A stretch of DNA of 64,000 nt. Source: Kondoa subrosea (lineage: Eukaryota). The stretch covers positions 124,001-188,000 of the forward strand of contig BCIN01000009.1 of assembly GCA_039545335.1 (NCBI GenBank). The letters are read 5' to 3'. The notes under the pieces are model-generated. The model saw only the letters and a list, made by a program, of their open reading frames with translations, had not been told where the DNA came from and did no database searches. Positions 1 to 64,000 of the stretch are shown one piece after another. Numbering within the stretch: position 1 is the stretch's first letter; each line of letters starts with the position of its first letter. The position numbers and the translations under genes are program-made.

Positions 1-3000
1 TGGACCAGGTGGTCTGTTTCCTGCCTGAGGAGCGTATGCCGAATCTCCCGGACTGCTGAATTGCTGCTGCTTTGATGTTTGAGGACCTCCATGCGAGCCT
101 TGAGGTGTAGGAGGTAGACCAAACTGCTGGGTTTGCTGCATAGGAGGAGTCATCATAGGTAAGGATGGCCTTTGACTTGGAGGTGGACTGAGTGCATGTC
201 TTGGCGGAGGTCCAGCAGTGCGAGATGCAGGTGGCGGAGGAGGAGACAAAGCAGAACGAGGTGGTGGCGGACCAGTGCTCTGTCTTGGAGCTGGAGAAGC
301 AGCGGCTCCTCTGCTAGGAGGCGGAGGTGGAACACTACCGCTCATGTGCGGTTGATTCGGCATAGGCGGAACAGGCCCACTTGGGAATGGTGAAGCGATA
401 GGATTGCGAGCTGCTGAGGGCGCTCTTTTGATTGTTGAAGCGGATACAGCCGGAGCATCATTCCATCCGCCATCTGGAACATACTTCTTCGCAGGCGGAG
501 CACTTGACGTTTGAGTTGGCATTGGTGGTGGCATGAAGCTTAAAGGACCACGACCGTATGGTCCACCATCTGCTGCATTCTGAGCAGTACCATAAGGATC
601 ATACGGTTGTTGCTGATTAGCGGGAGCATAAGGTGAAGCCTGTTGATATGGCTGTTGCTGTTGAGGGACAGCTTGGTTCATGAAGGGCTGCTGCCCTTGC
701 GGAGCATAAGGAGATGGAACCGCTTGGTTTGACACAGGTGCTGGCGCAAAAGAAGCGGGCTGAGAGGGAATTTGCTGAGGAGGGGCGGGCAAAGAAGAAG
801 ATGGGTTGCTGTAAAGATTGCCTGGCGCATTGTACATGTTGGCAGCTGGAATAGATGGAGCTGCTGTGTAGCCATTTTGCATAGCTCGACTAGTGGAAGC
901 CACAGGTGTGTTTTTGGCAGCACCCTTGGCACCAGATTTGGCTCCAGTAGCTTCCTGCAATCTTGCTCGAACAGATGTCGGGTCGACATCGAATGATTGA
1001 GTCCCTTCGTAGTCTTTAGGCGTCAAATCGATGTATCGAATAGCTGAAGACAGCATTCCTTGAGCAGCCAAAACTTCCGCATACTCTCGATAGAGGTCAT
1101 ATAGCGCAGCAAGTTTGTATGTTCTGGCACCAGACTGAGCGATTTCTGCCGAGTTAGTCGGCGTAGCCAAATCGACGTCGGTATAATTGACGGCGCTTTG
1201 GAAAATAGTAACTTTTTCGATAAAGGTTTGCAGCGCTTGAGCATGAGCTGATGGCTTTGGTGCTTCAATAGAAGCCTCATCTTCCTTCATCTCTTCAAGC
1301 CAGATGGAAACGACTTTCTCCAGCTTGCCGGCAGCCAGATAGCACAATACAGCATTCTTTCGATATTCGAGATTGGGCGAGTTTGATCGAGTAGAGAGGG
1401 TGTATTGGTATTCAAGACGTTGACCAAGCTGTTCGACTAGACCAGCAAATTCATCTGGTTTCGCAAACGTGCACAGGACGACAAAAATTTCTTGCCATTC
1501 CGGAAGTTCAGCATTCTGCACAATGTCGGATAGATCGTTTGCTACAATAGATTGGAAGAGCCGCAGATAGGGAAGAGCTGTCGTTTGACGCTCGAAGTAT
1601 GCCTTCTGAGTCTTTGCGAGCAGTTCTGGACCGCCTCGAACCGCCAACAGCAAAGCATCGGCATATCGGTCCAACGATAGGCAGAGAGATACAGCACTGG
1701 TATAGTCGCCGAGGATAAGAGCTCGAGTGATCAACCGATCGCTATCTGACTCTTCAGAGGGGTAAATCTTGAATTGATTTGGCTTGACGCTGATTCCAGA
1801 TGCAGCTGATGACGGACGAGATCCAATAGTAGCAGCAACAGAAGAATCCGGTCTTGTTTCGCCTTGCAGGTAGTCAGGCAGAGCAGCCGGACGACCTGAT
1901 CTGATCGAGCTGTAAAAGTCCAAAGTAGCTTGATTATTCTGTTGTTGCGTTGGTGCTGGAGCGGCGTCATCGCCAAAGAGACTTGGTTCTGTCACTTCTG
2001 ATTCTGGCGCTTGTTTGGTGCTTTCAGACAGATTGCTCATGCTAGTTTCCGATCGAGCGGTAGTGGAAGAAGCTGCCGCTGCTGCTTCGCCTTCTGAAGA
2101 GGCAGATAAGCCGTCTGTTGGTGTATCGGCGAAAGTGACCAAAGGTTCTCGAGCGACCGAGCCAGAATCGTCGCCTCCAGCTTCTGAACTATCGTGCAGA
2201 CCAATCTCGCTTGAAGAATGGTGAAGAGATGCTCGCGATTTGTAAGACTGAATAGCTTCCTCGACCATCTTCTTGACTTCCTGCTTTGAGAAACCGAGTA
2301 GCGAAACCATTTCCTCCTTTGAGTCTGCCTTGAAGAGGGCAGCGAGCAATTGCCAACTGACAGCTGGTTTGCCTTTGGCTTCTTCGTCTTTAGCTGGTGA
2401 TGAAGCAGCTTTGACTTTGCTTTCGCAGAATGCAATCAGATCTTTGCCCTCTTTAGCAGTTTCAAGGTTCTTTATTCTCTCAACCAAAGATTGCTCGGAG
2501 GCGACGGTCCGCACGGTGATGGTAGATAGAGCTGGTGGTTGTTGACCTGCGCCTTGAGCCGGAGCTTTCTGTTTGGGTTGACGAACGATGACCAGCTTTC
2601 CACCGAAACCAAAAGTTGCAGAAACAGGTCTTTTGAGCCATTTCGGGGCTTGCGATAGAGATACAGCAGGATAGCTCTGAGTGTTGAGATTGGTCACGTC
2701 AAAAAGATCAGATCCCGTTGGACGTTCAGCTTGGATTTCAGCTTCAGAGCGAGTTGACTGAAGACCTTGAATGCCGATTGTGCCGTCAAAAGAACCGACA
2801 GCGACCAAGTCAGGAACTTGAGGACAGATTTGAGCTCGGAAAGACCAATTGGTGCTTCGCGCAAGCTGTCAATCATCAAATTTCTCTATCAGCCCGAATC
2901 TCAACGGGTACCATCCGACTGACCTCTCCAATCATTTGTCCGCTCATGGGATTCCAACAGATCGTACGCGAGTCCTTACCACAAGTAATGAGGAGATCGG

Positions 3001-4148
3001 GATCTTGCGTGCTCCATTCCATGCTCAAAATGCCTTTCTCATGACCCGATAGCGTCTACAATCTGGCTTAACAAAACTGTTGGCCATAAGGAAAGGCAGA
3101 ACATACCCTTTCTGGCTCTCTAGGATTTCGAAGATCCCACATGAAGACTACCGGCGTCATATCATTCTCTGAAGAGACAGCCAACATGCTCGGCTGAAAA
3201 GCTGCTTTAGTTTTTTTTGACAACACAAACGACGACCTCTCTCACCAACTCGGGATGCCAGGCAACACAGCTAGATCCACCTCTGGCCCCAGCAGCGTTC
3301 ATCCAATTCTGTTGAGGTCCACCTTGACCACCCATTTGCCCTTGAGGTGCAGCGAGTGTGACGAATTCTCTCTTTGTTCTCAGATCCCACACAACAGTGT
3401 ACCCTGAAGAAGAGGAAGTCGCAAAGATAGATTCATGTTGCGGGTTCCAAGCAAGTGAAGTGATATCTTCCAAATTCCTCGAACGCGTTCCAGGCGAGAA
3501 AGGTTTGCCTGGTGTTGCGATATCCCAAATCCAGATCTGTACCAGCAGGGCCATCCTTAGCTTGATATTAAGCTGACGGAGTCATTGCACGCACCTCCCC
3601 ATTGGAAGCACCTGTAGCTAATACATTTGTTTTTATGGAGTTGAAACCCATTGCGCGAATAGGACTGCTATGCATGTCTTTGTTACTCCATATCAGGGCG
3701 CTATGGAGATCATCAGCGCCATCCTAATCAGGGATGTGACTTGACGCACTCTTCGGCTGAAGAATCGTTCATGATTTTGACTGGATCATAGATACCGAGT
3801 TCACCATCTTCAAAACCAGCTGCTATAACGCCTTTAGGGAAATCTGGAGCATGCACATAACCCCAAGCTATGCTGGTGAATCTGTGCATGTATTGATCCA
3901 ATCCTAAGCTTGTGTGAAGCCTAGACGCGCCCTTCAACGCACCTTGCTGCTACTTTAATACAACCTTTAAGTACAGGCTGCTGATTTCCAGTTTGCAACG
4001 GGTCCCAAATCTCGAGCTTGCTCTCATTGGAGAAGGACTCGTCTAAAGCGTCTGCGCTTGATCCAGCAGCTAAGAGAGGTGTCTTGAGACCTTCGGCTGC
4101 CTTAGGCGACCAGCAGAAAGTGGCAGAGCGTTGAATGCTCGCTCGCAT
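1..4148 (-). CDS. SEC31: COPII coat protein Sec31 (3' end runs off the window); multi-exon
   Basis: N-terminus [15 protein letters not shown]...[15 protein letters not shown] and WD40 repeats ([33 protein letters not shown]), then an alpha-solenoid region and a long Pro/Gln/Tyr-rich region, as expected for Sec31. Confidence 0.95.
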
Positions 4149-4367
4149 ATTTCTCTGTCGAATTCGTCGAAGAGGTATGTGTCAGGTGTGTTATTCGTGC
4201 GAGCTAGACCTCGGTATTGGAGCGTGTCAGTCGTTAAAGCAGTCAATGGAGAGCCAGTCAAGCAAGCCTGGTTGATAAAGGTCGACGTGGCTTATAGAGC
4301 ATCAGAACACGACGCCAAAGTCGCGGTCACATCGGAACTGCTTTCGTTTCTCTATGCTCAGTACAGT

Positions 4368-7300
4368 CTATGCACTACTCATTGATTCGTCAGAACCATC
4401 ACTCCCTGATTCAGAACCAGTTTCTGACCCAGAATCAGATGGATCTCCAGTGGTGTCTAAAGTTCTTTCTTCTACTTCAAAGTTGGCCTCCTTCAGACCC
4501 TTGACAATATTTGCAGCTGCAGCGTTGGAAGAAGCGATGGCTGCTATCGAAGTCTCGCATTTGAAAAGAGGTAGAAGCCATTTCTTGAGACATGCAACGC
4601 AGTCTTCTGCCGTCACGTCCTACAGCAGCACGTCAATAGACATCCGCAATCATCAGAAAGAAGGCGGCTCACGTTTGCCGCTGTCAGCAGCTGCCGACTG
4701 TAATTTGCTGGAGTACCACGAAGTGCTTGATTCACGAAACTGATCGAAGCGGCTTTGGACATGTTTGATAGAGCCTGAGCTGTCGCATAAGCCATGCCAC
4801 TTTTGGCTGCTTCGAGTGATAGCTGGTCGAATTCGACCTGACGATCGAAGCCTTTAGTGAATTTTCACAAAGCATCAAGAATCACTCACTGTTCCGTCTG
4901 CCAACTCTTCGACAATCTTCTTAGCCGCAGCCCACGCTAGTACGCTATCTGGACTTCGATAGATCTCAAGTCCCAGCATGCCTTTTTCGGGATCATGGTA
5001 TAGCGAGCATCCGTAAGCCAGCCCAGCTCCTCGAACTCTTGTCCACAGGAAGCCCTCCTAGTGTCGGAGTCAGATGAAGAATAGGCAAGAGGGAAGAAGA
5101 GATCTGACCATTGCATTCAAGGCGCTGAGCACAACTTTTAGCACTGGAAGATCAGGATGATCAAAGCTATCGGGACCCTTCGTTGCATCTGTAGTGCCGA
5201 GAAAAACAAACATTAGCGGAAGCTGCTGATTGTCTCTTCGACCTACGATAAGCATAGCTTGATTCCATACTTGCTATCGAGTAGACAACAGCTTTCTTGC
5301 TCGGCGAAGTACCTAAACTTGAGGAAAGTTCTTTCGCTAGCGGTATTCTGTCCATCGAAGATGCCTGGTGGGAGGTTAGCTCGATCGAACACAGGAACTG
5401 ACAAGCATACTTTGAGCTGTGCGAAGTTGTTCAACCACGCCGTTTTAGGGGATTCAAGATTCGCAATATCTCCTGTTACTGAAATGCGCATGCGTTTTGG
5501 ATCGGTTACTATTGTACTTTAGGTCAACGGGCATATTTTTAGATCGTAAGTTCGCTTACGAGCTTTTCGCAACACCTTGAGATCCTTCACTACCGCTTCT
5601 GGTTCTGTTTGCAGTCTATCGGCGACCAAAGGCTCGTTCTCGACCCGAAACAGCAGCTCAGTAGCGGCTCTCAAAGATTTATTGACGTCAGTAGTAAGAG
5701 TGTTGAGTGCCGAAACCGCTACAGATCGACCTTCTCTTTTTTGAGCTGGCAGAGCTTGAATAGCTTTCTTGGCCGTGATATTCAAGCGTTCAACGTCGAA
5801 TTCGGAATTGAAGAGAAGATCACGCAGCCAGCTTATTGCTTGATTATACTTGTCTTTTGCAACCCGAATCTTGATCTCTACATCTTCTGACAGAGAGTTG
5901 CCAATGCTGATAGAGTAGGAAACTGTATCGCTATCAAGAGCCTTTATGACTTGTTCATAGGTAAGCCGCGAGCCACCAGATCGCGAAAGAGGTAGAGCGA
6001 AGAAGCAGTCAGTGTAAAGGTTGATGAGAGATCGTCTGCAAGCCAAGTATTAGTGCGAAGGAGGAACAGTACTTGAGCTTACTGCGAGGGTGTCAGCTGA
6101 CTCGCGAACAAGTGCAGAGAAACTGTGACGAAATTGCTAGGCGAGGCACCTATCGAAAATATCAGCATAGAGCGATTTGCGAGCAAGAGAGTAGCTTGCC
6201 GTCGAATTGCACAAAGTAAGGCAGGTCTGCAGAATCCTCGTCAATATGTTGTTGAGCCTTGCTTTTGCCCCATCCCTTGTTCGCTCGAGCGCTTTCAACT
6301 TCAATCCAGTTGATGGAATCGAAGGAAGGGATTTTGAAGTCTGAAATAACTTTATCCGGTATCGGCACTTTATTTTCTTTTTGAGCGTCTTCGAGCTTTT
6401 GCTGTAGCCTCTTCAGACCTTCTTCACCATACTCCTTCTTGATGCTTTCCGTTCTCGCTGCATTTTCGGCTTCGTTCTGTTCTGAAAGCTTCTTCGACGG
6501 TATACCGAGTAAAGTGAGAGAAGGAGCGTCAATGATCAGTCTGTAAGGGAAAGAAAACTCTTTCTAAGCTACGAGGATAGCCTTCAAATGAGACTGCCTT
6601 ACTTCTGTATCACATCGGTCCACTGTTTGCTGGTCCACCCAGACAACTCCCGATATCTCTTTCGATCCTCAATACTATTTTGCAGATCTTTGCCTTCCAG
6701 ATCACCAAACAAGAAATCATTGATAAGCGTGTCTTGGAAACTATCTGTTGGTCTTGATTCAAGGTTATTGAGCAGTTTTAATTCATCTCTTTCGATAATC
6801 ATCTTCATCCTGTCCATATCAATTCCGTCCTTGACTACTTTCTTAAGCACTTCTTCCAGCTTATCACCGAAATTCATCAATTGATCAACAGGTACATCAC
6901 TAGCTTGAATCGATAGCAAATTCGTCAATTGTTCTTCCCCATCAACTGATATATCAGTACAGAGCGGTTCAGGGATTTCGATTAATTCTTTACTGAAGAT
7001 AGAAACAGCTGAATCCGATAAATATTTGCCCAATAGGTCCAAAGCTTCTCGAGTAGTGAAATCAGCATATGGACCAGCAGCCCAAGTTCGAGAAAATTCT
7101 CCAACGCTTTCATCTGATTCGGGGAAATAGACGGTCTCAGTTGTGGATTGACCTGATTTCAGTAAGGGTGCGCCATGATTTGCGGCAGAAGGTGTTTCGA
7201 TGAACGGTCTCTTGAAATCTGATGGACCTCTTGGACCATGAGATTGGTTGTGTTTGATGAAACGGGGTTCCATTTCTGTTTCGAGTTTCTCTAGAAGCTT

Positions 7301-8144
7301 GACAGCGTCGATTCGACCAGTCACGAAGACGCAAGTGTTGTAAGGAAGATAAGTCGAGGCGTGATATTGACGGACTGCAAATGCATAAGCGATCATGTAA
7401 AGCGATCAGAAAGATGCTTACTTTGATCGTTGTTCAATACCCTAAGGGCTGCCATGAGACCACCAGTCTCACTTCGATAGCCAGAACTTTCAGGATATAG
7501 TTTTCGTTGCATTCTGTCACCTCGACGATTTTGCTTAGCTGCAGGTAGCAACATAAGCAATCTCCGACTGACCTGGTGTTCATCAGCATCCATGAAGTGT
7601 TTTCAATCCCTTGCATTTCAGAATAAACGACACCTGATTCTTCAGCTTTTCCATTGATATGGAAAACTTCAGTAGTGAAGCCAGTAGGCTTGAGTGTGGG
7701 AAAGAAGACGTGATCAAGGAATATGGGAAGTATGTTGAGGAAACCTTCAGATCCAGCTGTCTGAATAGTATAGGCCGTATTTGTAGTCGCAGTCCATGCA
7801 TTTGTTCCTTCTGCTAATGCCCTGTTGGCTAGTTGATCCAATACACCGAGGTATGGGTAAGATTCGCTACCAAGGAAAATCAAGTGTTCTAGAGTATGAG
7901 GTCGTCCAGAATCATCGCAGATCTCGGTAGCAATAGTAGCGTAGAGATCGCATAATGGACCAGGCGTGTCCAGGTGGACTACTCGTAAACCAGATTTCTG
8001 GGATGTCCATCGAGTGAGACTCGTGCGATTCTTGTCATCGATATCTGTGGAATCAGAGTACAAAGCAGAGAGATCTACAGGTCCAAAGCTACGCTGAAAG
8101 CTGCCTATAGATTCAGGTTTCGACATTGGCGAGTGAGACGACAT
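4368..8144 (-). CDS. M16 family (inverzincin) zinc metallopeptidase, YOL098C/Sdd3-like; multi-exon
   Basis: Inverted zinc motif HTLEH in DDSGRPHTLEHLIFLGS, plus TNAWTA, GVVYSEMQG and a C-terminal VRGAGLAYG motif. Start codon is approximate. Confidence 0.85.
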
Positions 8145-8614
8145 TCTGCGAGTGGAAGCTCTGGGTATGGTTGAAGCAGAGAATCTAAGACCAAAGGGCA
8201 TCCAACAGGCCAGAAGCAAGGGTATAAGTGCACAGAGCAAGCTGACACTGAGGTGAATCGTCGATATTGGTTAAGTAATGCAATGCTGCAGTTGAAATGC
8301 GTAGCCCAGTCCGAGAACTCAGTTACGACGTAGCCCGACGTGCAAGGTAAGAGCGTGAACAATGTGTACTAGAGAATCAAAAGCTTCTCAATTGCAAAAC
8401 ACCTGTTGCTCTATCGTGTCAAAATGCCATACTTTCCGATCGCTTGAGTTCTCAAACCCCGATACGACAACTCCAGCCCAGCACTTGCGACCCATGAAGC
8501 ACCAAGACATCCAGCCAAAGAGAAAACCAATACTGCAGATTTAAGTTACAGTAACAGATCAGCACAACCAGAGAACATCGACAAACGTTACTCACCCGCA
8601 TTGAAAGGGCGGGT

Positions 8615-9321
8615 CTATCTGTAGCTTTTTTGATACTGGTTGTGTAACACTGCAATGAGCAAAGAACAACCTGAAATAAGAAGACCTCGACATACGCGGG
8701 CTCTGGCTCCTGGCTGTAAAGATGACATGAAAATATAAGCATATAGACGTCTGGACATTGGTGCACGAGGACTTACACCACCGAACTTCTTTGGTTCGCA
8801 TCGTCTTGGGTCAGAAACCAGCAGAGTTCTGTCGTAGCTGATGAGGGTTTTTCTTAGTTCAAGAGCGGTAGCTGCGTCGTGGTATTTGCCAGTGTAGGCA
8901 ACGACAGCTCTAGCCAAAGCTTGACGGATAGCGTAAATTTGTGAAGTGTGTCCACCTCCAGAAACGCGGACTTTGATATCAACGCCTTCGAAAGGGTTAC
9001 CTCCTGCGCTGGTTGATGCGGCTCTGATGCAGACAAGGACTGGTTCGTAAACTTTCATGCGAAGAACTTCGGGTTCGACCAAGTTGAGAGGAACACCATT
9101 AACTCTGATTAATCCCTTGCCAGCTTTGCAGAAGGCCACAGCCGTAGCGGTTCTCTTTTTGCCAAACTGAGAGAGAGAGAAAAGCGGGTATCATCAGCAT
9201 AGGTCCAGCTATATGGTCGATAAAATCTCATTCACTGTTTGGACAGATTGTGTGCTGGCCTGCAGATGAGAGTAGCAATATTAGCACTGTGATGCCGTCT
9301 AGGTACAGCAGCACTCGCCAT
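8615..9321 (-). CDS. RPS16: 40S ribosomal protein S16 (uS9); 5 coding exons
   Basis: Spliced product [33 protein letters not shown]...[14 protein letters not shown]...[24 protein letters not shown]. Confidence 0.97.
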
Positions 9322-9400
9322 GATGGAAAGGTAGGAGTCGACGTCGAGACAAAGCCTTGAAATCGGAAAAAAGTTCGCAAAATGCTATCTTCTCGCAGCT
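9322..9400. promoter_or_regulatory. Putative bidirectional promoter region (79 nt between the RPS16 and MOCS2B start codons)
   Basis: Head-to-head ATGs at 9321 (-) and 9401 (+). Confidence 0.55.
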
Positions 9401-10127
9401 ATGACATTGGCCAGAGAGCTCATCACAGAGCAAGGAGACTATATTGGCTTGACTGAGGACGCTCTCAGCGAGCAGTTTTACATTGACAAATGCAGAACCT
9501 CTGCTGCTGGTGCCATTTCACTTTTCGCTGGAACTACTCGTGATTCATTTCAAGGTGTCTCTCCCTCTTGCTTTCGCTTCTAGTCCCTGTAGTGATACCC
9601 TCTTGCTTCTTATTCTTCTGTCTTTCAGGCAAACAAGTGGTTCGACTTGAATATGAAGCATATGTGCCCAAAGCCATCAAAACTTTGGCTGCTATAGCTT
9701 CGGAAGCCAGACAGCTAGCTCTATCTGGAGTCTTCTCTTCTCCTTCTCTTACAGCCAATTTACCAGATGAACCTTCTGAATCAGCTCATCCTAAACAACT
9801 CTCTTCTCCATCCGCTCTTTCGATCGGACACTCGTCTACAAGAGCAGCTAATGAGTTGCTGAAGATCGTTATCGTACATCGTCTGGGCGTCGTACCACCA
9901 GCGGAAACTTCTATTATTATTGTCGTATCATGCGCACACCGAAGATTGAGCTATGCGGCAAATGAGTGGATACTAGAAGCAGTCAAGAAGAAGGCGGGTC
10001 AGTGTCGTGTAGAATGAAGCCTGACTCGAGTTCATATTGATGGAATGGTTCAGAGGTCTGGAAAAGAGAAGTTTACGCGAGCGAAGAAGGTCAAGATGGA
10101 GCTTGGAAAGCGAATTTCCCAGTATAA
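9401..10127 (+). CDS. MOCS2: Molybdopterin synthase catalytic subunit (MoaE/MOCS2B/CnxH)
   Basis: AGAISLFAGTTRDSFQG|KQVVRLEYEAY, HRLGVVPPAETSIIIVVSCAHR and ...EVWKREVY match the MoaE family; two GT-AG introns. Confidence 0.92.
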
Positions 10128-10174
10128 TGAAGATGGTATTACAAATGAAGATGCGATACAACGAACACGGAGAG

Positions 10175-10726
10175 CTAGTATGATCCACCTATATCATAGC
10201 GGAAGTATCGTTTTCCTGGTTTGCCAACTTTCTGCCACTGTAGACAACATTCGTGAGTTGCTGGTTCGCGACTCGGACGATTTGCTCACTCCTGTCCTGA
10301 TCAAAGCTTGTAGCCAGCATCCACCTAGCATGCATACAACAAAAAAGACTTCCGGTGGATTTTGGCCCCAAGGTCTATTCATCCCGGTCACGAACAGCAC
10401 ACAATTATCCCAGAATTATTCTTACCTGGTCGTGCCGTCCACATTGGTGTTCAGCGGTCTATATCCAGGCGTTCCTCTTACTGTCGGCCAATCTTCTTTT
10501 ATCCCATCCCAATTTCAGCTTCGTTCATCTTCGGATCAATCACCTTACCTGGATTGTTCCAGTGCAGATCCTCAGGTGTTGGATCCTGCTCTTCATCACT
10601 CAATATCGAGCCTTGTGTATGAGCCGAATGTTCATCAATCAGATTTCTCTCTTCCCCTCTTAGGCTCAATGATCCAACTAGACTTGACAGAGGTCTAGCA
10701 ATCGTTTCTGTTCTTGCATGAGCCAT
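10175..10726 (-). CDS. Small uncharacterised protein (~125 aa, 4 exons)
   Basis: Three GT-AG introns join MAHARTE...LHWNNP|EDWPTVRGTPGYRPLNTNVDGTT|RPWGQNPPEVFFVVCMLGGCWLQALIRTG|WQKVGKPGKRYFRYDIGGSY* in a single frame. Confidence 0.7.
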
Positions 10727-10881
10727 AGATTGACAGTAACAAGTTAAGACAGGGTTCGCGGTTTTGCTTCCGGGCAGGCGGACACCGCAGGGAGCCGAAC
10801 CCATTTGTCGGTTTTGTTCCTTTCCTGCTTCAACCCTAACATTTCTGATCTATATCATCAGTGTATCTACTTCCGAGCATC

Positions 10882-12316
10882 ATGGTGAACAAAAAACATC
10901 CTACGTGGGCTTACTTTAACCCTTCCTCTTTGATTCGCTGATAGTCATATCCAGGCCGGTATTCTTCATGAGCCACGGCTCAACGATGATGATGGGCGAA
11001 GCATCCAAACCAGCTGAGTTCTGGCGAAGTGTAGGAATCGAAGCCAAAAGAAGGGGAGTGAAAGGTCAGCGTAGAATTAGCCTGGTTCAAGTTCCTATTT
11101 AACTTATCCGATGGACACAGGCATTGTTTGGCAAGGCGCACATTGGGAAGTTTCTGGTGAAGGATTCGAAATCGCCGCGAATCCTGGTGTTTGCAAGAAA
11201 CAGCCTGTCAGTTGGGTTCATCCGAGCAAGGTTGGTCCAGCTTTTCCTTGTTCTCCGTAGGTATTGACGGGCATCAACAGTATCAAGACTTTGAGATAGT
11301 CTGCGATCCGAAACTTGCGAAACGAGTACAAGGTCTGCTGCAAGACAGGGGCATTCCCGCTAAGCTGAACGAGAATGTCGAGTGTGAGTATTGTGGCAGT
11401 TACAAACTCCCGATATCTTGCTGATGACAATCTGTGCAGGGGTTCACGATGTCTTCTTGGTTCTTCGCTGGATGTTTGGCGATAAAGTAAGTCTGTAAGC
11501 ATTTCATACTGAGTAAAGTTCAAGTTCATTTTCAGGGACCTTCCCTACCATGTACTTTGATTTCAACGAACGCATACTACGATCCATGGAAGGTGAGCTT
11601 TGCGCTCTAAGACAATGGTTCAAACTGATGCACGGGTAGAACATTGATGTCGGAGCTGCTTGTCGACCACTGAGATACGAGAACATCCTGTTGATTGGCA
11701 CAGGCGGAGTAGTGCACAATCTTTACCGGAATAAATGTATGTGATACTGTCCTTCAACTGATGTATGTTCTGATCACAATCTTACTTAGGGTCAAATGTA
11801 GATAATTCGCGAATTGCTTTGTTTTCCGGCTGATGAGCATATAGATCGTACTCTACCGGGATAATTTCGCGCAACAACGAGCGCCAGATGCTTTCGCTTT
11901 GGATTTCCGGACTGCAGCAGAGGATGCTTTGACGAAGAATACTGTCAGGCGATCAGACTGGCTGTATAAACTATAGCTGACTCTCATCATCACAGGGTCC
12001 TGCTCTTCGTCGAGCAGCTATGCGCCTCATGTCTCATCCACTCTTTAGAGAGGCTCATGGAACAGGTAACGCTCACACATACTCAGCAATCGGCCGAAGC
12101 TGATATTGTATAGATGATCACTATGCGCCCATTTTATTTGCTGCTGGTGCAGCTGGATCGGAAGAGGATGTTGGTACCAAGAACTACGCTCCTGCAGAGT
12201 GCTGGGAGTTGATCAAGTGAGTTTCAGACACTTTTTGCTGCTGGATGGTGATTGACCAGTCGTTTAGCATGGCGAATACACAGCTGCAGTTCGGCGACTG
12301 GGATCCTCAGCAGTAG
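10882..12316 (+). CDS. LigB-family (type II extradiol) aromatic ring-opening dioxygenase; ~10 exons
   Basis: PVFFMSHGST, QGAHWE, GTGGVVHNL and AHGT|DDHYAP motifs carry the His ligands of the LigB/DODA-like family. Confidence 0.9.
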
Positions 12317-12540
12317 AAGGTGTAGGATTGCAATGCCAAACGCGGGGTCTCCATATGCCTTTAATCCTGCTCCTTTCATGTATTTGCTCTCGCAGCATAA
12401 GTCTACGGACGGCTCATCTCACGGTGCTTTGCTATTGACAATTGCTGTGTGTCTATGTAATTATCAGCATTTTCAGGCTTTCGCTCGTCAAGAGTGTACT
12501 ACCAGTGTTTGCTTCTTGAGCCTGCGTCATACACCTCTGG

Positions 12541-15500
12541 ATGTCTTCCAGCTCTGGTCCTCCCTTCTGTTGTGCATTCCCTGGCTGCGCCAAGAGCTAT
12601 CTTCGGCCAGAACATCTTACTAGGCAAGGCTTGAAATAATAGGGCAAGCTCGAAGCTGATTCTGATTGCTTAGACATGCTCGGTCGCACGAGGACGAGAA
12701 GCCATTTGGGTGTGATAACTGCGAGAAGCGCTTTACCAGGTCGGTACAGATGTCCTTGTTATAAACATGCACATTGATTGTGCCGGCTCAGGCGCGATGT
12801 GCTGGTGCGACATCAGAAGCAACACAACAAAGATGATGTGGACCCATCTGAACGGAGATCTGCGGCATTGAAAAGAGCCAAGCGAGCCTGCAAAGCCTGT
12901 GGTACTGCGTGAGTGCATTCTCATCCAGCCTATGATCAGCTGAACCGTGTTCTAGTAAAGTCAAGTGCGACGGCAATCAGCCATGTGCCAGGTGTATCAG
13001 CTCGAACAAGCAATGTATGTACAACCAAGTACTCGAAGCAACTCCCTCGAATAAAAAGGCTCGGCTGGACCTGAATCAAAACTCCTATCAGATGATGGAC
13101 TACGCACCTGATTTACCAGTAGCCAGTACATCAGCAATTCCTATAATGGATGCCAATATTCAATCTTATGCCTATCCCATGTTGCCATCAACGTCTTTCG
13201 ATGGCTCTGTGCAGCCTAGCCCTCCTTCAATGTACGGTAATGGCTTTTCGAATGATTTCGATATCAACTCTCTCCTATTCGGAAGATCAGAATTGTATGC
13301 AAGCAATGCTGCAAGTACGAACAGTAATGACTTCAATTCACCGCAAAATTTCCTCAATGTCGATTGGAACGACTTCTTGACTCAAGCTGCCGATCGTGAC
13401 ATCGCTGCCTGGCCGAAGCAACCTGAAATTTTGACAACCAATCCCTCTCCAGCAGGATTTGCAGCAGACAACGCGCAGCCATTCGTCGAAACTCCCGATA
13501 CACGCAACGTGGCCTTTGGGTTGGCGGCTGAGCCCGATGGTATTCAACCCATTACCGAATCAAACGATCATGTAGCCGCCAGCAGTCTGCTTGAGCTGAG
13601 ACGGGAACTGCCTGCATTGCAAGATGGTCTTAGGACTCGAGCACCTTCTCCGACGCCAGAAGAGCAACCAAGACAAGGCTTATGGCCAACGAGCTGGGAG
13701 CCAGGTTCAGGCACCTTGGCAGATTACTACAAGTATAAGCATGTTCAAGGTATACAGAACGAGTCAGGTACGAGTCGAGATTCGCAGTCTCTGTCGCGAT
13801 CCTCAATATGATTTGACAGACAATTACGCTCACCGCAGTGATCTACCCATTTTCAGCGAAGAATCCCGTTTGGCGGTCATTGAACTCCTTCGCTTCGCGG
13901 AGTTTACTATGGAGGTCTATCATCGACTATTCGTGACTCTATCTCGGATGTAGGTCACCTTTATCTGGTCAGCCCGAAAACTCTTAAGGTCGAGCAGATC
14001 ACTTTCAACCTTTCAGCACTTTCTCGATCTCTACTTCGTACATGCGCACCCGTATTTGCCCTTCGTTCGTCTCCTATATCCAAAGATCATGCCTAGTGAG
14101 CTGACTTTTCCCACAGTGTCATGTCCCTACGTTCGACACGAAGCGCACGTCTGGCTTTGTAGTCGGTGCTATGCTGGCCCTCGGTGCTCGATATTCACGT
14201 CTCAAGGGTTCTGATCCGTTGGCTGATGTTTTGAGCGATATGGTGTCGAAGAGTCTTGGAAACTGCATTACATCAGATCATGTCCTGGCTCGAGACATTC
14301 AATTACAACGGGCAGCAATTCTTTGGAGCTTACAGAGATCAAGTGGAAGCCGCAGATTGATGGAGATAACCGAGGTATTACGAGGAACGCACTGCGTTGC
14401 TTTGCGACAATTGCACTGTTTTGATGACTCCATCCAAATGCCTCGTCTTGTCTTCGATCAATCGGTGCCGTTGGAGAAGAGATGGAAGACATGGATCGCT
14501 TGGGAAGGGAGAAGACGCTCTGGCTTCGCTGCCTTTCTGTCCGATGCGGACTTCACAATCTTTCTCGGTCGGCCTGCTATAGTTCTTCCGTGTGTCCCCA
14601 CTGCCTGTAATGATATTTTTCTGATAATTCCAGCAGTCAGGATATATCAGCAGTTTTGCCGAGCAGCGACGCCCTGTGGGATGCCAAAACTGCCGAAGAG
14701 TGGCATTCATTGTCTCATCTACTCTCTTACGCGGATAGCAAAATCTCGGCATCTTCCATCTTGGATTACACGGCTTCACAAGACATTTTGATTCGACAAG
14801 CTCGCACTTCAAGCTTTGGATCAATAGCTCTGGTTCTCATGCTCAACATTGCTTTGTCAGTCCATTTCATCAAACCGGACGTGTCTCATTCTGTTTATCA
14901 TCAGGTGGTCTTTACGGCAATCTGGACGCTTTTCCAAATCGGTCTGGAAAGTTGTGCGATCGGATATCAAGCAAGCTTTACTGGCACTTGGTTCTGGCGC
15001 CAATGAATTCATACCGTATTCTGCAAATGATACGGTCGCTTCAGCTTCCTTCGCCATTGTGAGTTCTCGATACATCGATTGACGCTTTACTGACAGGTCA
15101 TTAAGCTTTACCATCAAACACATATAGCTCTCAGAATTACTTCAACTGTGATACTCGCAGCTGCTGGGAAAGAAAGTGCAAACGGTGCAAACGCCGCGCG
15201 AAAAGAGGTGTGTCCATTGCATCTTGCTCGGCTCATTGCACCTAAAGCAAGTCTAGATCATCAATCTCATGACAGCAGAGCCCGTCGCCGCTCGAGAAGT
15301 GGCTCTGCATGCTGCGCAATGCTTTCGCCTTATCCGTGACAAGGGTTCTGAAAACGGCATTGAATGCTTCTGTCTCTTTTTCAGCGCCATGGTTCTCTTT
15401 CTTTATTCGCAGCTGCCACGTATCCCTTCAGAGGATGCACTGGACGAAGGGCACTTGCTCAGTATCAATTTGGATTGTGAAAAAGCCTCGTAATCCAATC

Positions 15501-15765
15501 ACTCTATTTGGCTAGCCTTTCGCTGACTGCTTATCAGTGCCTTTGAACTCGATTGGGTCAGCTCAGGATTTGGGGAACCTAAGTTGGCTGGGGCTGTACT
15601 TGAGCCGATGTCGGTACTTAGACAAGCAATCGATATCTTCGACGCTCGCACTAGCTGGGTAAGCTTTATCCACTCTGTGGATAATGTGTATTGAGTTACA
15701 TCGAACAGGGACTCAATGGCAGCCTCTCCAATATTCTGCAAGCTATAGTCAACGAAGGGCAATGA
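12541..15765 (+). CDS. Transcription factor with 2 C2H2 fingers, a Zn(II)2Cys6 cluster and a fungal-specific TF domain
   Basis: CAFPGCAKSYLRPEHLT|RHARSH, CDNCEKRFTR|RDVLVRHQKQH and RACKACGT..KVKCDGNQPCARCISSNKQC; WKTWIAWEGRRR and LPSSDALWDA in the middle homology region. Confidence 0.9.
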
Positions 15766-15804
15766 CAAGCAGTATCATCAATTGCATGTACACATTAAGA
15801 ACCT

Positions 15805-16649
15805 TCACTGTATCACCTGTCCATCTTTCATCTTGTCTACATAGCCAATTTGTCAGATCCGAAAGGACATTGAGCATCTGTAACTTACATCCTGCATCTC
15901 CTAGCTCTTTCTGCAAAGAAACCATGAGTATAAGTAATGTCAAGAAAAGATGATGCGTACGCCTTGGATGACCAGAGGCTTACTAGCTTGCAGTATGAAG
16001 TAAATTCTTGCCCATCGATCAGTCACATTGTTCCACTGGAGAAAGTAGTCAGCTGTCTTCTTTTAGGCATCCGAGTCGAGACTGACTCCGTGTATAGTTC
16101 CTCTCTGGACTACAACATCGCCCTTCTTCATTGGTACTTCCACTCCGTCGTCCAATATCAGATTGCATTCGCCTTCGGTAACGATGCCGAAGTCTAAAGA
16201 CTGAGTTCGATGAAAGGGAGAAACGCTATTAGCTGATGGAAATGATCAGGTCGGCACAAATACTGTAAATGGATCAGACATACGTGGACAGTCTACGACT
16301 CTTAGAATCGTCCCAGCTTCGTTACTGAGCTTGTTTCCAGTTTCGCTTAACGCAAGATCTCGAGTATCTGAGTTATCGTAAGGCATGGAGTCGGTAGTGA
16401 AGATGTGAGCGAATCTTGAAGCAAATCAGCAATCAACACCTCGGCTGGGATCTGGATTGATTACCTTGCAGAGGCTCCATCAACTGTTGAGACCGGCTTG
16501 GCTTCAATTGTATCGTCTTTCCAGCTGTTAACATATCAGCTAGGGTATCAATGAGTTGGGGAAAACACCCACACAATTGCTTTACCGTTCGCGTCATGAC
16601 CTGTAAGAACGCGCCGGATTTGAAGAGGGAGATCAGCTGTTGCAGACAT
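15805..16649 (-). CDS. Cupin-domain protein (RmlC-like cupin_2); multi-exon
   Basis: Spliced MSATADLPLQIRRVLTGHDANGKAI...GTILRVVDCP...SPFHRTQSLDFGIVTEGECNLILDDGVEVPMKKGDVVVQRGTIHGWNN, the typical small fungal/bacterial cupin motif pair. Confidence 0.85.
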
Positions 16650-16822
16650 TTGGATGACACGTAGTAGATGAGAATAACAGAGCTAGTAGTCTTAAAGCAA
16701 CAGGAATAAAAGAGGGAGGAGAACAGGAAGAACATTTGAGCAGGATTCGGGCGTGTGGATTGATAACTTAGAACGGTATGAGAGGAAGTGCTCGGTACTG
16801 CTACAGCTAAAGATCGAATATC

Positions 16823-18553
16823 ATGATGGCTTGGATTTCAGTACCAGAAGATAGCGATTTCAGCATTCACAATATTCCTTTTGGAGTGATCTCGAGCAGC
16901 CAAAACAAGACTGGACGAACAGCTACGCGTATAGGCGACAAAGTCATTGATCTGAAGATCTTGGCCAACAGTGGCTTGCTATCCGACAAAGGAATAGAGG
17001 AGGCCTCATTGGAAGCCTTGAAACAAGTTTGTTAAATTTCTTGCATAGTAGGTCCACGCTGACTCGAAGGCTACAGGACTCTTTGGCTGCATTCGCTGGT
17101 CTGTCCGCTGCCCAAAGGCGGGCTGTGAGACTGCAGATTCAAGCGACGCTGTCTGGGAAGAAGCCAGACAATTTTCCAGATGATGCGATATTGGATGTCA
17201 GCAATGTCAAGATGCAGCTGCCCATGCGAATAGGCGATTACACAGACTTCTGCATTGCCAAATGTCATATGGACAATACTTCGTGAGCCAACTTAGTCGT
17301 ATTCCTGCTCGTATTCTCATTACATTAACAAAGACGTGCGGTTGGTGACGGTTCAAGCCCAGCCCAAATGCCTTACATGCCCATCGGTAGTTCCTGTTCT
17401 GTCAATCTCACGCCTGAGCTCATGACTGCTGCAGGATATCATGGGCGAAGCTCTTCCGTCGTTGTTTCTGGTATTGACTTCAAGAGACCTTGGGGTCAGT
17501 TCCGGGTCAAGCCTTCAGATACCGTATGAATACCCTTTACTTTGTATACGCCAATCGCTGACCATTCCTTGCAGCAACCTGTCTTTGAGCCGAGCCGAAA
17601 GTTGGATTATGAAGTAGAGCTAGCATGCTTTGTTGCTCGAAACACTGAATTGGGCGAGACTATTGATATCGCTGAAGCTGAAGATGCGATCTTCGGTGTT
17701 GTACTCATGAATGGTGATTGCTTCTTTACTTGGCATACTGTTGAAGCTTATTCGGGTTGAATAGATTGGAGTGCTAGAGACATCCAAGTCTTCGAGATGC
17801 CACCTCTTGGGCCATTCCAAGGTATTCCTTCCGAGACTCTATAGGTGAGCAAAGCTGATATGATTGCACAGGCAAGAACTTCTGTACCACAATCAGTAGG
17901 TGTTGTCCTATCTTCCAATTTTGCGCTGATCGACTTCACTCAGGCCCTTGGGTTGTGACTCTTGATGCGTTACGGCCCTTTCGTGCACCTCTGCCTCCTC
18001 GATTACAACCAGAATTCGACTACTTGCACCTGGAGAAAGACGGCGAATCGGTAAACCAATGTCTCGATATCAATCTTTCAGTTGAGATCAAGAGCGCAAG
18101 TTTGTCCCTACCTTTGTCCATTGCATTCTTTCTCGTCGTTGATAAATGCTCTTTAGCTTCTACCTTTTCTGTACCAAACATCAATGCCAAAGATTTCTAC
18201 TGGTCACTCGAACAGCTTTTGGTTCATCAATCCATTTCGGGCTGCCCAGTTGCTGTTGGTGATTTGATTGCAACTGGTACATGTAGTGGACCAAGGGAGG
18301 ACACGCTCGGCTGTCTTGTCGAATTGAGTCAGGGCGGGAGGAAACCATGGAAGATGGCAAATGGAGAAGAAAGGACCTTCCTTCTTGATGGCAAGTCGAA
18401 AGGCTTCACAATCTAAAGCATGGAACTTATTGTCTGTATTTGTGTATGATTACAGGCGACGAAGTTGTTATGAGGGGATATTGTGCGAAGTCTGGTGTGC
18501 GTGTAGGGTTTGGTGAATGTGCAGCAAAAGTTTTGCCTGCGGATAAGCGGTAA
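16823..18553 (+). CDS. Fumarylacetoacetase (FAH)-family hydrolase
   Basis: SDFSIHNIPFG, IGDYTDF, GYHGRSSSVVVSG, LDYEVELA, NDWSARDIQ..PLGPFQGKNF, GDLIATGTCSG and GFGEC motifs. Confidence 0.92.
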
Positions 18554-18705
18554 CTTTGTATCCTGTAGTCTGCGAATGCTATCTTCTTCTTCCTCGGAAC
18601 ATTATACACCTGACTCGCGCTTTCATTGGTATCAGGAGATCAACCTCGCCTGAGTGATGGGTGCGATTACGACACAGAATCATAACAATACATTGATGAT
18701 CAAAG

Positions 18706-20546
18706 CTAGACTCTCCGGAAGAAGCGATACAATGAATACCCTGTGAAACCAGTGACACTCAAAATGGTCGACAAAACCAAAGCTAGGGAAAGGAAAAGAC
18801 CCTGGAACAAATATAAATGACGATAAGCTTGCCCAGAGAAATGTGCTTACCTGCAAAAAGAAAACCCGACGTATGATATTGGCATGTGGTTTGAGCTTGA
18901 TTTGCAGTTTTGACTGAAAGTCGGGCAGCAACACCTTCTGCATTGTAGCCACTTTCCATGAAGCATACGGTGGGAAGATAGCGGAAGCTTCGGAGGAACC
19001 AGGCGCATGGACATAGATAGGGCGCTCGAACATACTGGAAGTCCATCGTCCTGACAGTGCTGCCGGTCCTTGAGGAGGATAGACACAGACTGAGACAAGG
19101 ATCAGACTTGTCTAAGATCTTGATGACTGTGCTTACCTAGTCCGTCCAGAGGGATATCGTTCGAGTACATTACAGCCGGACGCAGTTCAGTTGCAAAGTA
19201 ATCACTGACGCAAGGTATGAGCTCTATTTTTGTGGAAAGAAATGATCTTACAGCTCCAGCTGGCTGGCGAAGATACTCAGTGTATGACCCAATCTACAAC
19301 AACAGATGAGCAAGACTCGATAAAGTAGACTGAAACGCACCTTGCAGATGCAATCTTGATGGCTTCTTCCGTACTTGAAAACGACACGACAGGCAAAACG
19401 CATCCTTCGATCCGTTGATCCAGCATTCGAGAATCACCAGAAACATTTTCAACCACTGTAGGCGCAGACACATTTCCATCCTGCTCAATTCGACCACAAA
19501 CTATCTTGGCAGCACCCAAATCACCCAAAGAAACTTTCTGATTGCCTATAGCCACATCTGATCCCGCAGCAGAAAGCTCTTTTGCAGCTTCAACCAAATG
19601 TCGAACAAGCTCATCGTGCAGTTCTTCATGAACGCAAACGAAAGACAATGCTCCGAGACTCTGACCACCAAAAGCGCAGAATTTAGCTCGCGCGACGAGC
19701 TTAGCGATGCGTTGAAGTTCCGCCGTGGGAGTTGTCTTTGAGACTATGCATAAATTTTGAGCTGAAGGTTTGGCGGTTGCTGGCAGAAGATGGAAAGGAG
19801 AATTTGTATCTGCAGCTGATCGGGCAATTTCTCTTCTAAGGTTGAGATCAGTTGAAGTTGCGAGGTAGACATCGAAAGAGTGACACAAAGCAGCCTTCAT
19901 GGTTGCATCATCTGAACAGAGAATAGGATAGGCGTCTCGATCAAGAAGAGGATAGATATGCCGAGTGATTAGCTCGTGAGTAGCTTTTGCTTCTTTCGGC
20001 AGCTGTGAAGCATGAGTCAGGTAAAATACAATATGGAGGAAAGGATTGCGAACCAAAGTAAGAACAACATTGCCCGCCGCAATAGCCGAAGCAAGAGGTG
20101 AGATCGTACTTTCCAAAGGTGCTATAGTAGACGATGAGCTGGGCTGTCTAATATCAGACAAACAAGACGAACCTGTCTTGTGACCAATGATTATAAGACT
20201 ACCATAAGGCGTAAGGATCTTTCCTCCGGTACGATGTTTCGCGACTCTCTCGGCCAAATTTTCGAAATGCGTGTCTTCATACTGCAAACGAAGCTGCTGA
20301 AGGACTAAGGAGACTTCCAGGTTTGCTTCGAATTCAGGCTTGCCAGTATCTTGCTGCAGAGCTTTAATGAAACCGGTCTTGTATTCACTCATGATATCTA
20401 GAGTAGGTGAATCAGTACCAGGTTTGACTGCAGTCACAGAGCGGACTGTATAAGGTCATAATCTGCCTCTGCCGGTAACGCGGAAATGTTGCGCGACCAT
20501 CGATTCGGCATTCTCGCAAGTGTTGCAGCGCGCTTTCGACTTGCAT
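18706..20546 (-). CDS. Aldehyde dehydrogenase-like protein (degenerate active site) with C-terminal membrane anchor
   Basis: ALDH-fold landmarks PLASAIAAGNVV, APTVVENV and IEGCVLPVVSFSSTEEAI; ends in the hydrophobic tail FFLQ|GLFLSLALVLSTILSVTGFTGYSLYRFFRRV*. Confidence 0.8.
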
Positions 20547-20718
20547 TTGGATGGTGCGATTGACAGAGTATTAGCAAAATAGACAAGAAAACCAACAAGG
20601 TGAGGAAATGATCCGGAATCTCAGTATCCGATCCCACTTGCCAGTGATGGGTGCCGATTGCCTAGCGCATTCTTATGTTGTAGTCGCGCTTAGCACATTG
20701 CTTTAGCACATTGCCAGT

Positions 20719-23700
20719 ATGAGTGAAGTCAAGAATGCAATCCGTACGATAGAGACAGACGAAGAGCATGATATGATCGTCGAAATAAACACAGACATAC
20801 CATTGTCTGGTGACGGCGGTAAGCAAACCAGCAAAGCCACAAGCAATCACTGATAGAAAAGAACAGGTCCAGGTCTAGCAAGATGCAACGTATACAGACC
20901 AAAAGCAACGGAAGCAGGCGCAAAATTTCCGGTCATCTTGGTCAGTTCATCAGAGGGCAGTTCCAAGCATGGTTACTGACTCTCGTTGTCTTAGACTATG
21001 GGACCTTGTAAGAGAAGCAAGGATTCGGAAGAGCGTTGAGTCGCTAATCTGTGTAAACAGACGGCAAGGATATTCCTTATGAAGACTTTCACGGCAAGAG
21101 CTTCGCAGGTCAGTCGTTCGCAGCTGTTTGAGACACGAATTCTAACTTCTTCTTCGAAAGATGTACGGAAATACGCTCCGGAACAGACTTCTAAGGTGAG
21201 AGACATCAGCTCTTAAACATCATATTGAGATGCTCAACATTGTATATCGCAGTGGAGTGCTTGGGAAACCCCTGAACCTACATTCTGGACAAAGCATGGC
21301 TACGTTGTTGTTCGCGTTGATGAGCGAGGTCTCGGTCAATCTCCTGTATGTCTCTCAGTTTTTCAGAGACGTACAAGCCTGATTAGTTATTCTCTGTCAA
21401 GGGCTTCATGGATACTATGAGCAACTCTACGGCTGCAGATTTCGCTTGCTGTGTCGAATGGGCTTCTGCGCAGTCTTGGTCGACCGGCAAAGTTGGTCTT
21501 TTAGGAGTGAGCTATTACGGAGGATCACAATGGAGAGTCGCAGCCCGTCAACCCAAGGGTCTCGCGTGCATAATCCCTTGGGAAGGAATGTAAGTCAGCC
21601 TGACAAGCAATCATCTGCTTTAGCTGACCATCGCATTAGGTCGGATTATTATCGCGATAGATGCCGTCAAGGCGGTATCTACTCCAATCAATTCGTAAGT
21701 ACATATTCCGAGTCAAAACCCTTTCTGAGCATATGGATACCTGTCTTCCAGATCAAGTTCTGGCAAGATCGTCAGGTCCACTCCGCTCAATACGGGTTGC
21801 CTGGCAGAGCTGCTCGCAAATGGGGACCAGATACAATTGAAGGAGATCTTACGCCTGAAGAATTAGCAAAGAATCGGACGGATCAAATTACCGATAACGC
21901 TGAGAACCGCTTCACGGATGATCCGTACTATGCTTCGAGGGAATATGATAAAGGCAAAATCCAAGTGCCACTACTCAGTGTCGCTAATTGGGTAAGCCGC
22001 TGAATTTGCAAGGGGCTTCTCGATCTCACCTGAAGGTAGGGTGGAATTCTTCTTCATCTTCGAGGAAATGTTCTTGGCTATTCAGAAGCTGGCTCTGCTA
22101 AGAAATGGCTGTACTTCATCACTGGTCGACATGATCTTCCATTCTACCTTCCCGAGTACGTTGCTTTACAAAAGTCATTTCTGGATGCTTTCCTCAAGGG
22201 TGAAGACGACAAGGTGAAGTGTTATCAGGCTATTCCATTCTCTAGACTAATTTCATTGGGACAGGGATGGCTCAAGGGACCGAATGAAGCTGTTCCAGCT
22301 ATCAATGTTCTGATTCGCAAAGGCACTCCGGGATTCAATACTGTCGAAGCTGATCGTACTTTCAAGACCCGAGAAGCATCAGCGTGGCCTCTTCCAGAAA
22401 CTCAATATACCAAATACTATCTTTCTTCTGACCTCAAACTTTCTGTATCGCAAGACACTTCAGAAGATAGTCAGCTGGAGTATGAGGCTCTGACTGGTCA
22501 ACCTTTTAGTTTCTCTACGCCAGCTTTCGAAGAAGAGACGGAAATCACTGGTCATATCACTGCAAACCTAGTGATGGGTGTGAAAGGTAAGCTAAACATA
22601 TGCAAGCGAGTGTAAGCTGAGTCGCCTGCTTACATAGCTTCGGCTGGAAAAGAAGCACCAAAAGATCTAGACGTTATGGTCACGTTGCGGCACTTCGATA
22701 GGGACGATAAGGAAATTTTCTATACCGGTCAGTCTCGCAATGTCTGGAAAGGCTACGATCTAATATGCTTGATAGGTACTGCTGGTGATCCGGTTCCGCT
22801 CTGTAAAGGTTTCCTGCGGGCTTCTCTTCGCGCTATCGATACTTCAGATCCTCGTCACCGTGATTATATACCTTTCCGAAAATACGCCAGCACAGACGTC
22901 TCTTATCTCGACGCTGAGAAACCTCACGATCTTCTTGTTGAAATCTGGCCTACCTCTGTTGTTGTTGAGCAGGGTAGTCGTATTGTTTTCGAAGTACGCC
23001 AGACCTTTTCTTCGATCCGCTGTGACTGAGTCAGCCTGATTAGATCTCGCCTGTCGATACTCAAGGCTGTGGCATCTTCGGTCACAATCATCCTCAGGAC
23101 CGCTCAACAGAAACCTTTGGAGGTAAGAACATTATCTACTTTGGTCCAAAACACGAAAATTGGGTTTCCTTGCCTATCATCCGCAAGACTGGCAATGCCG
23201 AATCCTCCATTGCTGTCGCAAATGGATCAAATCCATTCCGCGTCATCATAGTCGGTGCCGGTCTTGCTGGCTTGGCTGCAGCAATTGCTCTTCGAGGCAA
23301 AGGTCGCCAGATTACTGTCCTTGAGTCGAGTCGCATGAAGACAGAGATTGGTGCCGCAATTCATTTGGCACCTAACGCAACCAAGATTTGTGAGCAGTGG
23401 GGTTTGGATATCGAGAGTATGTGCTATCTGACACATGGCGTTCTTGATCTCGCTGAGCTTACTGACTTTCTAGCTGCGGCACGAGCTACAGTCTGCAGAG
23501 GCTTGAGCGAGATCAGCTCGGATGGTATTACCCGCTTCAAGATGCCCATTGACGCGAAGAAATTTGTTGGCGCTGTGAGTCTCGCCACATGCACTTCGTG
23601 CATAGGCTGACCGAGACCACAGCACTGGCTGCTCAATCATCGAGTAGATTTGCACAATGCTTTCCGCGACTTTGCTATAAAGGAAGATCGCGAAGGCCAA

Positions 23701-24926
23701 GCTGCGAAGATTATTACTGCAGCAAAAGTCGTCTCGGTCGATTGCGAAAAGGGAATAGTCAAGACTGAAGATGGTCAGACATATGAAGCTGATCTCGTTA
23801 TTGGAGCAGACGGGTAAGTCTTCGCCTCCAATATGTTATACTGGCTTAAAAGTTGTGACAGTATCCATTCGCCTGTTCGAGAAGCTGTTTTAGGGGAAGT
23901 CAGAATAGCTCAACCTAGTGGTCATTCGGCATATCGAGCTCTGATTCCGAAAGAGAAGCTGCTAGATATTCCAGAAATTGTTAATGATGTTCTTCAACAC
24001 GAGAATGGGCATATGAAGATGGTAGTTGATAAAGATAGACGAGTCGTGAGTCAAAACACTCATGAGGTCTTCCATACTAACATATCAGCAGATCTTGTAC
24101 CCTTGCAGAGAAGCGAACGTTCTGAATGTGTAAGTTTTGAGGCTTTGATATGAACTCACTTGAGGCTGATCACCTTTCAGTGTTGCTATATGTCCTGACA
24201 GTGAGTACCTTTTCCGTTTTCCGACTCCGAAAACTGTTCTGAAGCACCTTCAGCTTTGATGCGGGAAGAAGCCTCCCAATCTTGGAATCAGCCCGGTGAT
24301 GTCGCGGAACTCGTCAAGACCTATTCGAATTTCCCCCAATGGCTACAGACAACATTGTCTAGAGCTGAATCGTGCGGACTGTGGCAGCTGAGAGACCAAG
24401 ATCGACTTCCGACCTGGGTCAAAGGTCGTACTATATTGATTGGAGACAGTGCCCATGCAATGCTGGTCAGTACTGCCGGTACTAAACCTGTCCTCTGCTA
24501 ACATATGAATTTTCGTCTACAGCCGCATCAAGGTCAAGGTAGATCGATATCCGAGAGCCTATTCGACTACACTAATGCATTTTCAGGGGCTGGGCAAGGA
24601 GTTGAAGATGCAGAGGCATTGCAAGCATTCTTCGAAGGCGTCGACCATGCCATCAGCGCCGAAGAGGTCAACAAACGTTTGCAGCAGGTCTTTGATTGCC
24701 GTATCGATCGAGCTTCTACCATTCAGCAATACAGTAGACAGCAAGCTAGACCTCCTAAATCAACAGAGCAAGGTGTAGCCCTGGACAGTGCTCAATTCTC
24801 TCAGTATAACTTTGGGTCAGTGAGCTGATTCTTTCATCCGGTGCTGGAAACTGATTCATGGGCCGCAGGTATAAGGGTGCGAAGGAGTGGGTCTCGAGAA
24901 CCCAGCCTCCTGCAGCTGCTGCATAG
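20719..24926 (+). CDS. Fusion protein: CocE/NonD (S15) serine hydrolase + FAD-dependent aromatic monooxygenase (salicylate hydroxylase-like)
   Basis: Hydrolase motifs MGPYGKD, WETPEP, VDERGLGQSPG, GVSYYGG, IIPWEG and HLRGNV run in frame into VIIVGAGLAG, EIGAAIHLAPN, DLVIGADG and LIGDSAHAMLPHQGQGAGQGVED. Confidence 0.85.
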
Positions 24927-25606
24927 TAATGAATACCGCTTATTGTATTACCCAAGGGGTTCATGTAACAAGTCTCTCTGCTTCGCACGAAAGCTAGCGA
25001 TTCTCGAGCTTCGCCTTATGTCACTTGTCACAGTCAGCCAATCTCGAATCAATGTACTTTGTTCACAGCTTGGCACTCAGAAGTAATTTGATCATGAACA
25101 GTTCGAGCTCGCATTTTTTTTGCACGGGTCGACCAAGTCAACGAAGGCCTTCTGTGACTGCGAACTGTTCACGTACAGAGCTTTGCTCTGCGGTCATCTC
25201 CTTCTCTATATATCTATGCATGTTGTTGGCTCTACTAGTATTTTTTTTGCTTGCACCTTGCTTTTGTATATATGAACCTCTTGAATGTCTCCGGTTTCGC
25301 GAACAAATTGCTGCGATTGAAAGTGTGGGTACACAATGGAGCACATCATGTTGCTCACTTCTCCGGCTGTTGAACATCAGGGTACTTGACACGCTTATGT
25401 ATTTCTTCGACGTGATTACTGTCTGTGGACCTTGGAGACTCTCGGTGCACGTGCACAAGCTCTGCGTATCAAGCTACTGCTTCCTGTTGGCTTTCAAGTC
25501 GGCTTTCTCTGTTTTAGCCTTTTCGCCCGCACGGACCCACCAGGCCTTGAAAGCTTCGGTTGCGTTCTGGCTTTCTCTCATACCAGCGCAAGCGCACACA
25601 GTAAAG

Positions 25607-28006
25607 ATGTCACAGCCCGGACATGAAGAATTAGAGAAAGACACTTTCGAGATGGTTTGTCGTCGCGATCTCTGCCTCATGTAGATTCCCCTCATCTTCC
25701 TTGATTGCAGCGAGAAGAGCACTCTGGCAACGATCTTTCCCATTCCTTCACAGCTGGGAGTGAGCAGATGGCTACCGTCGCGCCGGTGAGTGTTTCGCCT
25801 TCTTGTTCCACCTTTCTGAGTAATGTAGGATATCACGCTCCGCGCTATGCTGGTTACTGCAGCCGCTGGCTTCTATTGGATCGGCATGCTGTACAATCTC
25901 ATCAGTTTAGCGACCTACAGCAGGAACATCGCTTCAGCTTTAAACGACTCAACTCGTGCGCCTTGGATTTTGAACGCTTTCAATGTTGTCACAATTGTCT
26001 TTGCGCCCATTCTCTCATATTGGAGTGATCTTTTTGGTAGAAAATGGATCATCGTTGCCAGTCTGCCACTTGGAGTTGTGGGCGGAATCATTGGATGTCG
26101 TGCTACATCTGTAAGCCGCTGATCGGAGCTTTGGTGCAAGACTGACAGCAGCTACAGGTCACTATGGTCATCGTTGCGACATCGTTCCTCGGAATCTCAG
26201 GATCTCTATTGGGCGTCGTTACATCAATTCCTTCCGAAGTTCTCCCACATCGATACAGGGCAAGCGGTCAAGCCGTAGTCTCTGCCCTTTCGATAGCAGG
26301 CGGAGTGGCAGCTTTGCTAGGCCCCGCAAGCGCTATTCGCAAAGATCCCGTCGATGGCTGGCGAACGATCTTCTATTCCTTGATCGGCATTTGGGGCGTT
26401 CTTTGTGTTATTTGGCTAGTAGTCTACAACCCACCTAAAAGGCAAACTTTCCTTACACAAGATCGGCCATCACTTGATTATATTGGATATGTGTTGCTTG
26501 CAATTGCCACTGTCCCCTTTCTATTGGGTCTGGTGAGTGGACTCTTAAATAGCCACTCTCATGCATTGATGGAATTTTCCTCCATGATAGACTTGGGGTC
26601 AGCATTCAATTCTTGATCTATTGTATCGGCTGACCAGTCATCTAGGTGGTAATGCTTATCCTTGGAAGTCTGCCCATGTTTTGGCCCCCTTGATTGTTGG
26701 TCTTGCGCTCTACGTGGTCTTCGGTCTCTATCAGTGGAAAGCAAGGAGCGATGGTCTGTCTCTATGATAGCTCTGTGTTCTAGGCTGATATCAGAACAGG
26801 TCTTTTGCATCATGGGCTGTTCAAGAATCGCAATTACCCACTTTGCATCATTGCAATAGCTGTGGAAGGCTTCGTGTATCAATCCTTCAGTTACCTTTAT
26901 CCGGCAAATGTAGCGACGGTCATTCAACCAGATATTTATCTGGTATGCTCGGTGTACCTTCTTCCAGCAGAGTTCTCACTGCGTACCTCAGGGAAATCAA
27001 AGAGTTCTTCCGTTCTATGGCACCTTCTTAGTTTCCTTGTTGATAGCATCCTTCTATGTGGTCAAGACTCGAGATACAGTCGTAAGCCTTTTGTATCCCT
27101 TCTACGGTCTTTCCTTGACCTGAGAAATACCTGCAGACGCCAATTCTAGTTGGCTATATCTTCCTCACTGGTGCTCTTATCGGTCTCGCCCTCTCTACAC
27201 CTTCCACACCTAATCTACATATCGCAATGAATGCTCTTGCAGGATTGGGCTTCGCTCTCCCCTTGTGTTTCCTTACCGTTGTTGCCCAATTTGCTGCACC
27301 TGCCGCCCTGATAGGTAAAAAATAACTCTTCCCGTTCACGATTACTCTCGCCAATTCTTCATGATAGGAACATCAACAGCTATAGTCTTGACTTGTCGCA
27401 GCTTGGGAGGTGCAGTAAGTTCATGTCCGACCATACTTTGATCCAACTAATGCTCTGCGATTGCTGCAGATTGGAATTGCCGTAACTTCTGCCGTTCAGT
27501 CGAGCAAACTTAATCAATACCTTCCTGCGTATATTGCTGCTGGTAAGCCCGAAGTAGCCGTTCACTAAGTTGTCAGCTTACATTACTTTAGCAACTCTGC
27601 CTCTTGGTCTCAATCCAGCTCTACTAGGACCGGTCATTGGCGCTGCTGCTTCAGTAAGCTGTCTCAAACATATCAAATCATCACTAAACCTTTTCTCTAG
27701 CATGATCCTACTCTTGTAGCACAAGTCAGTCACATTCCTGGCATCACTCCTCAAATTCTTGGAGCCGCCTATGGTGCAGCTGCCGAAGCTTTCTCTAAAA
27801 GCTTCAACATGGCCTTTTGGGTTGTTGTGGCTCTGAGTGCCATGGGCGGACTTTGCATCCTTTCCTTGAAGCGAAATCGCGAGCAACTCGAGTGAGTTTC
27901 CTCATCTGATCTCTGTAAAGTGATTACTAATCGCTTGAGCAGCTACATCGTTGATGCCCCTATTCAGCCTATACACCATAATAAGGCAAGGAAGGAGCAG
28001 GTTTGA
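25607..28006 (+). CDS. MFS transporter (TRI12/Str1-like 14-TM efflux family); many exons
   Basis: WSDLFGRKWIIV MFS motif A, IPSEVLPHRYR, GWRTIFY, YNPPKR, LDYIG and HHGLFKNRNYP, with multiple hydrophobic helices. Confidence 0.88.
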
Positions 28007-28209
28007 GGTGGTGTGTGATGGTTGTTGCTGTAGTATCTTGTACCCTTCTCACTTTTTGGAATTCCATGCGCTGCTGTATTGATGTGTGTATGGCGATCCG
28101 CTTTTGCGCGACTGTTATCTTTCACGCTTGAGTCTGACTTCATGTGCTTACGTTATCAAAGTTGTTTCTTTTCCTGAATGACCGACAGTCTCGCCAGAGA
28201 CCGCCATCT

Positions 28210-30037
28210 ATGGAGAAGCTAGAGAAAGACCTCAAGAGTAAGCTTGCCAAAGCTGATACAGCCAAAGCGCAATGGCTTAAGGTAAACATCATCTGTGAAA
28301 GCATTTCTTGAAAATCACTGACTCGTTGTACAAGGCCTCGCATGATCTGGCTTTGGCTCGTGAAGCATTGGAAGATGCACAACGAAAAGCTGCTCTAGAG
28401 GCGTTGCCTGGGTTCGTCTACTGTACACGAAGTCTCAGCTAAGATCTCATCTCTGTTTGATAGAGTCGACGAGAATTCTGCTGGTACCAGATTCCCTTAT
28501 GAAGGTCAATCAGCCGCAAAGTATTCTTCGCATCGGCTAACCCTTTCTCGTACTACACAGTCTGGTCAAACATTTGCTCCAATTGTCGAGGTCTAGAGTT
28601 GAAGCAAGTAGGTCTCACACCTCACGAGGAGTGATGTACCAATATACATTGCGCTTCAGCTCGCTCAGGTCAACAAGTAAGACAGCATGCTTCATCAGGA
28701 TTTGTACTGAGACTACGGTAGGGTTATCTCGAAAATGGCCGTAGCACTTTTATGGACTGATCTCGACGTGAAACTGATTCGAGGACCTGATAAGTGAGTG
28801 ACTGGAAACCTGGCTGTGCAAATCTGAGCAGTAAGCCTTAGATCTAAACCCAAAACAGGTCTTGCGAAGGTATACTACTGTTCCGTTCGCGATGACGTAG
28901 CGCTGAATCGAGGGTCAGACTCTGGCTTCGGTCGCAGAGGCGTTGAATAGTTCGACAGCGCAGCACGTCAAGAGCTTGAAAGCACCGCTTGCGATGCCCA
29001 AGGTCTGTCTACAAGACCAATCAATCATCTAAAAGCATGATTTTGATCGGTTGAACAGGCCCCTGAGCGCAAGAACGTTCCGCTGATCATCGGAGCATTG
29101 GGAACCAATCCAAAACGTCTTACATCCATCTTCTACACTTGCGATGTAAGACCAGTTACCGATGATCATCAACTTGCGCTGTCACTGGTATTGAACGCCT
29201 CAGGTATGTCAAGAATCTCTCAAGCAGTAATAACGCTTGTTCATGTTATGCTGCCTGAAGTAACCCTTACTAGCTTCTCATTTTCTGCGAAATCATTCAA
29301 CACCAGCGCATGGCAGTTGGCTGCAATCATTATTGAGAGTTTACCCAATCTAACTGCTCTTGAAGTTTCCGAAGACAACTTTTTCAGCGCGCCGTCCTTT
29401 CAAATCAGTAAACCATCTGTCTGCCGAGCGATCTCCAGTCTGACCAAGCTCAAGAATTTAACATTGATTATGCTTCCTGTTTCGGATTTGAGTCTTGTCA
29501 AAGTCTCGAGCCCGGTCTCGAATTTACAGCTTGCGTTTTTGCAATCTGTGGACAATGTCATCGATGTGGTACATGATTTCGCACCGCAATTTGCTAATGA
29601 ATTGACCAGTCTGCACCTGGGTCAGTCTGCCACACAGTATCGTGGTTTGTCCTCTAACATCTATGATAGCGTACAATCTGTCGGTCGGAGGCATGAGGAG
29701 AACCATGCCTGATTCTACTTTTGTTGTCAGCAATGTACCGACTATTGATGTATACCCGCAATTGGAAGAACTGTTCATTACCATGGACAAACCAAAACAG
29801 CCAGAGCCAGAACACGTCAAGCTCTTACCAGCTCTACTTGCATACCTCAAGTTACCTCTTCAACATGTCAAGCGCTTGCATTGTCGCTGTGAACAGATTA
29901 CGCCTTTGATAGAGGCAATCAGAGCGGATCATTTGCCAATGTTGGAAGAGTTGTTTGTTGGCAAGAACAACATCAATTTCTCTTTGACCACATATGGCAA
30001 ATTAAAGGATTTCAAGATTACGGAAGAATGGCCGTAA
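28210..30037 (+). CDS. F-box/LRR-like hypothetical protein; many small exons
   Basis: Spliced N-terminal coiled coil, then RFPYE|VWSNICSNCRGLELKQ|LAQVNK|VISKMAVALLWTDL (F-box-like), then LxxLxxLxL repeats (LPNLTALEV, LTKLKNLTL, LPMLEELFV). Confidence 0.6.
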
Positions 30038-30223
30038 GCCTTTTTGCTTCTTCAGAATCCAGATCATCTGAGTTTGTGAAAACATTGCTAGCTATCATCG
30101 ATTAACGTCAAACTACAGCTAGAACACGAGCGAGAAACGTCGCAAGAAAAATTCATGGCATGAATATCATTTTTTCCATATATTACTTAGCTCTTTGTAC
30201 GCGCATACGATACCAAATACACA

Positions 30224-33200
30224 TCAGGCTTCTAATCGAACCCATTCTGTATCCTCTGAATCGTGCACCGGCGCTTGATCTTCCAGCTTGACCGTAGCCA
30301 AATCACTGATCATACTGTCTAGACCATTGTCGAAAGTAGCTGCTTCGGATGATGAGATATCCCATGAGTTGGGCAGAGGACCCTTCCAATTGCGATTACG
30401 GTGTATATAAGCAAGGAAATTGCGCCATACTGCGTCTCTGCCTAGGATGTCGGGACTAAGAAGGCAATCAGAAAGAAACAACAGGCCCGTGGCAGGAAAT
30501 ACTCACTTGCCAACAATGATAAGAGCAGCTTGAGCTCGCGTAACAGCGACGTTAAATCTGTTAGGTTGGCTCAAGAAGCCCAACGAATGCTTGAGATCGG
30601 TATCGATTTGAGCACTTGAACTGCGGACAGTCGATATAATAATGGCTCTTCTCTCTTGTCCTTGGAAGACCTCAACACTCCCAACCTTTATCACCTCTTT
30701 CTTCATGCCTAAAGTTTTGCTCTTCAGAAGTAATTGACGGATTTTGCCGACTTGAGCACTGCAGTCGAGAAGCAGTAGACATGAGCGAACAGAGCTTTGG
30801 CCAATAAAAAGGTTCTTTACTTGTTTGTAAGGGCTAATTATGCTGTGGCAGTCGAGAAGCATAGACATGAGTGAACGGAGTTGCTGCTGAAGACGGTCTC
30901 GACATACCCTAGATCTTCAGCTTTGAGTTTCATCTCTCCGCATAGCTGTTCAACGTAGGCTTTGACTTGAGAAGCTTCCGCAGCATTAAAGAAGGATGGC
31001 GAACGAGCTTCGCGCTCGTCCGAGCCAATGACAGAATGGAATAGGATAGGGAATTGAGGGTTCTTCGAGAAGCCTTCCCATCTGAGAAGACTATGAGTCA
31101 TTGCCAAATCAGCGCAGGGTAGTAGTTCGCCATTGTAGAAGCGCTTGGAAGGAAAGTCGAGGATTTTCTCATGGTTCCGATAGTTCTGAGTCAATTTGAA
31201 ATAAGTTCTGTTGCGATATTGCGGTCCATATGCTGGATTCTCCATCAATCGAGACAGATAACTCTTGTCCAGACCGAAGGCTTTAGCTATAGGTGAACGA
31301 ACGATCGGTCCAAGCTAAGCAGAGCATAAGAATACAGACATAAGGAGAAAGCACAAATAGACATACCTGCTTGCGATCTCCGCAGAGCACTTCATGCGTT
31401 TGCTCTGTGCCATATTGCAGCGGAATCATGACTTCTGATTCTAGTGCTTGACCAGCCTCGTCGACAACGATGTGTGTAAAGTGCCCAGCTTTTATACCGA
31501 TGCCTCCAAGAACTGCAGCAGAAATACAGGTTATAACTATAACTCGGAAAGTCTTGATTTTCTCCAAAGAATGGATAGCGAAAGAGCCATATTCACCTAT
31601 CAAGGTGTTCTCGAGCACGCGAGGAGAAATGTCTTTGGACCTCGAGCGAGAAGGAGCCATTAAGCGGAAGAGATCGGTCTTATTCAAGTCCAGTCGTTGA
31701 GTGATTAAATCACATGCAGCATTGGACGGGCATGAGACGAGAATTTTCGCTTGAGGTTGAGTCATCAAGATTTGACGAATTGCTTCTACGGCCACCTGAG
31801 TGCTGAAATCAGCACGCCTTCAGGAGAGGAAAGCTATCGGCTGACCATTGTTTTGCCTGTTCCTGGTGGCCCATAAACAATGATAGGAAGCAAAGACTTC
31901 TTGTAAACGATCCCAGCTACAGCTCTTCTTTGCGGTTCATTTGTTTCGATATTGCGGTTCCGGAAATTCAAGCGAGTTTGGGAGTCCGATAATTGCTCGC
32001 TACGAAGAGCTTCCGTTTCAGAAGGTGTGACAACGGAAAGCTTGAGATCTTTCGAAAGAGCTTGGTGCATTCGTCGCAATGGCAAACGCGAAACGGTGAA
32101 TTGAACGTCAATGATTGCACCTCTGTACGATATAATCAGAAGATAGCCCGCGAGATGTAGACAGAAGGAGCTTACTTCAGAGGGTTGAAGCCACCATTGA
32201 ACTTCAAAATGACATCCGTTTGTCGAACCGAATGTACATAGCCTTTCCACCATATCTTCTCATCCCTTTGCTTGGCCAGTATCGCCTCTCCGACAATAAC
32301 AGAAGGTCTATTCTCCGCTAATCCGAGCACTTCCAGTCTACAAGCAGGTATTTTAGCTCAAATAAAGAGTAAGCAGAAAAGCATAAGAGCGCACGACCAT
32401 AATCCCAACCCGGCCCTTTCGATCTTCGCATTTTCAATATCATACATCCTCACATCTCTCGCTTGCTGCTCCTCTTCTATCCATAACATTCGATCCATAT
32501 TATCTCGATAGGATATCCGATCGAAACCACTAGTGAAGTACTTTCTCAACCCTTTGATTTTATCCTTGATGGGTTCTTCCGCTAATCGATTTAGGTCCGC
32601 TAGCAATTTTGGTGGGACATTGAACACAATCCAATTGCAGGTGGTTTTTCTCCTTCAACGATATCTTTCTCCGAGGCATAGGTTTCTGGAGCTGGAGCCA
32701 ATCTAGGTACGTAAGGCGCTGTTGGTCTTAGCGATTCAATTTCTTCTTTGTTGCCAACTTCAGCTTTGACTACTCGCGAAATGGTGAATGGTTGAATTGA
32801 GGGGAGTCTGAATTGCAGCTTAACCCGAGTTTCGTAGACTCCTACTGCTGTGCGATCTTGCAATTGGAAGGATACTATCACTCGAGAAGTGCCACGAGGT
32901 AAATTATTTGAAGAAGGCATGAAGGAGAAAGGCGCGGTGCAGGTTTTCTGTTTTGATCTCATATCGAAGACAGTGACTTCCACTGATGTCGAATTTCTGT
33001 TTTGGGTTGAAATTGCCATTGAGTAAATTCCATCGTCATCTCCTTTTTTGTCGAGCGAATAGTCAATGATATAGAAATCCACTTGTGATGGCGTAACAGT
33101 GATTCCATTCTTGTTTTCTTCGCTTGCAGCAATTTCTTTCTGGTATTGAGAGAATCGTATTCTGCGTTGATGATTTGCCGATCGTTCATGAGCAATGCGT

Positions 33201-33511
33201 CTTGCTTGGGTAGGAAGAAGTATTTTGCATATTTCGCAACCGTTCTCATCAGTCACATTTGGCCTTAGAGCTGCAGGCTTGATATCTTTGTTGACTTCAG
33301 ATTGCTCTGCAAGCTTTTCCGCATGCCGTCGACCGCTTAGATGCGATTGCAAGCTGTGCCCGCTTCGACAGTCTAGATCGCAAAGAGCACAGTATGTCGG
33401 CGTGGTAGCATGCCGATGCCTTTTGCCTGCTAGATGCTGCTGGTACACATGCTGGCTCGTACAAAGCACACCGCAAACATCGCAAGAAAAAGTATGGCCA
33501 AGGGGAGGCAT
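30224..33511 (-). CDS. MOV10/SDE3/Armitage-like SF1 RNA helicase with three N-terminal C2H2 (matrin/dsRNA-binding-type) zinc fingers
   Basis: [44 protein letters not shown] and [10 protein letters not shown]; fingers CDVC..HLAGKRH, CALC..HLSGRRH and CEIC..HERSANH; LWIEE and [11 protein letters not shown] upstream motifs. Confidence 0.88.
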
Positions 33512-34042
33512 CGTCAGAGATTAACACAGCTCTCAAGAGCAGTTCACAGCAGCTGGCCGTTCTGACGCAAATGAAAAAGCGAAAGCTCAAAAGGAAGATG
33601 GAACACAGCGTTTCACACTACGAGCTCTCCTTTTCCGTGACCAAAGATACAGCAGCACAGCGAGTACTATATAAATCTGTCTTTCGAGACCGAGTACAGA
33701 TGGCTAGCAAGAGTGATTGACTTCGCCTCGATATAGCCTTTTGCCGCAAATGGTATCTGTGAAGCTGTATCGAGCAGCCTTCTATGACCTCCTGAATGGA
33801 TATGGGCAGCTTCTGTGCAGTTCAGAGCTCGGCAGTCTCGCTTCAGCCGAATCGCGCTTGGCGGCTTGAGATCAAGAAGATCAAGAGATTATTTCTTGCC
33901 TCTGTACCAACCTCATCGCCTCTTCTGTGTTTTCGTCGGTGCTCGTCTGTCTGTATACACCACCGCCAACCGGCGCTTCTTGTCTGTGTTGAAGCTAATC
34001 CCTACGTTGTCTTCTCCCTTTCGTCAAAACCTCAAGACAAAC

Positions 34043-35463
34043 ATGCTACCAGTGGCCCTTCTTTCCCTGCTTTCTGTAGCTTTGGCTGTTCCACTAAATC
34101 GACGCTCACTTGAGAAACCAGACTGTCCAGCCCATCCGCTCATCCCTGTTCAAGACTCGGATCTGATCTACACTGTGTCAATTGGTTTCAGGCCCAATTC
34201 TTTCCTGGCTTCCTCGATAATCTCTGGTGTAGCTCAAGATATCGCACCACTGTTAGATCCAACTTCGGCTTGCTCAGTACTAATACCAGTACAATTTGTT
34301 TGTTGCTGTTACTTGCGAGTTATGATGTGCCAAAATTCTGACATTCCGAGCGATAGAACAATTTCTACCTTGAAGGTTCAACAGCTAGAGAAGATGGTTA
34401 TATTACAGACGATCAATTCTCAGAAGCTCTAGCTCGACTTAACACAAACTATGCAGTCTTTTCTACTATTCGCTTTGAATTATTGCGGATCAATCGAATA
34501 CCATTATCAGCTGATGATTGGGCAGCTCAAGAAGTCACTAGCGCTAATGCGGATATGCATCAAGAGATTGGAACAATGATCAAAGGATCAAATGTTGATC
34601 AGAGCGAAACCAAGATTATGCATGTGAATATTGTCAGGGATGCAGATGCTTGTGGGTTCACTTATTTACCAGTGGTCAGTCTAGTTATTTGTTCTTGCGG
34701 AATATATCACCTTGACGCATTTTGATGACTCTAGGCAACTTGGACTCAGGCTGCTTTAATACGGTCAGTAAGCCTGCAGATAAGTTGAATTCAAACTTAT
34801 ACCGCTTGCGCACTTGACAGGGATGCCGTGACTTTGGATACAAAATGCTTTGACGGCAGTGCCCAATTCCGCAGCAGTAAGTCTAAATACAGCTGTTAAG
34901 CCTACAATGATTCTGACACAATATTTCCAGCAACATTCACTCACGAAGCGTAGGCACCAGCATAACTATATTGGCTTTTTCTCTGATTCTCATCTTGCAG
35001 TGGACATTGGCTTGGCTTGTTCCACACTTTCGAAGGCGGTTGCATCGGTAATGGCGATTACGTAGCAGATACCCGTGAGTCGTCACTTACACTGTCGAGT
35101 CATTGAGCTTACCATGAACGAAACACTAGCACCCGCTGTTGCGCCAAGTGATGATCCTCAAAATCTTTACGACAATTGCAACTTGCCAGCACCGACATCG
35201 TCTTGCGGAAGTACTAACGCGACGTGAGTCAATGAACCGTCGAGACGTAGTATCGTCTCCAACAGTTTCTGACTTCACAGGGAGATTCAAATGTCGCTGA
35301 CGAATTATATGTCCTACTCGATCAATGAATGTCGAACGGAATTCACTCAAGGTCAAGTAGAACGAATGGATGCTGTTCTCAGGTATGTTTAAGCTTGTTC
35401 ACAAGTAGCAAGGCAGCAACTGATTTTCTGTGTAGTGCGGCAAGAGGCTATACGATATGCTAA
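34043..35463 (+). CDS. Secreted M43 (pappalysin-type/MEP1-like) zinc metalloprotease
   Basis: Signal peptide [39 protein letters not shown] zinc motif, and Met-turn [17 protein letters not shown]. Confidence 0.9.
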
Positions 35464-35591
35464 TAGCAAATCTAATGCTCTCGACTGTGGACAATCTGGC
35501 ATTTTGCATCCCATTGATATCAAAAGTGTATATTGTAACTCGTTTTTGGCATGATTCTCGTAGCATATTTCCATCAATCTGCATGCTTTAC

Positions 35592-36377
35592 TCACTGCTT
35601 TATATGCCCGTCACTATGACCGAGTGATCTTTCAGGTAGCAGCACATCTCGGACTCTTTGTTTGAGTACTTTCAATTCGCCAAATCCCTGTTCGTCATTT
35701 CTTAACTAAGCAACTACACCGTGCAGCGATAATAGTGCCAGACAAACCTCTTCGATCTTCCTGTCATATAACAGTTTCCCTTGAACAGCAGGATTCCCTT
35801 CGATCCAAATCCAAACTCTCCATCGCCCAGCTGTTTCTGGTGCATTCCGAGGCATAAGCGTTATTGAAGATAAACCTTTTTGTTCGGGCGTATGAGGGAA
35901 AGTAAGGAACTGAAAAGCAGGAATCAGACACGGCCGAATCTAGAGAGAGAGTAAATAAAGAAGCGAACAAGTTCGGTTTGAGTCCATCTGATGTAATCTC
36001 TTCAGTACAAAGATCGAGAAAGAAGGAAAGGCAAAAAGTGCACACGTTGCCCTATGCAGCCCTACGGTGAATGGCGGATGAATGAGAAAGAAGTAAGGGA
36101 AGAGTAGAGGAAAGGCGAACAGCGACATCGATCACAGAACTCTATAACAATACGAGCTCCTTCGTTCTCAGGGTGCGGAATTGAGAAAGTCTCGGGCTTC
36201 GTTACATCTTCGGGCTGAAGCTGTCCCGCTGTGGTAGAAGCAGATTCTTGGTCATCCTGCTTGCTCAAGGAGTGCGAAGGCTGAGACGCTGTGTTGTCTG
36301 CAGTGAGTCTCAGTCATACATAGATGTACAAACGAATGACCTGGATGCGTTGCAGACAGAGGGGACTGTGTGGACAT
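35592..36377 (-). CDS. Rdx-family (SelW/SelT-like) CxxC redox protein
   Basis: Spliced IVIEFCDRCR|WLHRAT|WTQTEL|FLTFP...YDRKIEE|GFGELKVLKQRVRDVLLPERSLGHSD. Confidence 0.85.
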
Positions 36378-36473
36378 GCCTGCAGTCTGATAAGAATTGA
36401 TAAGGATTCTTTCGAATCTACTCCAAGATCATCCAGTCGCTACACCTCTGCTGCTGTCAAAGTGTTGCTCTGG

Positions 36474-36511
36474 TCTACCTCTTCCATCTGTCTCCACCTC
36501 TTCCATCTGTC
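36474..36511. repeat. 19-bp tandem duplication (1 mismatch) in a divergent intergenic region
   Basis: tctacctcttccatctgtc followed by tccacctcttccatctgtc. Confidence 0.85.
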
Positions 36512-36578
36512 AGACGGTCTGCGATTGTGAATCAAGTCTGGGAAGTCGAATCAAGGTCGAATTGTGAAGGATTATATA

Positions 36579-36978
36579 ATGGCGGAAGACCCTCCTGTAG
36601 ATCTATACCTAGAATTGAATTCAGCCTGCGCTGAGTGCGGCTTCGGAATCTCGTCATGGGAAATGCACGAATCTACATCGAAGGACTTCGCAAGCGTTGA
36701 TATAGAGCTCATGCGCGAGTCCGAAGCTGAAGACGCAAAGGTCACCCGCGTCAATCTGTCTATTAAAGGCTATCAGGTCAGCAATTCGAGTCGAACTGGA
36801 AGCGATCAAGTTGATTTGTTGCGCACAGATCGAAGGAGATTCAGAATTCTTCGACTCGCTTGACAACTTATTGAAAGCGTCAAGTGCTAAATTCAAGTCT
36901 CGCTACGATACGCTACTCTTTCGAAAGCTCGAGGATGTCGCTCGAGACAGAAGTTGGGGCGAAGAGCAGACGCTATGA
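36579..36978 (+). CDS. Small GSKIP-domain-like protein; 2 exons
   Basis: MAEDPPVDLYLELNSACAECGFGI...VNLSIKGYQ|IEGDSEFFDSLDNLLKASSAKFKSRYDTLLFRKL; resembles GSKIP/DUF727 from memory. Confidence 0.55.
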
Positions 36979-37391
36979 TGCTCATGGTCCGTCGCTTCTA
37001 TTTGATTCGAGCGAAAGCCAACATTCCTCAGCTACAGATTACACCTTCGATATGATACTTCGCAATAATACTTTGTTTGAGCGACTCAAGCTGTCAGCCC
37101 ATCACGTAGCCGTCTGAACTACCCTCAGTCATCGTAATTTCGACACGCACGAACAGCTCATGTGCTCTTGCTCATGTCTCATAGATTCCGAAACATTCAG
37201 GGATGAAGGGAATGCAATGACAACAATGTAATATAGACAACAACCCCATAAACGAACGACGAGACACACTTATGCTTATACACCTCCTACATCTTCCTGT
37301 ACATAAGTCTTGACCAGCAAGCACTTAATCTAATAATCTATGATCTTCCTTTCTTTATACCATTGTAACGACTAGAAGCAAAACGTCAGCT

Positions 37392-38933
37392 TTATAGATT
37401 CCCGTGTTCAGATATGCGTACCCTCGTCAGAGCCTGGAACCGTTGATCTGTCGACCGCACTATCCGCTCAGGACCTCCCATGACCATTCCCACTAGTCCA
37501 ACATTACTCGAAGCAGTCAATATGAAGGCGTCCGCATGTAAAGCGAGGACCATCAGATCGCGCATCATCACGCGAGTATCTTCTACTCGTTCCTCTACTG
37601 GCCATGTTAGGAAATCAGCTTGAACATGACTTCGATAACCATGATTCGGTGCTGGTAAAGTCTTGATTTCGAAATGAGAGCTGAGCTCGTTGTTTCTGAA
37701 GAGATCTAAAGCGTCTGGCTCAACTGTCATGAGCGCTATTGTAGGTCTGCAATCCGGACAGCTTGGCGCTGGTAATTGCTGAATCGTTTCCAGCGCAGTT
37801 TGAAGGTAGATCGTTGAATTGCCGCTGCGCAAAGCGTATCAGATACATCATGCGGACACATCACGTCTGTTTGACTTACCAGTTATCTTCCTTCGTACAT
37901 TCGTGCGCGAACTTGTCTCCTCCTCGATAATGTACGCTGCCAACTAGATTAGCATCGTCATTAGCTAGAAGCATCCAGCGCATACCCTATCACATGCCCT
38001 CTTGGGTCATCTGAATTCAGGCCAAAGTAGTCTGACTCGCTCTGCACCATTTCATGCATGCCAGCTTTTGGTCGCCAAATGTGTTGGAATGTTTCGTGCA
38101 GGGCAAGAAAAGCTGCTTGCTGTCCTAGAGGTACATTCTGATCCCAAGGCAACGGCTGATCCAGATTGAGAGGCGGTAAGTCGATCAGAGCTGGAATATC
38201 AATGTAATTCTCGATTATCCACATATCGATTGGTCCGTATCTTGAGTATAATATCAGCTGGAGTTGCAACTCAGACGTTGAGTACTTACTGGCCTCGGCC
38301 CATACCTATATGGGGATTCTTGCTGGCATCGGTCCAATCTTGAGCACCAACATTCACTCTACGAATTTGGGTTTCTGGTAAAGGTATACAAGAAGGAACG
38401 GGAGGATCGAAGTAGTCGCTGTATTTGCCATAGACCCATTGCGGATGGGAGTCAACAAGAAGTTCGTCTGTACGAATGCTCAGAATCAGTCGTCAGCATA
38501 AGCTGCCACACTAACAGCCATTCTGTTTCGCATATAGCGCTGCCCTTGTGTATATACCAAACTCTGAATTGAATCCTCGATGTCCAGCTGAAACAATTAT
38601 GAGTATTTGGATGCTCTGCACTTGAACGCGAAACTGACAGAAAAGGTATTGAAATGTCTTTTCGCAAGGTGGCAGAAGATCATGTGCTTTGGTGTTCAGC
38701 TGAGAAGACCACCATGCAGCTGAGGAGGATTTCGCTACTTCTGTAATGTAGTCTGTTCCTCCTTGATGCACGAATACAGCGAAACCGATTATCGGTATCA
38801 GGCAGAGAAGAGCAGCGAAAATGATTCTGCGCGTTCTGGTGATCTTCCGCTGCGCTTGATCGTTTGCTTCCAGTAATAAAGCTCGCAGCTCTTCGGAATC
38901 ATCAGATGCCCTGGTACTTGTCGACTTCTCCAT
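37392..38933 (-). CDS. Type II membrane glycosyltransferase-like protein (GT23/fucosyltransferase-like)
   Basis: N-terminal TM helix RRIIFAALLCLIPIIGFAVFV, GHRGFNSEF, HYRGGDK (cf. FUT8-type H-x-R-x-x-D-K) and ADAFILTASSNVG. Confidence 0.6.
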
Positions 38934-39659
38934 TGATATCAACGATGGCAAGGTATATGAACAACAAACCGTACAAGAAAGAGAAAGCCAAGTTTGACAG
39001 GGTCTGCATCTTGGCTTTGAAAACGTTACAGTCGTTGGAGCAAAGTTCGCGAGCAATAAGACGTGATCAACAGACGCGTCCATCTATCTCATCAACCACG
39101 ACTCATGGCCATGGCTACTGCAGTAGTAGTGTCCTTATACGCCAGAGATGAGTTTATTTTCATGGAGGGAGTCGAAGACGCGTAATTTCGAAAGATAAAC
39201 AAATTTCTAGCAGGCGTATCTACCTCATTGCAGGGGTGTACTCGGAGGCATCAGAAGAGACATAAGATCCAAGACAGACGAAGGCGTACCAGCTTTTGAG
39301 ACGTTGCTCTCCCGCAAGCTCAACTTTGAATATATGCTTTACGCTAAGAATTTCCCGCTGAGCCCCGAATCTTCCTCTGCCCTGACAAATTATGGCATGA
39401 AGCTTGGGCCATAGCTAGCAAGATTAGTGTATCTTGACTTTCTCAGCGATTGGCGGGAACTCTGACGAACAAAAGATTTGGAGTGTTAGATCTTGACACA
39501 ACCTGCCATTTCGCAAACAGAACAACAACAGGATCCTTCTTTTCTTGTCCTTCCATACCTTCTCAACAACAAAGAAGATCACGAAACCAGTTTTCTTGTG
39601 TTATAAGAAGCCAACTCACTGCAACTTTGCATTACTCTTCAAACCTTTTCTAGACGCCA

Positions 39660-39929
39660 ATGGATTCTTCTTCCCGCACTCAACGTCTCCAAGCTCTTAT
39701 AGCATCACTCTTTGTAAAATCGGAAGGGGAAAGGCAAGAACCAGGTCAATCCATGCGGAGATGTACATCAGATTCCTCTTTCACCTCGGTGCAATCAACA
39801 GAAGAGGTCCTGCCTGTATACTCTGTGCATGGACCAGCTCTCCAGCAATCATATGAAAAGAGGCAAGGAGAGAAATTGCTTCAAATGGATAGAAGGTTAA
39901 ATGAAGGTTTGAAGGGATTAGGTTGGTGA
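39660..39929 (+). CDS. Possible small hypothetical protein (89 aa)
   Basis: Single ATG-initiated ORF with an LPVY (PY-like) motif and a helical C-terminus; no recognisable family. Confidence 0.35.
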   Translation: MDSSSRTQRLQALIASLFVKSEGERQEPGQSMRRCTSDSSFTSVQSTEEVLPVYSVHGPALQQSYEKRQGEKLLQMDRRLNEGLKGLGW

Positions 39930-40298
39930 GACCATCGATCGATGTCAACAGTCAGTGCTTTCCATAGCAGACTTGTGCGTACGCTGATATGCCTACAGAT
40001 GGAAATACTGACAAGCAGGACCGAAGAGAAAGCGAAAATCAATCGTGAAGCATGGGAGAGAATGGAATTTGTAAAAGTTGTATACCTTTGCAAAGAGCTG
40101 GCTGGTCCACTATTGCTGTTCCATCTCTATACAACCTGGATTCAGCTCAGGAGCATCGATCTTGGAAGGTTCCCCTTTGATAGTGTTTTGAGGCTATGAT
40201 CGATGGCAAGCAAGTGACATTTCAAATTCTGTTCTTGTCGTTTGACCAACCATCCTCCTGTCCCTCTCTACAACTCTTTCTCTCTTCGCCTTCGCACG

Positions 40299-41108
40299 AT
40301 GGTCAACTTCGCTATTGAACCAGAGATCATTCCGATCGTCTTCTCTCCCAGCAACGATAAGAAGTCCATCAGCCCTCATACTCGGCAGCTCTCCACTTCT
40401 TCTACTTCGAGCAACACGACAGATGGGTCAGGCGCTTCTTTATCTTGGGAAGAGGTAAAGATTTCCAAACCGATTCGGAATGATCAGAAGAACAAGAAGA
40501 AATTGCCAGCCGTTGCTAGTGAGCTCTGCTGTCTTCCTCGTTTGCTAGACCGAAATTGACAGTAACGCTCGCTTGATAGCTCCTTACCGTAAGCTTCTGT
40601 TGTATAGGGCTCAATTGAATTTGACAGCTAACATCGCCTCTTGATAGCCACCAAAGCCGCTTTCACGCCAACTAACTTTAATTTCACTTTCTCTTCGCCT
40701 AATGACGATAACGGTCCATTATCCAAGTTGAAATCTGCCGTCAAAGCTTTCCGATTCGGTAATGGTGCTAATATCGAGAAGACTGAAAGTGCTTCTTCTG
40801 CTACTCCCAAGACCGCTCGTCCGGTCATTAAGATACGTAGATCCACTTATCAAGGCGAAGCCGAACGTCAATTGAATGACCACGAGAAGGAGAAGAGGGT
40901 AGAAGATGCTGATTCAGATGAAGAGATGGAGTCTTCCCCTGTAGTTGTTCCAGTCAAATTCGAGAAAAAGTTTGGCCATAATCGATCTGGTAGTCGGGCT
41001 TCAGCTACGATTCCATGGAACGATATCGCGACTATTGTTCAGCAGCCGAACAATGTGGTGCGAAGTTCTTACTTGATGAGAGGGGACGAGGATGAGAAGA
41101 CAAATTGA
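40299..41108 (+). CDS. Hypothetical Ser/Lys-rich, probably disordered protein; 3 exons including a 9-nt micro-exon
   Basis: ORFs 40242-40559 and 40641-41108 join through GT-AG introns flanking the exon CTCCTTACC (~40580-40588). Confidence 0.55.
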
Positions 41109-41229
41109 GAGGAGGTGTGAGGGAAGGCCAATGCGAGTTGCTCCGCACCGCAAAATAGACAATTGACTATAGCATCGTTCCAGTGTATAGATATAGGCGT
41201 ATCCAGTGATTGTACTTCTTTCACTCTTG

Positions 41230-41868
41230 TTACAGGAAAGAAGGTTTCTGCAGTCGACCAGTGAGGGAGCCAAGACCTCTCGTGAGAGTTGTTGATCCAG
41301 CAGGTTTAGGTGGATTTGCATCGACTTTAGGCTTGCGCATGTAAGAGAAGAAAGCGCCAGCGACGAGACTAAAGCCGCCCCAAAGAGCTCCTTGTAGTAG
41401 AGGGGAAATGACTGGATAGTAGCTCTGTAGTCTGATCCACTCTTGCAGACTAGGTGAACGGACCTTGGTCTCTAATGGTAATCCAGATCACATTTCTCCA
41501 TTGTATATCCAATTGATGAGCAGCAAAGACATCATTTGTAGGCACAGGCTGAACCATAGCGAGAGTATCGACTTGAGCTACTTTGCCTTGAGTTTTCGGT
41601 TCTTCGAAAACCTCTGCGTCTTTGGGTGTGATGAATGGCTTGAGCGAGAGTAAGAATGATTGCTGTAACATTGTTATTCAGTGTGGGTAACAGCGTCGCA
41701 TGCTAGAGCTTTGCTCACCTCGAAACGAAGATCAGGAATTGGCAAGTTTGGTACTCGTCTCTGTGGATGGACAGAGCGATCTGGATCTAAGTCATGTGTA
41801 GCTTGACCGGTCCGTTTGTCTTTGTTCCGAGCGAGCCAAGGCAGATGCGATTCATCAAGCGAAGTCAT
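41230..41868 (-). CDS. DUF1770-like fungal protein
   Basis: LPIPDLRFE|QSFLLSL...VIWITIRDQ|VISPLLQGALWG motif. Confidence 0.7.
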
Positions 41869-41952
41869 TGTTGAATGCTAACAACACAGCGCATTATATA
41901 TATGTATATTAAGGAGTATCTAGTCTATCACATTGTTATGCAGAGATGTCCT

Positions 41953-44123
41953 TTAAACTGGTGTAAGAACTCTTGGGTATGTTTGCGCGATGACGGCGAA
42001 AAGTCGAGGATCTGCCGCAGGTTGTCAGAAACCAATATCTATGACGGAGAACGTGACTCACCCTTCTCTGCCAATGCTTGTGGCTCTTCTGCCAGAGCAA
42101 CAAATAGAGTGCTGCATCCGGCTGATAGAGCACCATTACCAAGTGTATTGGCGATGAACAGTCTAAGGAAACGATGAGACCTGTTCGAGGGAAGTACAAA
42201 TCTGACATACCCGATAGAGAAGGCATATAGCAGAACGATGGCATATGTAGATGATCCTTGAGGCGCGAAGCTAAAGATACAGCTCAATATCGATTCGAAG
42301 ACATGGAGGACAATACTCACGCCGGTTCGACCAATCTGAGGTATAAGAACGCAAAGAGACAGCACAAAGCTCCAACAACAATCGACCCTATTTGAAAGAA
42401 TCAGTGTTTTGATCCAGATTCAACACAATCAGGCATACCAAATGTCCAAACTGTGCTGACGAGCGAATCGTTAACTAAAGCATCAATACCTCTGCTCTTC
42501 AGCAAGTTCCAAGCGCTTCTAGCTGCTTCAATGTATTTCTTGCCAAAGAGAGCGATCTCTATGTACGCATATCTGCTCTCGTTTCTCAATTGCTTTTCCT
42601 TCGCCCAAGGCAGGAAAAAGTACCCACCTATTGAAGTATTCGACCAAACCGGTAATACAGCCAAGGCAGCATTCAGCAACGCAGGTACATCTGTAGACGA
42701 AAAAGAGCGAAGACATCAATAATGCTATGCAATACATGTGCAAGAAAATTGACTAACGCAAATGCAATCATATCTCCATCAGATCTAGCTTCTTGCTTCA
42801 AAATGTTGAGACCAGCTCGCATGAGATCTAGTACCGCGACGATGAGAGAACCAAAGCAGATTGAACCGAAAGAATAAGTGATGGATCGCTTGAAGCTCGA
42901 GAAGGCATGTCCAGATTTAGATGGAGCCAGTGCGAAATACCATTGCCCATAGATTCCAGCTTCGGTGGTCAGCAGAATGTTTGTCAGAACCTGCAGTAAT
43001 GTTAAAGTTATAATAAAGTCAGAGTATGTTGGACAATTTGCAATAATACGTACTTGACTTGTCCAGTAGAAAGAGAACATCAAGAAAATGACTATAGCAA
43101 TGAGCGCCCCTTGACTAGCTCCAGATCCGGTAGTGTTAGCTCCAGCAGCTTGCGGATCCCAGCGTTGATAAGAAGCGGCCTATCAGAAAAGCTGAACATG
43201 AGCAAAGTCTTCCGCTGAATAACTTTCGTAACATACCAAGGTAAAACTCCACCAGACTGAATAGATAGATTGGACGACCGTGAACAGAATAGCAACGACA
43301 TATGTCGAAGGATAGCGCTTTGAGACGTCCATTATTGTTTGCAACAGAGCCTAATTAGGCGAAAACAGCAGTCAGATGCTTGATCCACTTCACAGCATCA
43401 AGACGGATTACCTTGGTAAACGGTATCCTTCGCCTCATGAATGGATATGCAAGTATCGAGATCACCGCAAAGATAGTGAATACGATCGCAGTTGAGTAGG
43501 ACTTGGTATACCTGAGTTCAAAAAGACGGGCGAAATAAATTCAGCTTTACCATTTGGCAGACAAAAACAAGCAAAAGGACCGACCATGCATACGCCGCGA
43601 AACCGACGTTGATTACAACAGAGAGGAAGAGCGTAATTTCAATGATGATCTTCGTGAACGCCCTGACCATGATTAAGTAGAAGATTGATAGAACCAAAGC
43701 AGCAGCCGCAATCAAAGCCAACAAGTACGCAACGCTTCGATCAATAGTCACAGAACTTCCTTCACCGCCCAACCCGCCAGATCTCTCGCTTCCAGTTTCC
43801 GCCAAAGCTCTCAAAGAAATCACACTGAGTGCAATGAAAGCACCGAATTGAGCGTAGAAGAGAATAGCAAAGATCAAGTCGTTCCATTTTGGCTTGACTG
43901 GATCGAACTTGTCTTGTCTGTAAGCTTCCTCCTTGTTTGGCATAGGTGCCATAGGTTGTTGAGCAGCATATGGTGCAGGCGCATTCATAGCATAGCCATT
44001 AGTGCCCTGCTGTTGAGGATAGGGCTGGTTTTGCATTTGGTTGTAACCTTGATTGCCCTGGAATGCAGGAGATGGACCACCTTGATAGCCATTATTAGGC
44101 GGATAGTAAGGCTGTTGAGCCAT
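41953..44123 (-). CDS. PNS1: Choline transporter-like family protein Pns1
   Basis: Gln/Pro/Tyr-rich N-terminus, KPKWNDLIFAILF, SFGSICFGSLIVA and FNRYAYIEIALFGKKYIEAARSAWNLLKSRGIDALVNDSLV. Confidence 0.9.
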
Positions 44124-44479
44124 GCTGCACGGCCAAAAATTGGTAGCAAAGTCGTAGGTCGGGAACAAGAAATAGAATTTGTTGTTGTTTCTGTGAGGAT
44201 CGGCGGTCACGGGATCGCAATTAGCTGATAAAGTTTGCAGAGTCGGGAGCTCAAACTGGAAAGGCTCTTGAGGGCACAGTAGGAGAAAAGAGAGCAAAAT
44301 TGTACTTGGTCTGATGTAAATCAGCCCTTCGGAGACTCGGTAACGGAAAGTACAATACATAGGCGCTAGAACGGCTGACTAAGCGCTGTATGCCTATTAT
44401 AGGACTGTACAGTATTCAGCTCTTCTTAGTTCGTATAGTGAGATGCTGAATATAGAATTGGCATGTGATGATCCAAACT

Positions 44480-47112
44480 TTATGGACTTCTGTCATCTTC
44501 CCGCGTCAACTGCTTCTCAGCTAATCTCTTGAAGAAGTTCATGGCATCCCTCTCGTCTGCTGCCAAACGATGGACCAATTCGTAATCCTTCCAAGCAATA
44601 TCCATCTTGTGTAGCTGTCGTTCTTTGTCTGCTGTGCCGGATCTTGGGTCAATACGGGTATCCAACTTGCGCTTGAGATCTTGTAAGAGTCCTCCAGCGA
44701 CCATAGTACATCCATATCGTAGTTTAGCAATCTGTCCTCCCCTGTCAGACCGACGGAATTGAACGAAAAATGTGAATGCACGCACATTCGTGTAATCCTC
44801 CAGCAGATCTAGGTGAATACCCGAAGCACCGCCTTTGAATGTTTCCACATCACTGAGGACTAGAGCCTGGTTGTAAAGATACCCGAGCGCGGCTAAAGAA
44901 GCAGAAAGACTTGCCGACGATGAAGAAGAATTTTCACTTTTGAGAGGTAGAAGGAAAGGCAACGACTTGATGGATGGAAATGATTTCCAGTCAGGTCGAA
45001 AAGAAAGCCATGGTTTATTACGAAGATTGAGCGTAGCTTGAGAAAGTTTCAGTTGGCGAGGTAGACGGAATGTATCGACCCAATCGAGCATGGCGAAGTA
45101 GATTCTGTACTTCGTATCAGTCCCTTTGAACGAACACAGATGAGAGAAAATACATACTTACTTCGGATCCCATGATGGTGCAGTAGGAGTGCACGAAATC
45201 AGCTTGGAGGCTTCTTCAAAATATTGTCTTGCAGCTGCTGGGTCTGTGCACAGCTTGCGTGCCAACTTGACTCGAGCTACATCGAATCCAGCTCGAGCGA
45301 CTAAAGCTTCTCCTCCTGTTCCGGTCTTCAGAGTAATTCCGCATCGACTATTGATTCGCGCAATCAGCTGCGGTAGCATCCCAGGCTGATTATAGCCAAA
45401 GACATTCCGTCGTAATCTGATGACGCTCGTAAAGTCGGTCAAATACTGCAAAAGTTCAGGTGTTGCGGTCTTCTTGAATCGCTCCAGGCTGTCATCTGCT
45501 AAAGTGTTGTCGTCTGCAGGCCAGGTCAACATGACTGACACACAGTCTCAGAGATGAGACTGACCATAAAGGAAGCGCAGGCACTCTACTTCTGCATGAC
45601 CAGCTTGACTGACGCTATGAATACTATAGCCCGACAAGTTTGGCAGATTTTTACGTCGCGGCATGTAAACTAATCTTTCCCGAGAAGGCATCGTGTAGGT
45701 CCAATGGGGAAGATTGGGCCAGGTACCATCGAGCTTGAAAGATTGGACAAATTGGATGATCGCTAGCATATATCTAGGCCATATGTCAGAAATCACTGAC
45801 ATAATTTCGTCGATATTACTAACCGCCAATCGTATTCCAATGGTACTAGTTTCGAAGAAGATACAATACTGCTATCGCTTGACGAGCTACGCGAGTCATG
45901 TTTAGGTGGTCTCCTGCTTCGCTCGTGACTTCGCTTGTTTGGCGCTTCAGGAGAAGCATCGCGCTGACGTTTGAGTGGTTTAGAGGAAGCAGAGGCTTCT
46001 GAGATGGGCTCTTTTGAAGTGAATGATTCAGCTGTGATCCGTCGTATTGGAGGATAAGGTGCTTTCCGCGGTATGTCTCTCTGATAAGGATCTCTGTGCA
46101 AGATAATCAGCAGCTGTACCGAGACTGTGAATGAAGCATACGCGACAGTCGTGCAATAATTGTGGAGGTGATCAGTCATCTATACGCCAAAAAGAAAATT
46201 AGATTAGTCTTCAGTCTGGGCGAGATATCTCACATAGCGATCCTTCCCTTCTGGACTGGTCAGGCTGACTACCTCGTCCGAATCGATCAAGTCGACTCGG
46301 AACGCAGCATCATACCATCTATCGAAAATCAATCAAAGCTCGAGTCACATTATTAAAATGCATGCTCACTTGATGTCTACCAGCTCGGTAATGATACGAT
46401 AAACTTGCACGAATGCACTCTTCAAGCCAAGAACCGTATCGTCTTGCAATACAACAGCGCTGGGTTCACCGCTTTGTTGGCCGCCAGACATTTCGATGAA
46501 CGCAGCATGAATAGGTTCTTTCTTGACCAGATACTTGAGCTGCTCAAACTGTGCATCATCAAAAGGATTTGAGAGATACAGCAGAGCAAGTAATTCTCTC
46601 CACAACGTACGAGCTGTTCCTTGAAACTCGCTATTTGACTTTCCCCGACGGATCGGTCTTTCGACCAGATAGGACGAGGAAAAGTAACAGGATAGTTACA
46701 GTACCCATTAGACTCTTCATCACCATCTTCCGTCAGCGGTTTTTGAGTCGAAGGATGAGGTGTTCTATCAAGAACAGGTGAAGAGGAGGAAGAAGAAGAA
46801 GACCGAGATTCGCGTTTCGCTACAATTTCTGGACTAGAGGAACGACTAGAGGAAGTGTCGGACAGCATTTCGATCACTTCGTTTTGAGGTTTTGTAGGCG
46901 AGACACGAGTTGGCTCTGGCAATGCCGCAGGAGTCGGATCATAGCGAGCAACCAGTTCAGCAACTACAGTCACCCATTAGCTTGGATGCATTTGCACTCC
47001 TTGTAAACAGTGTCCGCCTACCGAGTTGGTCTACATAAGCATTTGTTTTCGCCTTGCTCGCGAGCACATTTGCTGCAGAACAGTCAATTGGATAGCTTAT
47101 GTCGAGACTCAT
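44480..47112 (-). CDS. Large hypothetical protein; multi-exon (could be two genes)
   Basis: Consecutive long minus-strand ORFs separated by GT-AG introns, with Ser-rich tracts; no family recognised. Confidence 0.5.
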
Positions 47113-47289
47113 GCTTGATCAGATGCAGGGGAATCGTGTAATCCAGGGTATCAACGCTAAAGGTATTGGTTTGGGAGCAACTTCCGATATTACATAATCT
47201 AGCAAGAAAGAAGAGGAATTGCCGCGCGCATGCGAGGCTCTATAAATGCAAGTATTTGACAGTCGACAAAGTACATCAAGCACCTCAGC

Positions 47290-50200
47290 TCATCTCATTT
47301 GCGTTCTATCGACTCCCATCAATTGAAGCAGGATTTGATGCGGCCCCTAGAAATTATTGGATGAGCACTACTGTCTCCCCAATGAAGTCCCAACAACTTA
47401 CTTTCATGATACCCCAGCACAAAGGCTTGATCAGATACGCAGTATAGGCAATTACAGGTGCAATGGCACTTTTGTCAGGCATTTGCCCAATATTTCGCGG
47501 TCTGCCAGCAGACTGAAGTGCCATCTGAGCGATATCCTGTCGCATGAAAATAATGAACGTACCAGCATGCGTTCGATGTAGTCAACAGCTTCTTGTTTGG
47601 CTCTGGCGGCATCGATCTGGTATTCCGATGTATTGGCCACAGTAAAGGATCTAGCATCGCCAGCCAGATCCCGTTTGCCTTCCGTCAGAAATCCGTATGC
47701 CCACAACTGAATGTCAAAGACATCAGTACTTCAGACCGCAGCAGGAGTTTTCAAAAAGCTCACGACTAAGACTGTGACATAGCATATCCAAGGGGTTGTT
47801 GGAGCTCGCTTCAGTCGTTCATCGTCTGCCCAGGAGAATACATGATGGAGCAATTCTGTTACTACAAGTCAGAACCAGCACCGCGATTTCCATAAACCAC
47901 ACACCTAGAGCATTCCAAATAGCAACCTCACTGTCGGCTGTCTGAGCCCATTGAGAGAGTACTCGATGCGCAACGATTCGTTCTCCTTGATGAATGGCTC
48001 TGCCGCTGACTCGTTGTGCACCAGCTAGAGCTCGAACTTGTTCCGTATCGGTAAGAAGTAAGATGGTGCCAAAGAAAGCATAAGGTTCGTAAGCCCAGAA
48101 GTAGCTCATGTCTCTTGCTCGAAGTGAAGCTTGCTGATTGAAATCTCGCCTACAAGGTAAGCTTAGCAATAGGTCAGCCAAAACTTCCAGAAAGTACTTA
48201 CCAGACATTGAAAGCCAGCGCTAGACTATCTTTCCAGCCATAGATACGATTGTCAGAGGCCACTAAGAGATTTCGTGAGATCAATGATCTCGATTGACAT
48301 TGAAACTCACTCGATAAGTCTCCTAGATCCCGGAACTTGAGTGTCCAGCTGACTGAGATCAAACCGTTGAGCAATATCAAAGCTCTGAAGTCAGACGTCT
48401 CTTGTTTGAGCGGTTTGCCTTCAGCTAATTCAGTCAAAGCAGACTTGAACGAAATCTTGGTCGTCTCGTTGCCATCATGTGCCAAAGCCCAAGTTTCTGG
48501 TGTAGCTGCTCTCCAAGTCGCTTTGACGCATGGCAGATCAATCTTCATGTCATATCTGCACGGGCATTGTCAATAAAGACTAAGGTCTAAAAGCAAAACC
48601 TACACTTGGATAATAAGACCATGCCGAAACAAGGCAGAGTTCTCAGTATCAACCATGAAGTACATCCAACCTAGACGTCTCCGTTCTTCATACTGCGCCC
48701 ATTGCATCCAGCCTGTGCGATCGCGCGAAAAGGTTTCCTGGTGTATTGGGTCTTTGTTAAGCAGACCAGCATATCGTGCCCTGCAATTAGGTGTCAGTAG
48801 TAGTCCTATCTTCGCCTAGTATGCGTGACGTACATGATTGCGGCAGGACTATGGAAGATTTGGGCAACATCGTGCGACATCGGCGAAGCGAAATGTCGAC
48901 CTAGAGTTATGCCTTAGAACTGTAATAGAAGACTGGAACCATAACCTTACCAAAGTAATTGATCAGGAGCAAAGCTTGTAGAAGGTATAAGTCTGCTCGA
49001 GGATTCTTCTCTGTGATCTCAAACATCATTGTGCGCATATTTCGATGAAGGCTGTATCAGAATATGAGTAACAATGAAACAGCTCGACAGGTTTTTACTC
49101 ACGGTAACACTATTTGATAACCTTCATTCTCTTCAGAGAAGGTGGTTCCGACAAAGACTAGTGATAAGAGTAGCAACGGATGAGGACCTCCTGGACGCGA
49201 TAAAAGTGTCGGACGATGTAAGAAAGGATAAATAGGATCCATATGCTTGAAATATAGCTCGACGTAATGATTCAGATCATCAACCGAAAGACTGTCAAAT
49301 TTGTGGTTCGGTACGGACGCAAATATCTGAATCATGGCTTGACGCTTCAAGGGATCGATGATGGACTGAGGAGGCGGAGGAGACTGAATAGGTGACGTAA
49401 GAAATGGCGGAGAAACAGTACTCGACGAAGCCATAGCGTCAGATTGCATGTAATCTGTAGCAAAAGATTGGTTTGGGTAAGATGCCAAAGGTTGATCAGA
49501 ATTAGGATAGCTTGCATTGGCAAAGGTGATAGGTTGGTACTGATGCGAATAATTGTTGTTCGGTTGACCTTTGTTTGCGTCCTCAGCTATATGAGCCAGA
49601 GCCATCAAGGATCCAGAGGACATTGGTCTCTCGTAAGTGTTGCTAGGGTCGACAAAGGTGTCAGTTGGTTTTTCTAGTTCTGGTGGAACGGATTTGAAGA
49701 TCCAAGAAAAGAGGTCATTGATGTTGCAATCGTCCATTGCTTCCGTTCCGTAGCCATTTGTGGCCTCTGAGTGTACGGGGGAAGTCATAGACATCATATC
49801 TGAAGGGGGCATTGGCAATTCATATGACGAGTAAAAGGGCTGCTGTTGCTGCATGGAGGGTTGCTGCATAGTTTGCTGTTGCTGCTGACGTTGCTGTTGC
49901 TGTAGCATTGGCGAAGGTAATGAGTGCTGTTGGCCGGCCTGTTGCTGCATAGGCATTTGCTGCATGGAGTACTGATTCAACGGAGGCAAAAATTGGGACG
50001 ATAATGGAGAAAGCCCGATACCGGGATGCGCTAAGCGTGAGCCAGATGGTTGAGGAGGCATAGGCGGAAGAAGAGAATAATTTTGCAGCTGATGGGCTGA
50101 AGTCGAAGCATAGCTTTGTATTGGCTCTGATGGTACGGGAGCTTCTGGCGACGCTACTGGTGCAGGCGACTTGGCTTTGCGCTTGCGCTTCTTTACCGAG

Positions 50201-50618
50201 GTATCTGCTGGTGAACCCGCTTGCTCTTCAGCTGCCTCCCTCTCTTCTGCGGGTTTATGCCGAAAGATGTGTTCTGTGAATAGGGGGTTAAATAATCATA
50301 CGAGCCGACAGAATGGGCATACTTTGGCAGACATCAGCCCGAGCGAAGGTCCGGTGGCATATATGACATTCGTGAGGATGCTTCTCAGCATGGTTTAACT
50401 GATGTCTTGTCAAGTACTGTAGATTCGAGTGAGCTACTGTACTAAAAAGATTGATAGACATGCTCACGTCGTGTCTCTTGAAGCGCTTGGTACAACCTGT
50501 ACAATTACTTAACTCACAAAGTCCGACGAAAAGGCTGATCAGGCTAACCAGGAAAATCGCACGCAAAGATCTTGGCGCTGCTGTCCGAGGTGCTTGCTGC
50601 AGCTGGACTGTTGGACAT
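47290..50618 (-). CDS. C2H2 zinc-finger transcription factor with fungal-specific TF domain and poly-Gln region
   Basis: FACDFP|GCTKRFKRHD|YLTRHQLNH and HECHICHRTFARAD; YFKHMDPIYPFLHRPT, WAQYEERRRLG and LPCVKATWRA. Confidence 0.88.
49841..49963 (-). repeat. CAG/CAA-rich tract encoding poly-glutamine
   Basis: tgctgttgctgc repeats on the + strand; encodes QQQQRQQQQQTMQQPSMQQQQ. Confidence 0.8.
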
Positions 50619-51682
50619 CAACCTTCGTTTGATCCTTTACGCAGAACACCTTGAAAATTAAAGTTTCGACAATTTATCAAGCTCTGGCGGCTTTCGAGCG
50701 GAAGGTGGTATTCCGCTGGTGATGAGCAAGCTGCGACAGAAAAGATCGTTCAAAGCGTTCTGCAAGGCAGCGAGGGGGTATTGGTAGCAGGACAAGATAA
50801 GGTTGGTTGTAACAGTGATCGACATAAGGGGCTGTGCTTTCGTAGCTGTCCATTTTCATTGAAAAGGGAGTGCAATCACATACGAAGCTAGCTATCAAAG
50901 CGCTGCTACAGATCTGCCAACAGCCCACCAACCCACTCAACCTTAGCATGTTCAGACTTATCCGGTATTACTAAGCTCTTCCTTGCCGTCGCATCTTCCT
51001 GTACCATACCTCATTATACCTGTTGCTCGACCGCTGGTCGTCAGGACGATTCAAAGCCAGGCAATAGCGTTGAGAGATCTACAGAAATCATACCGGGTCT
51101 CGTTCAGTATTGTGCCATTATGCGAGTGCAACAGCGGAGCAAGCGATCAATCATAGATGGCCTGCATCAGCCGGCAAGACCGTCATTTTGCTTCCACCAG
51201 CATTGGCTTCAGACAGCCAAGCAACAGCAAAATCAAGAACAGGCAGGATCACGGTCGAAGTTCATCGGCAGTCAGAGATTTCGGTGGTGAGACATACTGA
51301 AGACTTTTCAGTCCTTCGAGAGGTCGCATGCCAGTCGACATCGTAGAGTAGAGGGAAATAGTACTGGGTGCAGATGAATAGCCCTTGTCTAAGAGATAAA
51401 ACAGAGAAAGCGGTCCACGAGATAGTAGCAACATGACAGCAGGGTAGCAGTAGTCCTTTGGAGTATTGACCATCCCAAAGGTTCACTGATTACGCCGGAA
51501 CTCAAACAGATTTGGATCGCATTGCTCTGGCCAATCCTGCTCTTATTGGCTGTCCCTCCGCTTGATATAGCATAGAATATGAACCAGGTATCTCTGCATG
51601 TGGTACCATAAGCTCAGATGAATATTCTGTCGACGGGGTGCTTGTTGCAGGACAAGAAAATTATGCAGTTTGCTCTCGCAAC

Positions 51683-52585
51683 ATGACTTCACTCCGGCCT
51701 GGACTGAGTCTATCTCAATCTGGTACGATTGACACCAATCCCTAGACGACAGTGACTGATAGAAAGTGCTGCATCAGTCTTGTCTCGTTGCGATGGTTCG
51801 GCAAAATTTACTTTTGGCTCGACTTCTGTACTGGCTTCCCTTACTGGTCCATTAGAAGTGCGAATAAGGGATGAGCTGTTAGATCAAGCGACTTTACAAG
51901 TTTCTTCTCTCCCTTTAAGAGGTTTACCTTCGCCTTCAAACAAAGCTCTAGCTTACAGTATCAAACTCATCTTATCTTCTTTGCTTGATCTAAGAAAACA
52001 TCCTCGATCTCTTTTGCAATTAACTCTTCAAACTTTATCTTCCCCTTCAATGAAATATTCCAAACCATTTCGAACATTCACCGGATTTGAAGAAGAAGAG
52101 CAGGAAGAAGAATCAGACAGGGATGAAAGGTCGTGCGTTGAGTTCGCTGCTGCAATGAATGCGAGTATGGTTGCTTGTTTGGATGCTGGATTGGATATGC
52201 GCGGTGTTGCTGTAGCAGTAGGAATCGCTTTCGTCAAAGATCAAGGATTGGTACTGGACCCTAGTCCGGAAGTTGAAGCGAAAGCTCAAGTTTGCTTTGT
52301 GTTGGCTTTCTCTTTTGGTTTGGATGTGGGTGAAAAACAAGGTGCAATGGTTTGGTGTGAGACTTTAGGTACTGGAAAGAGTTCAGAATGGGATGAACAG
52401 GTCGTGAGTGTTTCCTGAACTAATGTAGAGCCGATGTTGATGTCTAGATAAAGCTGCGTGACGCAATTGATCTGGGAAGAATAGCTGCCCAATCAGTTCT
52501 GGCTTTTGTACGGCAATCTATTAAAAGCAAGTATGAAAAGCATATGGTCAAAGAAGAAGACGAAGATGCAACGATGGACGTGTAG
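51683..52585 (+). CDS. RRP46: Exosome complex component Rrp46 (RNase PH-like)
   Basis: LSRCDGSAKFTFGSTSVLASLTGPLEVRIRDELLDQATLQV, KHPRSLLQLTLQ, AAAMNASMVACLDAG and LVLDPS. Confidence 0.88.
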
Positions 52586-53383
52586 TGAAGCTATCAAGAT
52601 GGATCAAGCCATAGCCTCACTCGCTTGTCCATATTGTCAGCAAATATCGCGAAGAGGGCCTGCACCTCGTCATACTGCAGCGGAGAGACTTGACTCAGTA
52701 TCACACTTGCGAGTCCAATTAGGAAGATCTGCAAGCTCTTGTCCTGATACTTTTTCGAAGATTTCGCTCGTCTGCACGATTGGACGTCCAACTAGAGCTC
52801 CTATACTCTGTTAAATCAGGACACAGTACACTACAGTGCCGCTCTGTAGGACAGGCTTCTTTCTGCTATTCTTCTTTCTCGCAATGCCAGAATTTCGACT
52901 TCAAAACACCTGGTCGGCAAAGGCAGACAAGTATTGTACACAGAGGAAGATGACTAGAGATGCTGCTCAATTGAAGATTGTCGAAGCCCAGGGAGGATTG
53001 CAATCGTAGGACGGGATGCGAGGAAGGACCCCAGCATCTTACCTTACGTAAGCTGTTTACTTTCGCAAACACGTAATGCATTTTTCTGTTCGATAATGCT
53101 GTTGCCAAGAGTAGTGGCTAACACTGTCACTGCGGCAGAAAGTGGATATCGAATATATTCTGCAGCTCCCTTTCCAATTTGCGAAATTTGACAAACTTGA
53201 GCATCGCTCTGACCTGTACCACCAGCGTTGTTCTGAGTTCCTCGTCCCACCACACAACACAACACACCACTTAGGCAGGGCTGGGCGCTCTCACGCCCAA
53301 ATTTCGAAGCAGTACTTTGTCAGACCTTCCTGACTCAGACGTATTGTGCTACCAGCAGCTTCATCAGTGTCAGCCAGCTCGTC

Positions 53384-54790
53384 ATGCCAATCAGTCAGCT
53401 TCTTTCCGTTCGTGCTGTGCGCTGCATATTGTACAATAGCACAGGCTGAGTCCAATTTCAGGCTGGCCTAGGACCTCAGATCTATGCACATCTTGCGGCT
53501 ATCGAAGCATTGAGATTCTCTTCTTGTTCCCAAGTCTGGCGAGGTGAATTCACAAGACTGCTCGTCAATTCGGCCAGAAAGAAGCTAGGTCGCTTCGTCA
53601 AGGATGTTCCGTATGTACCACTCATATAGTCTGATACGTGATTATTGCTTATACTAGACCGCAGCACTTTCATCAAATTATTGGCAGCCCATGGCCATCT
53701 CATCGCCGGCTCTATGGTTGTCTCTTTGCTAACTGGTCGAGAGTTTGACAAGCATGATGGGAAAGCCAGTGATATGTACGTCAATAGGTCTTTGATGAGA
53801 CCGCAGCTCACTTTCAAGCAGGGACATCTATTGTTCTGTCGGCAGTGCTGGGTAAGTCCGGACGAAATCTTCTTTCGTATTACTGATATCTGCGCAGTTG
53901 CTTGGCGAAATACTTGATTCAGTGCGAAGGCTATGAACAACACAAAACGCCTGTCGAACAAATCGAAGCTTACGGTGAACGTCGTCGTGCTGATGCGGAA
54001 GACTTTATCGAACCTGATGACTACAACATGGGCTTCTTCGGCTCCGCGCTCAACCAAATCATAAAGTTGAAGAAAGGGGTTCAAGAGATTGATGTCATCG
54101 AAGCCAATGTCCCCGATCCAAGAGCTCTCATCTACTCTTTTCATTCAACTGTCGTGGTCAATGCTCTAGCTGCCAATCAAATCGTATGCTACTATCCGAA
54201 ACTCACGCTCAATTTTAAGAACCAGTCTCTGAACGCTAATTTGATTCCCCGTACTTGGGATCTCATCTACAACAAATGGCAAAGTCGTGGTTGGAAGCCC
54301 ATCCTTGGTACTGCTTCTCGTCATCGTATTGAAGCGCTCGAGGAAGAAGACTTCGCTCCCTATCATGCTCATCGACCTGAACCTCCAACTCCAGCAAAGT
54401 GCGTACACCTTGCTAGGCTTCGGCCATCGACTTACTAATCGAGATCAGGATCTATTGCCCTTTGTTGAATGAAGATGAAGAGTCAGATGTGGACGAATCC
54501 CTTGACAGTAGGTCTTCTTTCACTTCAGCTGATTCGTAGCTGAGCTAACAGGAAAATCTGCAGTCAACAACGATTGGAAGTTTGATTATCTTGATTGCTG
54601 TTCTGTCACCGAAGAATTGCGAGAAGATCACGGTATTCCTATGGCACCTATCAATTTCAATCATGTTGAAAAGGAAAGACATCGTATGATTATGCAAGAA
54701 TTTCGCGAGAGGGAGGAAAAATTGTCGAAGAAAGCTGATGAGGATTTGGACAAGTTGCAGCATGATTTGGAAGTCACTCGTCTGGGGTAG
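53384..54790 (+). CDS. Hypothetical protein with pol-beta-like nucleotidyltransferase signature
   Basis: Spliced LIAGSMVVSLLTG...KASDM|DIYC (hGS...DhD), then FHSTVVVN...YYPKLT...KWQSRGW. Confidence 0.6.
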
Positions 54791-55157
54791 AGGTGAGCAG
54801 CTGTTGTGATTGATCGGTCTGGCAACTGATACGCGCGTTGTCTCGTTTTATAAGATGCCTTTCTGTCATCACGAGGTGTTTCGAGAGTGGCATGAGATGA
54901 TTCGGGGGAAGCTTGTTCGAGACGCAGTATTGATCTAGCTGGTTCTAGACGCATCGTCGTCTCGTCTTCTTGCTTGTGTTCGCAACTCGCAAGAACTTCA
55001 CGCGACACTTTGACTTATTACGATCATCTGCTTTTGAGACTATACACGCTCCTTTGGTATTTGAGTGACTCCTATATCCTCGCGCAAGAACCTTTGCTGT
55101 TTCCGTTTCGCTCAGACTCTTCGCGCTCGAGCCAAAAATCGCTTGTTTGGTTTCATC

Positions 55158-56717
<1,560 letters not shown>

Positions 56718-56810
56718 TGACAGCAGCATAGTGCATCGCATTGTGAGGGATATCCGCGTCTGTAGCATTTGATACCCAAATGTAATCTACAACCCTTTTT
56801 GCTGTAATTA

Positions 56811-58209
56811 TTACAATTTTGGTGTCACTTTCCAATCCCCATTTGACTCGACTTGAGATGCTAAGTTTTCTGGAAGTGGGGCAGAAGCAAAAGCGGCCCT
56901 GATGGGCGTAATGCTGATCATACCAGCGTGTATTGCGTGAATATCCCTGTAAATCAACATCAGTCCGAAGATATCCAGTAATATCGGGACTGGGTCACTC
57001 ACGTGCCTTCGACCTTCAACAAAAGCTTATCAGCTTGAGAGCAGCCACTATCGTTTTGTCAGACTCACCAATTCTTCCGATTTCGGATTCACCAAGCCTT
57101 GAATATCAGGTTTGAACATGAATGTCATCTTCTCGCCCAACACAGGTGTGATTCTCTCTCCTTCTTTCTTGCCACTCGTCTGCTGATTCTGCGCATCAGG
57201 TCCAGCCTTTTTCGTTTCCCCTTGCTCTACTGTCTTCTGATCGTCAACAGGTGCAAAGAGTCGTTTATACCTTGTCGTAGCCATAGTAGTAAATCGAGCT
57301 GGTGGGTTTTGAGAATCGCATTCGAGAATAGAAGGAACAAGGGGTAGGTTGATACTGTACAGATCCAAAGCTCCATCGATTGCGTTCCTTTCAGATAAGA
57401 AACCAGATTCCCATAGACGGGATAGAACGGTGCATGACATTAGATGAGCTTGTTTGACTATTTCAGGTGCGATAGCTGTATGCGAAGCGCAACCAACCGT
57501 ATCAACCCTAGGCTGATACAGTCGAAGTGTGGACATACGTTTTTGAAAGACTCCGTATGAAAGAGCGATAGATGGTACGAGAGAAAGACCGGCAGACATA
57601 GCTGCTCCTATCGTCCCAGAAGAGAGGGCGAAAGCGGAAGAAGTGTTTCGACCATAATTTGGCCCGGAAATGACTAAATCGATTTGACCTGGATAGAGGT
57701 TATGAAGCGCTATATTGCTACATGTTGCTGGTGTTCCGTCTAACAGAATCCATTGATCTTCTTCTTCCTCATTCGCGCGTGCGATTGATAGCTTGTCGCC
57801 TGATAGACCGTCTGGTTTCTGAGGGTAGAAGTAGGATAAGTCGCATTGTGCAGCGATGAACTGTACAACGACCATCCATCTAAGCACACAAGCGTGCGTA
57901 GAAGAACAATTATCGCACATAGGCTTTACCAATCTTCGCGTATACAGATCAACGTCACGAACAGCTCGCTTTGATGAGCAGACTCACCCAGCTCTTCTGA
58001 GTAGAGGGAAGCACGACCAGTACATTCCATCCTAGCACTTCTCTCAAAGCTTGCACGAAACCATAGACGAAAGGTGAGCTCGCCAAATCAGGCTGATTGA
58101 GAGCGTTTCAAGGCAGCACTTGAATGACTGATGAAGGATAGCTCACTGGCCCATCGTCGTTAGTGACTAGCACTGTAGGCCTTGACTTCTTGCTGCTGCT
58201 GCTGCTCAT
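56811..58209 (-). CDS. SurE-family phosphatase/nucleotidase (Pby1 N-terminal-domain-like)
   Basis: VLVTNDDGP, VVLPSTQKSW, LLDGTPATCSNIAL and DLVISGPNYGRNTSSAFALSSGTIGAA. Confidence 0.9.
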
Positions 58210-58245
58210 GACGCGGTTGAAGCAAGACGACCGACCGATTGAAAT
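58210..58245. promoter_or_regulatory. Putative bidirectional promoter region (36 nt between the SurE and RPC25 start codons)
   Basis: Head-to-head ATGs at 58209 (-) and 58246 (+). Confidence 0.55.
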
Positions 58246-59446
58246 ATGTTTATAGTGAGCAAACACAAAGTGAGAGCGGATGGGTTGGATCATGAGCAAA
58301 TAGGCAAGAGGCTGATTACAATAGTGAATTAGGACACCATCAAAGTCGAAGCTCAGGATTCTGGCTCAGAAACGCAGGATGTGATAAAAGCAGTCATCAA
58401 TAGAAAATATTGCAACAAGGTCAGTCAATTAAAGCGGTCGAGCGTGCAGCAGTGTCTGACTGTGGATTCTAGATTGTTACGAATGTTGGATTGGCTATTT
58501 GCGTTTTCGACATCCTGAATTGCTCAGAGGGAATGGTCTTCTATGGCGACGGCTGCCTGTATTACAAAGGTCCGTTAAATCGAGATGTATCCGCTTGTAG
58601 CTGATGCATTTCGATCATGATGGACAGTCATCTTCCGTTTGGTCATTTTCCGGCCTGCGATAGATGAAGCTTTTGAAGCCAAAGTCGCTAGCTGTACGGA
58701 AGCCGGTCTCAGAGGTGCACATCTCTCTCTTCATGATCTATGACTCGTCTCAATCTATCGCATTCAGTAACGACAAAGTTCTTCGAGGATATACACGTTC
58801 CGAAACAATTCTTTCCGAACGGAACTGCCTAGTAAGTCATTTCTAATGCTCATTGCTCTGTTCTTGACTTCTCGCAGCGACACAGGCCGAGCTAGGTGGT
58901 TCTGGTATCCAGATTATGAAGCATTACTAGAATCCATTCAACCACCTCCTCAAGAAGCAGAGCCCACATCTCCTCATTCTTCCGATAATGAAGATACAGT
59001 ATCAGGAGCAGCACCGAATGGGAAACATTACAACCCACAAGAAGTAGCTTGGAAATTCAATATGAAACTATTACAAACCGATCCTGAAGATAGGTATTAT
59101 ATTGAATTAGGCGAAACTCTCAGAGTGAGAACGATTGATCTTATTTTCAATGATTCTGGGCCTACGGAACCGCCTAAAGCGTTGGGAATGGAAACTGCTG
59201 TTCAGGGTGCTTCGAGTAATGCTCAAGGAGCAGTACCGTTCACTGTTATTGTACGTCTTCTTCTAGTCTTTGTGCTTTTGTAAAAGCTGACAATGTGTTC
59301 TGTAGGCGTCGATACAAGAAACAGGTCTGGGAGTAGTTGGTTGGGTAATTTTCTTGTCTTTCCGTTCAGTGATGCAAATATACTGATAATTGTTGCAGTG
59401 GAGACCGGCGGAAGCTGACGAAGAGGAAGAAGCAATGGAAGAGTGA
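58246..59446 (+). CDS. RPC25: RNA polymerase III subunit C25 (Rpc25/RPC8)
   Basis: MFIVSKHK|DTIKV...INRKYCNK|IVTNVGLAICVFDI...GDGCLYYK|VIFRLVIFRP...FFEDIHVP...ASIQETGLGVVG|WW. Confidence 0.9.
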
Positions 59447-59496
59447 TTGTTCTGGCTTAGAAGATATCCCTCATTAAGCATACCAAAGCATGTAAA

Positions 59497-59540
59497 TGTC
59501 ATCGGGTTGGCATTCATTGTCATCGGGTTGGCATTCATTG
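59497..59540. repeat. Perfect 21-bp tandem duplication
   Basis: tgtcatcgggttggcattcat x2, about 50 nt downstream of the RPC25 stop. Confidence 0.95.
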
Positions 59541-59949
59541 ACTCGGCAGAGCGTGCTCTCGCAATTGAATTTGTCCTTCTCGTAAAGGATTGATTAGAGA
59601 AAACAGAGACTGGAAGAAAGACAATTGTGTCCTGCTCCCGTTAAAGCGAGGGGAACGATGCGTCGATGAAGAGCGACTTCTCCAGCATAAAGATTAAGCC
59701 GCGTCATGCTACAAATCCTAGCTATGACTGCCAAGATAGCTGTTGTGCACAGTCAGTGATATTCGCGCACGGTCCTTCGAATTTGTGCTCCCTTTGTTTT
59801 CTGAAGATTCTGTCTGTTGTTCTTGTCGTTTACTTCATTTTGCTCTTCTCGACATTGTCTTCACATATCCTGGCATGCTTGCATCTGTGATTTGATACCA
59901 CTCACACTCGTTTCCCCTGTCGTTCAGCATTATTGCATTTCCCTGAAAA

Positions 59950-62336
59950 ATGGGTCAAAGAGTTTCTCATCCCAATGGTCTCACTACTGCTCCTGCTATA
60001 CCCTACAACAACTTGACTTCGCCTTTCTTACACTTCTCTCCTTCTATACCAAACAATCTCAAGCCAATAACAGACCAAACTTCGAATGTCCAAGCAGTCA
60101 AGTCGAGACGGAAACGGCGGCAGTACGATGACCGGATTAATCAAGAGTTGAGCAGCACATCAATAGGAGCTCGAGCACCTCCGGTAGTAGATTGGACGAC
60201 CTTACAACTTGATTCAGAGCGTGACCTCGTAAGCGATTCAATCTCTTTACAAACCATCACACACAACCCTGACCTGTAATATACGCTCAGTTACCTGACT
60301 TTTCGTTTGTTGGCGCGTTTCAATCCAATCAAGAACTCCCTTCGACTAAAACACCAGCTTCCATTACATTAAAACCAAGAACAGATACCCGAGATCGAAC
60401 AGCAGAGATACAAAACGCAATAAACACCTTAGCACAACAAGGTGGTGGGATCGTAGAATTGGCTGAAGGAACTTATTACCTTTCTGGCGATACTATCAAT
60501 CTTTGGGGAAACGATGTAACGCTCAGAGGGGAATTGGAAAGTGATTTACTCAATCGAGCTCCACCTACGGTATTGCAAATCGCTGGTCAGAAGAGAGATA
60601 TCTTTAGTATAGGGAATCCCGGGTTGAAGGCTGCTGTTCCTATTTCATCAGCCAATTCGACCATAATAGAGTAAGCGTCTTTGTCTCTCAATACTGGAAG
60701 GCAGCTGATTGCGATGGTACAGCTCGTATGTGGCTGTCGGCACGAACACATTGCGAGTACAAGACTCGAGCGTCTTCTCTTTGCGCCAGGTAAGCACACC
60801 TCCCCCGTTCAAAATAATATGCTCAGCTAGAGGCTCGGCTCACAGGATGTATACGTTACCAAGGTCGTCAGCGAGGCTTGGTTGACTGTACTCGGAATGA
60901 ATGATCTTGTGCGCGATGGAACACCTCAAGGTCAACATCTCCCGGTAGCATGCACAATACATATCAGCTGATAACCTAATCTATATAGTCTGGCTAGCAC
61001 CCGGAACATTAGTACAACAGCCTCGACGGATAGTTGCAATCAACAATACTCGAAATGCCTTGACTTTCGATATACCTCTTACTGATTCTATACGGACAAA
61101 CACTACTATTGGTTATATCGTTGGCTATACACCACCAGCGAATAGAACTAGTGGAACAAGTGTGGAAAATTTCACAATACGCTTGTTTGAAGATCAATCC
61201 GATTTACCTATCAATGACCCCAATGCGTTTGGCAACGTTTTCAGCTTTGGTACTTTTTCGCAAGACAACTGGATCAGGAATCTGGATTTAGGCGTGAGCT
61301 GACATTATCGAGATTTCATTCCTTCTGTGAGCTAAATTATCCTTGCCGCGTTCATAGGGTTTCCTTCAGTTCATTCATGTTGAACCGAACGCCAAAAGAA
61401 TTACAATGCAAGATGTCGTCATGCGTCGAGATAAAGTAACAAACACCAGCGCTGGACTACCTGCCGATATCTTGATCGATGGTTCTCAAGTCTTGATACA
61501 TCGATGTAAGTATGCTTTTTTTACTATACAGTCATCGCTCAGGCATGCAACAGGCACCACGACTGGAGTTCAGAACTCTAGAACATTCACAGTAGCTACT
61601 GGCGCACTCGTTCCTGGTCCGAATACTATACTGCAGCATAGGTGAGCCTGCTCTGACGTACGATGAACATGCGCTTAATACAAAACACAGCACGACACTG
61701 CCTGAACACTTGTTGCAACCTCACGCGCGTTGGGCTACAGGAATCTTGGTCGATAGCTCTTCTGTGGGAGGAGTGCAGCTCTTCGATCGAGGCACGAAAG
61801 GTTCCGGGCATGGCTGGGCTTGCAGCAATTCGGTAGCTTGGAACTGCGTTGGTTTTGGTCAGATAGACGTCCAATCACCACCAACGTCGGCAAACCTGTG
61901 TGTTGGTTGTGTTGGTCAAATCAAAAGGTAGCGTCCAATCATGATCCTTGTTACTTATTACTTACGTCTTCCGTCAAGTGACGCAACTCCAAGATCATTC
62001 ATTTCTCCACAAGTACCCGTCAGCCCAGCATCTCTTTTCGAAACACAATTAGCGGCAAGGGTTGGCGTGGCCCAGGCTCAAGCTATAGTATATCCAATAA
62101 TGGTGAACAGAATGCTCTATTACCTAATTCAAGTCACTGATGCAGCCCGTCTTTAGCCTGGAGGCCTGCTCCCGCTGGCACCAAATTCGAGTGGAGTCGT
62201 TGTCAACAATAGAACAGGAGATGGAAGTACCGGAGGACAAACAAGACTCAGCGAGGGTCGACAGCGGACGTTGTCAAGGACACTCCTATGTACCAGTGCG
62301 GTTGCGCTGATGTTAGCAGTAATGCAAGGTCTTTAA
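59950..62336 (+). CDS. Right-handed beta-helix (pectin lyase-fold) protein with hydrophobic C-terminal tail; start uncertain
   Basis: LPDFSFVG, DRTAEIQNAINTLAQQGGGIVELAEGTYYL, QPHARWATGILVD, RGTKGSGHGW, VQSPP and PASLFETQLAAR; ends LLCTSAVALMLAVMQGL*. Confidence 0.75.
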
Positions 62337-62475
62337 AATGTGTTCTGGTAAAGCATGGTTTCCAAGCATACATCGAACAGGCTGTGTATCATGTGACAAG
62401 CATCATCTACATACAAAGGGTATCCCTATGATCTGAACATCACAGCTTTAATACATGCAAGATTCCAATCAGCAA

Positions 62476-64000
62476 TTAGACGTTGAACGAGGCAGCAGTC
62501 GGCGTCTGCAATGCAGAAATGAAAGCACTTGAGAGAAGATCGGTAGCCGAGGGCCTTGCGTTGTGGTCACTGTTCTACACATGAGCGTTCCTCGATGCCT
62601 CGTGTTTGACGAGACTGACAGCAAGAATGTCTGCTTGAGGAAGTCTTGAGCATCAACTGTAATGTCCGAAGGGATTTCAGGCGAGGCGGACATTGTTCCG
62701 ATCTGCCGAGACGTCAGACCGCACTTTCCGCAAAAGCGATAGCCTCTTACTCTGAATAATGCTTGCATTTGATTGAGATGGACGTGCGGGTGGTTGCCAG
62801 TCAACATTTCGATAATAACGCATCCCAAAGACCAGATATCGGCTTTGCTTGTGTATGTGGTCTGTTTAACGACCTCTGGGAAAAAGCATGAGAAGAGCCA
62901 CTTGACGGAATGAATGATCTTACCCGGTGCCATCCAAAAGACTGATCCTTGCAATGAAGGCCGGTGTACTCTGGTTGACAAGATATCTATACAGTCATCA
63001 ATATGATTCAATTGCATTTGAAAGAATTTCGTACCATCTTCAACCTTTTTGGAAATGCCAAAATCTGAGATCTTGACGGCTCCCTTATTATCGACTGGAG
63101 AGGAATCAGTCGGCGCGTTGCAAATGTCAAATCCAAGCTCACCTAATATATTTGCACCCTTAATATCTCGATGAATAATATCGCGCTCGTGCAAGTAAAT
63201 CAAGCCAAGTAGGATCTGGCGAACAAAAGTTCGAACGAGCGGTTCTTCGAAGGCTCCGTAATTGCGTAGAAGTGCCACGACAGAGCCGCCTGGCACATAT
63301 TCGAGAAAAATGTTCAGGTGAGCAGCATCGGAGGATGAATCTGTATGACAGGTCAGCAGCATTACGATCGACAAAGTAGGTCCTACCCAGGTATTGTACG
63401 ATATTGTCATGTTGCAAGCCCTTCAAGAGCTCAATCTCTCGTTGTAGTGCTTCGAGCATGCTCTTCTTGCGCGATTCGTTGTGTGAGTCGCCCGTCGGGA
63501 TCTCGACCTGCTTGACTGCCATAAAGCTTCCATTTAGGGCATGCAGAGCCAAGAACACCTGTTACCAATGAGCATCTGCATGCCACATGTTGATTGATCC
63601 ATACCTGACCGAAACTTCCCGCACCAATCAAAGCACCCTTGATCCATTTAATCTCTGTTTTGGCTAAGGAATCACATTTAGATAGATTATTGGACAGCCT
63701 GACACAAGACATACTGCCTGTTGATGTAAGTTTCTGATGCGGACCGCCTTCTTCAGCTTCTTCCTCTTCATCATGGTCATCATCGTCGTCATCGTCATCT
63801 TCTTCCTCTTCCTCTTCTTCCTCAATGCTATCTTGATCGGCTTCAGCATCTGCACTCAAGCCACCAAGTGATGATTTTCGACCAAGACTAGCAATGCTTT
63901 TCTTGTCGTCATCTCCGTGCTCGCTGGTCTCTTCACCGCCCCATACACTCATGCTCATGCGGCGATGCTCGACTTCCGCAGTAATTTCATCAACCGTCAG
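62476..64000 (-). CDS. STE11: MAP kinase kinase kinase Ste11-like, C-terminal kinase domain (5' part outside the window)
   Basis: [68 protein letters not shown] and [19 protein letters not shown]. Confidence 0.92.

Follow-up and report, generated by a model that had tools for sequence, protein, structure and literature searches.

A CocE hydrolase–flavin monooxygenase fusion in a Kondoa subrosea copy of a conserved fungal gene cluster proposed to act on plant phenolics by meta-cleavage

Does a run of genes for aromatic metabolism in the basidiomycete Kondoa subrosea form a functional unit, and on what might it act? The block lies in contig BCIN01000009.1, within a 64,000-nucleotide stretch (the window, to which all positions refer) of fungal DNA rich in short introns (40-60 nt). 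The initial annotation described it as a self-contained cluster of eight contiguous genes encoding a complete route of aromatic ester or amide catabolism. Gene models were generated with a self-trained splice-aware finder and then rebuilt manually against relatives; Pfam scores given for genes of the window are exon-level scores. Seven of the eight genes are confirmed in place by the rebuilt models, their original family assignments hold, and no housekeeping gene is interspersed among them. Housekeeping genes are present at both flanks (ribosomal S9 and MoaE on the left; a helicase, a choline transporter, RNase PH and a kinase on the right), and therefore the limits of the block stay as first drawn.

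The exception is the small unknown protein at the left edge, an unspliced ORF on the forward strand (10180..10698) located in the 754 nt separating the MoaE stop (10127) from the LigB start. It encodes 172 aa from the ATG at 10180, or 200 aa from the ATG at 10096, the longer version overlapping the last MoaE exon (10054-10127). No Pfam family matched it, no relative was found among the 30 candidates of a near-length search, and none of the 80 related loci described below held a match. At -1.2 to -2.1 bits per 100 nt, its coding score falls inside the range of held-out real exons (-2.2 to +3.8). As an eighth gene it is unsupported.

The first of the seven genes (10882..12316, forward strand; 291 aa, 12 exons) encodes a LigB dioxygenase of the DODA/YgiD-type class III extradiol group. 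It includes an 8-nt micro-exon (11790-11797), at which the alignment to the 'aromatic ring-opening dioxygenase' P0318 of Rhodotorula toruloides (67% identity, 285 aa) is gap-free. Its ortholog at L045:11274-12143 scores 32.2 bits against Pfam LigB (cut-off 26.3) and resembles both E. coli YgiD (2pw6) and 4,5-DOPA dioxygenases (E 2e-12); the histidines of the SHGS, AHW, VHNL and DDHY motifs are kept. The adjoining regulator (12541..15765, forward strand; 831 aa) is of the C2H2x2, Zn2Cys6 and Fungal_trans type. Its first intron (12624-12673) is GC-AG and its 3' half is a draft model. Both C2H2 fingers and the Cys6 cluster were located in the spliced model with regular expressions; Zn_clus scores 30.6 bits and Fungal_trans 19 bits, under its cut-off of 23. 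The Aspergillus arachidicola protein P0326, annotated 'C6 and C2H2 transcription factor', is 32% identical over 133 aa and 25% over 440 aa in its transcription-factor part. On the reverse strand follows a monocupin of the 3ES1/8X0U type (15805..16649; 180 aa, 7 exons), scoring 26.5 bits at exon level against Cupin_2 (cut-off 27.2; orthologs 29-39 bits) and sharing 42% identity with the cupin end of P0238 and P0330, two Aspergillus models. Its ortholog in L011 matches 3es1 (E 8e-38) and 8x0u (E 2e-28), and the motifs HRT, EGE and H..W.N are conserved.

The FAH gene (16823..18553, forward strand; 419 aa, 10 exons, the last intron, 18391-18455, being GC-AG) encodes a fumarylacetoacetase-type hydrolase with scores of 46.6 bits for FAA_hydrolase_N and 27.6 bits for FAA_hydrolase. 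FAH parts that are joined to CocE or lie next to it in Colletotrichum and Seiridium share 31-35% identity with this protein, whose ortholog in L045 resembles solved fumarylacetoacetases (E 1e-83 to 1e-92). The next gene (18706..20546, reverse strand) is a draft model of an ALDH3-like protein of about 519 aa with a hydrophobic C-terminal tail, which scores 51.5-54.6 bits against Aldedh and is placed among Aldedh clusters of a protein atlas with very high confidence. Alignment to class 3 ALDH puts a leucine at the position of the catalytic cysteine, and the ELGG motif is absent. The cysteine is likewise missing from the relatives linked to the cluster in L004 and L011. Because the catalytic cysteine and the general-base glutamate are missing, the protein is predicted to be unable to act as a classical aldehyde dehydrogenase. 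The block ends with an MFS transporter (about 25607..28006, forward strand; draft model, about 13 exons) scoring 30.7 and 26.9 bits for MFS_1 (cut-off 33.4), 22.5 for Sugar_tr and 14.7-17.2 for TRI12, a profile that looks, weakly, like a TRI12/DHA2-type exporter. With such an ALDH-like protein and transporter, the terms 'self-contained' and 'complete route' are overstated.

Between these two genes lies the fusion of a CocE-type hydrolase with a FAD monooxygenase (20719..24926, forward strand; 23 exons, 1024 aa), whose 22 introns measure 43-57 nt and are all of the GT..AG type. Residues 1-596 form a CocE/NonD-type serine hydrolase (Peptidase_S15 and PepX_C), followed by an 18-residue linker and a group A FAD monooxygenase (residues 615-1024). 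The fusion can be read directly from the DNA: a single junction exon (23044..23416, forward strand, within the ORF 23044-23607) carries one open frame through the hydrolase's last strand, the linker and the GxGxxG start of the FAD-binding region, with neither a stop nor an ATG separating the two parts. The standalone relative P0184 stops 3 residues past the starting point of the linker. Each part aligns over its full length with proteins that stand alone: the hydrolase with fungal proteins of 575-600 aa, being 59-60% identical to those of R. toruloides and Aspergillus, and the monooxygenase with proteins of 412-434 aa, being 42-48% identical to P0002/P0304 of R. toruloides (48.5% to P0304). 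Two very large protein searches found no fused relative. The two enzymes are thus predicted to be translated as one polypeptide, among the searched proteins in this genome alone. In the catalytic triad of the hydrolase, the acid residue could not be placed.

Relatives of these genes recur together in other fungi. Among 80 related loci, 25 fungal-type metagenome contigs carry a relative of the hydrolase (best segment at least 44% identical), and on them we found the cupin 12 times, LigB, the transcription factor and the monooxygenase 8 times each, the ALDH-like gene 6 times and FAH twice. Counting the five partners of enzyme type (cupin, LigB, monooxygenase, FAH, ALDH-like) and leaving out the transcription factor, 17 of the 25 contigs have at least one and 11 have two or more, whereas 14 flanking housekeeping ORFs used as a control gave no match in the 25 contigs and one in all 80 loci. 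The MFS transporter, on 2/25 contigs, is not a conserved member. Pfam analysis of four 20-kb loci gave the same family set plus Zn2Cys6 factors, and an acetoacetate-decarboxylase-like (ADC-like) gene, absent from this window, stands beside the monooxygenase in L001, L004 and L011. In named genomes, the R. toruloides hydrolase and LigB have consecutive accessions (EMS24073, EMS24074) and are merged into a 935-aa model in one annotation; FAH and hydrolase are consecutive in Seiridium cardinale (KAM0813753, KAM0813754); models of Aspergillus section Flavi join hydrolase and cupin, to which A. arachidicola adds the 'C6 and C2H2' factor. Among the best 120 of 2256 hydrolase relatives, FAH domains occur in 5 and Cupin_2 in 1. 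The monooxygenase of R. toruloides and Meredithblackwellia lies about 8-24 accession numbers off the hydrolase and does not adjoin it, and those that adjoin the hydrolase in other loci are 26-38% identical to the one described here and may belong to a different subfamily.

In this basidiomycete, the block represents a cluster that is conserved in both Ascomycota and Basidiomycota. The core consists of the CocE/NonD-type hydrolase, the DODA/YgiD-type dioxygenase, the 3ES1-type monocupin, the ALDH3-like protein and the C2H2 plus Zn2Cys6 regulator; the group A flavin monooxygenase, the fumarylacetoacetase-type hydrolase, the ADC-like protein and MFS transporters are variable members. Lack of conserved co-localisation elsewhere had been named at the outset as evidence against a cluster; the search found the opposite. 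Because relatives co-localise in many fungi, against none for the 14 control genes, the reading of these genes as a putative functional unit is supported. The cluster is widely conserved yet uncharacterised.

A bacterial operon has the same companions around a dioxygenase of another fold (VOC-type rather than LigB). In the loci examined (L042/L040; Terripilifer, Caballeronia and Paraburkholderia) it comprises a TetR regulator, a FAD monooxygenase, a VOC-type extradiol dioxygenase, a CocE-type hydrolase, a TRAP transporter and the cupin family of the fungal cluster, the hydrolase standing between dioxygenase and cupin. Hydrolase, monooxygenase and dioxygenase occur together in only 5 of the 80 bacterial loci with this cupin family, and therefore the family is much broader than the pathway. 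That the block is a chance neighbourhood of unrelated genes is very improbable: that no promoter word common to at least four of five upstream regions was found speaks for it, but partners recur on 17 of the 25 contigs against none for the controls, and the association reappears in named genomes of two phyla and in the bacterial analogue.

We consider it fairly probable that the cluster degrades or detoxifies a plant-derived phenolic by meta-cleavage, the window holding a conserved fungal copy, here with the fusion. The monooxygenase would hydroxylate beside an existing hydroxyl to give a catechol-type ring, which the LigB enzyme would open in extradiol fashion; the serine hydrolase and FAH would cut the resulting ester, lactone or diketo-acid products, the cupin may act on a later intermediate, and the clustered regulator would turn the genes on. 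What we infer here is the substrate, the order of the reactions and what the cupin and the ALDH-like protein do, and the inconstancy of FAH and monooxygenase (2/25 and 8/25 loci) counts against the proposal. The E. coli mhp and hpa systems resemble this route in using a flavin monooxygenase and then a LigB-superfamily extradiol dioxygenase (MhpB, HpaD), with later hydrolase, FAH-family and ALDH steps. They differ in being bacterial operons, in relying on MhpC, which is a classical alpha/beta C-C hydrolase, and on HpaE, which is an active ALDH, and in having neither a CocE-type hydrolase nor a 3ES1-type cupin.

The initial annotation was also right to separate the block from gentisate catabolism: it is not the known fungal gentisate (GC) cluster (Greene et al. 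2014, PMC3914699), with which it shares on paper an ALDH, a salicylate-hydroxylase-type monooxygenase, a cupin, a C6 regulator, a FAH-family hydrolase and an MFS transporter. The GC cupin is the bicupin gentisate 1,2-dioxygenase, whereas the one here is the 180-aa monocupin; the GC cluster has a stilbene dioxygenase and lacks both LigB and a CocE-type hydrolase; and, unlike in GC, FAH here carries a fumarylacetoacetase N-domain and the ALDH-like protein no catalytic residues.

The order first proposed, with ester cleavage leading, is one option among others, since both the bacterial analogue and flavonoid pathways put the hydrolase after ring fission. In this order, the CocE part would de-acylate an aromatic ester or amide (a depside, benzoate or hydroxybenzoate, for example), the fused monooxygenase would hydroxylate the freed phenolic acid, perhaps decarboxylatively, LigB would open the ring and FAH would cleave the fission product. 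Two activities on one chain suit consecutive steps (Rosetta-stone logic), and a different hydrolase::monooxygenase fusion, P0033 (Abhydrolase_3 and FAD_binding_3), exists. Cocaine esterase, a benzoyl-ester hydrolase, is among the solved relatives of the hydrolase (E 1e-23), but no substrate is known for 3ib3, the nearest solved structure. For the monooxygenase relative P0006, the closest solved structures are decarboxylative hydroxylases of free phenolic acids (vanillate 1-hydroxylase, 4-hydroxybenzoate 1-hydroxylase, salicylate hydroxylase), which points to simple phenolic acids over flavonoids as putative substrate. However, the fusion is limited to this genome among the proteins searched, the two genes elsewhere being divergent neighbours or many genes apart; the hydrolase gene of the bacterial operon sits between those for dioxygenase and cupin; and the nearest characterised relative of the monooxygenase takes flavonoids, not acids. 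We regard an ester-first order as rather unlikely.

That relative is RgF8H of Rhodotorula glutinis, a naringenin-induced flavonoid C-8 hydroxylase (PMC9422121, available in part), linked to our protein through its R. toruloides ortholog P0002/P0304; the N-terminal part of its cDNA in the supplement, translated and compared by eye, appears close to P0002. RgF8H is a standalone enzyme of about 410 aa, whereas here the domain lacks its own start codon and is fused behind the hydrolase. It suggests a specific form of the meta-cleavage proposal, possible though doubtful, in which an 8-hydroxyflavonoid or isoflavonoid is formed and LigB cleaves ring A. Release of a C4 acid and opening of the remaining lactone would then fall to FAH and/or the CocE-type hydrolase, and the cupin would take the remnant, a pyranone or lactone, in the manner of the bacterial fde (Herbaspirillum) and ifc (Variovorax) clusters. 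As far as the accessible parts of PMC11069340 describe them, bacterial flavonoid and isoflavone clusters hold a FAD 8-hydroxylase, an extradiol dioxygenase, a hydrolase and cupins, and fde and ifc share a logic in which the monooxygenase yields an ortho-dihydroxy A ring for extradiol opening and hydrolase and cupin proteins process the remnant. This likeness is one of enzyme class: their dioxygenase is VOC/glyoxalase-type rather than LigB, and the ifc hydrolase is DHPON-hydrolase-like rather than CocE-type, its knock-out being without effect. The ADC-like gene adjoining the monooxygenase in three fungal loci recalls a decarboxylation proposed for the naringenin route (PMC10755750); the same source, in the portion available, states that reports of full flavonoid scaffold degradation had come from bacteria only and that Penicillium rubens showed no syntenic cluster. 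A literature search over titles and abstract openings found no relevant report of a fungal flavonoid catabolic cluster. Against this form, the window has FAH and no ADC-like gene, and 42-48% identity to the RgF8H ortholog, being below 50%, would leave the substrate unfixed.

Within the meta-cleavage proposal generally, the closest fungal gene sets come from two ascomycetes, where they were noticed from expression data alone, with function unassigned in the available portions of the reports (PMC3091685, PMC5722872). 'Cluster 2' of Grosmannia clavigera combines an S15 peptidase and a ring-opening dioxygenase with a PutA-like dehydrogenase, a cupin, an SDR and an unknown protein, and three of its members were seen only in pine-phloem-extract libraries (PMC3091685); in Bipolaris cookei, Bc_04816 (ALDH), Bc_04818 (dioxygenase) and Bc_04819 (S15) have 67-79 reads in planta, during sorghum infection, against 0-3 in vitro (PMC5722872). 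By annotation, Grosmannia 'cluster 2' and Bc_04816-Bc_04820 share with the block an S15/X-Pro dipeptidyl-peptidase-type hydrolase, an aromatic ring-opening dioxygenase and a weakly matching ALDH/PutA-type dehydrogenase, and Grosmannia also the cupin; unlike the block, neither set, in the portions of the papers available, lists a monooxygenase fusion, FAH or C2H2 plus C6 regulator. Judged by annotation, they are probably the same cluster. Induction of such genes in planta or by phloem extract also fits tolerance of defence compounds, and the block could instead serve detoxification and export, or tailoring, with the enzymes modifying a toxin of plants or microbes, for instance a lactone, and the TRI12-like MFS exporting the product. 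The weak TRI12 resemblance and the up-regulation of a LigB-type gene by the lactone patulin in Sporobolomyces (PMC4784387, seen in part) agree with this, but we consider it improbable: the MFS occurs at 2/25 loci, the long ORFs of the window include no biosynthetic core gene (PKS, NRPS or terpene synthase), the bacterial analogue has an uptake system (TRAP), and a ring-opening dioxygenase accompanied by a FAH-type C-C hydrolase is catabolic chemistry.

The initial annotation had read eight contiguous genes at 10175–28006 of the window. Seven of these are present in the order proposed, with no unrelated gene between them, and the eighth, a small ORF, is not counted here. The seven are a LigB dioxygenase (10882–12316, plus strand, 291 aa), a regulator with two C2H2 fingers, a Zn2Cys6 cluster and a fungal-specific transcription factor domain (12541–15765, plus), a cupin protein with a single cupin domain (15805–16649, minus, 180 aa), a fumarylacetoacetase-type hydrolase (FAH) with N-domain and catalytic domain (16823–18553, plus, 419 aa), an aldehyde dehydrogenase (ALDH)-like gene in draft model (18706–20546, minus), a CocE hydrolase::FAD monooxygenase fusion (20719–24926, plus, 23 exons, 1024 residues) and an MFS gene (about 25607–28006, plus). 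The small ORF between the MoaE and LigB genes is unspliced and 172–200 aa long. It has no Pfam family, no relative among the 30 candidates of a near-length search and no counterpart in any of 80 related loci, and its coding score is overlapped by the scores of held-out real exons; it could be an orphan gene. The MoaE gene (molybdopterin synthase large subunit) occupies 9401–10127 in three exons, and its last exon (10054–10127) overlaps, in a different reading frame, the 226-aa ORF that had been taken for the small gene.

The DNA of the window is fungal and rich in short introns, and stop-to-stop ORFs are gene fragments whose Pfam matches fall on pieces of genes. A self-trained splice-aware finder followed by manual correction against relatives was used for model building. 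The finder was restricted to bounded regions; a run on the whole window merged adjacent genes into mega-genes. A codon-usage gene finder was too weak for the window and was dropped. Single exons served as queries in outside searches, and full-length comparisons were made by script. The hand-checked introns, which cover the LigB, cupin, FAH and fusion genes, the first three introns of the regulator and the first of the ALDH-like gene, are 43–65 nt long and have GT..AG ends with two GC-AG exceptions; longer introns are present in uncorrected draft parts of the regulator (76, 184 and 77 nt) and of the ALDH-like gene (136 nt). One GC-AG intron (12624–12673, donor GCAAGG) interrupts the first C2H2 finger of the regulator and the other (18391–18455, donor GCAAGT) is the last intron of the FAH gene. 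Both were kept in the models because conserved protein motifs would otherwise be out of frame.

The first hint of a cluster shared with other fungi came from the best 120 of 2256 hydrolase relatives, where FAH domains are fused in five and a cupin in one; these additions are homologues of the window's own FAH and cupin. A metagenome scan with the hydrolase alignment yielded 80 loci, in 25 of which the best segment shares 44% or more identity with the window hydrolase, and the inspected loci among the 25 carry fungal Zn2Cys6 factors. Relatives of the cupin are present in 12 of the 25 loci, those of the LigB protein, the regulator and the monooxygenase in eight each, and that of the ALDH-like protein in six. 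Counting only enzyme-type partners (cupin, LigB, monooxygenase, FAH and ALDH-like), 17 loci contain one or more of the five and 11 contain two or more, and among the 14 loci of at least 7 kb the cupin is found in nine and LigB in eight. Six of the eight loci with no enzyme-type partner are shorter than 5.3 kb and two are longer (L002 and L049). The 14 housekeeping ORFs of the flanks that served as a control had no match in the 25 loci and one generic kinase match in the other 55.

Named genomes agree with this picture. In Rhodotorula toruloides the hydrolase and LigB accessions are consecutive in several annotations, EMS24073 and EMS24074 being one such pair, and merged in one, and in Seiridium cardinale hydrolase and FAH are consecutive genes. 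Models from Aspergillus section Flavi (protein records P0238 and P0323–P0330) join hydrolase and cupin, and the A. arachidicola model among them (P0326) adds a 'C6 and C2H2 transcription factor' resembling the window regulator. Long models from Colletotrichum and Seiridium (P0259, P0268, P0279, P0296, P0302 and P0335) join a CocE-type hydrolase to a fumarylacetoacetase. Since a second S. cardinale annotation splits hydrolase and FAH, some of the long annotated models are probably merged neighbours and not true fusions; the genes are adjacent either way. The earlier claim that these genes form a cluster, for which conserved co-localisation in other genomes was to be decisive, is thus borne out. 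FAH and monooxygenase turn out to be variable members, being present in two and eight of the 25 loci respectively. In three fungal loci the FAD monooxygenase has an acetoacetate-decarboxylase (ADC)-family gene as its immediate neighbour (L001:6456-7388, L004:6113-7108 and L011:14950-15780). This gene is absent from the window, where no ADC-like, VOC, histidinol-dehydrogenase-like or DUF3533 gene was found.

The LigB protein is 67% identical over its full length to an R. toruloides 'aromatic ring-opening dioxygenase' (P0318). Single exons of the window reach at best 13.1 bits (E 0.05) against Pfam LigB (PF02900, cut-off 26.3 bits), and the orthologs of loci L045 and L011 score above the cut-off (32.2 and 28.0) and those of L004 and L001 below it (24.7 and 24.1). 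The L045 ortholog, whose gene is free of introns, has matches to E. coli YgiD (2pw6, E 2.2e-12) and to plant 4,5-DOPA dioxygenases (8in2, E 2.7e-12). Judged from these similarities, the LigB protein is a member of the DODA/YgiD branch of the LigB superfamily. The His residues of the SHGS, AHW, VHNL and DDHY motifs are kept in every aligned row covering them, and we presume that the metal-binding His residues are among these. The gene contains a micro-exon of 8 nt (11790–11797) between introns of 53 and 47 nt, which the R. toruloides ortholog confirms by aligning across it without a gap. The donor of the 47-nt intron, GTAGAT, is unusual and recurs in the fusion gene at 24539. A model with a single 145-nt intron and no micro-exon was rejected; the R. 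toruloides and L045 proteins align across the disputed 15 residues.

At the exon level the FAH scores 46.6 bits for FAA_hydrolase_N (cut-off 25) and 27.6 bits for FAA_hydrolase (cut-off 23.9). Its 419-aa model, aligned with that of L045, retains the motifs TDF..H, DYE.E, DWSARDIQ and GKNF, whose residues we take to serve in metal binding and catalysis, and the L045 protein matches solved fumarylacetoacetases at E 1e-83 to 1e-92. An ortholog of the cupin is closest to two structures of unassigned role, 3es1 (E 8e-38) and 8x0u (E 2e-28), and matches bicupin dioxygenases at E 0.03 or weaker; a literature search for PDB entries 8X0U and 3ES1 found no paper. In the fungal gentisate cluster of Greene et al. 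(2014) the ring-cleaving cupin is a gentisate 1,2-dioxygenase, whereas the cupin of the window is a 180-aa monocupin of the 3es1/8x0u type.

The ALDH-like protein matches the Aldedh fold (PF00171) at 51.5–54.6 bits. When compared with class 3 ALDH, it has Leu at the position of the catalytic Cys and lacks the ELGG motif with the general-base Glu. Its cluster-linked ALDH3-like relatives (L004:13215-14234 and L011:5383-6444) have Pro at the Cys position and have also lost the ELGG Glu, and a hydrophobic C-terminal tail is seen in the window protein and in the L011 relative. From these alignments the ALDH3-like proteins of the cluster have the look of a conserved pseudo-enzyme, or else of an enzyme that carries out a different chemistry. 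Exon pieces of the MFS gene, scanned singly, score 30.7 and 26.9 bits for MFS_1 (cut-off 33.4) and 22.5 bits for Sugar_tr (cut-off 22.3). With both Cys and Glu lost, the ALDH-like protein is not a classical dehydrogenase, and the predicted transporter is not conserved and has more of an exporter's character.

The fusion joins a CocE/NonD-type hydrolase to a group A FAD monooxygenase. In the hydrolase half, Peptidase_S15 (58.9 bits, cut-off 23) and PepX_C (38.4 and 41.4 bits on two exons, cut-off 22.5) follow one another in the expected order. Residues 1–596 show a gap-free alignment to standalone CocE/NonD-type proteins from fungi, 575–600 aa long, one of which (P0184) ends three residues past the point where the fusion linker starts. 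Of the expected Ser-Asp-His triad, the nucleophile Ser is present in its G-x-S-Y-x-G elbow and is at least 90% conserved in the hydrolase alignment, and a conserved His (GRHD) is spaced as expected; there is no Asp at the position presumed to correspond to that of cocaine esterase. A linker of 18 residues leads into the GxGxxG FAD-binding strand. The GxGxxG, DG and GD motifs are all present in the monooxygenase half, its C-terminus is conserved, and it aligns end to end with four standalone relatives of 412–434 aa. The junction lies within one open exon (23044–23416), its ORF scores 25.3 bits for FAD_binding_3 (cut-off 22), and neither a stop nor an ATG is present between the halves. Provided that the DNA is correct, the monooxygenase can, on this gene model, only be produced as part of the fusion.

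No fused relative was found in several searches. None of 34 matches to the junction exon carries hydrolase domains. In a representative library of 1.84 billion sequences, none of the best 150 of 3201 matches reaches query residues 1–46 and none lies at E <= 1e-30, and FAD_binding_3 is present in none of the best 120 of 2256 hydrolase relatives. In all of these searches a CocE::monooxygenase fusion would be masked by split gene models. In relatives the hydrolase and the monooxygenase are separate genes: several metagenome loci have them side by side in divergent orientation, and their accession numbers differ by about 8–24 in R. toruloides and by 15 in Meredithblackwellia. Among the relatives compared, the predicted fusion is seen nowhere else than in this copy. 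A metagenomic protein of 715 aa (P0033) carries an Abhydrolase_3 esterase domain and FAD_binding_3 and is, from its domains, an independent hydrolase::group A monooxygenase fusion with another hydrolase family.

A similar set of partners is present in bacteria. The operon of a bacterial locus (L042:3001-11381) comprises a TetR regulator, an FAD monooxygenase, a VOC-type extradiol dioxygenase, a CocE-type hydrolase, a 3ES1-type cupin and a TRAP transporter, and locus L040 agrees with it in hydrolase, cupin and their order; no paper on such an operon was found in the literature. The exchange of one extradiol dioxygenase fold for another while the partners stay alike is what would be expected if the two systems have ring cleavage in common. 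In a scan of bacterial genomes with the cupin, hydrolase, monooxygenase and dioxygenase lie alongside in five of 80 loci, from Terripilifer, Caballeronia and Paraburkholderia (L081, L084–L086 and L131). The cupin keeps other company in the remaining 75 loci, and its family is therefore broader than the pathway. The cupin is also present in nine of the 55 lower-identity loci of the metagenome scan, L042 among them.

Two leads to the substrate come from the monooxygenase and diverge somewhat, one towards phenolic acids and the other towards flavonoids. For a relative with 44% identity (P0006), salicylate hydroxylase and related structures give matches at E 1e-34 to 1e-61, the closest being decarboxylative hydroxylases of phenolic acids and salicylate hydroxylases, which suits the phenolic acid suggested in the initial annotation. 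A naringenin-induced flavonoid C-8 hydroxylase of Rhodotorula glutinis, RgF8H, is described in the available text of PMC9422121. The start of its cDNA in the supplement of that paper, translated by eye, is a close match, also judged by eye, to R. toruloides P0002, and P0002 and its cluster-mate P0304 are 42–48% identical to the window monooxygenase domain. By this comparison RgF8H is the nearest experimentally characterised relative of the window monooxygenase.

Bacterial catabolism of flavonoids and isoflavones, as described in the accessible part of PMC11069340, employs an 8-hydroxylase, an extradiol dioxygenase, a hydrolase step and cupins. We compared these bacterial fde and ifc clusters with that of the window by enzyme class (monooxygenase FdeE/IfcA, dioxygenase FdeC/IfcB and cupin IfcD); their dioxygenase has a VOC fold, whereas that of the window has a LigB fold. 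The naringenin route is thought, according to the excerpt of PMC10755750, to include a lactone and a decarboxylation, and a hydrolase of esters or lactones together with the ADC-like genes of the three fungal loci would fit such a route. A plant phenolic is likely to be the substrate of the cluster, and a flavonoid is the best single guess, held well short of an even chance. It is possible, and rather doubtful, that the cluster represents an ancient, widespread fungal meta-cleavage pathway for plant flavonoids or related phenolics, a counterpart of fde and ifc. In such a pathway a DODA-type LigB enzyme would take the place of the bacterial VOC dioxygenase, the CocE-type hydrolase, the 3ES1-type cupin and a catalytically dead ALDH-fold protein would act in new roles, and the fusion of hydrolase and flavonoid hydroxylase would channel two steps. 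The hydrolase, which had been placed at the start of the route, may act after ring fission rather than first. What stands of the complete route put forward earlier is its enzyme families and their clustering; the specific seven-step account is not established.

Textbook fungal aromatic catabolism proceeds by intradiol cleavage or through homogentisate or gentisate, and a conserved fungal cluster centred on an extradiol LigB enzyme would be an additional aromatic route. According to the available text of PMC10755750, reports of complete degradation of the flavonoid scaffold were limited to bacteria, and Penicillium yielded no syntenic cluster; the cluster of the window supplies concrete candidate genes for such degradation in fungi. 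Similarly annotated neighbouring genes have been recorded in two studies of fungi, which in the parts available assign them no function. In Grosmannia clavigera, three of six were found only in libraries treated with pine phloem extract (PMC3091685), and in Bipolaris cookei neighbouring genes for an ALDH, a ring-opening dioxygenase and an S15 peptidase had 67, 79 and 78 reads in planta, compared with 3, 2 and 0 in vitro (PMC5722872). Matched by annotation, both neighbourhoods are probably the same cluster as that of the window, and the induction by phloem extract and leaf infection suggests that the pathway may matter against plant defence chemicals. Nothing beyond these two papers was found in the literature on this combination of enzymes. 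The cluster type has thus been glimpsed before and never characterised, and this copy adds the fusion.

In the upstream regions, no word of 7–10 nt is shared by at least four of five, and one 9-mer is present in three of five. Its decamer form AATCCTGCTC, a word picked after looking, has 14 matches in the window with at most one mismatch against 6.9 ± 2.6 expected, a number reached in one of 100 shuffles; because of the post hoc choice it can serve as a lead and no more. Of the 14 matches, eight fall within 10175–28006, and the matches include those at 10582, 12363, 13450, 16738, 17301, 19477, 27612 and 27995. Exact copies are present upstream of the regulator and in the divergent promoter of cupin and FAH. 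To the right of the MFS gene (28140–30037) lie two ORFs without a Pfam family (29047–29712 and 29606–30037), and beyond them a minus-strand helicase with AAA_11 and AAA_12 domains (30838–31819).

What the first reader, a model, noticed from the sequence alone, without database searches (positions are those of the whole stretch)
20719..24926. In-frame fusion of a CocE/NonD hydrolase to a salicylate-hydroxylase-like FAD monooxygenase
Seen: the last hydrolase exon (from 23044, ISPVDTQGCGIFGHNHPQDR...NWVSLPIIRK) continues without stop, intron or Met through the short linker TGNAESSIAVANGSNPF into RVIIVGAGLAG. The hydrolase nucleophile motif (GVSYYGG) and the monooxygenase FAD motifs (GxGxxG, DG, GD) are all intact. 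Inference: one bifunctional polypeptide couples hydrolysis to hydroxylation of the released aromatic, possibly with substrate channelling. It also acts as a Rosetta-stone clue for orphan fungal CocE proteins.
Basis: partly seen in the sequence, partly recalled or inferred. Interest (0 to 1): 0.8.

Follow-up and report, generated by a model that had tools for sequence, protein, structure and literature searches.

The report
Fused enzyme in probable flavonoid-breakdown cluster
A fungal gene joins a bond-splitting hydrolase to a flavin hydroxylase whose closest tested relative attacks plant flavonoids, and it sits in a widespread gene cluster that may be the still-unidentified fungal route for breaking flavonoids down.

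Summary
The fusion is real at DNA level. A 23-exon model gives one 1023-residue protein. The junction lies inside one exon: 17 codons, with no stop, no in-frame ATG and no credible intron. A second, 50%-identical fusion with the same order and junction sits on a 3357-nt contig (P0335). The gene lies in a conserved cluster with a LigB-type dioxygenase, cupin, fumarylacetoacetase, Cys-less aldehyde-dehydrogenase-like gene, small protein, regulator and transporter; the cluster recurs in fungal loci. The monooxygenase's closest characterised relative is not salicylate hydroxylase but the naringenin-induced flavonoid 8-hydroxylase RgF8H (48%). Best reading (0.45): the monooxygenase hydroxylates the flavonoid A-ring first, LigB cleaves it, and the CocE domain acts later, probably opening the delta-lactone reported in Penicillium naringenin breakdown. 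The two fused steps would then not be consecutive, so channelling is unlikely. Hydrolase-first with channelling remains a rival (0.25). No activity or transcript of this gene is shown. New variant of a known kind; interest 0.62, mainly because it gives testable genes for a fungal pathway that two papers left without genes.

The parts
20719..24926 (+). Fusion gene, 23 exons, 1023 aa (CocE/NonD hydrolase + linker + group A flavin monooxygenase)
   Evidence: 50% identical over 1035 columns to fused P0335
20719..23181 (+). CocE/NonD-type hydrolase, aa 1-596 (Peptidase_S15 + PepX_C); Y63, S158-Y159, H288, H313-D314
   Evidence: (up to 61% identity, aligned to homologues' last residue); only copy found in the genome
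21504..21524 (+). Nucleophile elbow GVSYYGG (Ser158 codon 21510-21512)
   Evidence: Ser and Tyr invariant in 61 of 61 homologues
23044..23416 (+). Exon 14, which carries the junction
23182..23232 (+). 17-codon linker, no stop, no in-frame ATG, no credible intron
   Evidence: the linker of P0335 is about 10 residues longer and not alike except near its end
23233..24926 (+). Group A FAD monooxygenase, aa 614-1023; GxGxxG 23254-23271, DG 23809-23862 (across intron 16), GD 24442-24447
   Evidence: 48% (180/378, E 2e-112) to RgF8H; best match of its clade in the genome
10239..10478 (-). Small conserved cluster protein of unknown function (matched part; gene about 10.2-10.7 kb)
   Evidence: E 9e-8 to N-terminus of P0119; in 15 of 42 dereplicated loci
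10956..12301 (+). LigB / 4,5-DOPA-type extradiol dioxygenase
   Evidence: tblastn with R. toruloides P0308/P0317 covers residues 1-269 of 270; P0308 is PF02900
12550..15780 (+). C2H2 + Zn2Cys6 transcription factor (ends approximate)
   Evidence: Zn_clus and Fungal_trans; C2H2 fingers seen by eye, not scanned
15949..16413 (-). Monocupin (matched part; gene reaches about 16.7 kb)
   Evidence: Cupin_2
16835..18392 (+). Fumarylacetoacetase-type hydrolase (matched part)
   Evidence: PF09298 + PF01557
19280..20392 (-). Aldehyde-dehydrogenase-like gene without the catalytic Cys, head-to-head with the fusion gene
   Evidence: Aldedh E 9e-15; no Cys at that column in the window, in P0350 or in 20 of 20 locus rows printed
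25830..27900 (+). MFS transporter, TRI12-like (ends approximate)
   Evidence: MFS_1 and TRI12, both below their cut-offs, on one exon; ORFs

Best explanation
One spliced mRNA makes a 1023-residue two-enzyme protein belonging to a fungal pathway that breaks down flavonoids (or a similar resorcinol-type plant phenolic) by A-ring meta-cleavage. Shown: the gene structure at DNA level, the two domain families, the cluster, a second fusion, and the kinship to RgF8H. Inferred steps: (1) the C-terminal flavin monooxygenase uses NADPH and O2 to hydroxylate C8 next to the 7-OH, making a catechol-type A-ring; (2) the LigB-type dioxygenase opens the A-ring; (3) the fumarylacetoacetase-type enzyme cuts a C-C bond and releases oxaloacetate, leaving 5-aryl-3-oxovalero-delta-lactone; (4) the N-terminal CocE-type serine hydrolase opens this lactone (less likely: it makes the C-C cut); (5) the beta-keto acid is decarboxylated, spontaneously or by an ADC domain where one exists; the cupin acts on pyranone-type intermediates. 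The fused domains then do non-consecutive steps. The fusion would be two cluster neighbours joined under one promoter, giving co-expression and fixed stoichiometry, not channelling. Component odds: single functional polypeptide about 0.85; flavonoid substrate about 0.6; hydrolase after ring cleavage about 0.6.
For: Fusion. P0335 is a 1031-aa open frame with the same three Pfam domains in the same order on a 3357-nt contig (92% coding, so it needs no spliced gene model). The genome shows one hydrolase and one monooxygenase of these clades, and the other cluster genes align along most of their homologues. Monooxygenase: P0392 'F8H' falls in the 90% cluster of a Rhodotorula hit; its start matches Rg3610long = RgF8H in the paper's Table S4; the window domain is 48% identical and shares HSAYRALIP, YPCR, WQLRxQD and PHQGQG, where vanillate 1-hydroxylase 8X38 has DAAYRAIIP, YNIR, WRLMDRQ and PYRAQG. 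Window, P0335 and RgF8H share a 12-row clade (92/86). RgF8H was found among naringenin-induced transcripts and needs a 7-OH. Cluster: in 42 dereplicated loci of at least 7 kb, cupin 24, regulator 21, LigB 19, ALDH-like 17, monooxygenase 15, small protein 15, FAH 12; a monooxygenase is head-to-head with the hydrolase in 13 of 41 loci, and 12 of those 13 have an acetoacetate-decarboxylase-like stretch behind it. In three Rhodotorula genomes the F8H-cluster gene and the hydrolase are 11-13 accessions apart with equal contig lengths, one of them 39.6 kb. R. toruloides has MFS-cupin-CocE-LigB and, about 50 kb away, FAH-monooxygenase. P. rubens degrades naringenin through (iso)carthamidin, a mass matching the delta-lactone and a mass matching 4-(4-hydroxyphenyl)-3-buten-2-one, with genes unidentified. 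Of 80 bacterial loci of this hydrolase subfamily, 34 carry the same cupin, 10 a monooxygenase and 5 an FAH; some also carry extradiol dioxygenases.
Against: No activity of any gene of this cluster other than RgF8H was found. 48% identity does not fix the substrate of a flavin monooxygenase. The clade joining window and RgF8H is not starred, and the window branch groups with other, uncharacterised proteins (92/90). The monooxygenases next to the hydrolase in the metagenome loci are only 30-48% identical to RgF8H in their best segments, and the database FMO-ADC proteins form a separate clade, so the cluster may recruit different hydroxylases. 27 of 42 loci show no monooxygenase within the flanks. 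In Rhodotorula the hydroxylase is not adjacent to the hydrolase and housekeeping genes lie between. No ADC was found in this genome. The canonical triad acid is not evident (Gly283-Gly284 invariant), so the hydrolase chemistry is not certain. The P. rubens intermediates rest on mass matches only. In the bacterial ifc cluster, disrupting the alpha/beta-hydrolase gene had no effect. The fusion is rare: 1 of 23 long homologues and 0 of 80 metagenome loci.
Confidence: 0.45

Rival explanations
1. Consecutive steps. The hydrolase splits an aromatic ester or amide and the monooxygenase hydroxylates the released ring, possibly with decarboxylation, before LigB cleavage. The best concrete case is a flavonol route: the cupin acts as a quercetinase and makes a depside, CocE hydrolyses it, and the monooxygenase converts the phloroglucinol carboxylate. 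Fusion would keep an unstable product near the next site.
For: The nearest solved structures of the monooxygenase homologues include decarboxylative hydroxylases (8X38, 8GSM, salicylate hydroxylases). CocE-family enzymes release aromatic acids from esters (recalled; 7F65 is a CocE mutant bound to benzoic acid). The cupin is the hydrolase's most constant neighbour (24 of 42 fungal-type loci, 34 of 80 bacterial loci). The same two domains are fused twice in the same order and a monooxygenase is head-to-head with the hydrolase in 13 of 41 loci. The depside route itself is recalled, not from a call.
Against: The closest characterised relative hydroxylates intact flavanones and flavones, and the window shares its substrate-domain motifs rather than those of 8X38. 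Monooxygenases in other fungi are joined to a different late enzyme, ADC, which suggests that fusion follows clustering rather than step order. In A. niger the vanillate route also runs monooxygenase, ring cleavage, then esterase.
Confidence: 0.25
2. The fusion and the meta-cleavage cluster are real, but the substrate is another aromatic (a coumarin, stilbene, alkylresorcinol, hydroxybenzoate or N-heteroaromatic), and flavonoid hydroxylation by RgF8H is a side activity or a specialisation of the Rhodotorula branch.
For: Only 48% identity and an unstarred clade. The R. toruloides gene I take as the orthologue (RTO4_11963, matched by annotation and neighbours, not by sequence) rises from 0.54 to 4.64 in the table's units between columns G_MM_exp and C_MM_exp, which I read as glucose and p-coumarate. 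Bacterial neighbourhoods are varied.
Against: Mutants of the R. toruloides hydrolase, LigB, cupin and FAH genes score between -0.09 and +0.08 on p-coumarate and ferulate, and the hydrolase, LigB and FAH mutants show no defect on benzoate or phenylalanine (the cupin scores -1.03 on benzoate and the monooxygenase -0.76 on p-coumarate; no flavonoid was among the conditions). RgF8H was picked from the 100 transcripts that changed most on flavonoid induction. The lactone chemistry fits a lactonase, an FAH and an ADC together.
Confidence: 0.18
3. No single protein is made. Either the monooxygenase has its own transcript or a non-AUG start, or the join is a recent chance deletion or assembly slip that left a read-through or crippled gene.
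For: An open 17-codon stretch is common by chance (52%). The two runs laid are one sample that may be the source. The organism and molecule type of P0335's contig are unknown, and it is a singleton. Other 'fusions' of this hydrolase in databases look like gene-model merges.
Against: There is no in-frame ATG before the FAD-binding motif and only 51 nt between the domains. All motifs and 22 introns are intact. No second copy of either gene was found. P0335 has the same junction at 50% identity. The merged database models lose the hydrolase's last residues at a possible GT donor (P0089, P0110, P0119, P0147), whereas the window and P0335 keep them.
Confidence: 0.1

Closest known systems
RgF8H, flavonoid C-8 hydroxylase of Rhodotorula glutinis KCh735 (Dulak et al. 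2022, PMC9422121; WLD16088.1 = P0392)
   Same: Group A flavin monooxygenase, 48% identical over 378 columns, shared substrate-domain motifs, same clade at 92/86; near-identical Rhodotorula genes lie 11-13 accessions from the same hydrolase.
   Different: RgF8H is a free 410-residue protein; here the domain is the C-terminal part of a 1023-residue fusion. The paper does not mention the cluster (no 'cluster', 'hydrolase', 'dioxygenase' or 'cupin' in its main text) and names a yeast fde-like operon as future work.
Bacterial flavonoid A-ring meta-cleavage clusters: fde of Herbaspirillum seropedicae (seen only through citing passages) and ifc of Variovorax V35 (PMC11069340)
   Same: 8-hydroxylating flavin monooxygenase, extradiol dioxygenase, cupin and hydrolase genes in one cluster.
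   Different: The dioxygenase is glyoxalase-type there and LigB-type here; the ifc hydrolase resembles 2,6-dihydroxypseudooxynicotine hydrolase, not CocE; RgF8H is only 29% identical to FdeE; no fusion is described in the passages read.
CocE/NonD family: SACOL2612 of Staphylococcus aureus (PDB 3IB3/3III) and Rhodococcus cocaine esterase (PDB 1JU3 and others)
   Same: Three-part fold and G-x-S-Y elbow; a model of homologue P0045 (pLDDT 84.6) matches 3IB3 at TM 0.78 and CocE at 0.62-0.67; homologues pass TIGR00976.
   Different: Only 17-20% identity to CocE; no Asp at the usual acid position but invariant H288, H313 and D314; no activity was found for this subfamily.
Uncharacterised fusion P0335 (Logan contig, 1031 aa)
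   Same: Same domains, order and junction; 50% identity overall, 56% hydrolase, 41% monooxygenase.
   Different: Longer linker. Not sister to the window in free trees, though a common clade is not rejected (p-AU 0.445 and 0.339), so single or repeated origin is open.
Fungal degradative clusters anchored on an aromatic ring-opening dioxygenase (ARD class; seen through PMC10735191 passages) and the gallate/1,2,3,5-tetrahydroxybenzene clusters (PMC10832562)
   Same: Monooxygenase, FAH-like gene, transporter and regulator clustered; ARD clusters were guessed to target aromatics and flavonoids.
   Different: The gallate clusters have DUF3500 and a short protein and, in the parts read, no CocE or LigB. 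ARD classes are computational, and I did not see their gene lists.

Membership tests
CocE/NonD hydrolase family (TIGR00976; PF02129 + PF08530) | Peptidase_S15 followed by PepX_C, family HMM above cut-off | tested here: met
   Window exons pass both Pfam cut-offs; homologues P0335 and P0045 score 168.9 and 163.8 against 66.3. The spliced window protein itself was not scanned.
CocE/NonD hydrolase family (TIGR00976; PF02129 + PF08530) | G-x-S-Y nucleophile elbow and the upstream Tyr (PYxK) | tested here: met
   S158, Y159, Y63; aligned to CocE GVSY and PYDK. The oxyanion role of the tyrosines is recalled.
CocE/NonD hydrolase family (TIGR00976; PF02129 + PF08530) | Ser-His-Asp triad with the acid in the canonical position | tested here: inconclusive
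   H313, D314 and H288 are invariant in 61 of 61, but the expected acid position holds Gly-Gly; 3IB3 also lacks it. The CocE acid position is recalled; that region did not align to CocE.
Xaa-Pro dipeptidyl-peptidase (PepX, PRK05371) | NCBIfam model above cut-off | tested here: not met
   Homologues score 32-43 bits against 642-711; the database name 'X-Pro dipeptidyl-peptidase' is a domain label.
Group A flavin monooxygenases (PF01494) | GxGxxG, DG and GD motifs in one FAD_binding_3 chain | tested here: met
Salicylate 1-monooxygenase (TIGR03219) | Equivalog score above 446 bits | tested here: not met
   P0335 146, P0006 163; tested on homologues, not on the spliced window protein
Flavonoid 8-hydroxylase (RgF8H type) | Orthology to RgF8H | tested here: inconclusive
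   48% identity; common clade 92/86, not starred, and not in the 4-row RgF8H subclade
Flavonoid 8-hydroxylase (RgF8H type) | NADPH-dependent C8 hydroxylation of 7-hydroxy-flavanones and -flavones | not testable with these tools
   needs an assay
fde/ifc-type A-ring meta-cleavage cluster | Hydroxylase, extradiol dioxygenase, cupin and hydrolase genes clustered | tested here: met
fde/ifc-type A-ring meta-cleavage cluster | Glyoxalase-type (FdeC/IfcB) dioxygenase | tested here: not met
   the cluster's dioxygenase is LigB-type; it may work like the pathway but is not a member by descent
fde/ifc-type A-ring meta-cleavage cluster | Induction by, and need for growth on, flavonoids | not testable with these tools
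   shown only for RgF8H induction; the R. toruloides fitness table has no flavonoid column
Gallate / 1,2,3,5-tetrahydroxybenzene cluster | DUF3500 gene and ATEG_04855-type short protein | not tested
   not scanned for; none of the cluster genes identified here carries that label

The most novel reading that the evidence does not exclude
This cluster is the missing fungal flavonoid A-ring degradation pathway, spread across ascomycetes and basidiomycetes. The orphan fungal CocE subfamily is its delta-lactone hydrolase and uses a non-canonical catalytic constellation (Ser158 with His313/Asp314/His288 and no classical acid). The fungal LigB is its ring-cleaving enzyme. In at least two lineages the first enzyme and the lactonase were fused into one chain, while other fungi fused the first enzyme to the decarboxylase.
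Probability: 0.35. Interest if true: 0.8.

Novelty: new variant of a known kind. Interest (0 to 1): 0.62.

Why it matters
Fungi are reported to degrade naringenin by a bacterial-like A-ring route, but the genes are unknown: the P. rubens study found no syntenic cluster, the RgF8H study named a yeast operon as future work, and a 2025 survey calls fungal extradiol dioxygenases insufficiently characterised. This locus ties a characterised-type flavonoid hydroxylase physically to an orphan hydrolase family and to a conserved eight-gene cluster, so it yields named knockouts in R. toruloides (RTO4_11986-11988, 11962-11963). If right, it assigns a function to a large orphan fungal family now labelled 'X-Pro dipeptidyl-peptidase' (2256 hits), explains how fungi use or detoxify plant flavonoids, and shows what to delete to stop product loss in fungal flavonoid production. 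The fusion alone matters less: it is rare, and unchecked earlier notes list several other catabolic fusions in this genome.

Tried and rejected
RNA: no RNA holder listed. Complex prediction of the two domains was not available, so a domain interface is untested. A single-sequence fold of P0335 failed (pLDDT 33). Searches with the junction exon found no protein covering both halves (0 of 33; 0 of the best 150 of 3142), and 0 of the best 120 of 2256 hydrolase homologues carried PF01494. All three missed P0335, so these blanks are insensitive and more fusions may be hidden inside clusters. 0 of the best 80 of 247 metagenome loci were fused; L147, which looked fused in the table, has monooxygenase, LigB, hydrolase in that order. 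No bacterial fusion was seen: the longest stop-to-stop frames (L010, L061) are not monooxygenase fusions. A single-protein scan of prokaryote genomes gave only 2 distant loci. Hydrolase 'fusions' to FAH (11 of 23), cupin, regulator, P450, ALDH, SDR or glyoxalase were not counted as real: four inspected lose the hydrolase's last residues at a possible donor, and sister annotations split them into about 607 + 400 aa; they were used only as evidence of adjacency. The cryptic intron 23123-23187 and an independent ATG were rejected. The linker's codon usage was uninformative (61 of 378 stop-free intergenic windows score as high; 129 of 1006 coding windows score as low). The A. niger vanillate route was rejected as this cluster (HmgA-type dioxygenase, carboxylesterase), as were the gallate clusters and the Fusarium BOA-induced clusters. 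The ESM Atlas gave only sub-threshold leads (0.79-0.80, bacterial FAD_binding_3 + Abhydrolase_3 proteins) and nothing for the small protein. Paper searches listed no paper describing a CocE-monooxygenase fusion or this cluster. No shuffled control was run for gene co-occurrence. Trees did not settle single versus repeated origin.


Full report
1. What is in the sequence. The window is contig C9, 124001-188000, of an 18.9-Mb, 27-contig genome. The short GT-AG introns and the homologues point to a fungus, probably a basidiomycete yeast (inference). From ATG 20719 to the stop ending at 24926, 22 introns of 46-57 nt give a 3072-nt CDS and 1023 residues without an internal stop. Exons hit Peptidase_S15, PepX_C and FAD_binding_3. 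Residues 1-596 align to stand-alone hydrolases at up to 61% identity, right to their last residue; residues 614-1023 align to stand-alone monooxygenases from their first strand. The 17 codons between them lie inside exon 14.

2. Is the join real? A splice-site matrix from the 22 introns finds one candidate intron ahead of the GxGxxG (23123-23187). It is longer than any modelled intron, has a weaker acceptor than any, has no branch motif, shifts the frame and would cut conserved strands. The ATGs at 23195 and 23222 are out of frame; the first in-frame one follows the GxGxxG. An open frame of this length is weak evidence alone (52% of intergenic windows) and codon usage says nothing. Of 40 dereplicated homologous loci that reach the hydrolase end, 39 stop within 0-28 codons and one contig ends. 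Contigs of two runs agree letter for letter across the junction, but they are one sample that may be the source. The decisive support is P0335: 1 of 23 hydrolase homologues longer than 825 residues has PF02129 + PF08530 + PF01494, aligns at 50% over 1035 columns with the same junction, and lies on a 3357-nt Logan contig. At 92% coding the frame needs no splicing; a spliced transcript is my guess, not shown. Free trees do not make window and P0335 sisters, but AU tests do not reject it (p 0.445 hydrolase, 24 rows; 0.339 monooxygenase, 27 rows; rows were subsets that I chose). The genome search shows one copy of the hydrolase and one close copy of the monooxygenase (lower bounds).

3. The surroundings. 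Between housekeeping genes (RPS16, MoaE at 8.6-10 kb; a helicase from 30.5 kb) lie a small unknown gene, a LigB/DOPA-type dioxygenase, a C2H2 + Zn2Cys6 regulator, a monocupin, a fumarylacetoacetase, an ALDH-like gene, the fusion and an MFS transporter. A metagenome scan kept the best 80 of 247 hydrolase loci, apparently fungal. They fall into 65 groups; in the 42 of at least 7 kb, cupin occurs in 24, regulator 21, LigB 19, ALDH-like 17, monooxygenase 15, small protein 15, FAH 12. A monooxygenase is head-to-head with the hydrolase in 13 of 41 loci with enough upstream DNA. None of the 80 is fused. In 12 of those 13 an ADC-like stretch follows the monooxygenase, and four database proteins carry FAD_binding_3 and ADC in one chain (two pass the ADC cut-off). 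R. toruloides holds MFS-cupin-CocE-LigB and, about 50 kb away, second CocE-FAH-monooxygenase-PhyH (supplement rows of PMC7873862; orthology matched by annotation and neighbours). In the best 80 of 396 prokaryotic loci (not dereplicated), the same cupin occurs in 34, a monooxygenase in 10, FAH in 5, LigB and ALDH in 0; Paraburkholderia and Caballeronia loci have hydrolase-cupin-monooxygenase-GST-extradiol dioxygenase. No chance control was run; that these counts exceed chance within 6-7 kb flanks is my inference.

4. What the monooxygenase is. Solved relatives of homologue P0006 are 8R2T, vanillate 1-hydroxylase 8X38 and 8GSM, and homologues fall far below the salicylate 1-monooxygenase cut-off. 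The 90% cluster of a Rhodotorula hit contains 'F8H [synthetic construct]' (P0392). Its first residues match, by eye, the Rg3610long sequence in Table S4 of Dulak et al. 2022, which the paper names RgF8H. The window domain is 48% identical to it, P0335 41%. All three share a clade of 12 rows at 92/86, not starred, with the window on a neighbouring branch. RgF8H hydroxylates C8 of naringenin, chrysin, apigenin and others, needs the 7-OH and NADPH (abstract), and was picked from flavonoid-induced transcripts. In Rhodotorula JG-1b, CCFEE 5036 and R. mucilaginosa, genes 97-99% identical to it are 11-13 accessions from the hydrolase with equal contig lengths.

5. What the hydrolase is. It is a CocE/NonD-family serine hydrolase nearest to S. 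aureus SACOL2612 (E 8e-62; TM 0.78 for a model of homologue P0045), not a PepX peptidase. Ser158, Tyr159, His288, His313 and Asp314 are invariant in 61 homologues; the position where CocE has its acid (recalled) holds Gly-Gly.

6. How it most likely works. Peng et al. [quoted passage not shown] They saw matching masses in P. rubens but found no genes. The cluster supplies a part for each step: hydroxylase (RgF8H type), extradiol dioxygenase (LigB), C-C hydrolase (FAH), lactone hydrolase (CocE), decarboxylase (ADC, where present; none found in this genome) and a cupin, which in the Variovorax ifc pathway acts on a pyranone intermediate (PMC11069340, part 3 of 6 and passages). These assignments are inference. 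On this reading the fused domains catalyse the first step and about the fourth, so the fusion serves co-expression, not channelling. R. toruloides mutants in the hydrolase, LigB, cupin and FAH genes have no defect on p-coumarate or ferulate; no flavonoid was tested there. Results against my reading: the monooxygenase kinship is moderate; the monooxygenases beside the hydrolase in other fungi are more distant from RgF8H; 27 of 42 loci show none; the ifc hydrolase knockout had no effect; and the R. toruloides monooxygenase transcript rises in the column I read as p-coumarate.

7. Novelty. Both domains are known families and metabolic fusions of cluster neighbours are a known kind of event. Ten paper searches listed nothing on this fusion or cluster, within a library that lacks most subscription papers and without a search aimed at fungal flavonoid clusters. 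Unchecked notes list other catabolic fusions in this genome, which lowers the weight of the fusion itself.

8. Papers and what I saw. PMC9422121: abstract, first part of the text, passages, first part of the supplement (long sequences cut, figures not held). PMC10755750, PMC8336404, PMC12388069, PMC10512309, PMC13094099, PMC10512348, PMC10735191, PMC12420386: passages only. PMC11069340: passages and part 3 of 6. PMC10832562: parts 2 and 3 of 6. PMC7873862: passages and supplement rows (file 4 is cut in storage; units not read). Marin et al. 2016 and Gluck-Thaler and Slot 2018: not read, seen only as cited. Supplements of the cluster-survey papers, which I did not open, may already list this gene set. 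The quercetinase-depside route and the CocE triad positions are recalled.

9. Verdict. Observation confirmed; interpretation partly supported; new variant of a known kind; interest 0.62. Single functional fusion about 0.85; the full mechanism as stated 0.45.

Noticed in passing
window 19280-20392 (-): The cluster's ALDH-like gene lacks the catalytic Cys, and so do P0350 and all 20 locus rows printed (typically G-x-S-P-Y-A-P-D), with the Glu motif also replaced (canonical motifs recalled). A conserved pseudo-enzyme or an ALDH fold with another chemistry.
   Followed up: partly
window 10239-10478 (-): A small protein (about 100-150 aa, motif P-x-Y-R-P-x-N) with no Pfam or Atlas hit occurs in 15 of 42 cluster loci, usually next to the ALDH-like gene.
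   Followed up: partly
P0089, P0110, P0119, P0147, P0311, P0326, P0029: Public gene models often merge this hydrolase with neighbouring cluster genes (FAH, cupin, LigB, regulator). Four inspected break right after ...TLP, where homologues have Val, a possible false GT donor.
   Followed up: partly
L086, L097, L100, L101, L112, L114, L120, L128, L129, L131, L134, L154: The monooxygenase head-to-head with the hydrolase is followed by an acetoacetate-decarboxylase-like domain; database proteins P0257, P0231, P0265 and P0245 carry both in one chain.
   Followed up: partly
window aa 281-314 (22040-22140): The hydrolase subfamily has invariant NxGGxxLHxRG and GRHD, with no acid at the usual triad position; SACOL2612 has HNRG and HGRKEW there. 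Possibly a different catalytic arrangement.
   Followed up: partly
P0351 (877 aa, ENA): A bacterial-type protein joins an NAD-dependent 6PGD/3-hydroxyisobutyrate dehydrogenase-like domain to this hydrolase.
   Followed up: no
window 3978-4172 (-): Weak tblastn match (E 0.002) to the C-terminus of the LigB query, 7 kb from the LigB gene; may be chance.
   Followed up: no
window 29047-30037 (+): Two long overlapping ORFs with leucine-rich-repeat-like sequence and no Pfam hit for the first, just outside the cluster.
   Followed up: no
G000:C7:131266-132441 and C7:164239-165413: Two near-identical FAD_binding_3 loci 33 kb apart on contig C7: a recent duplication or an assembly repeat.
   Followed up: no
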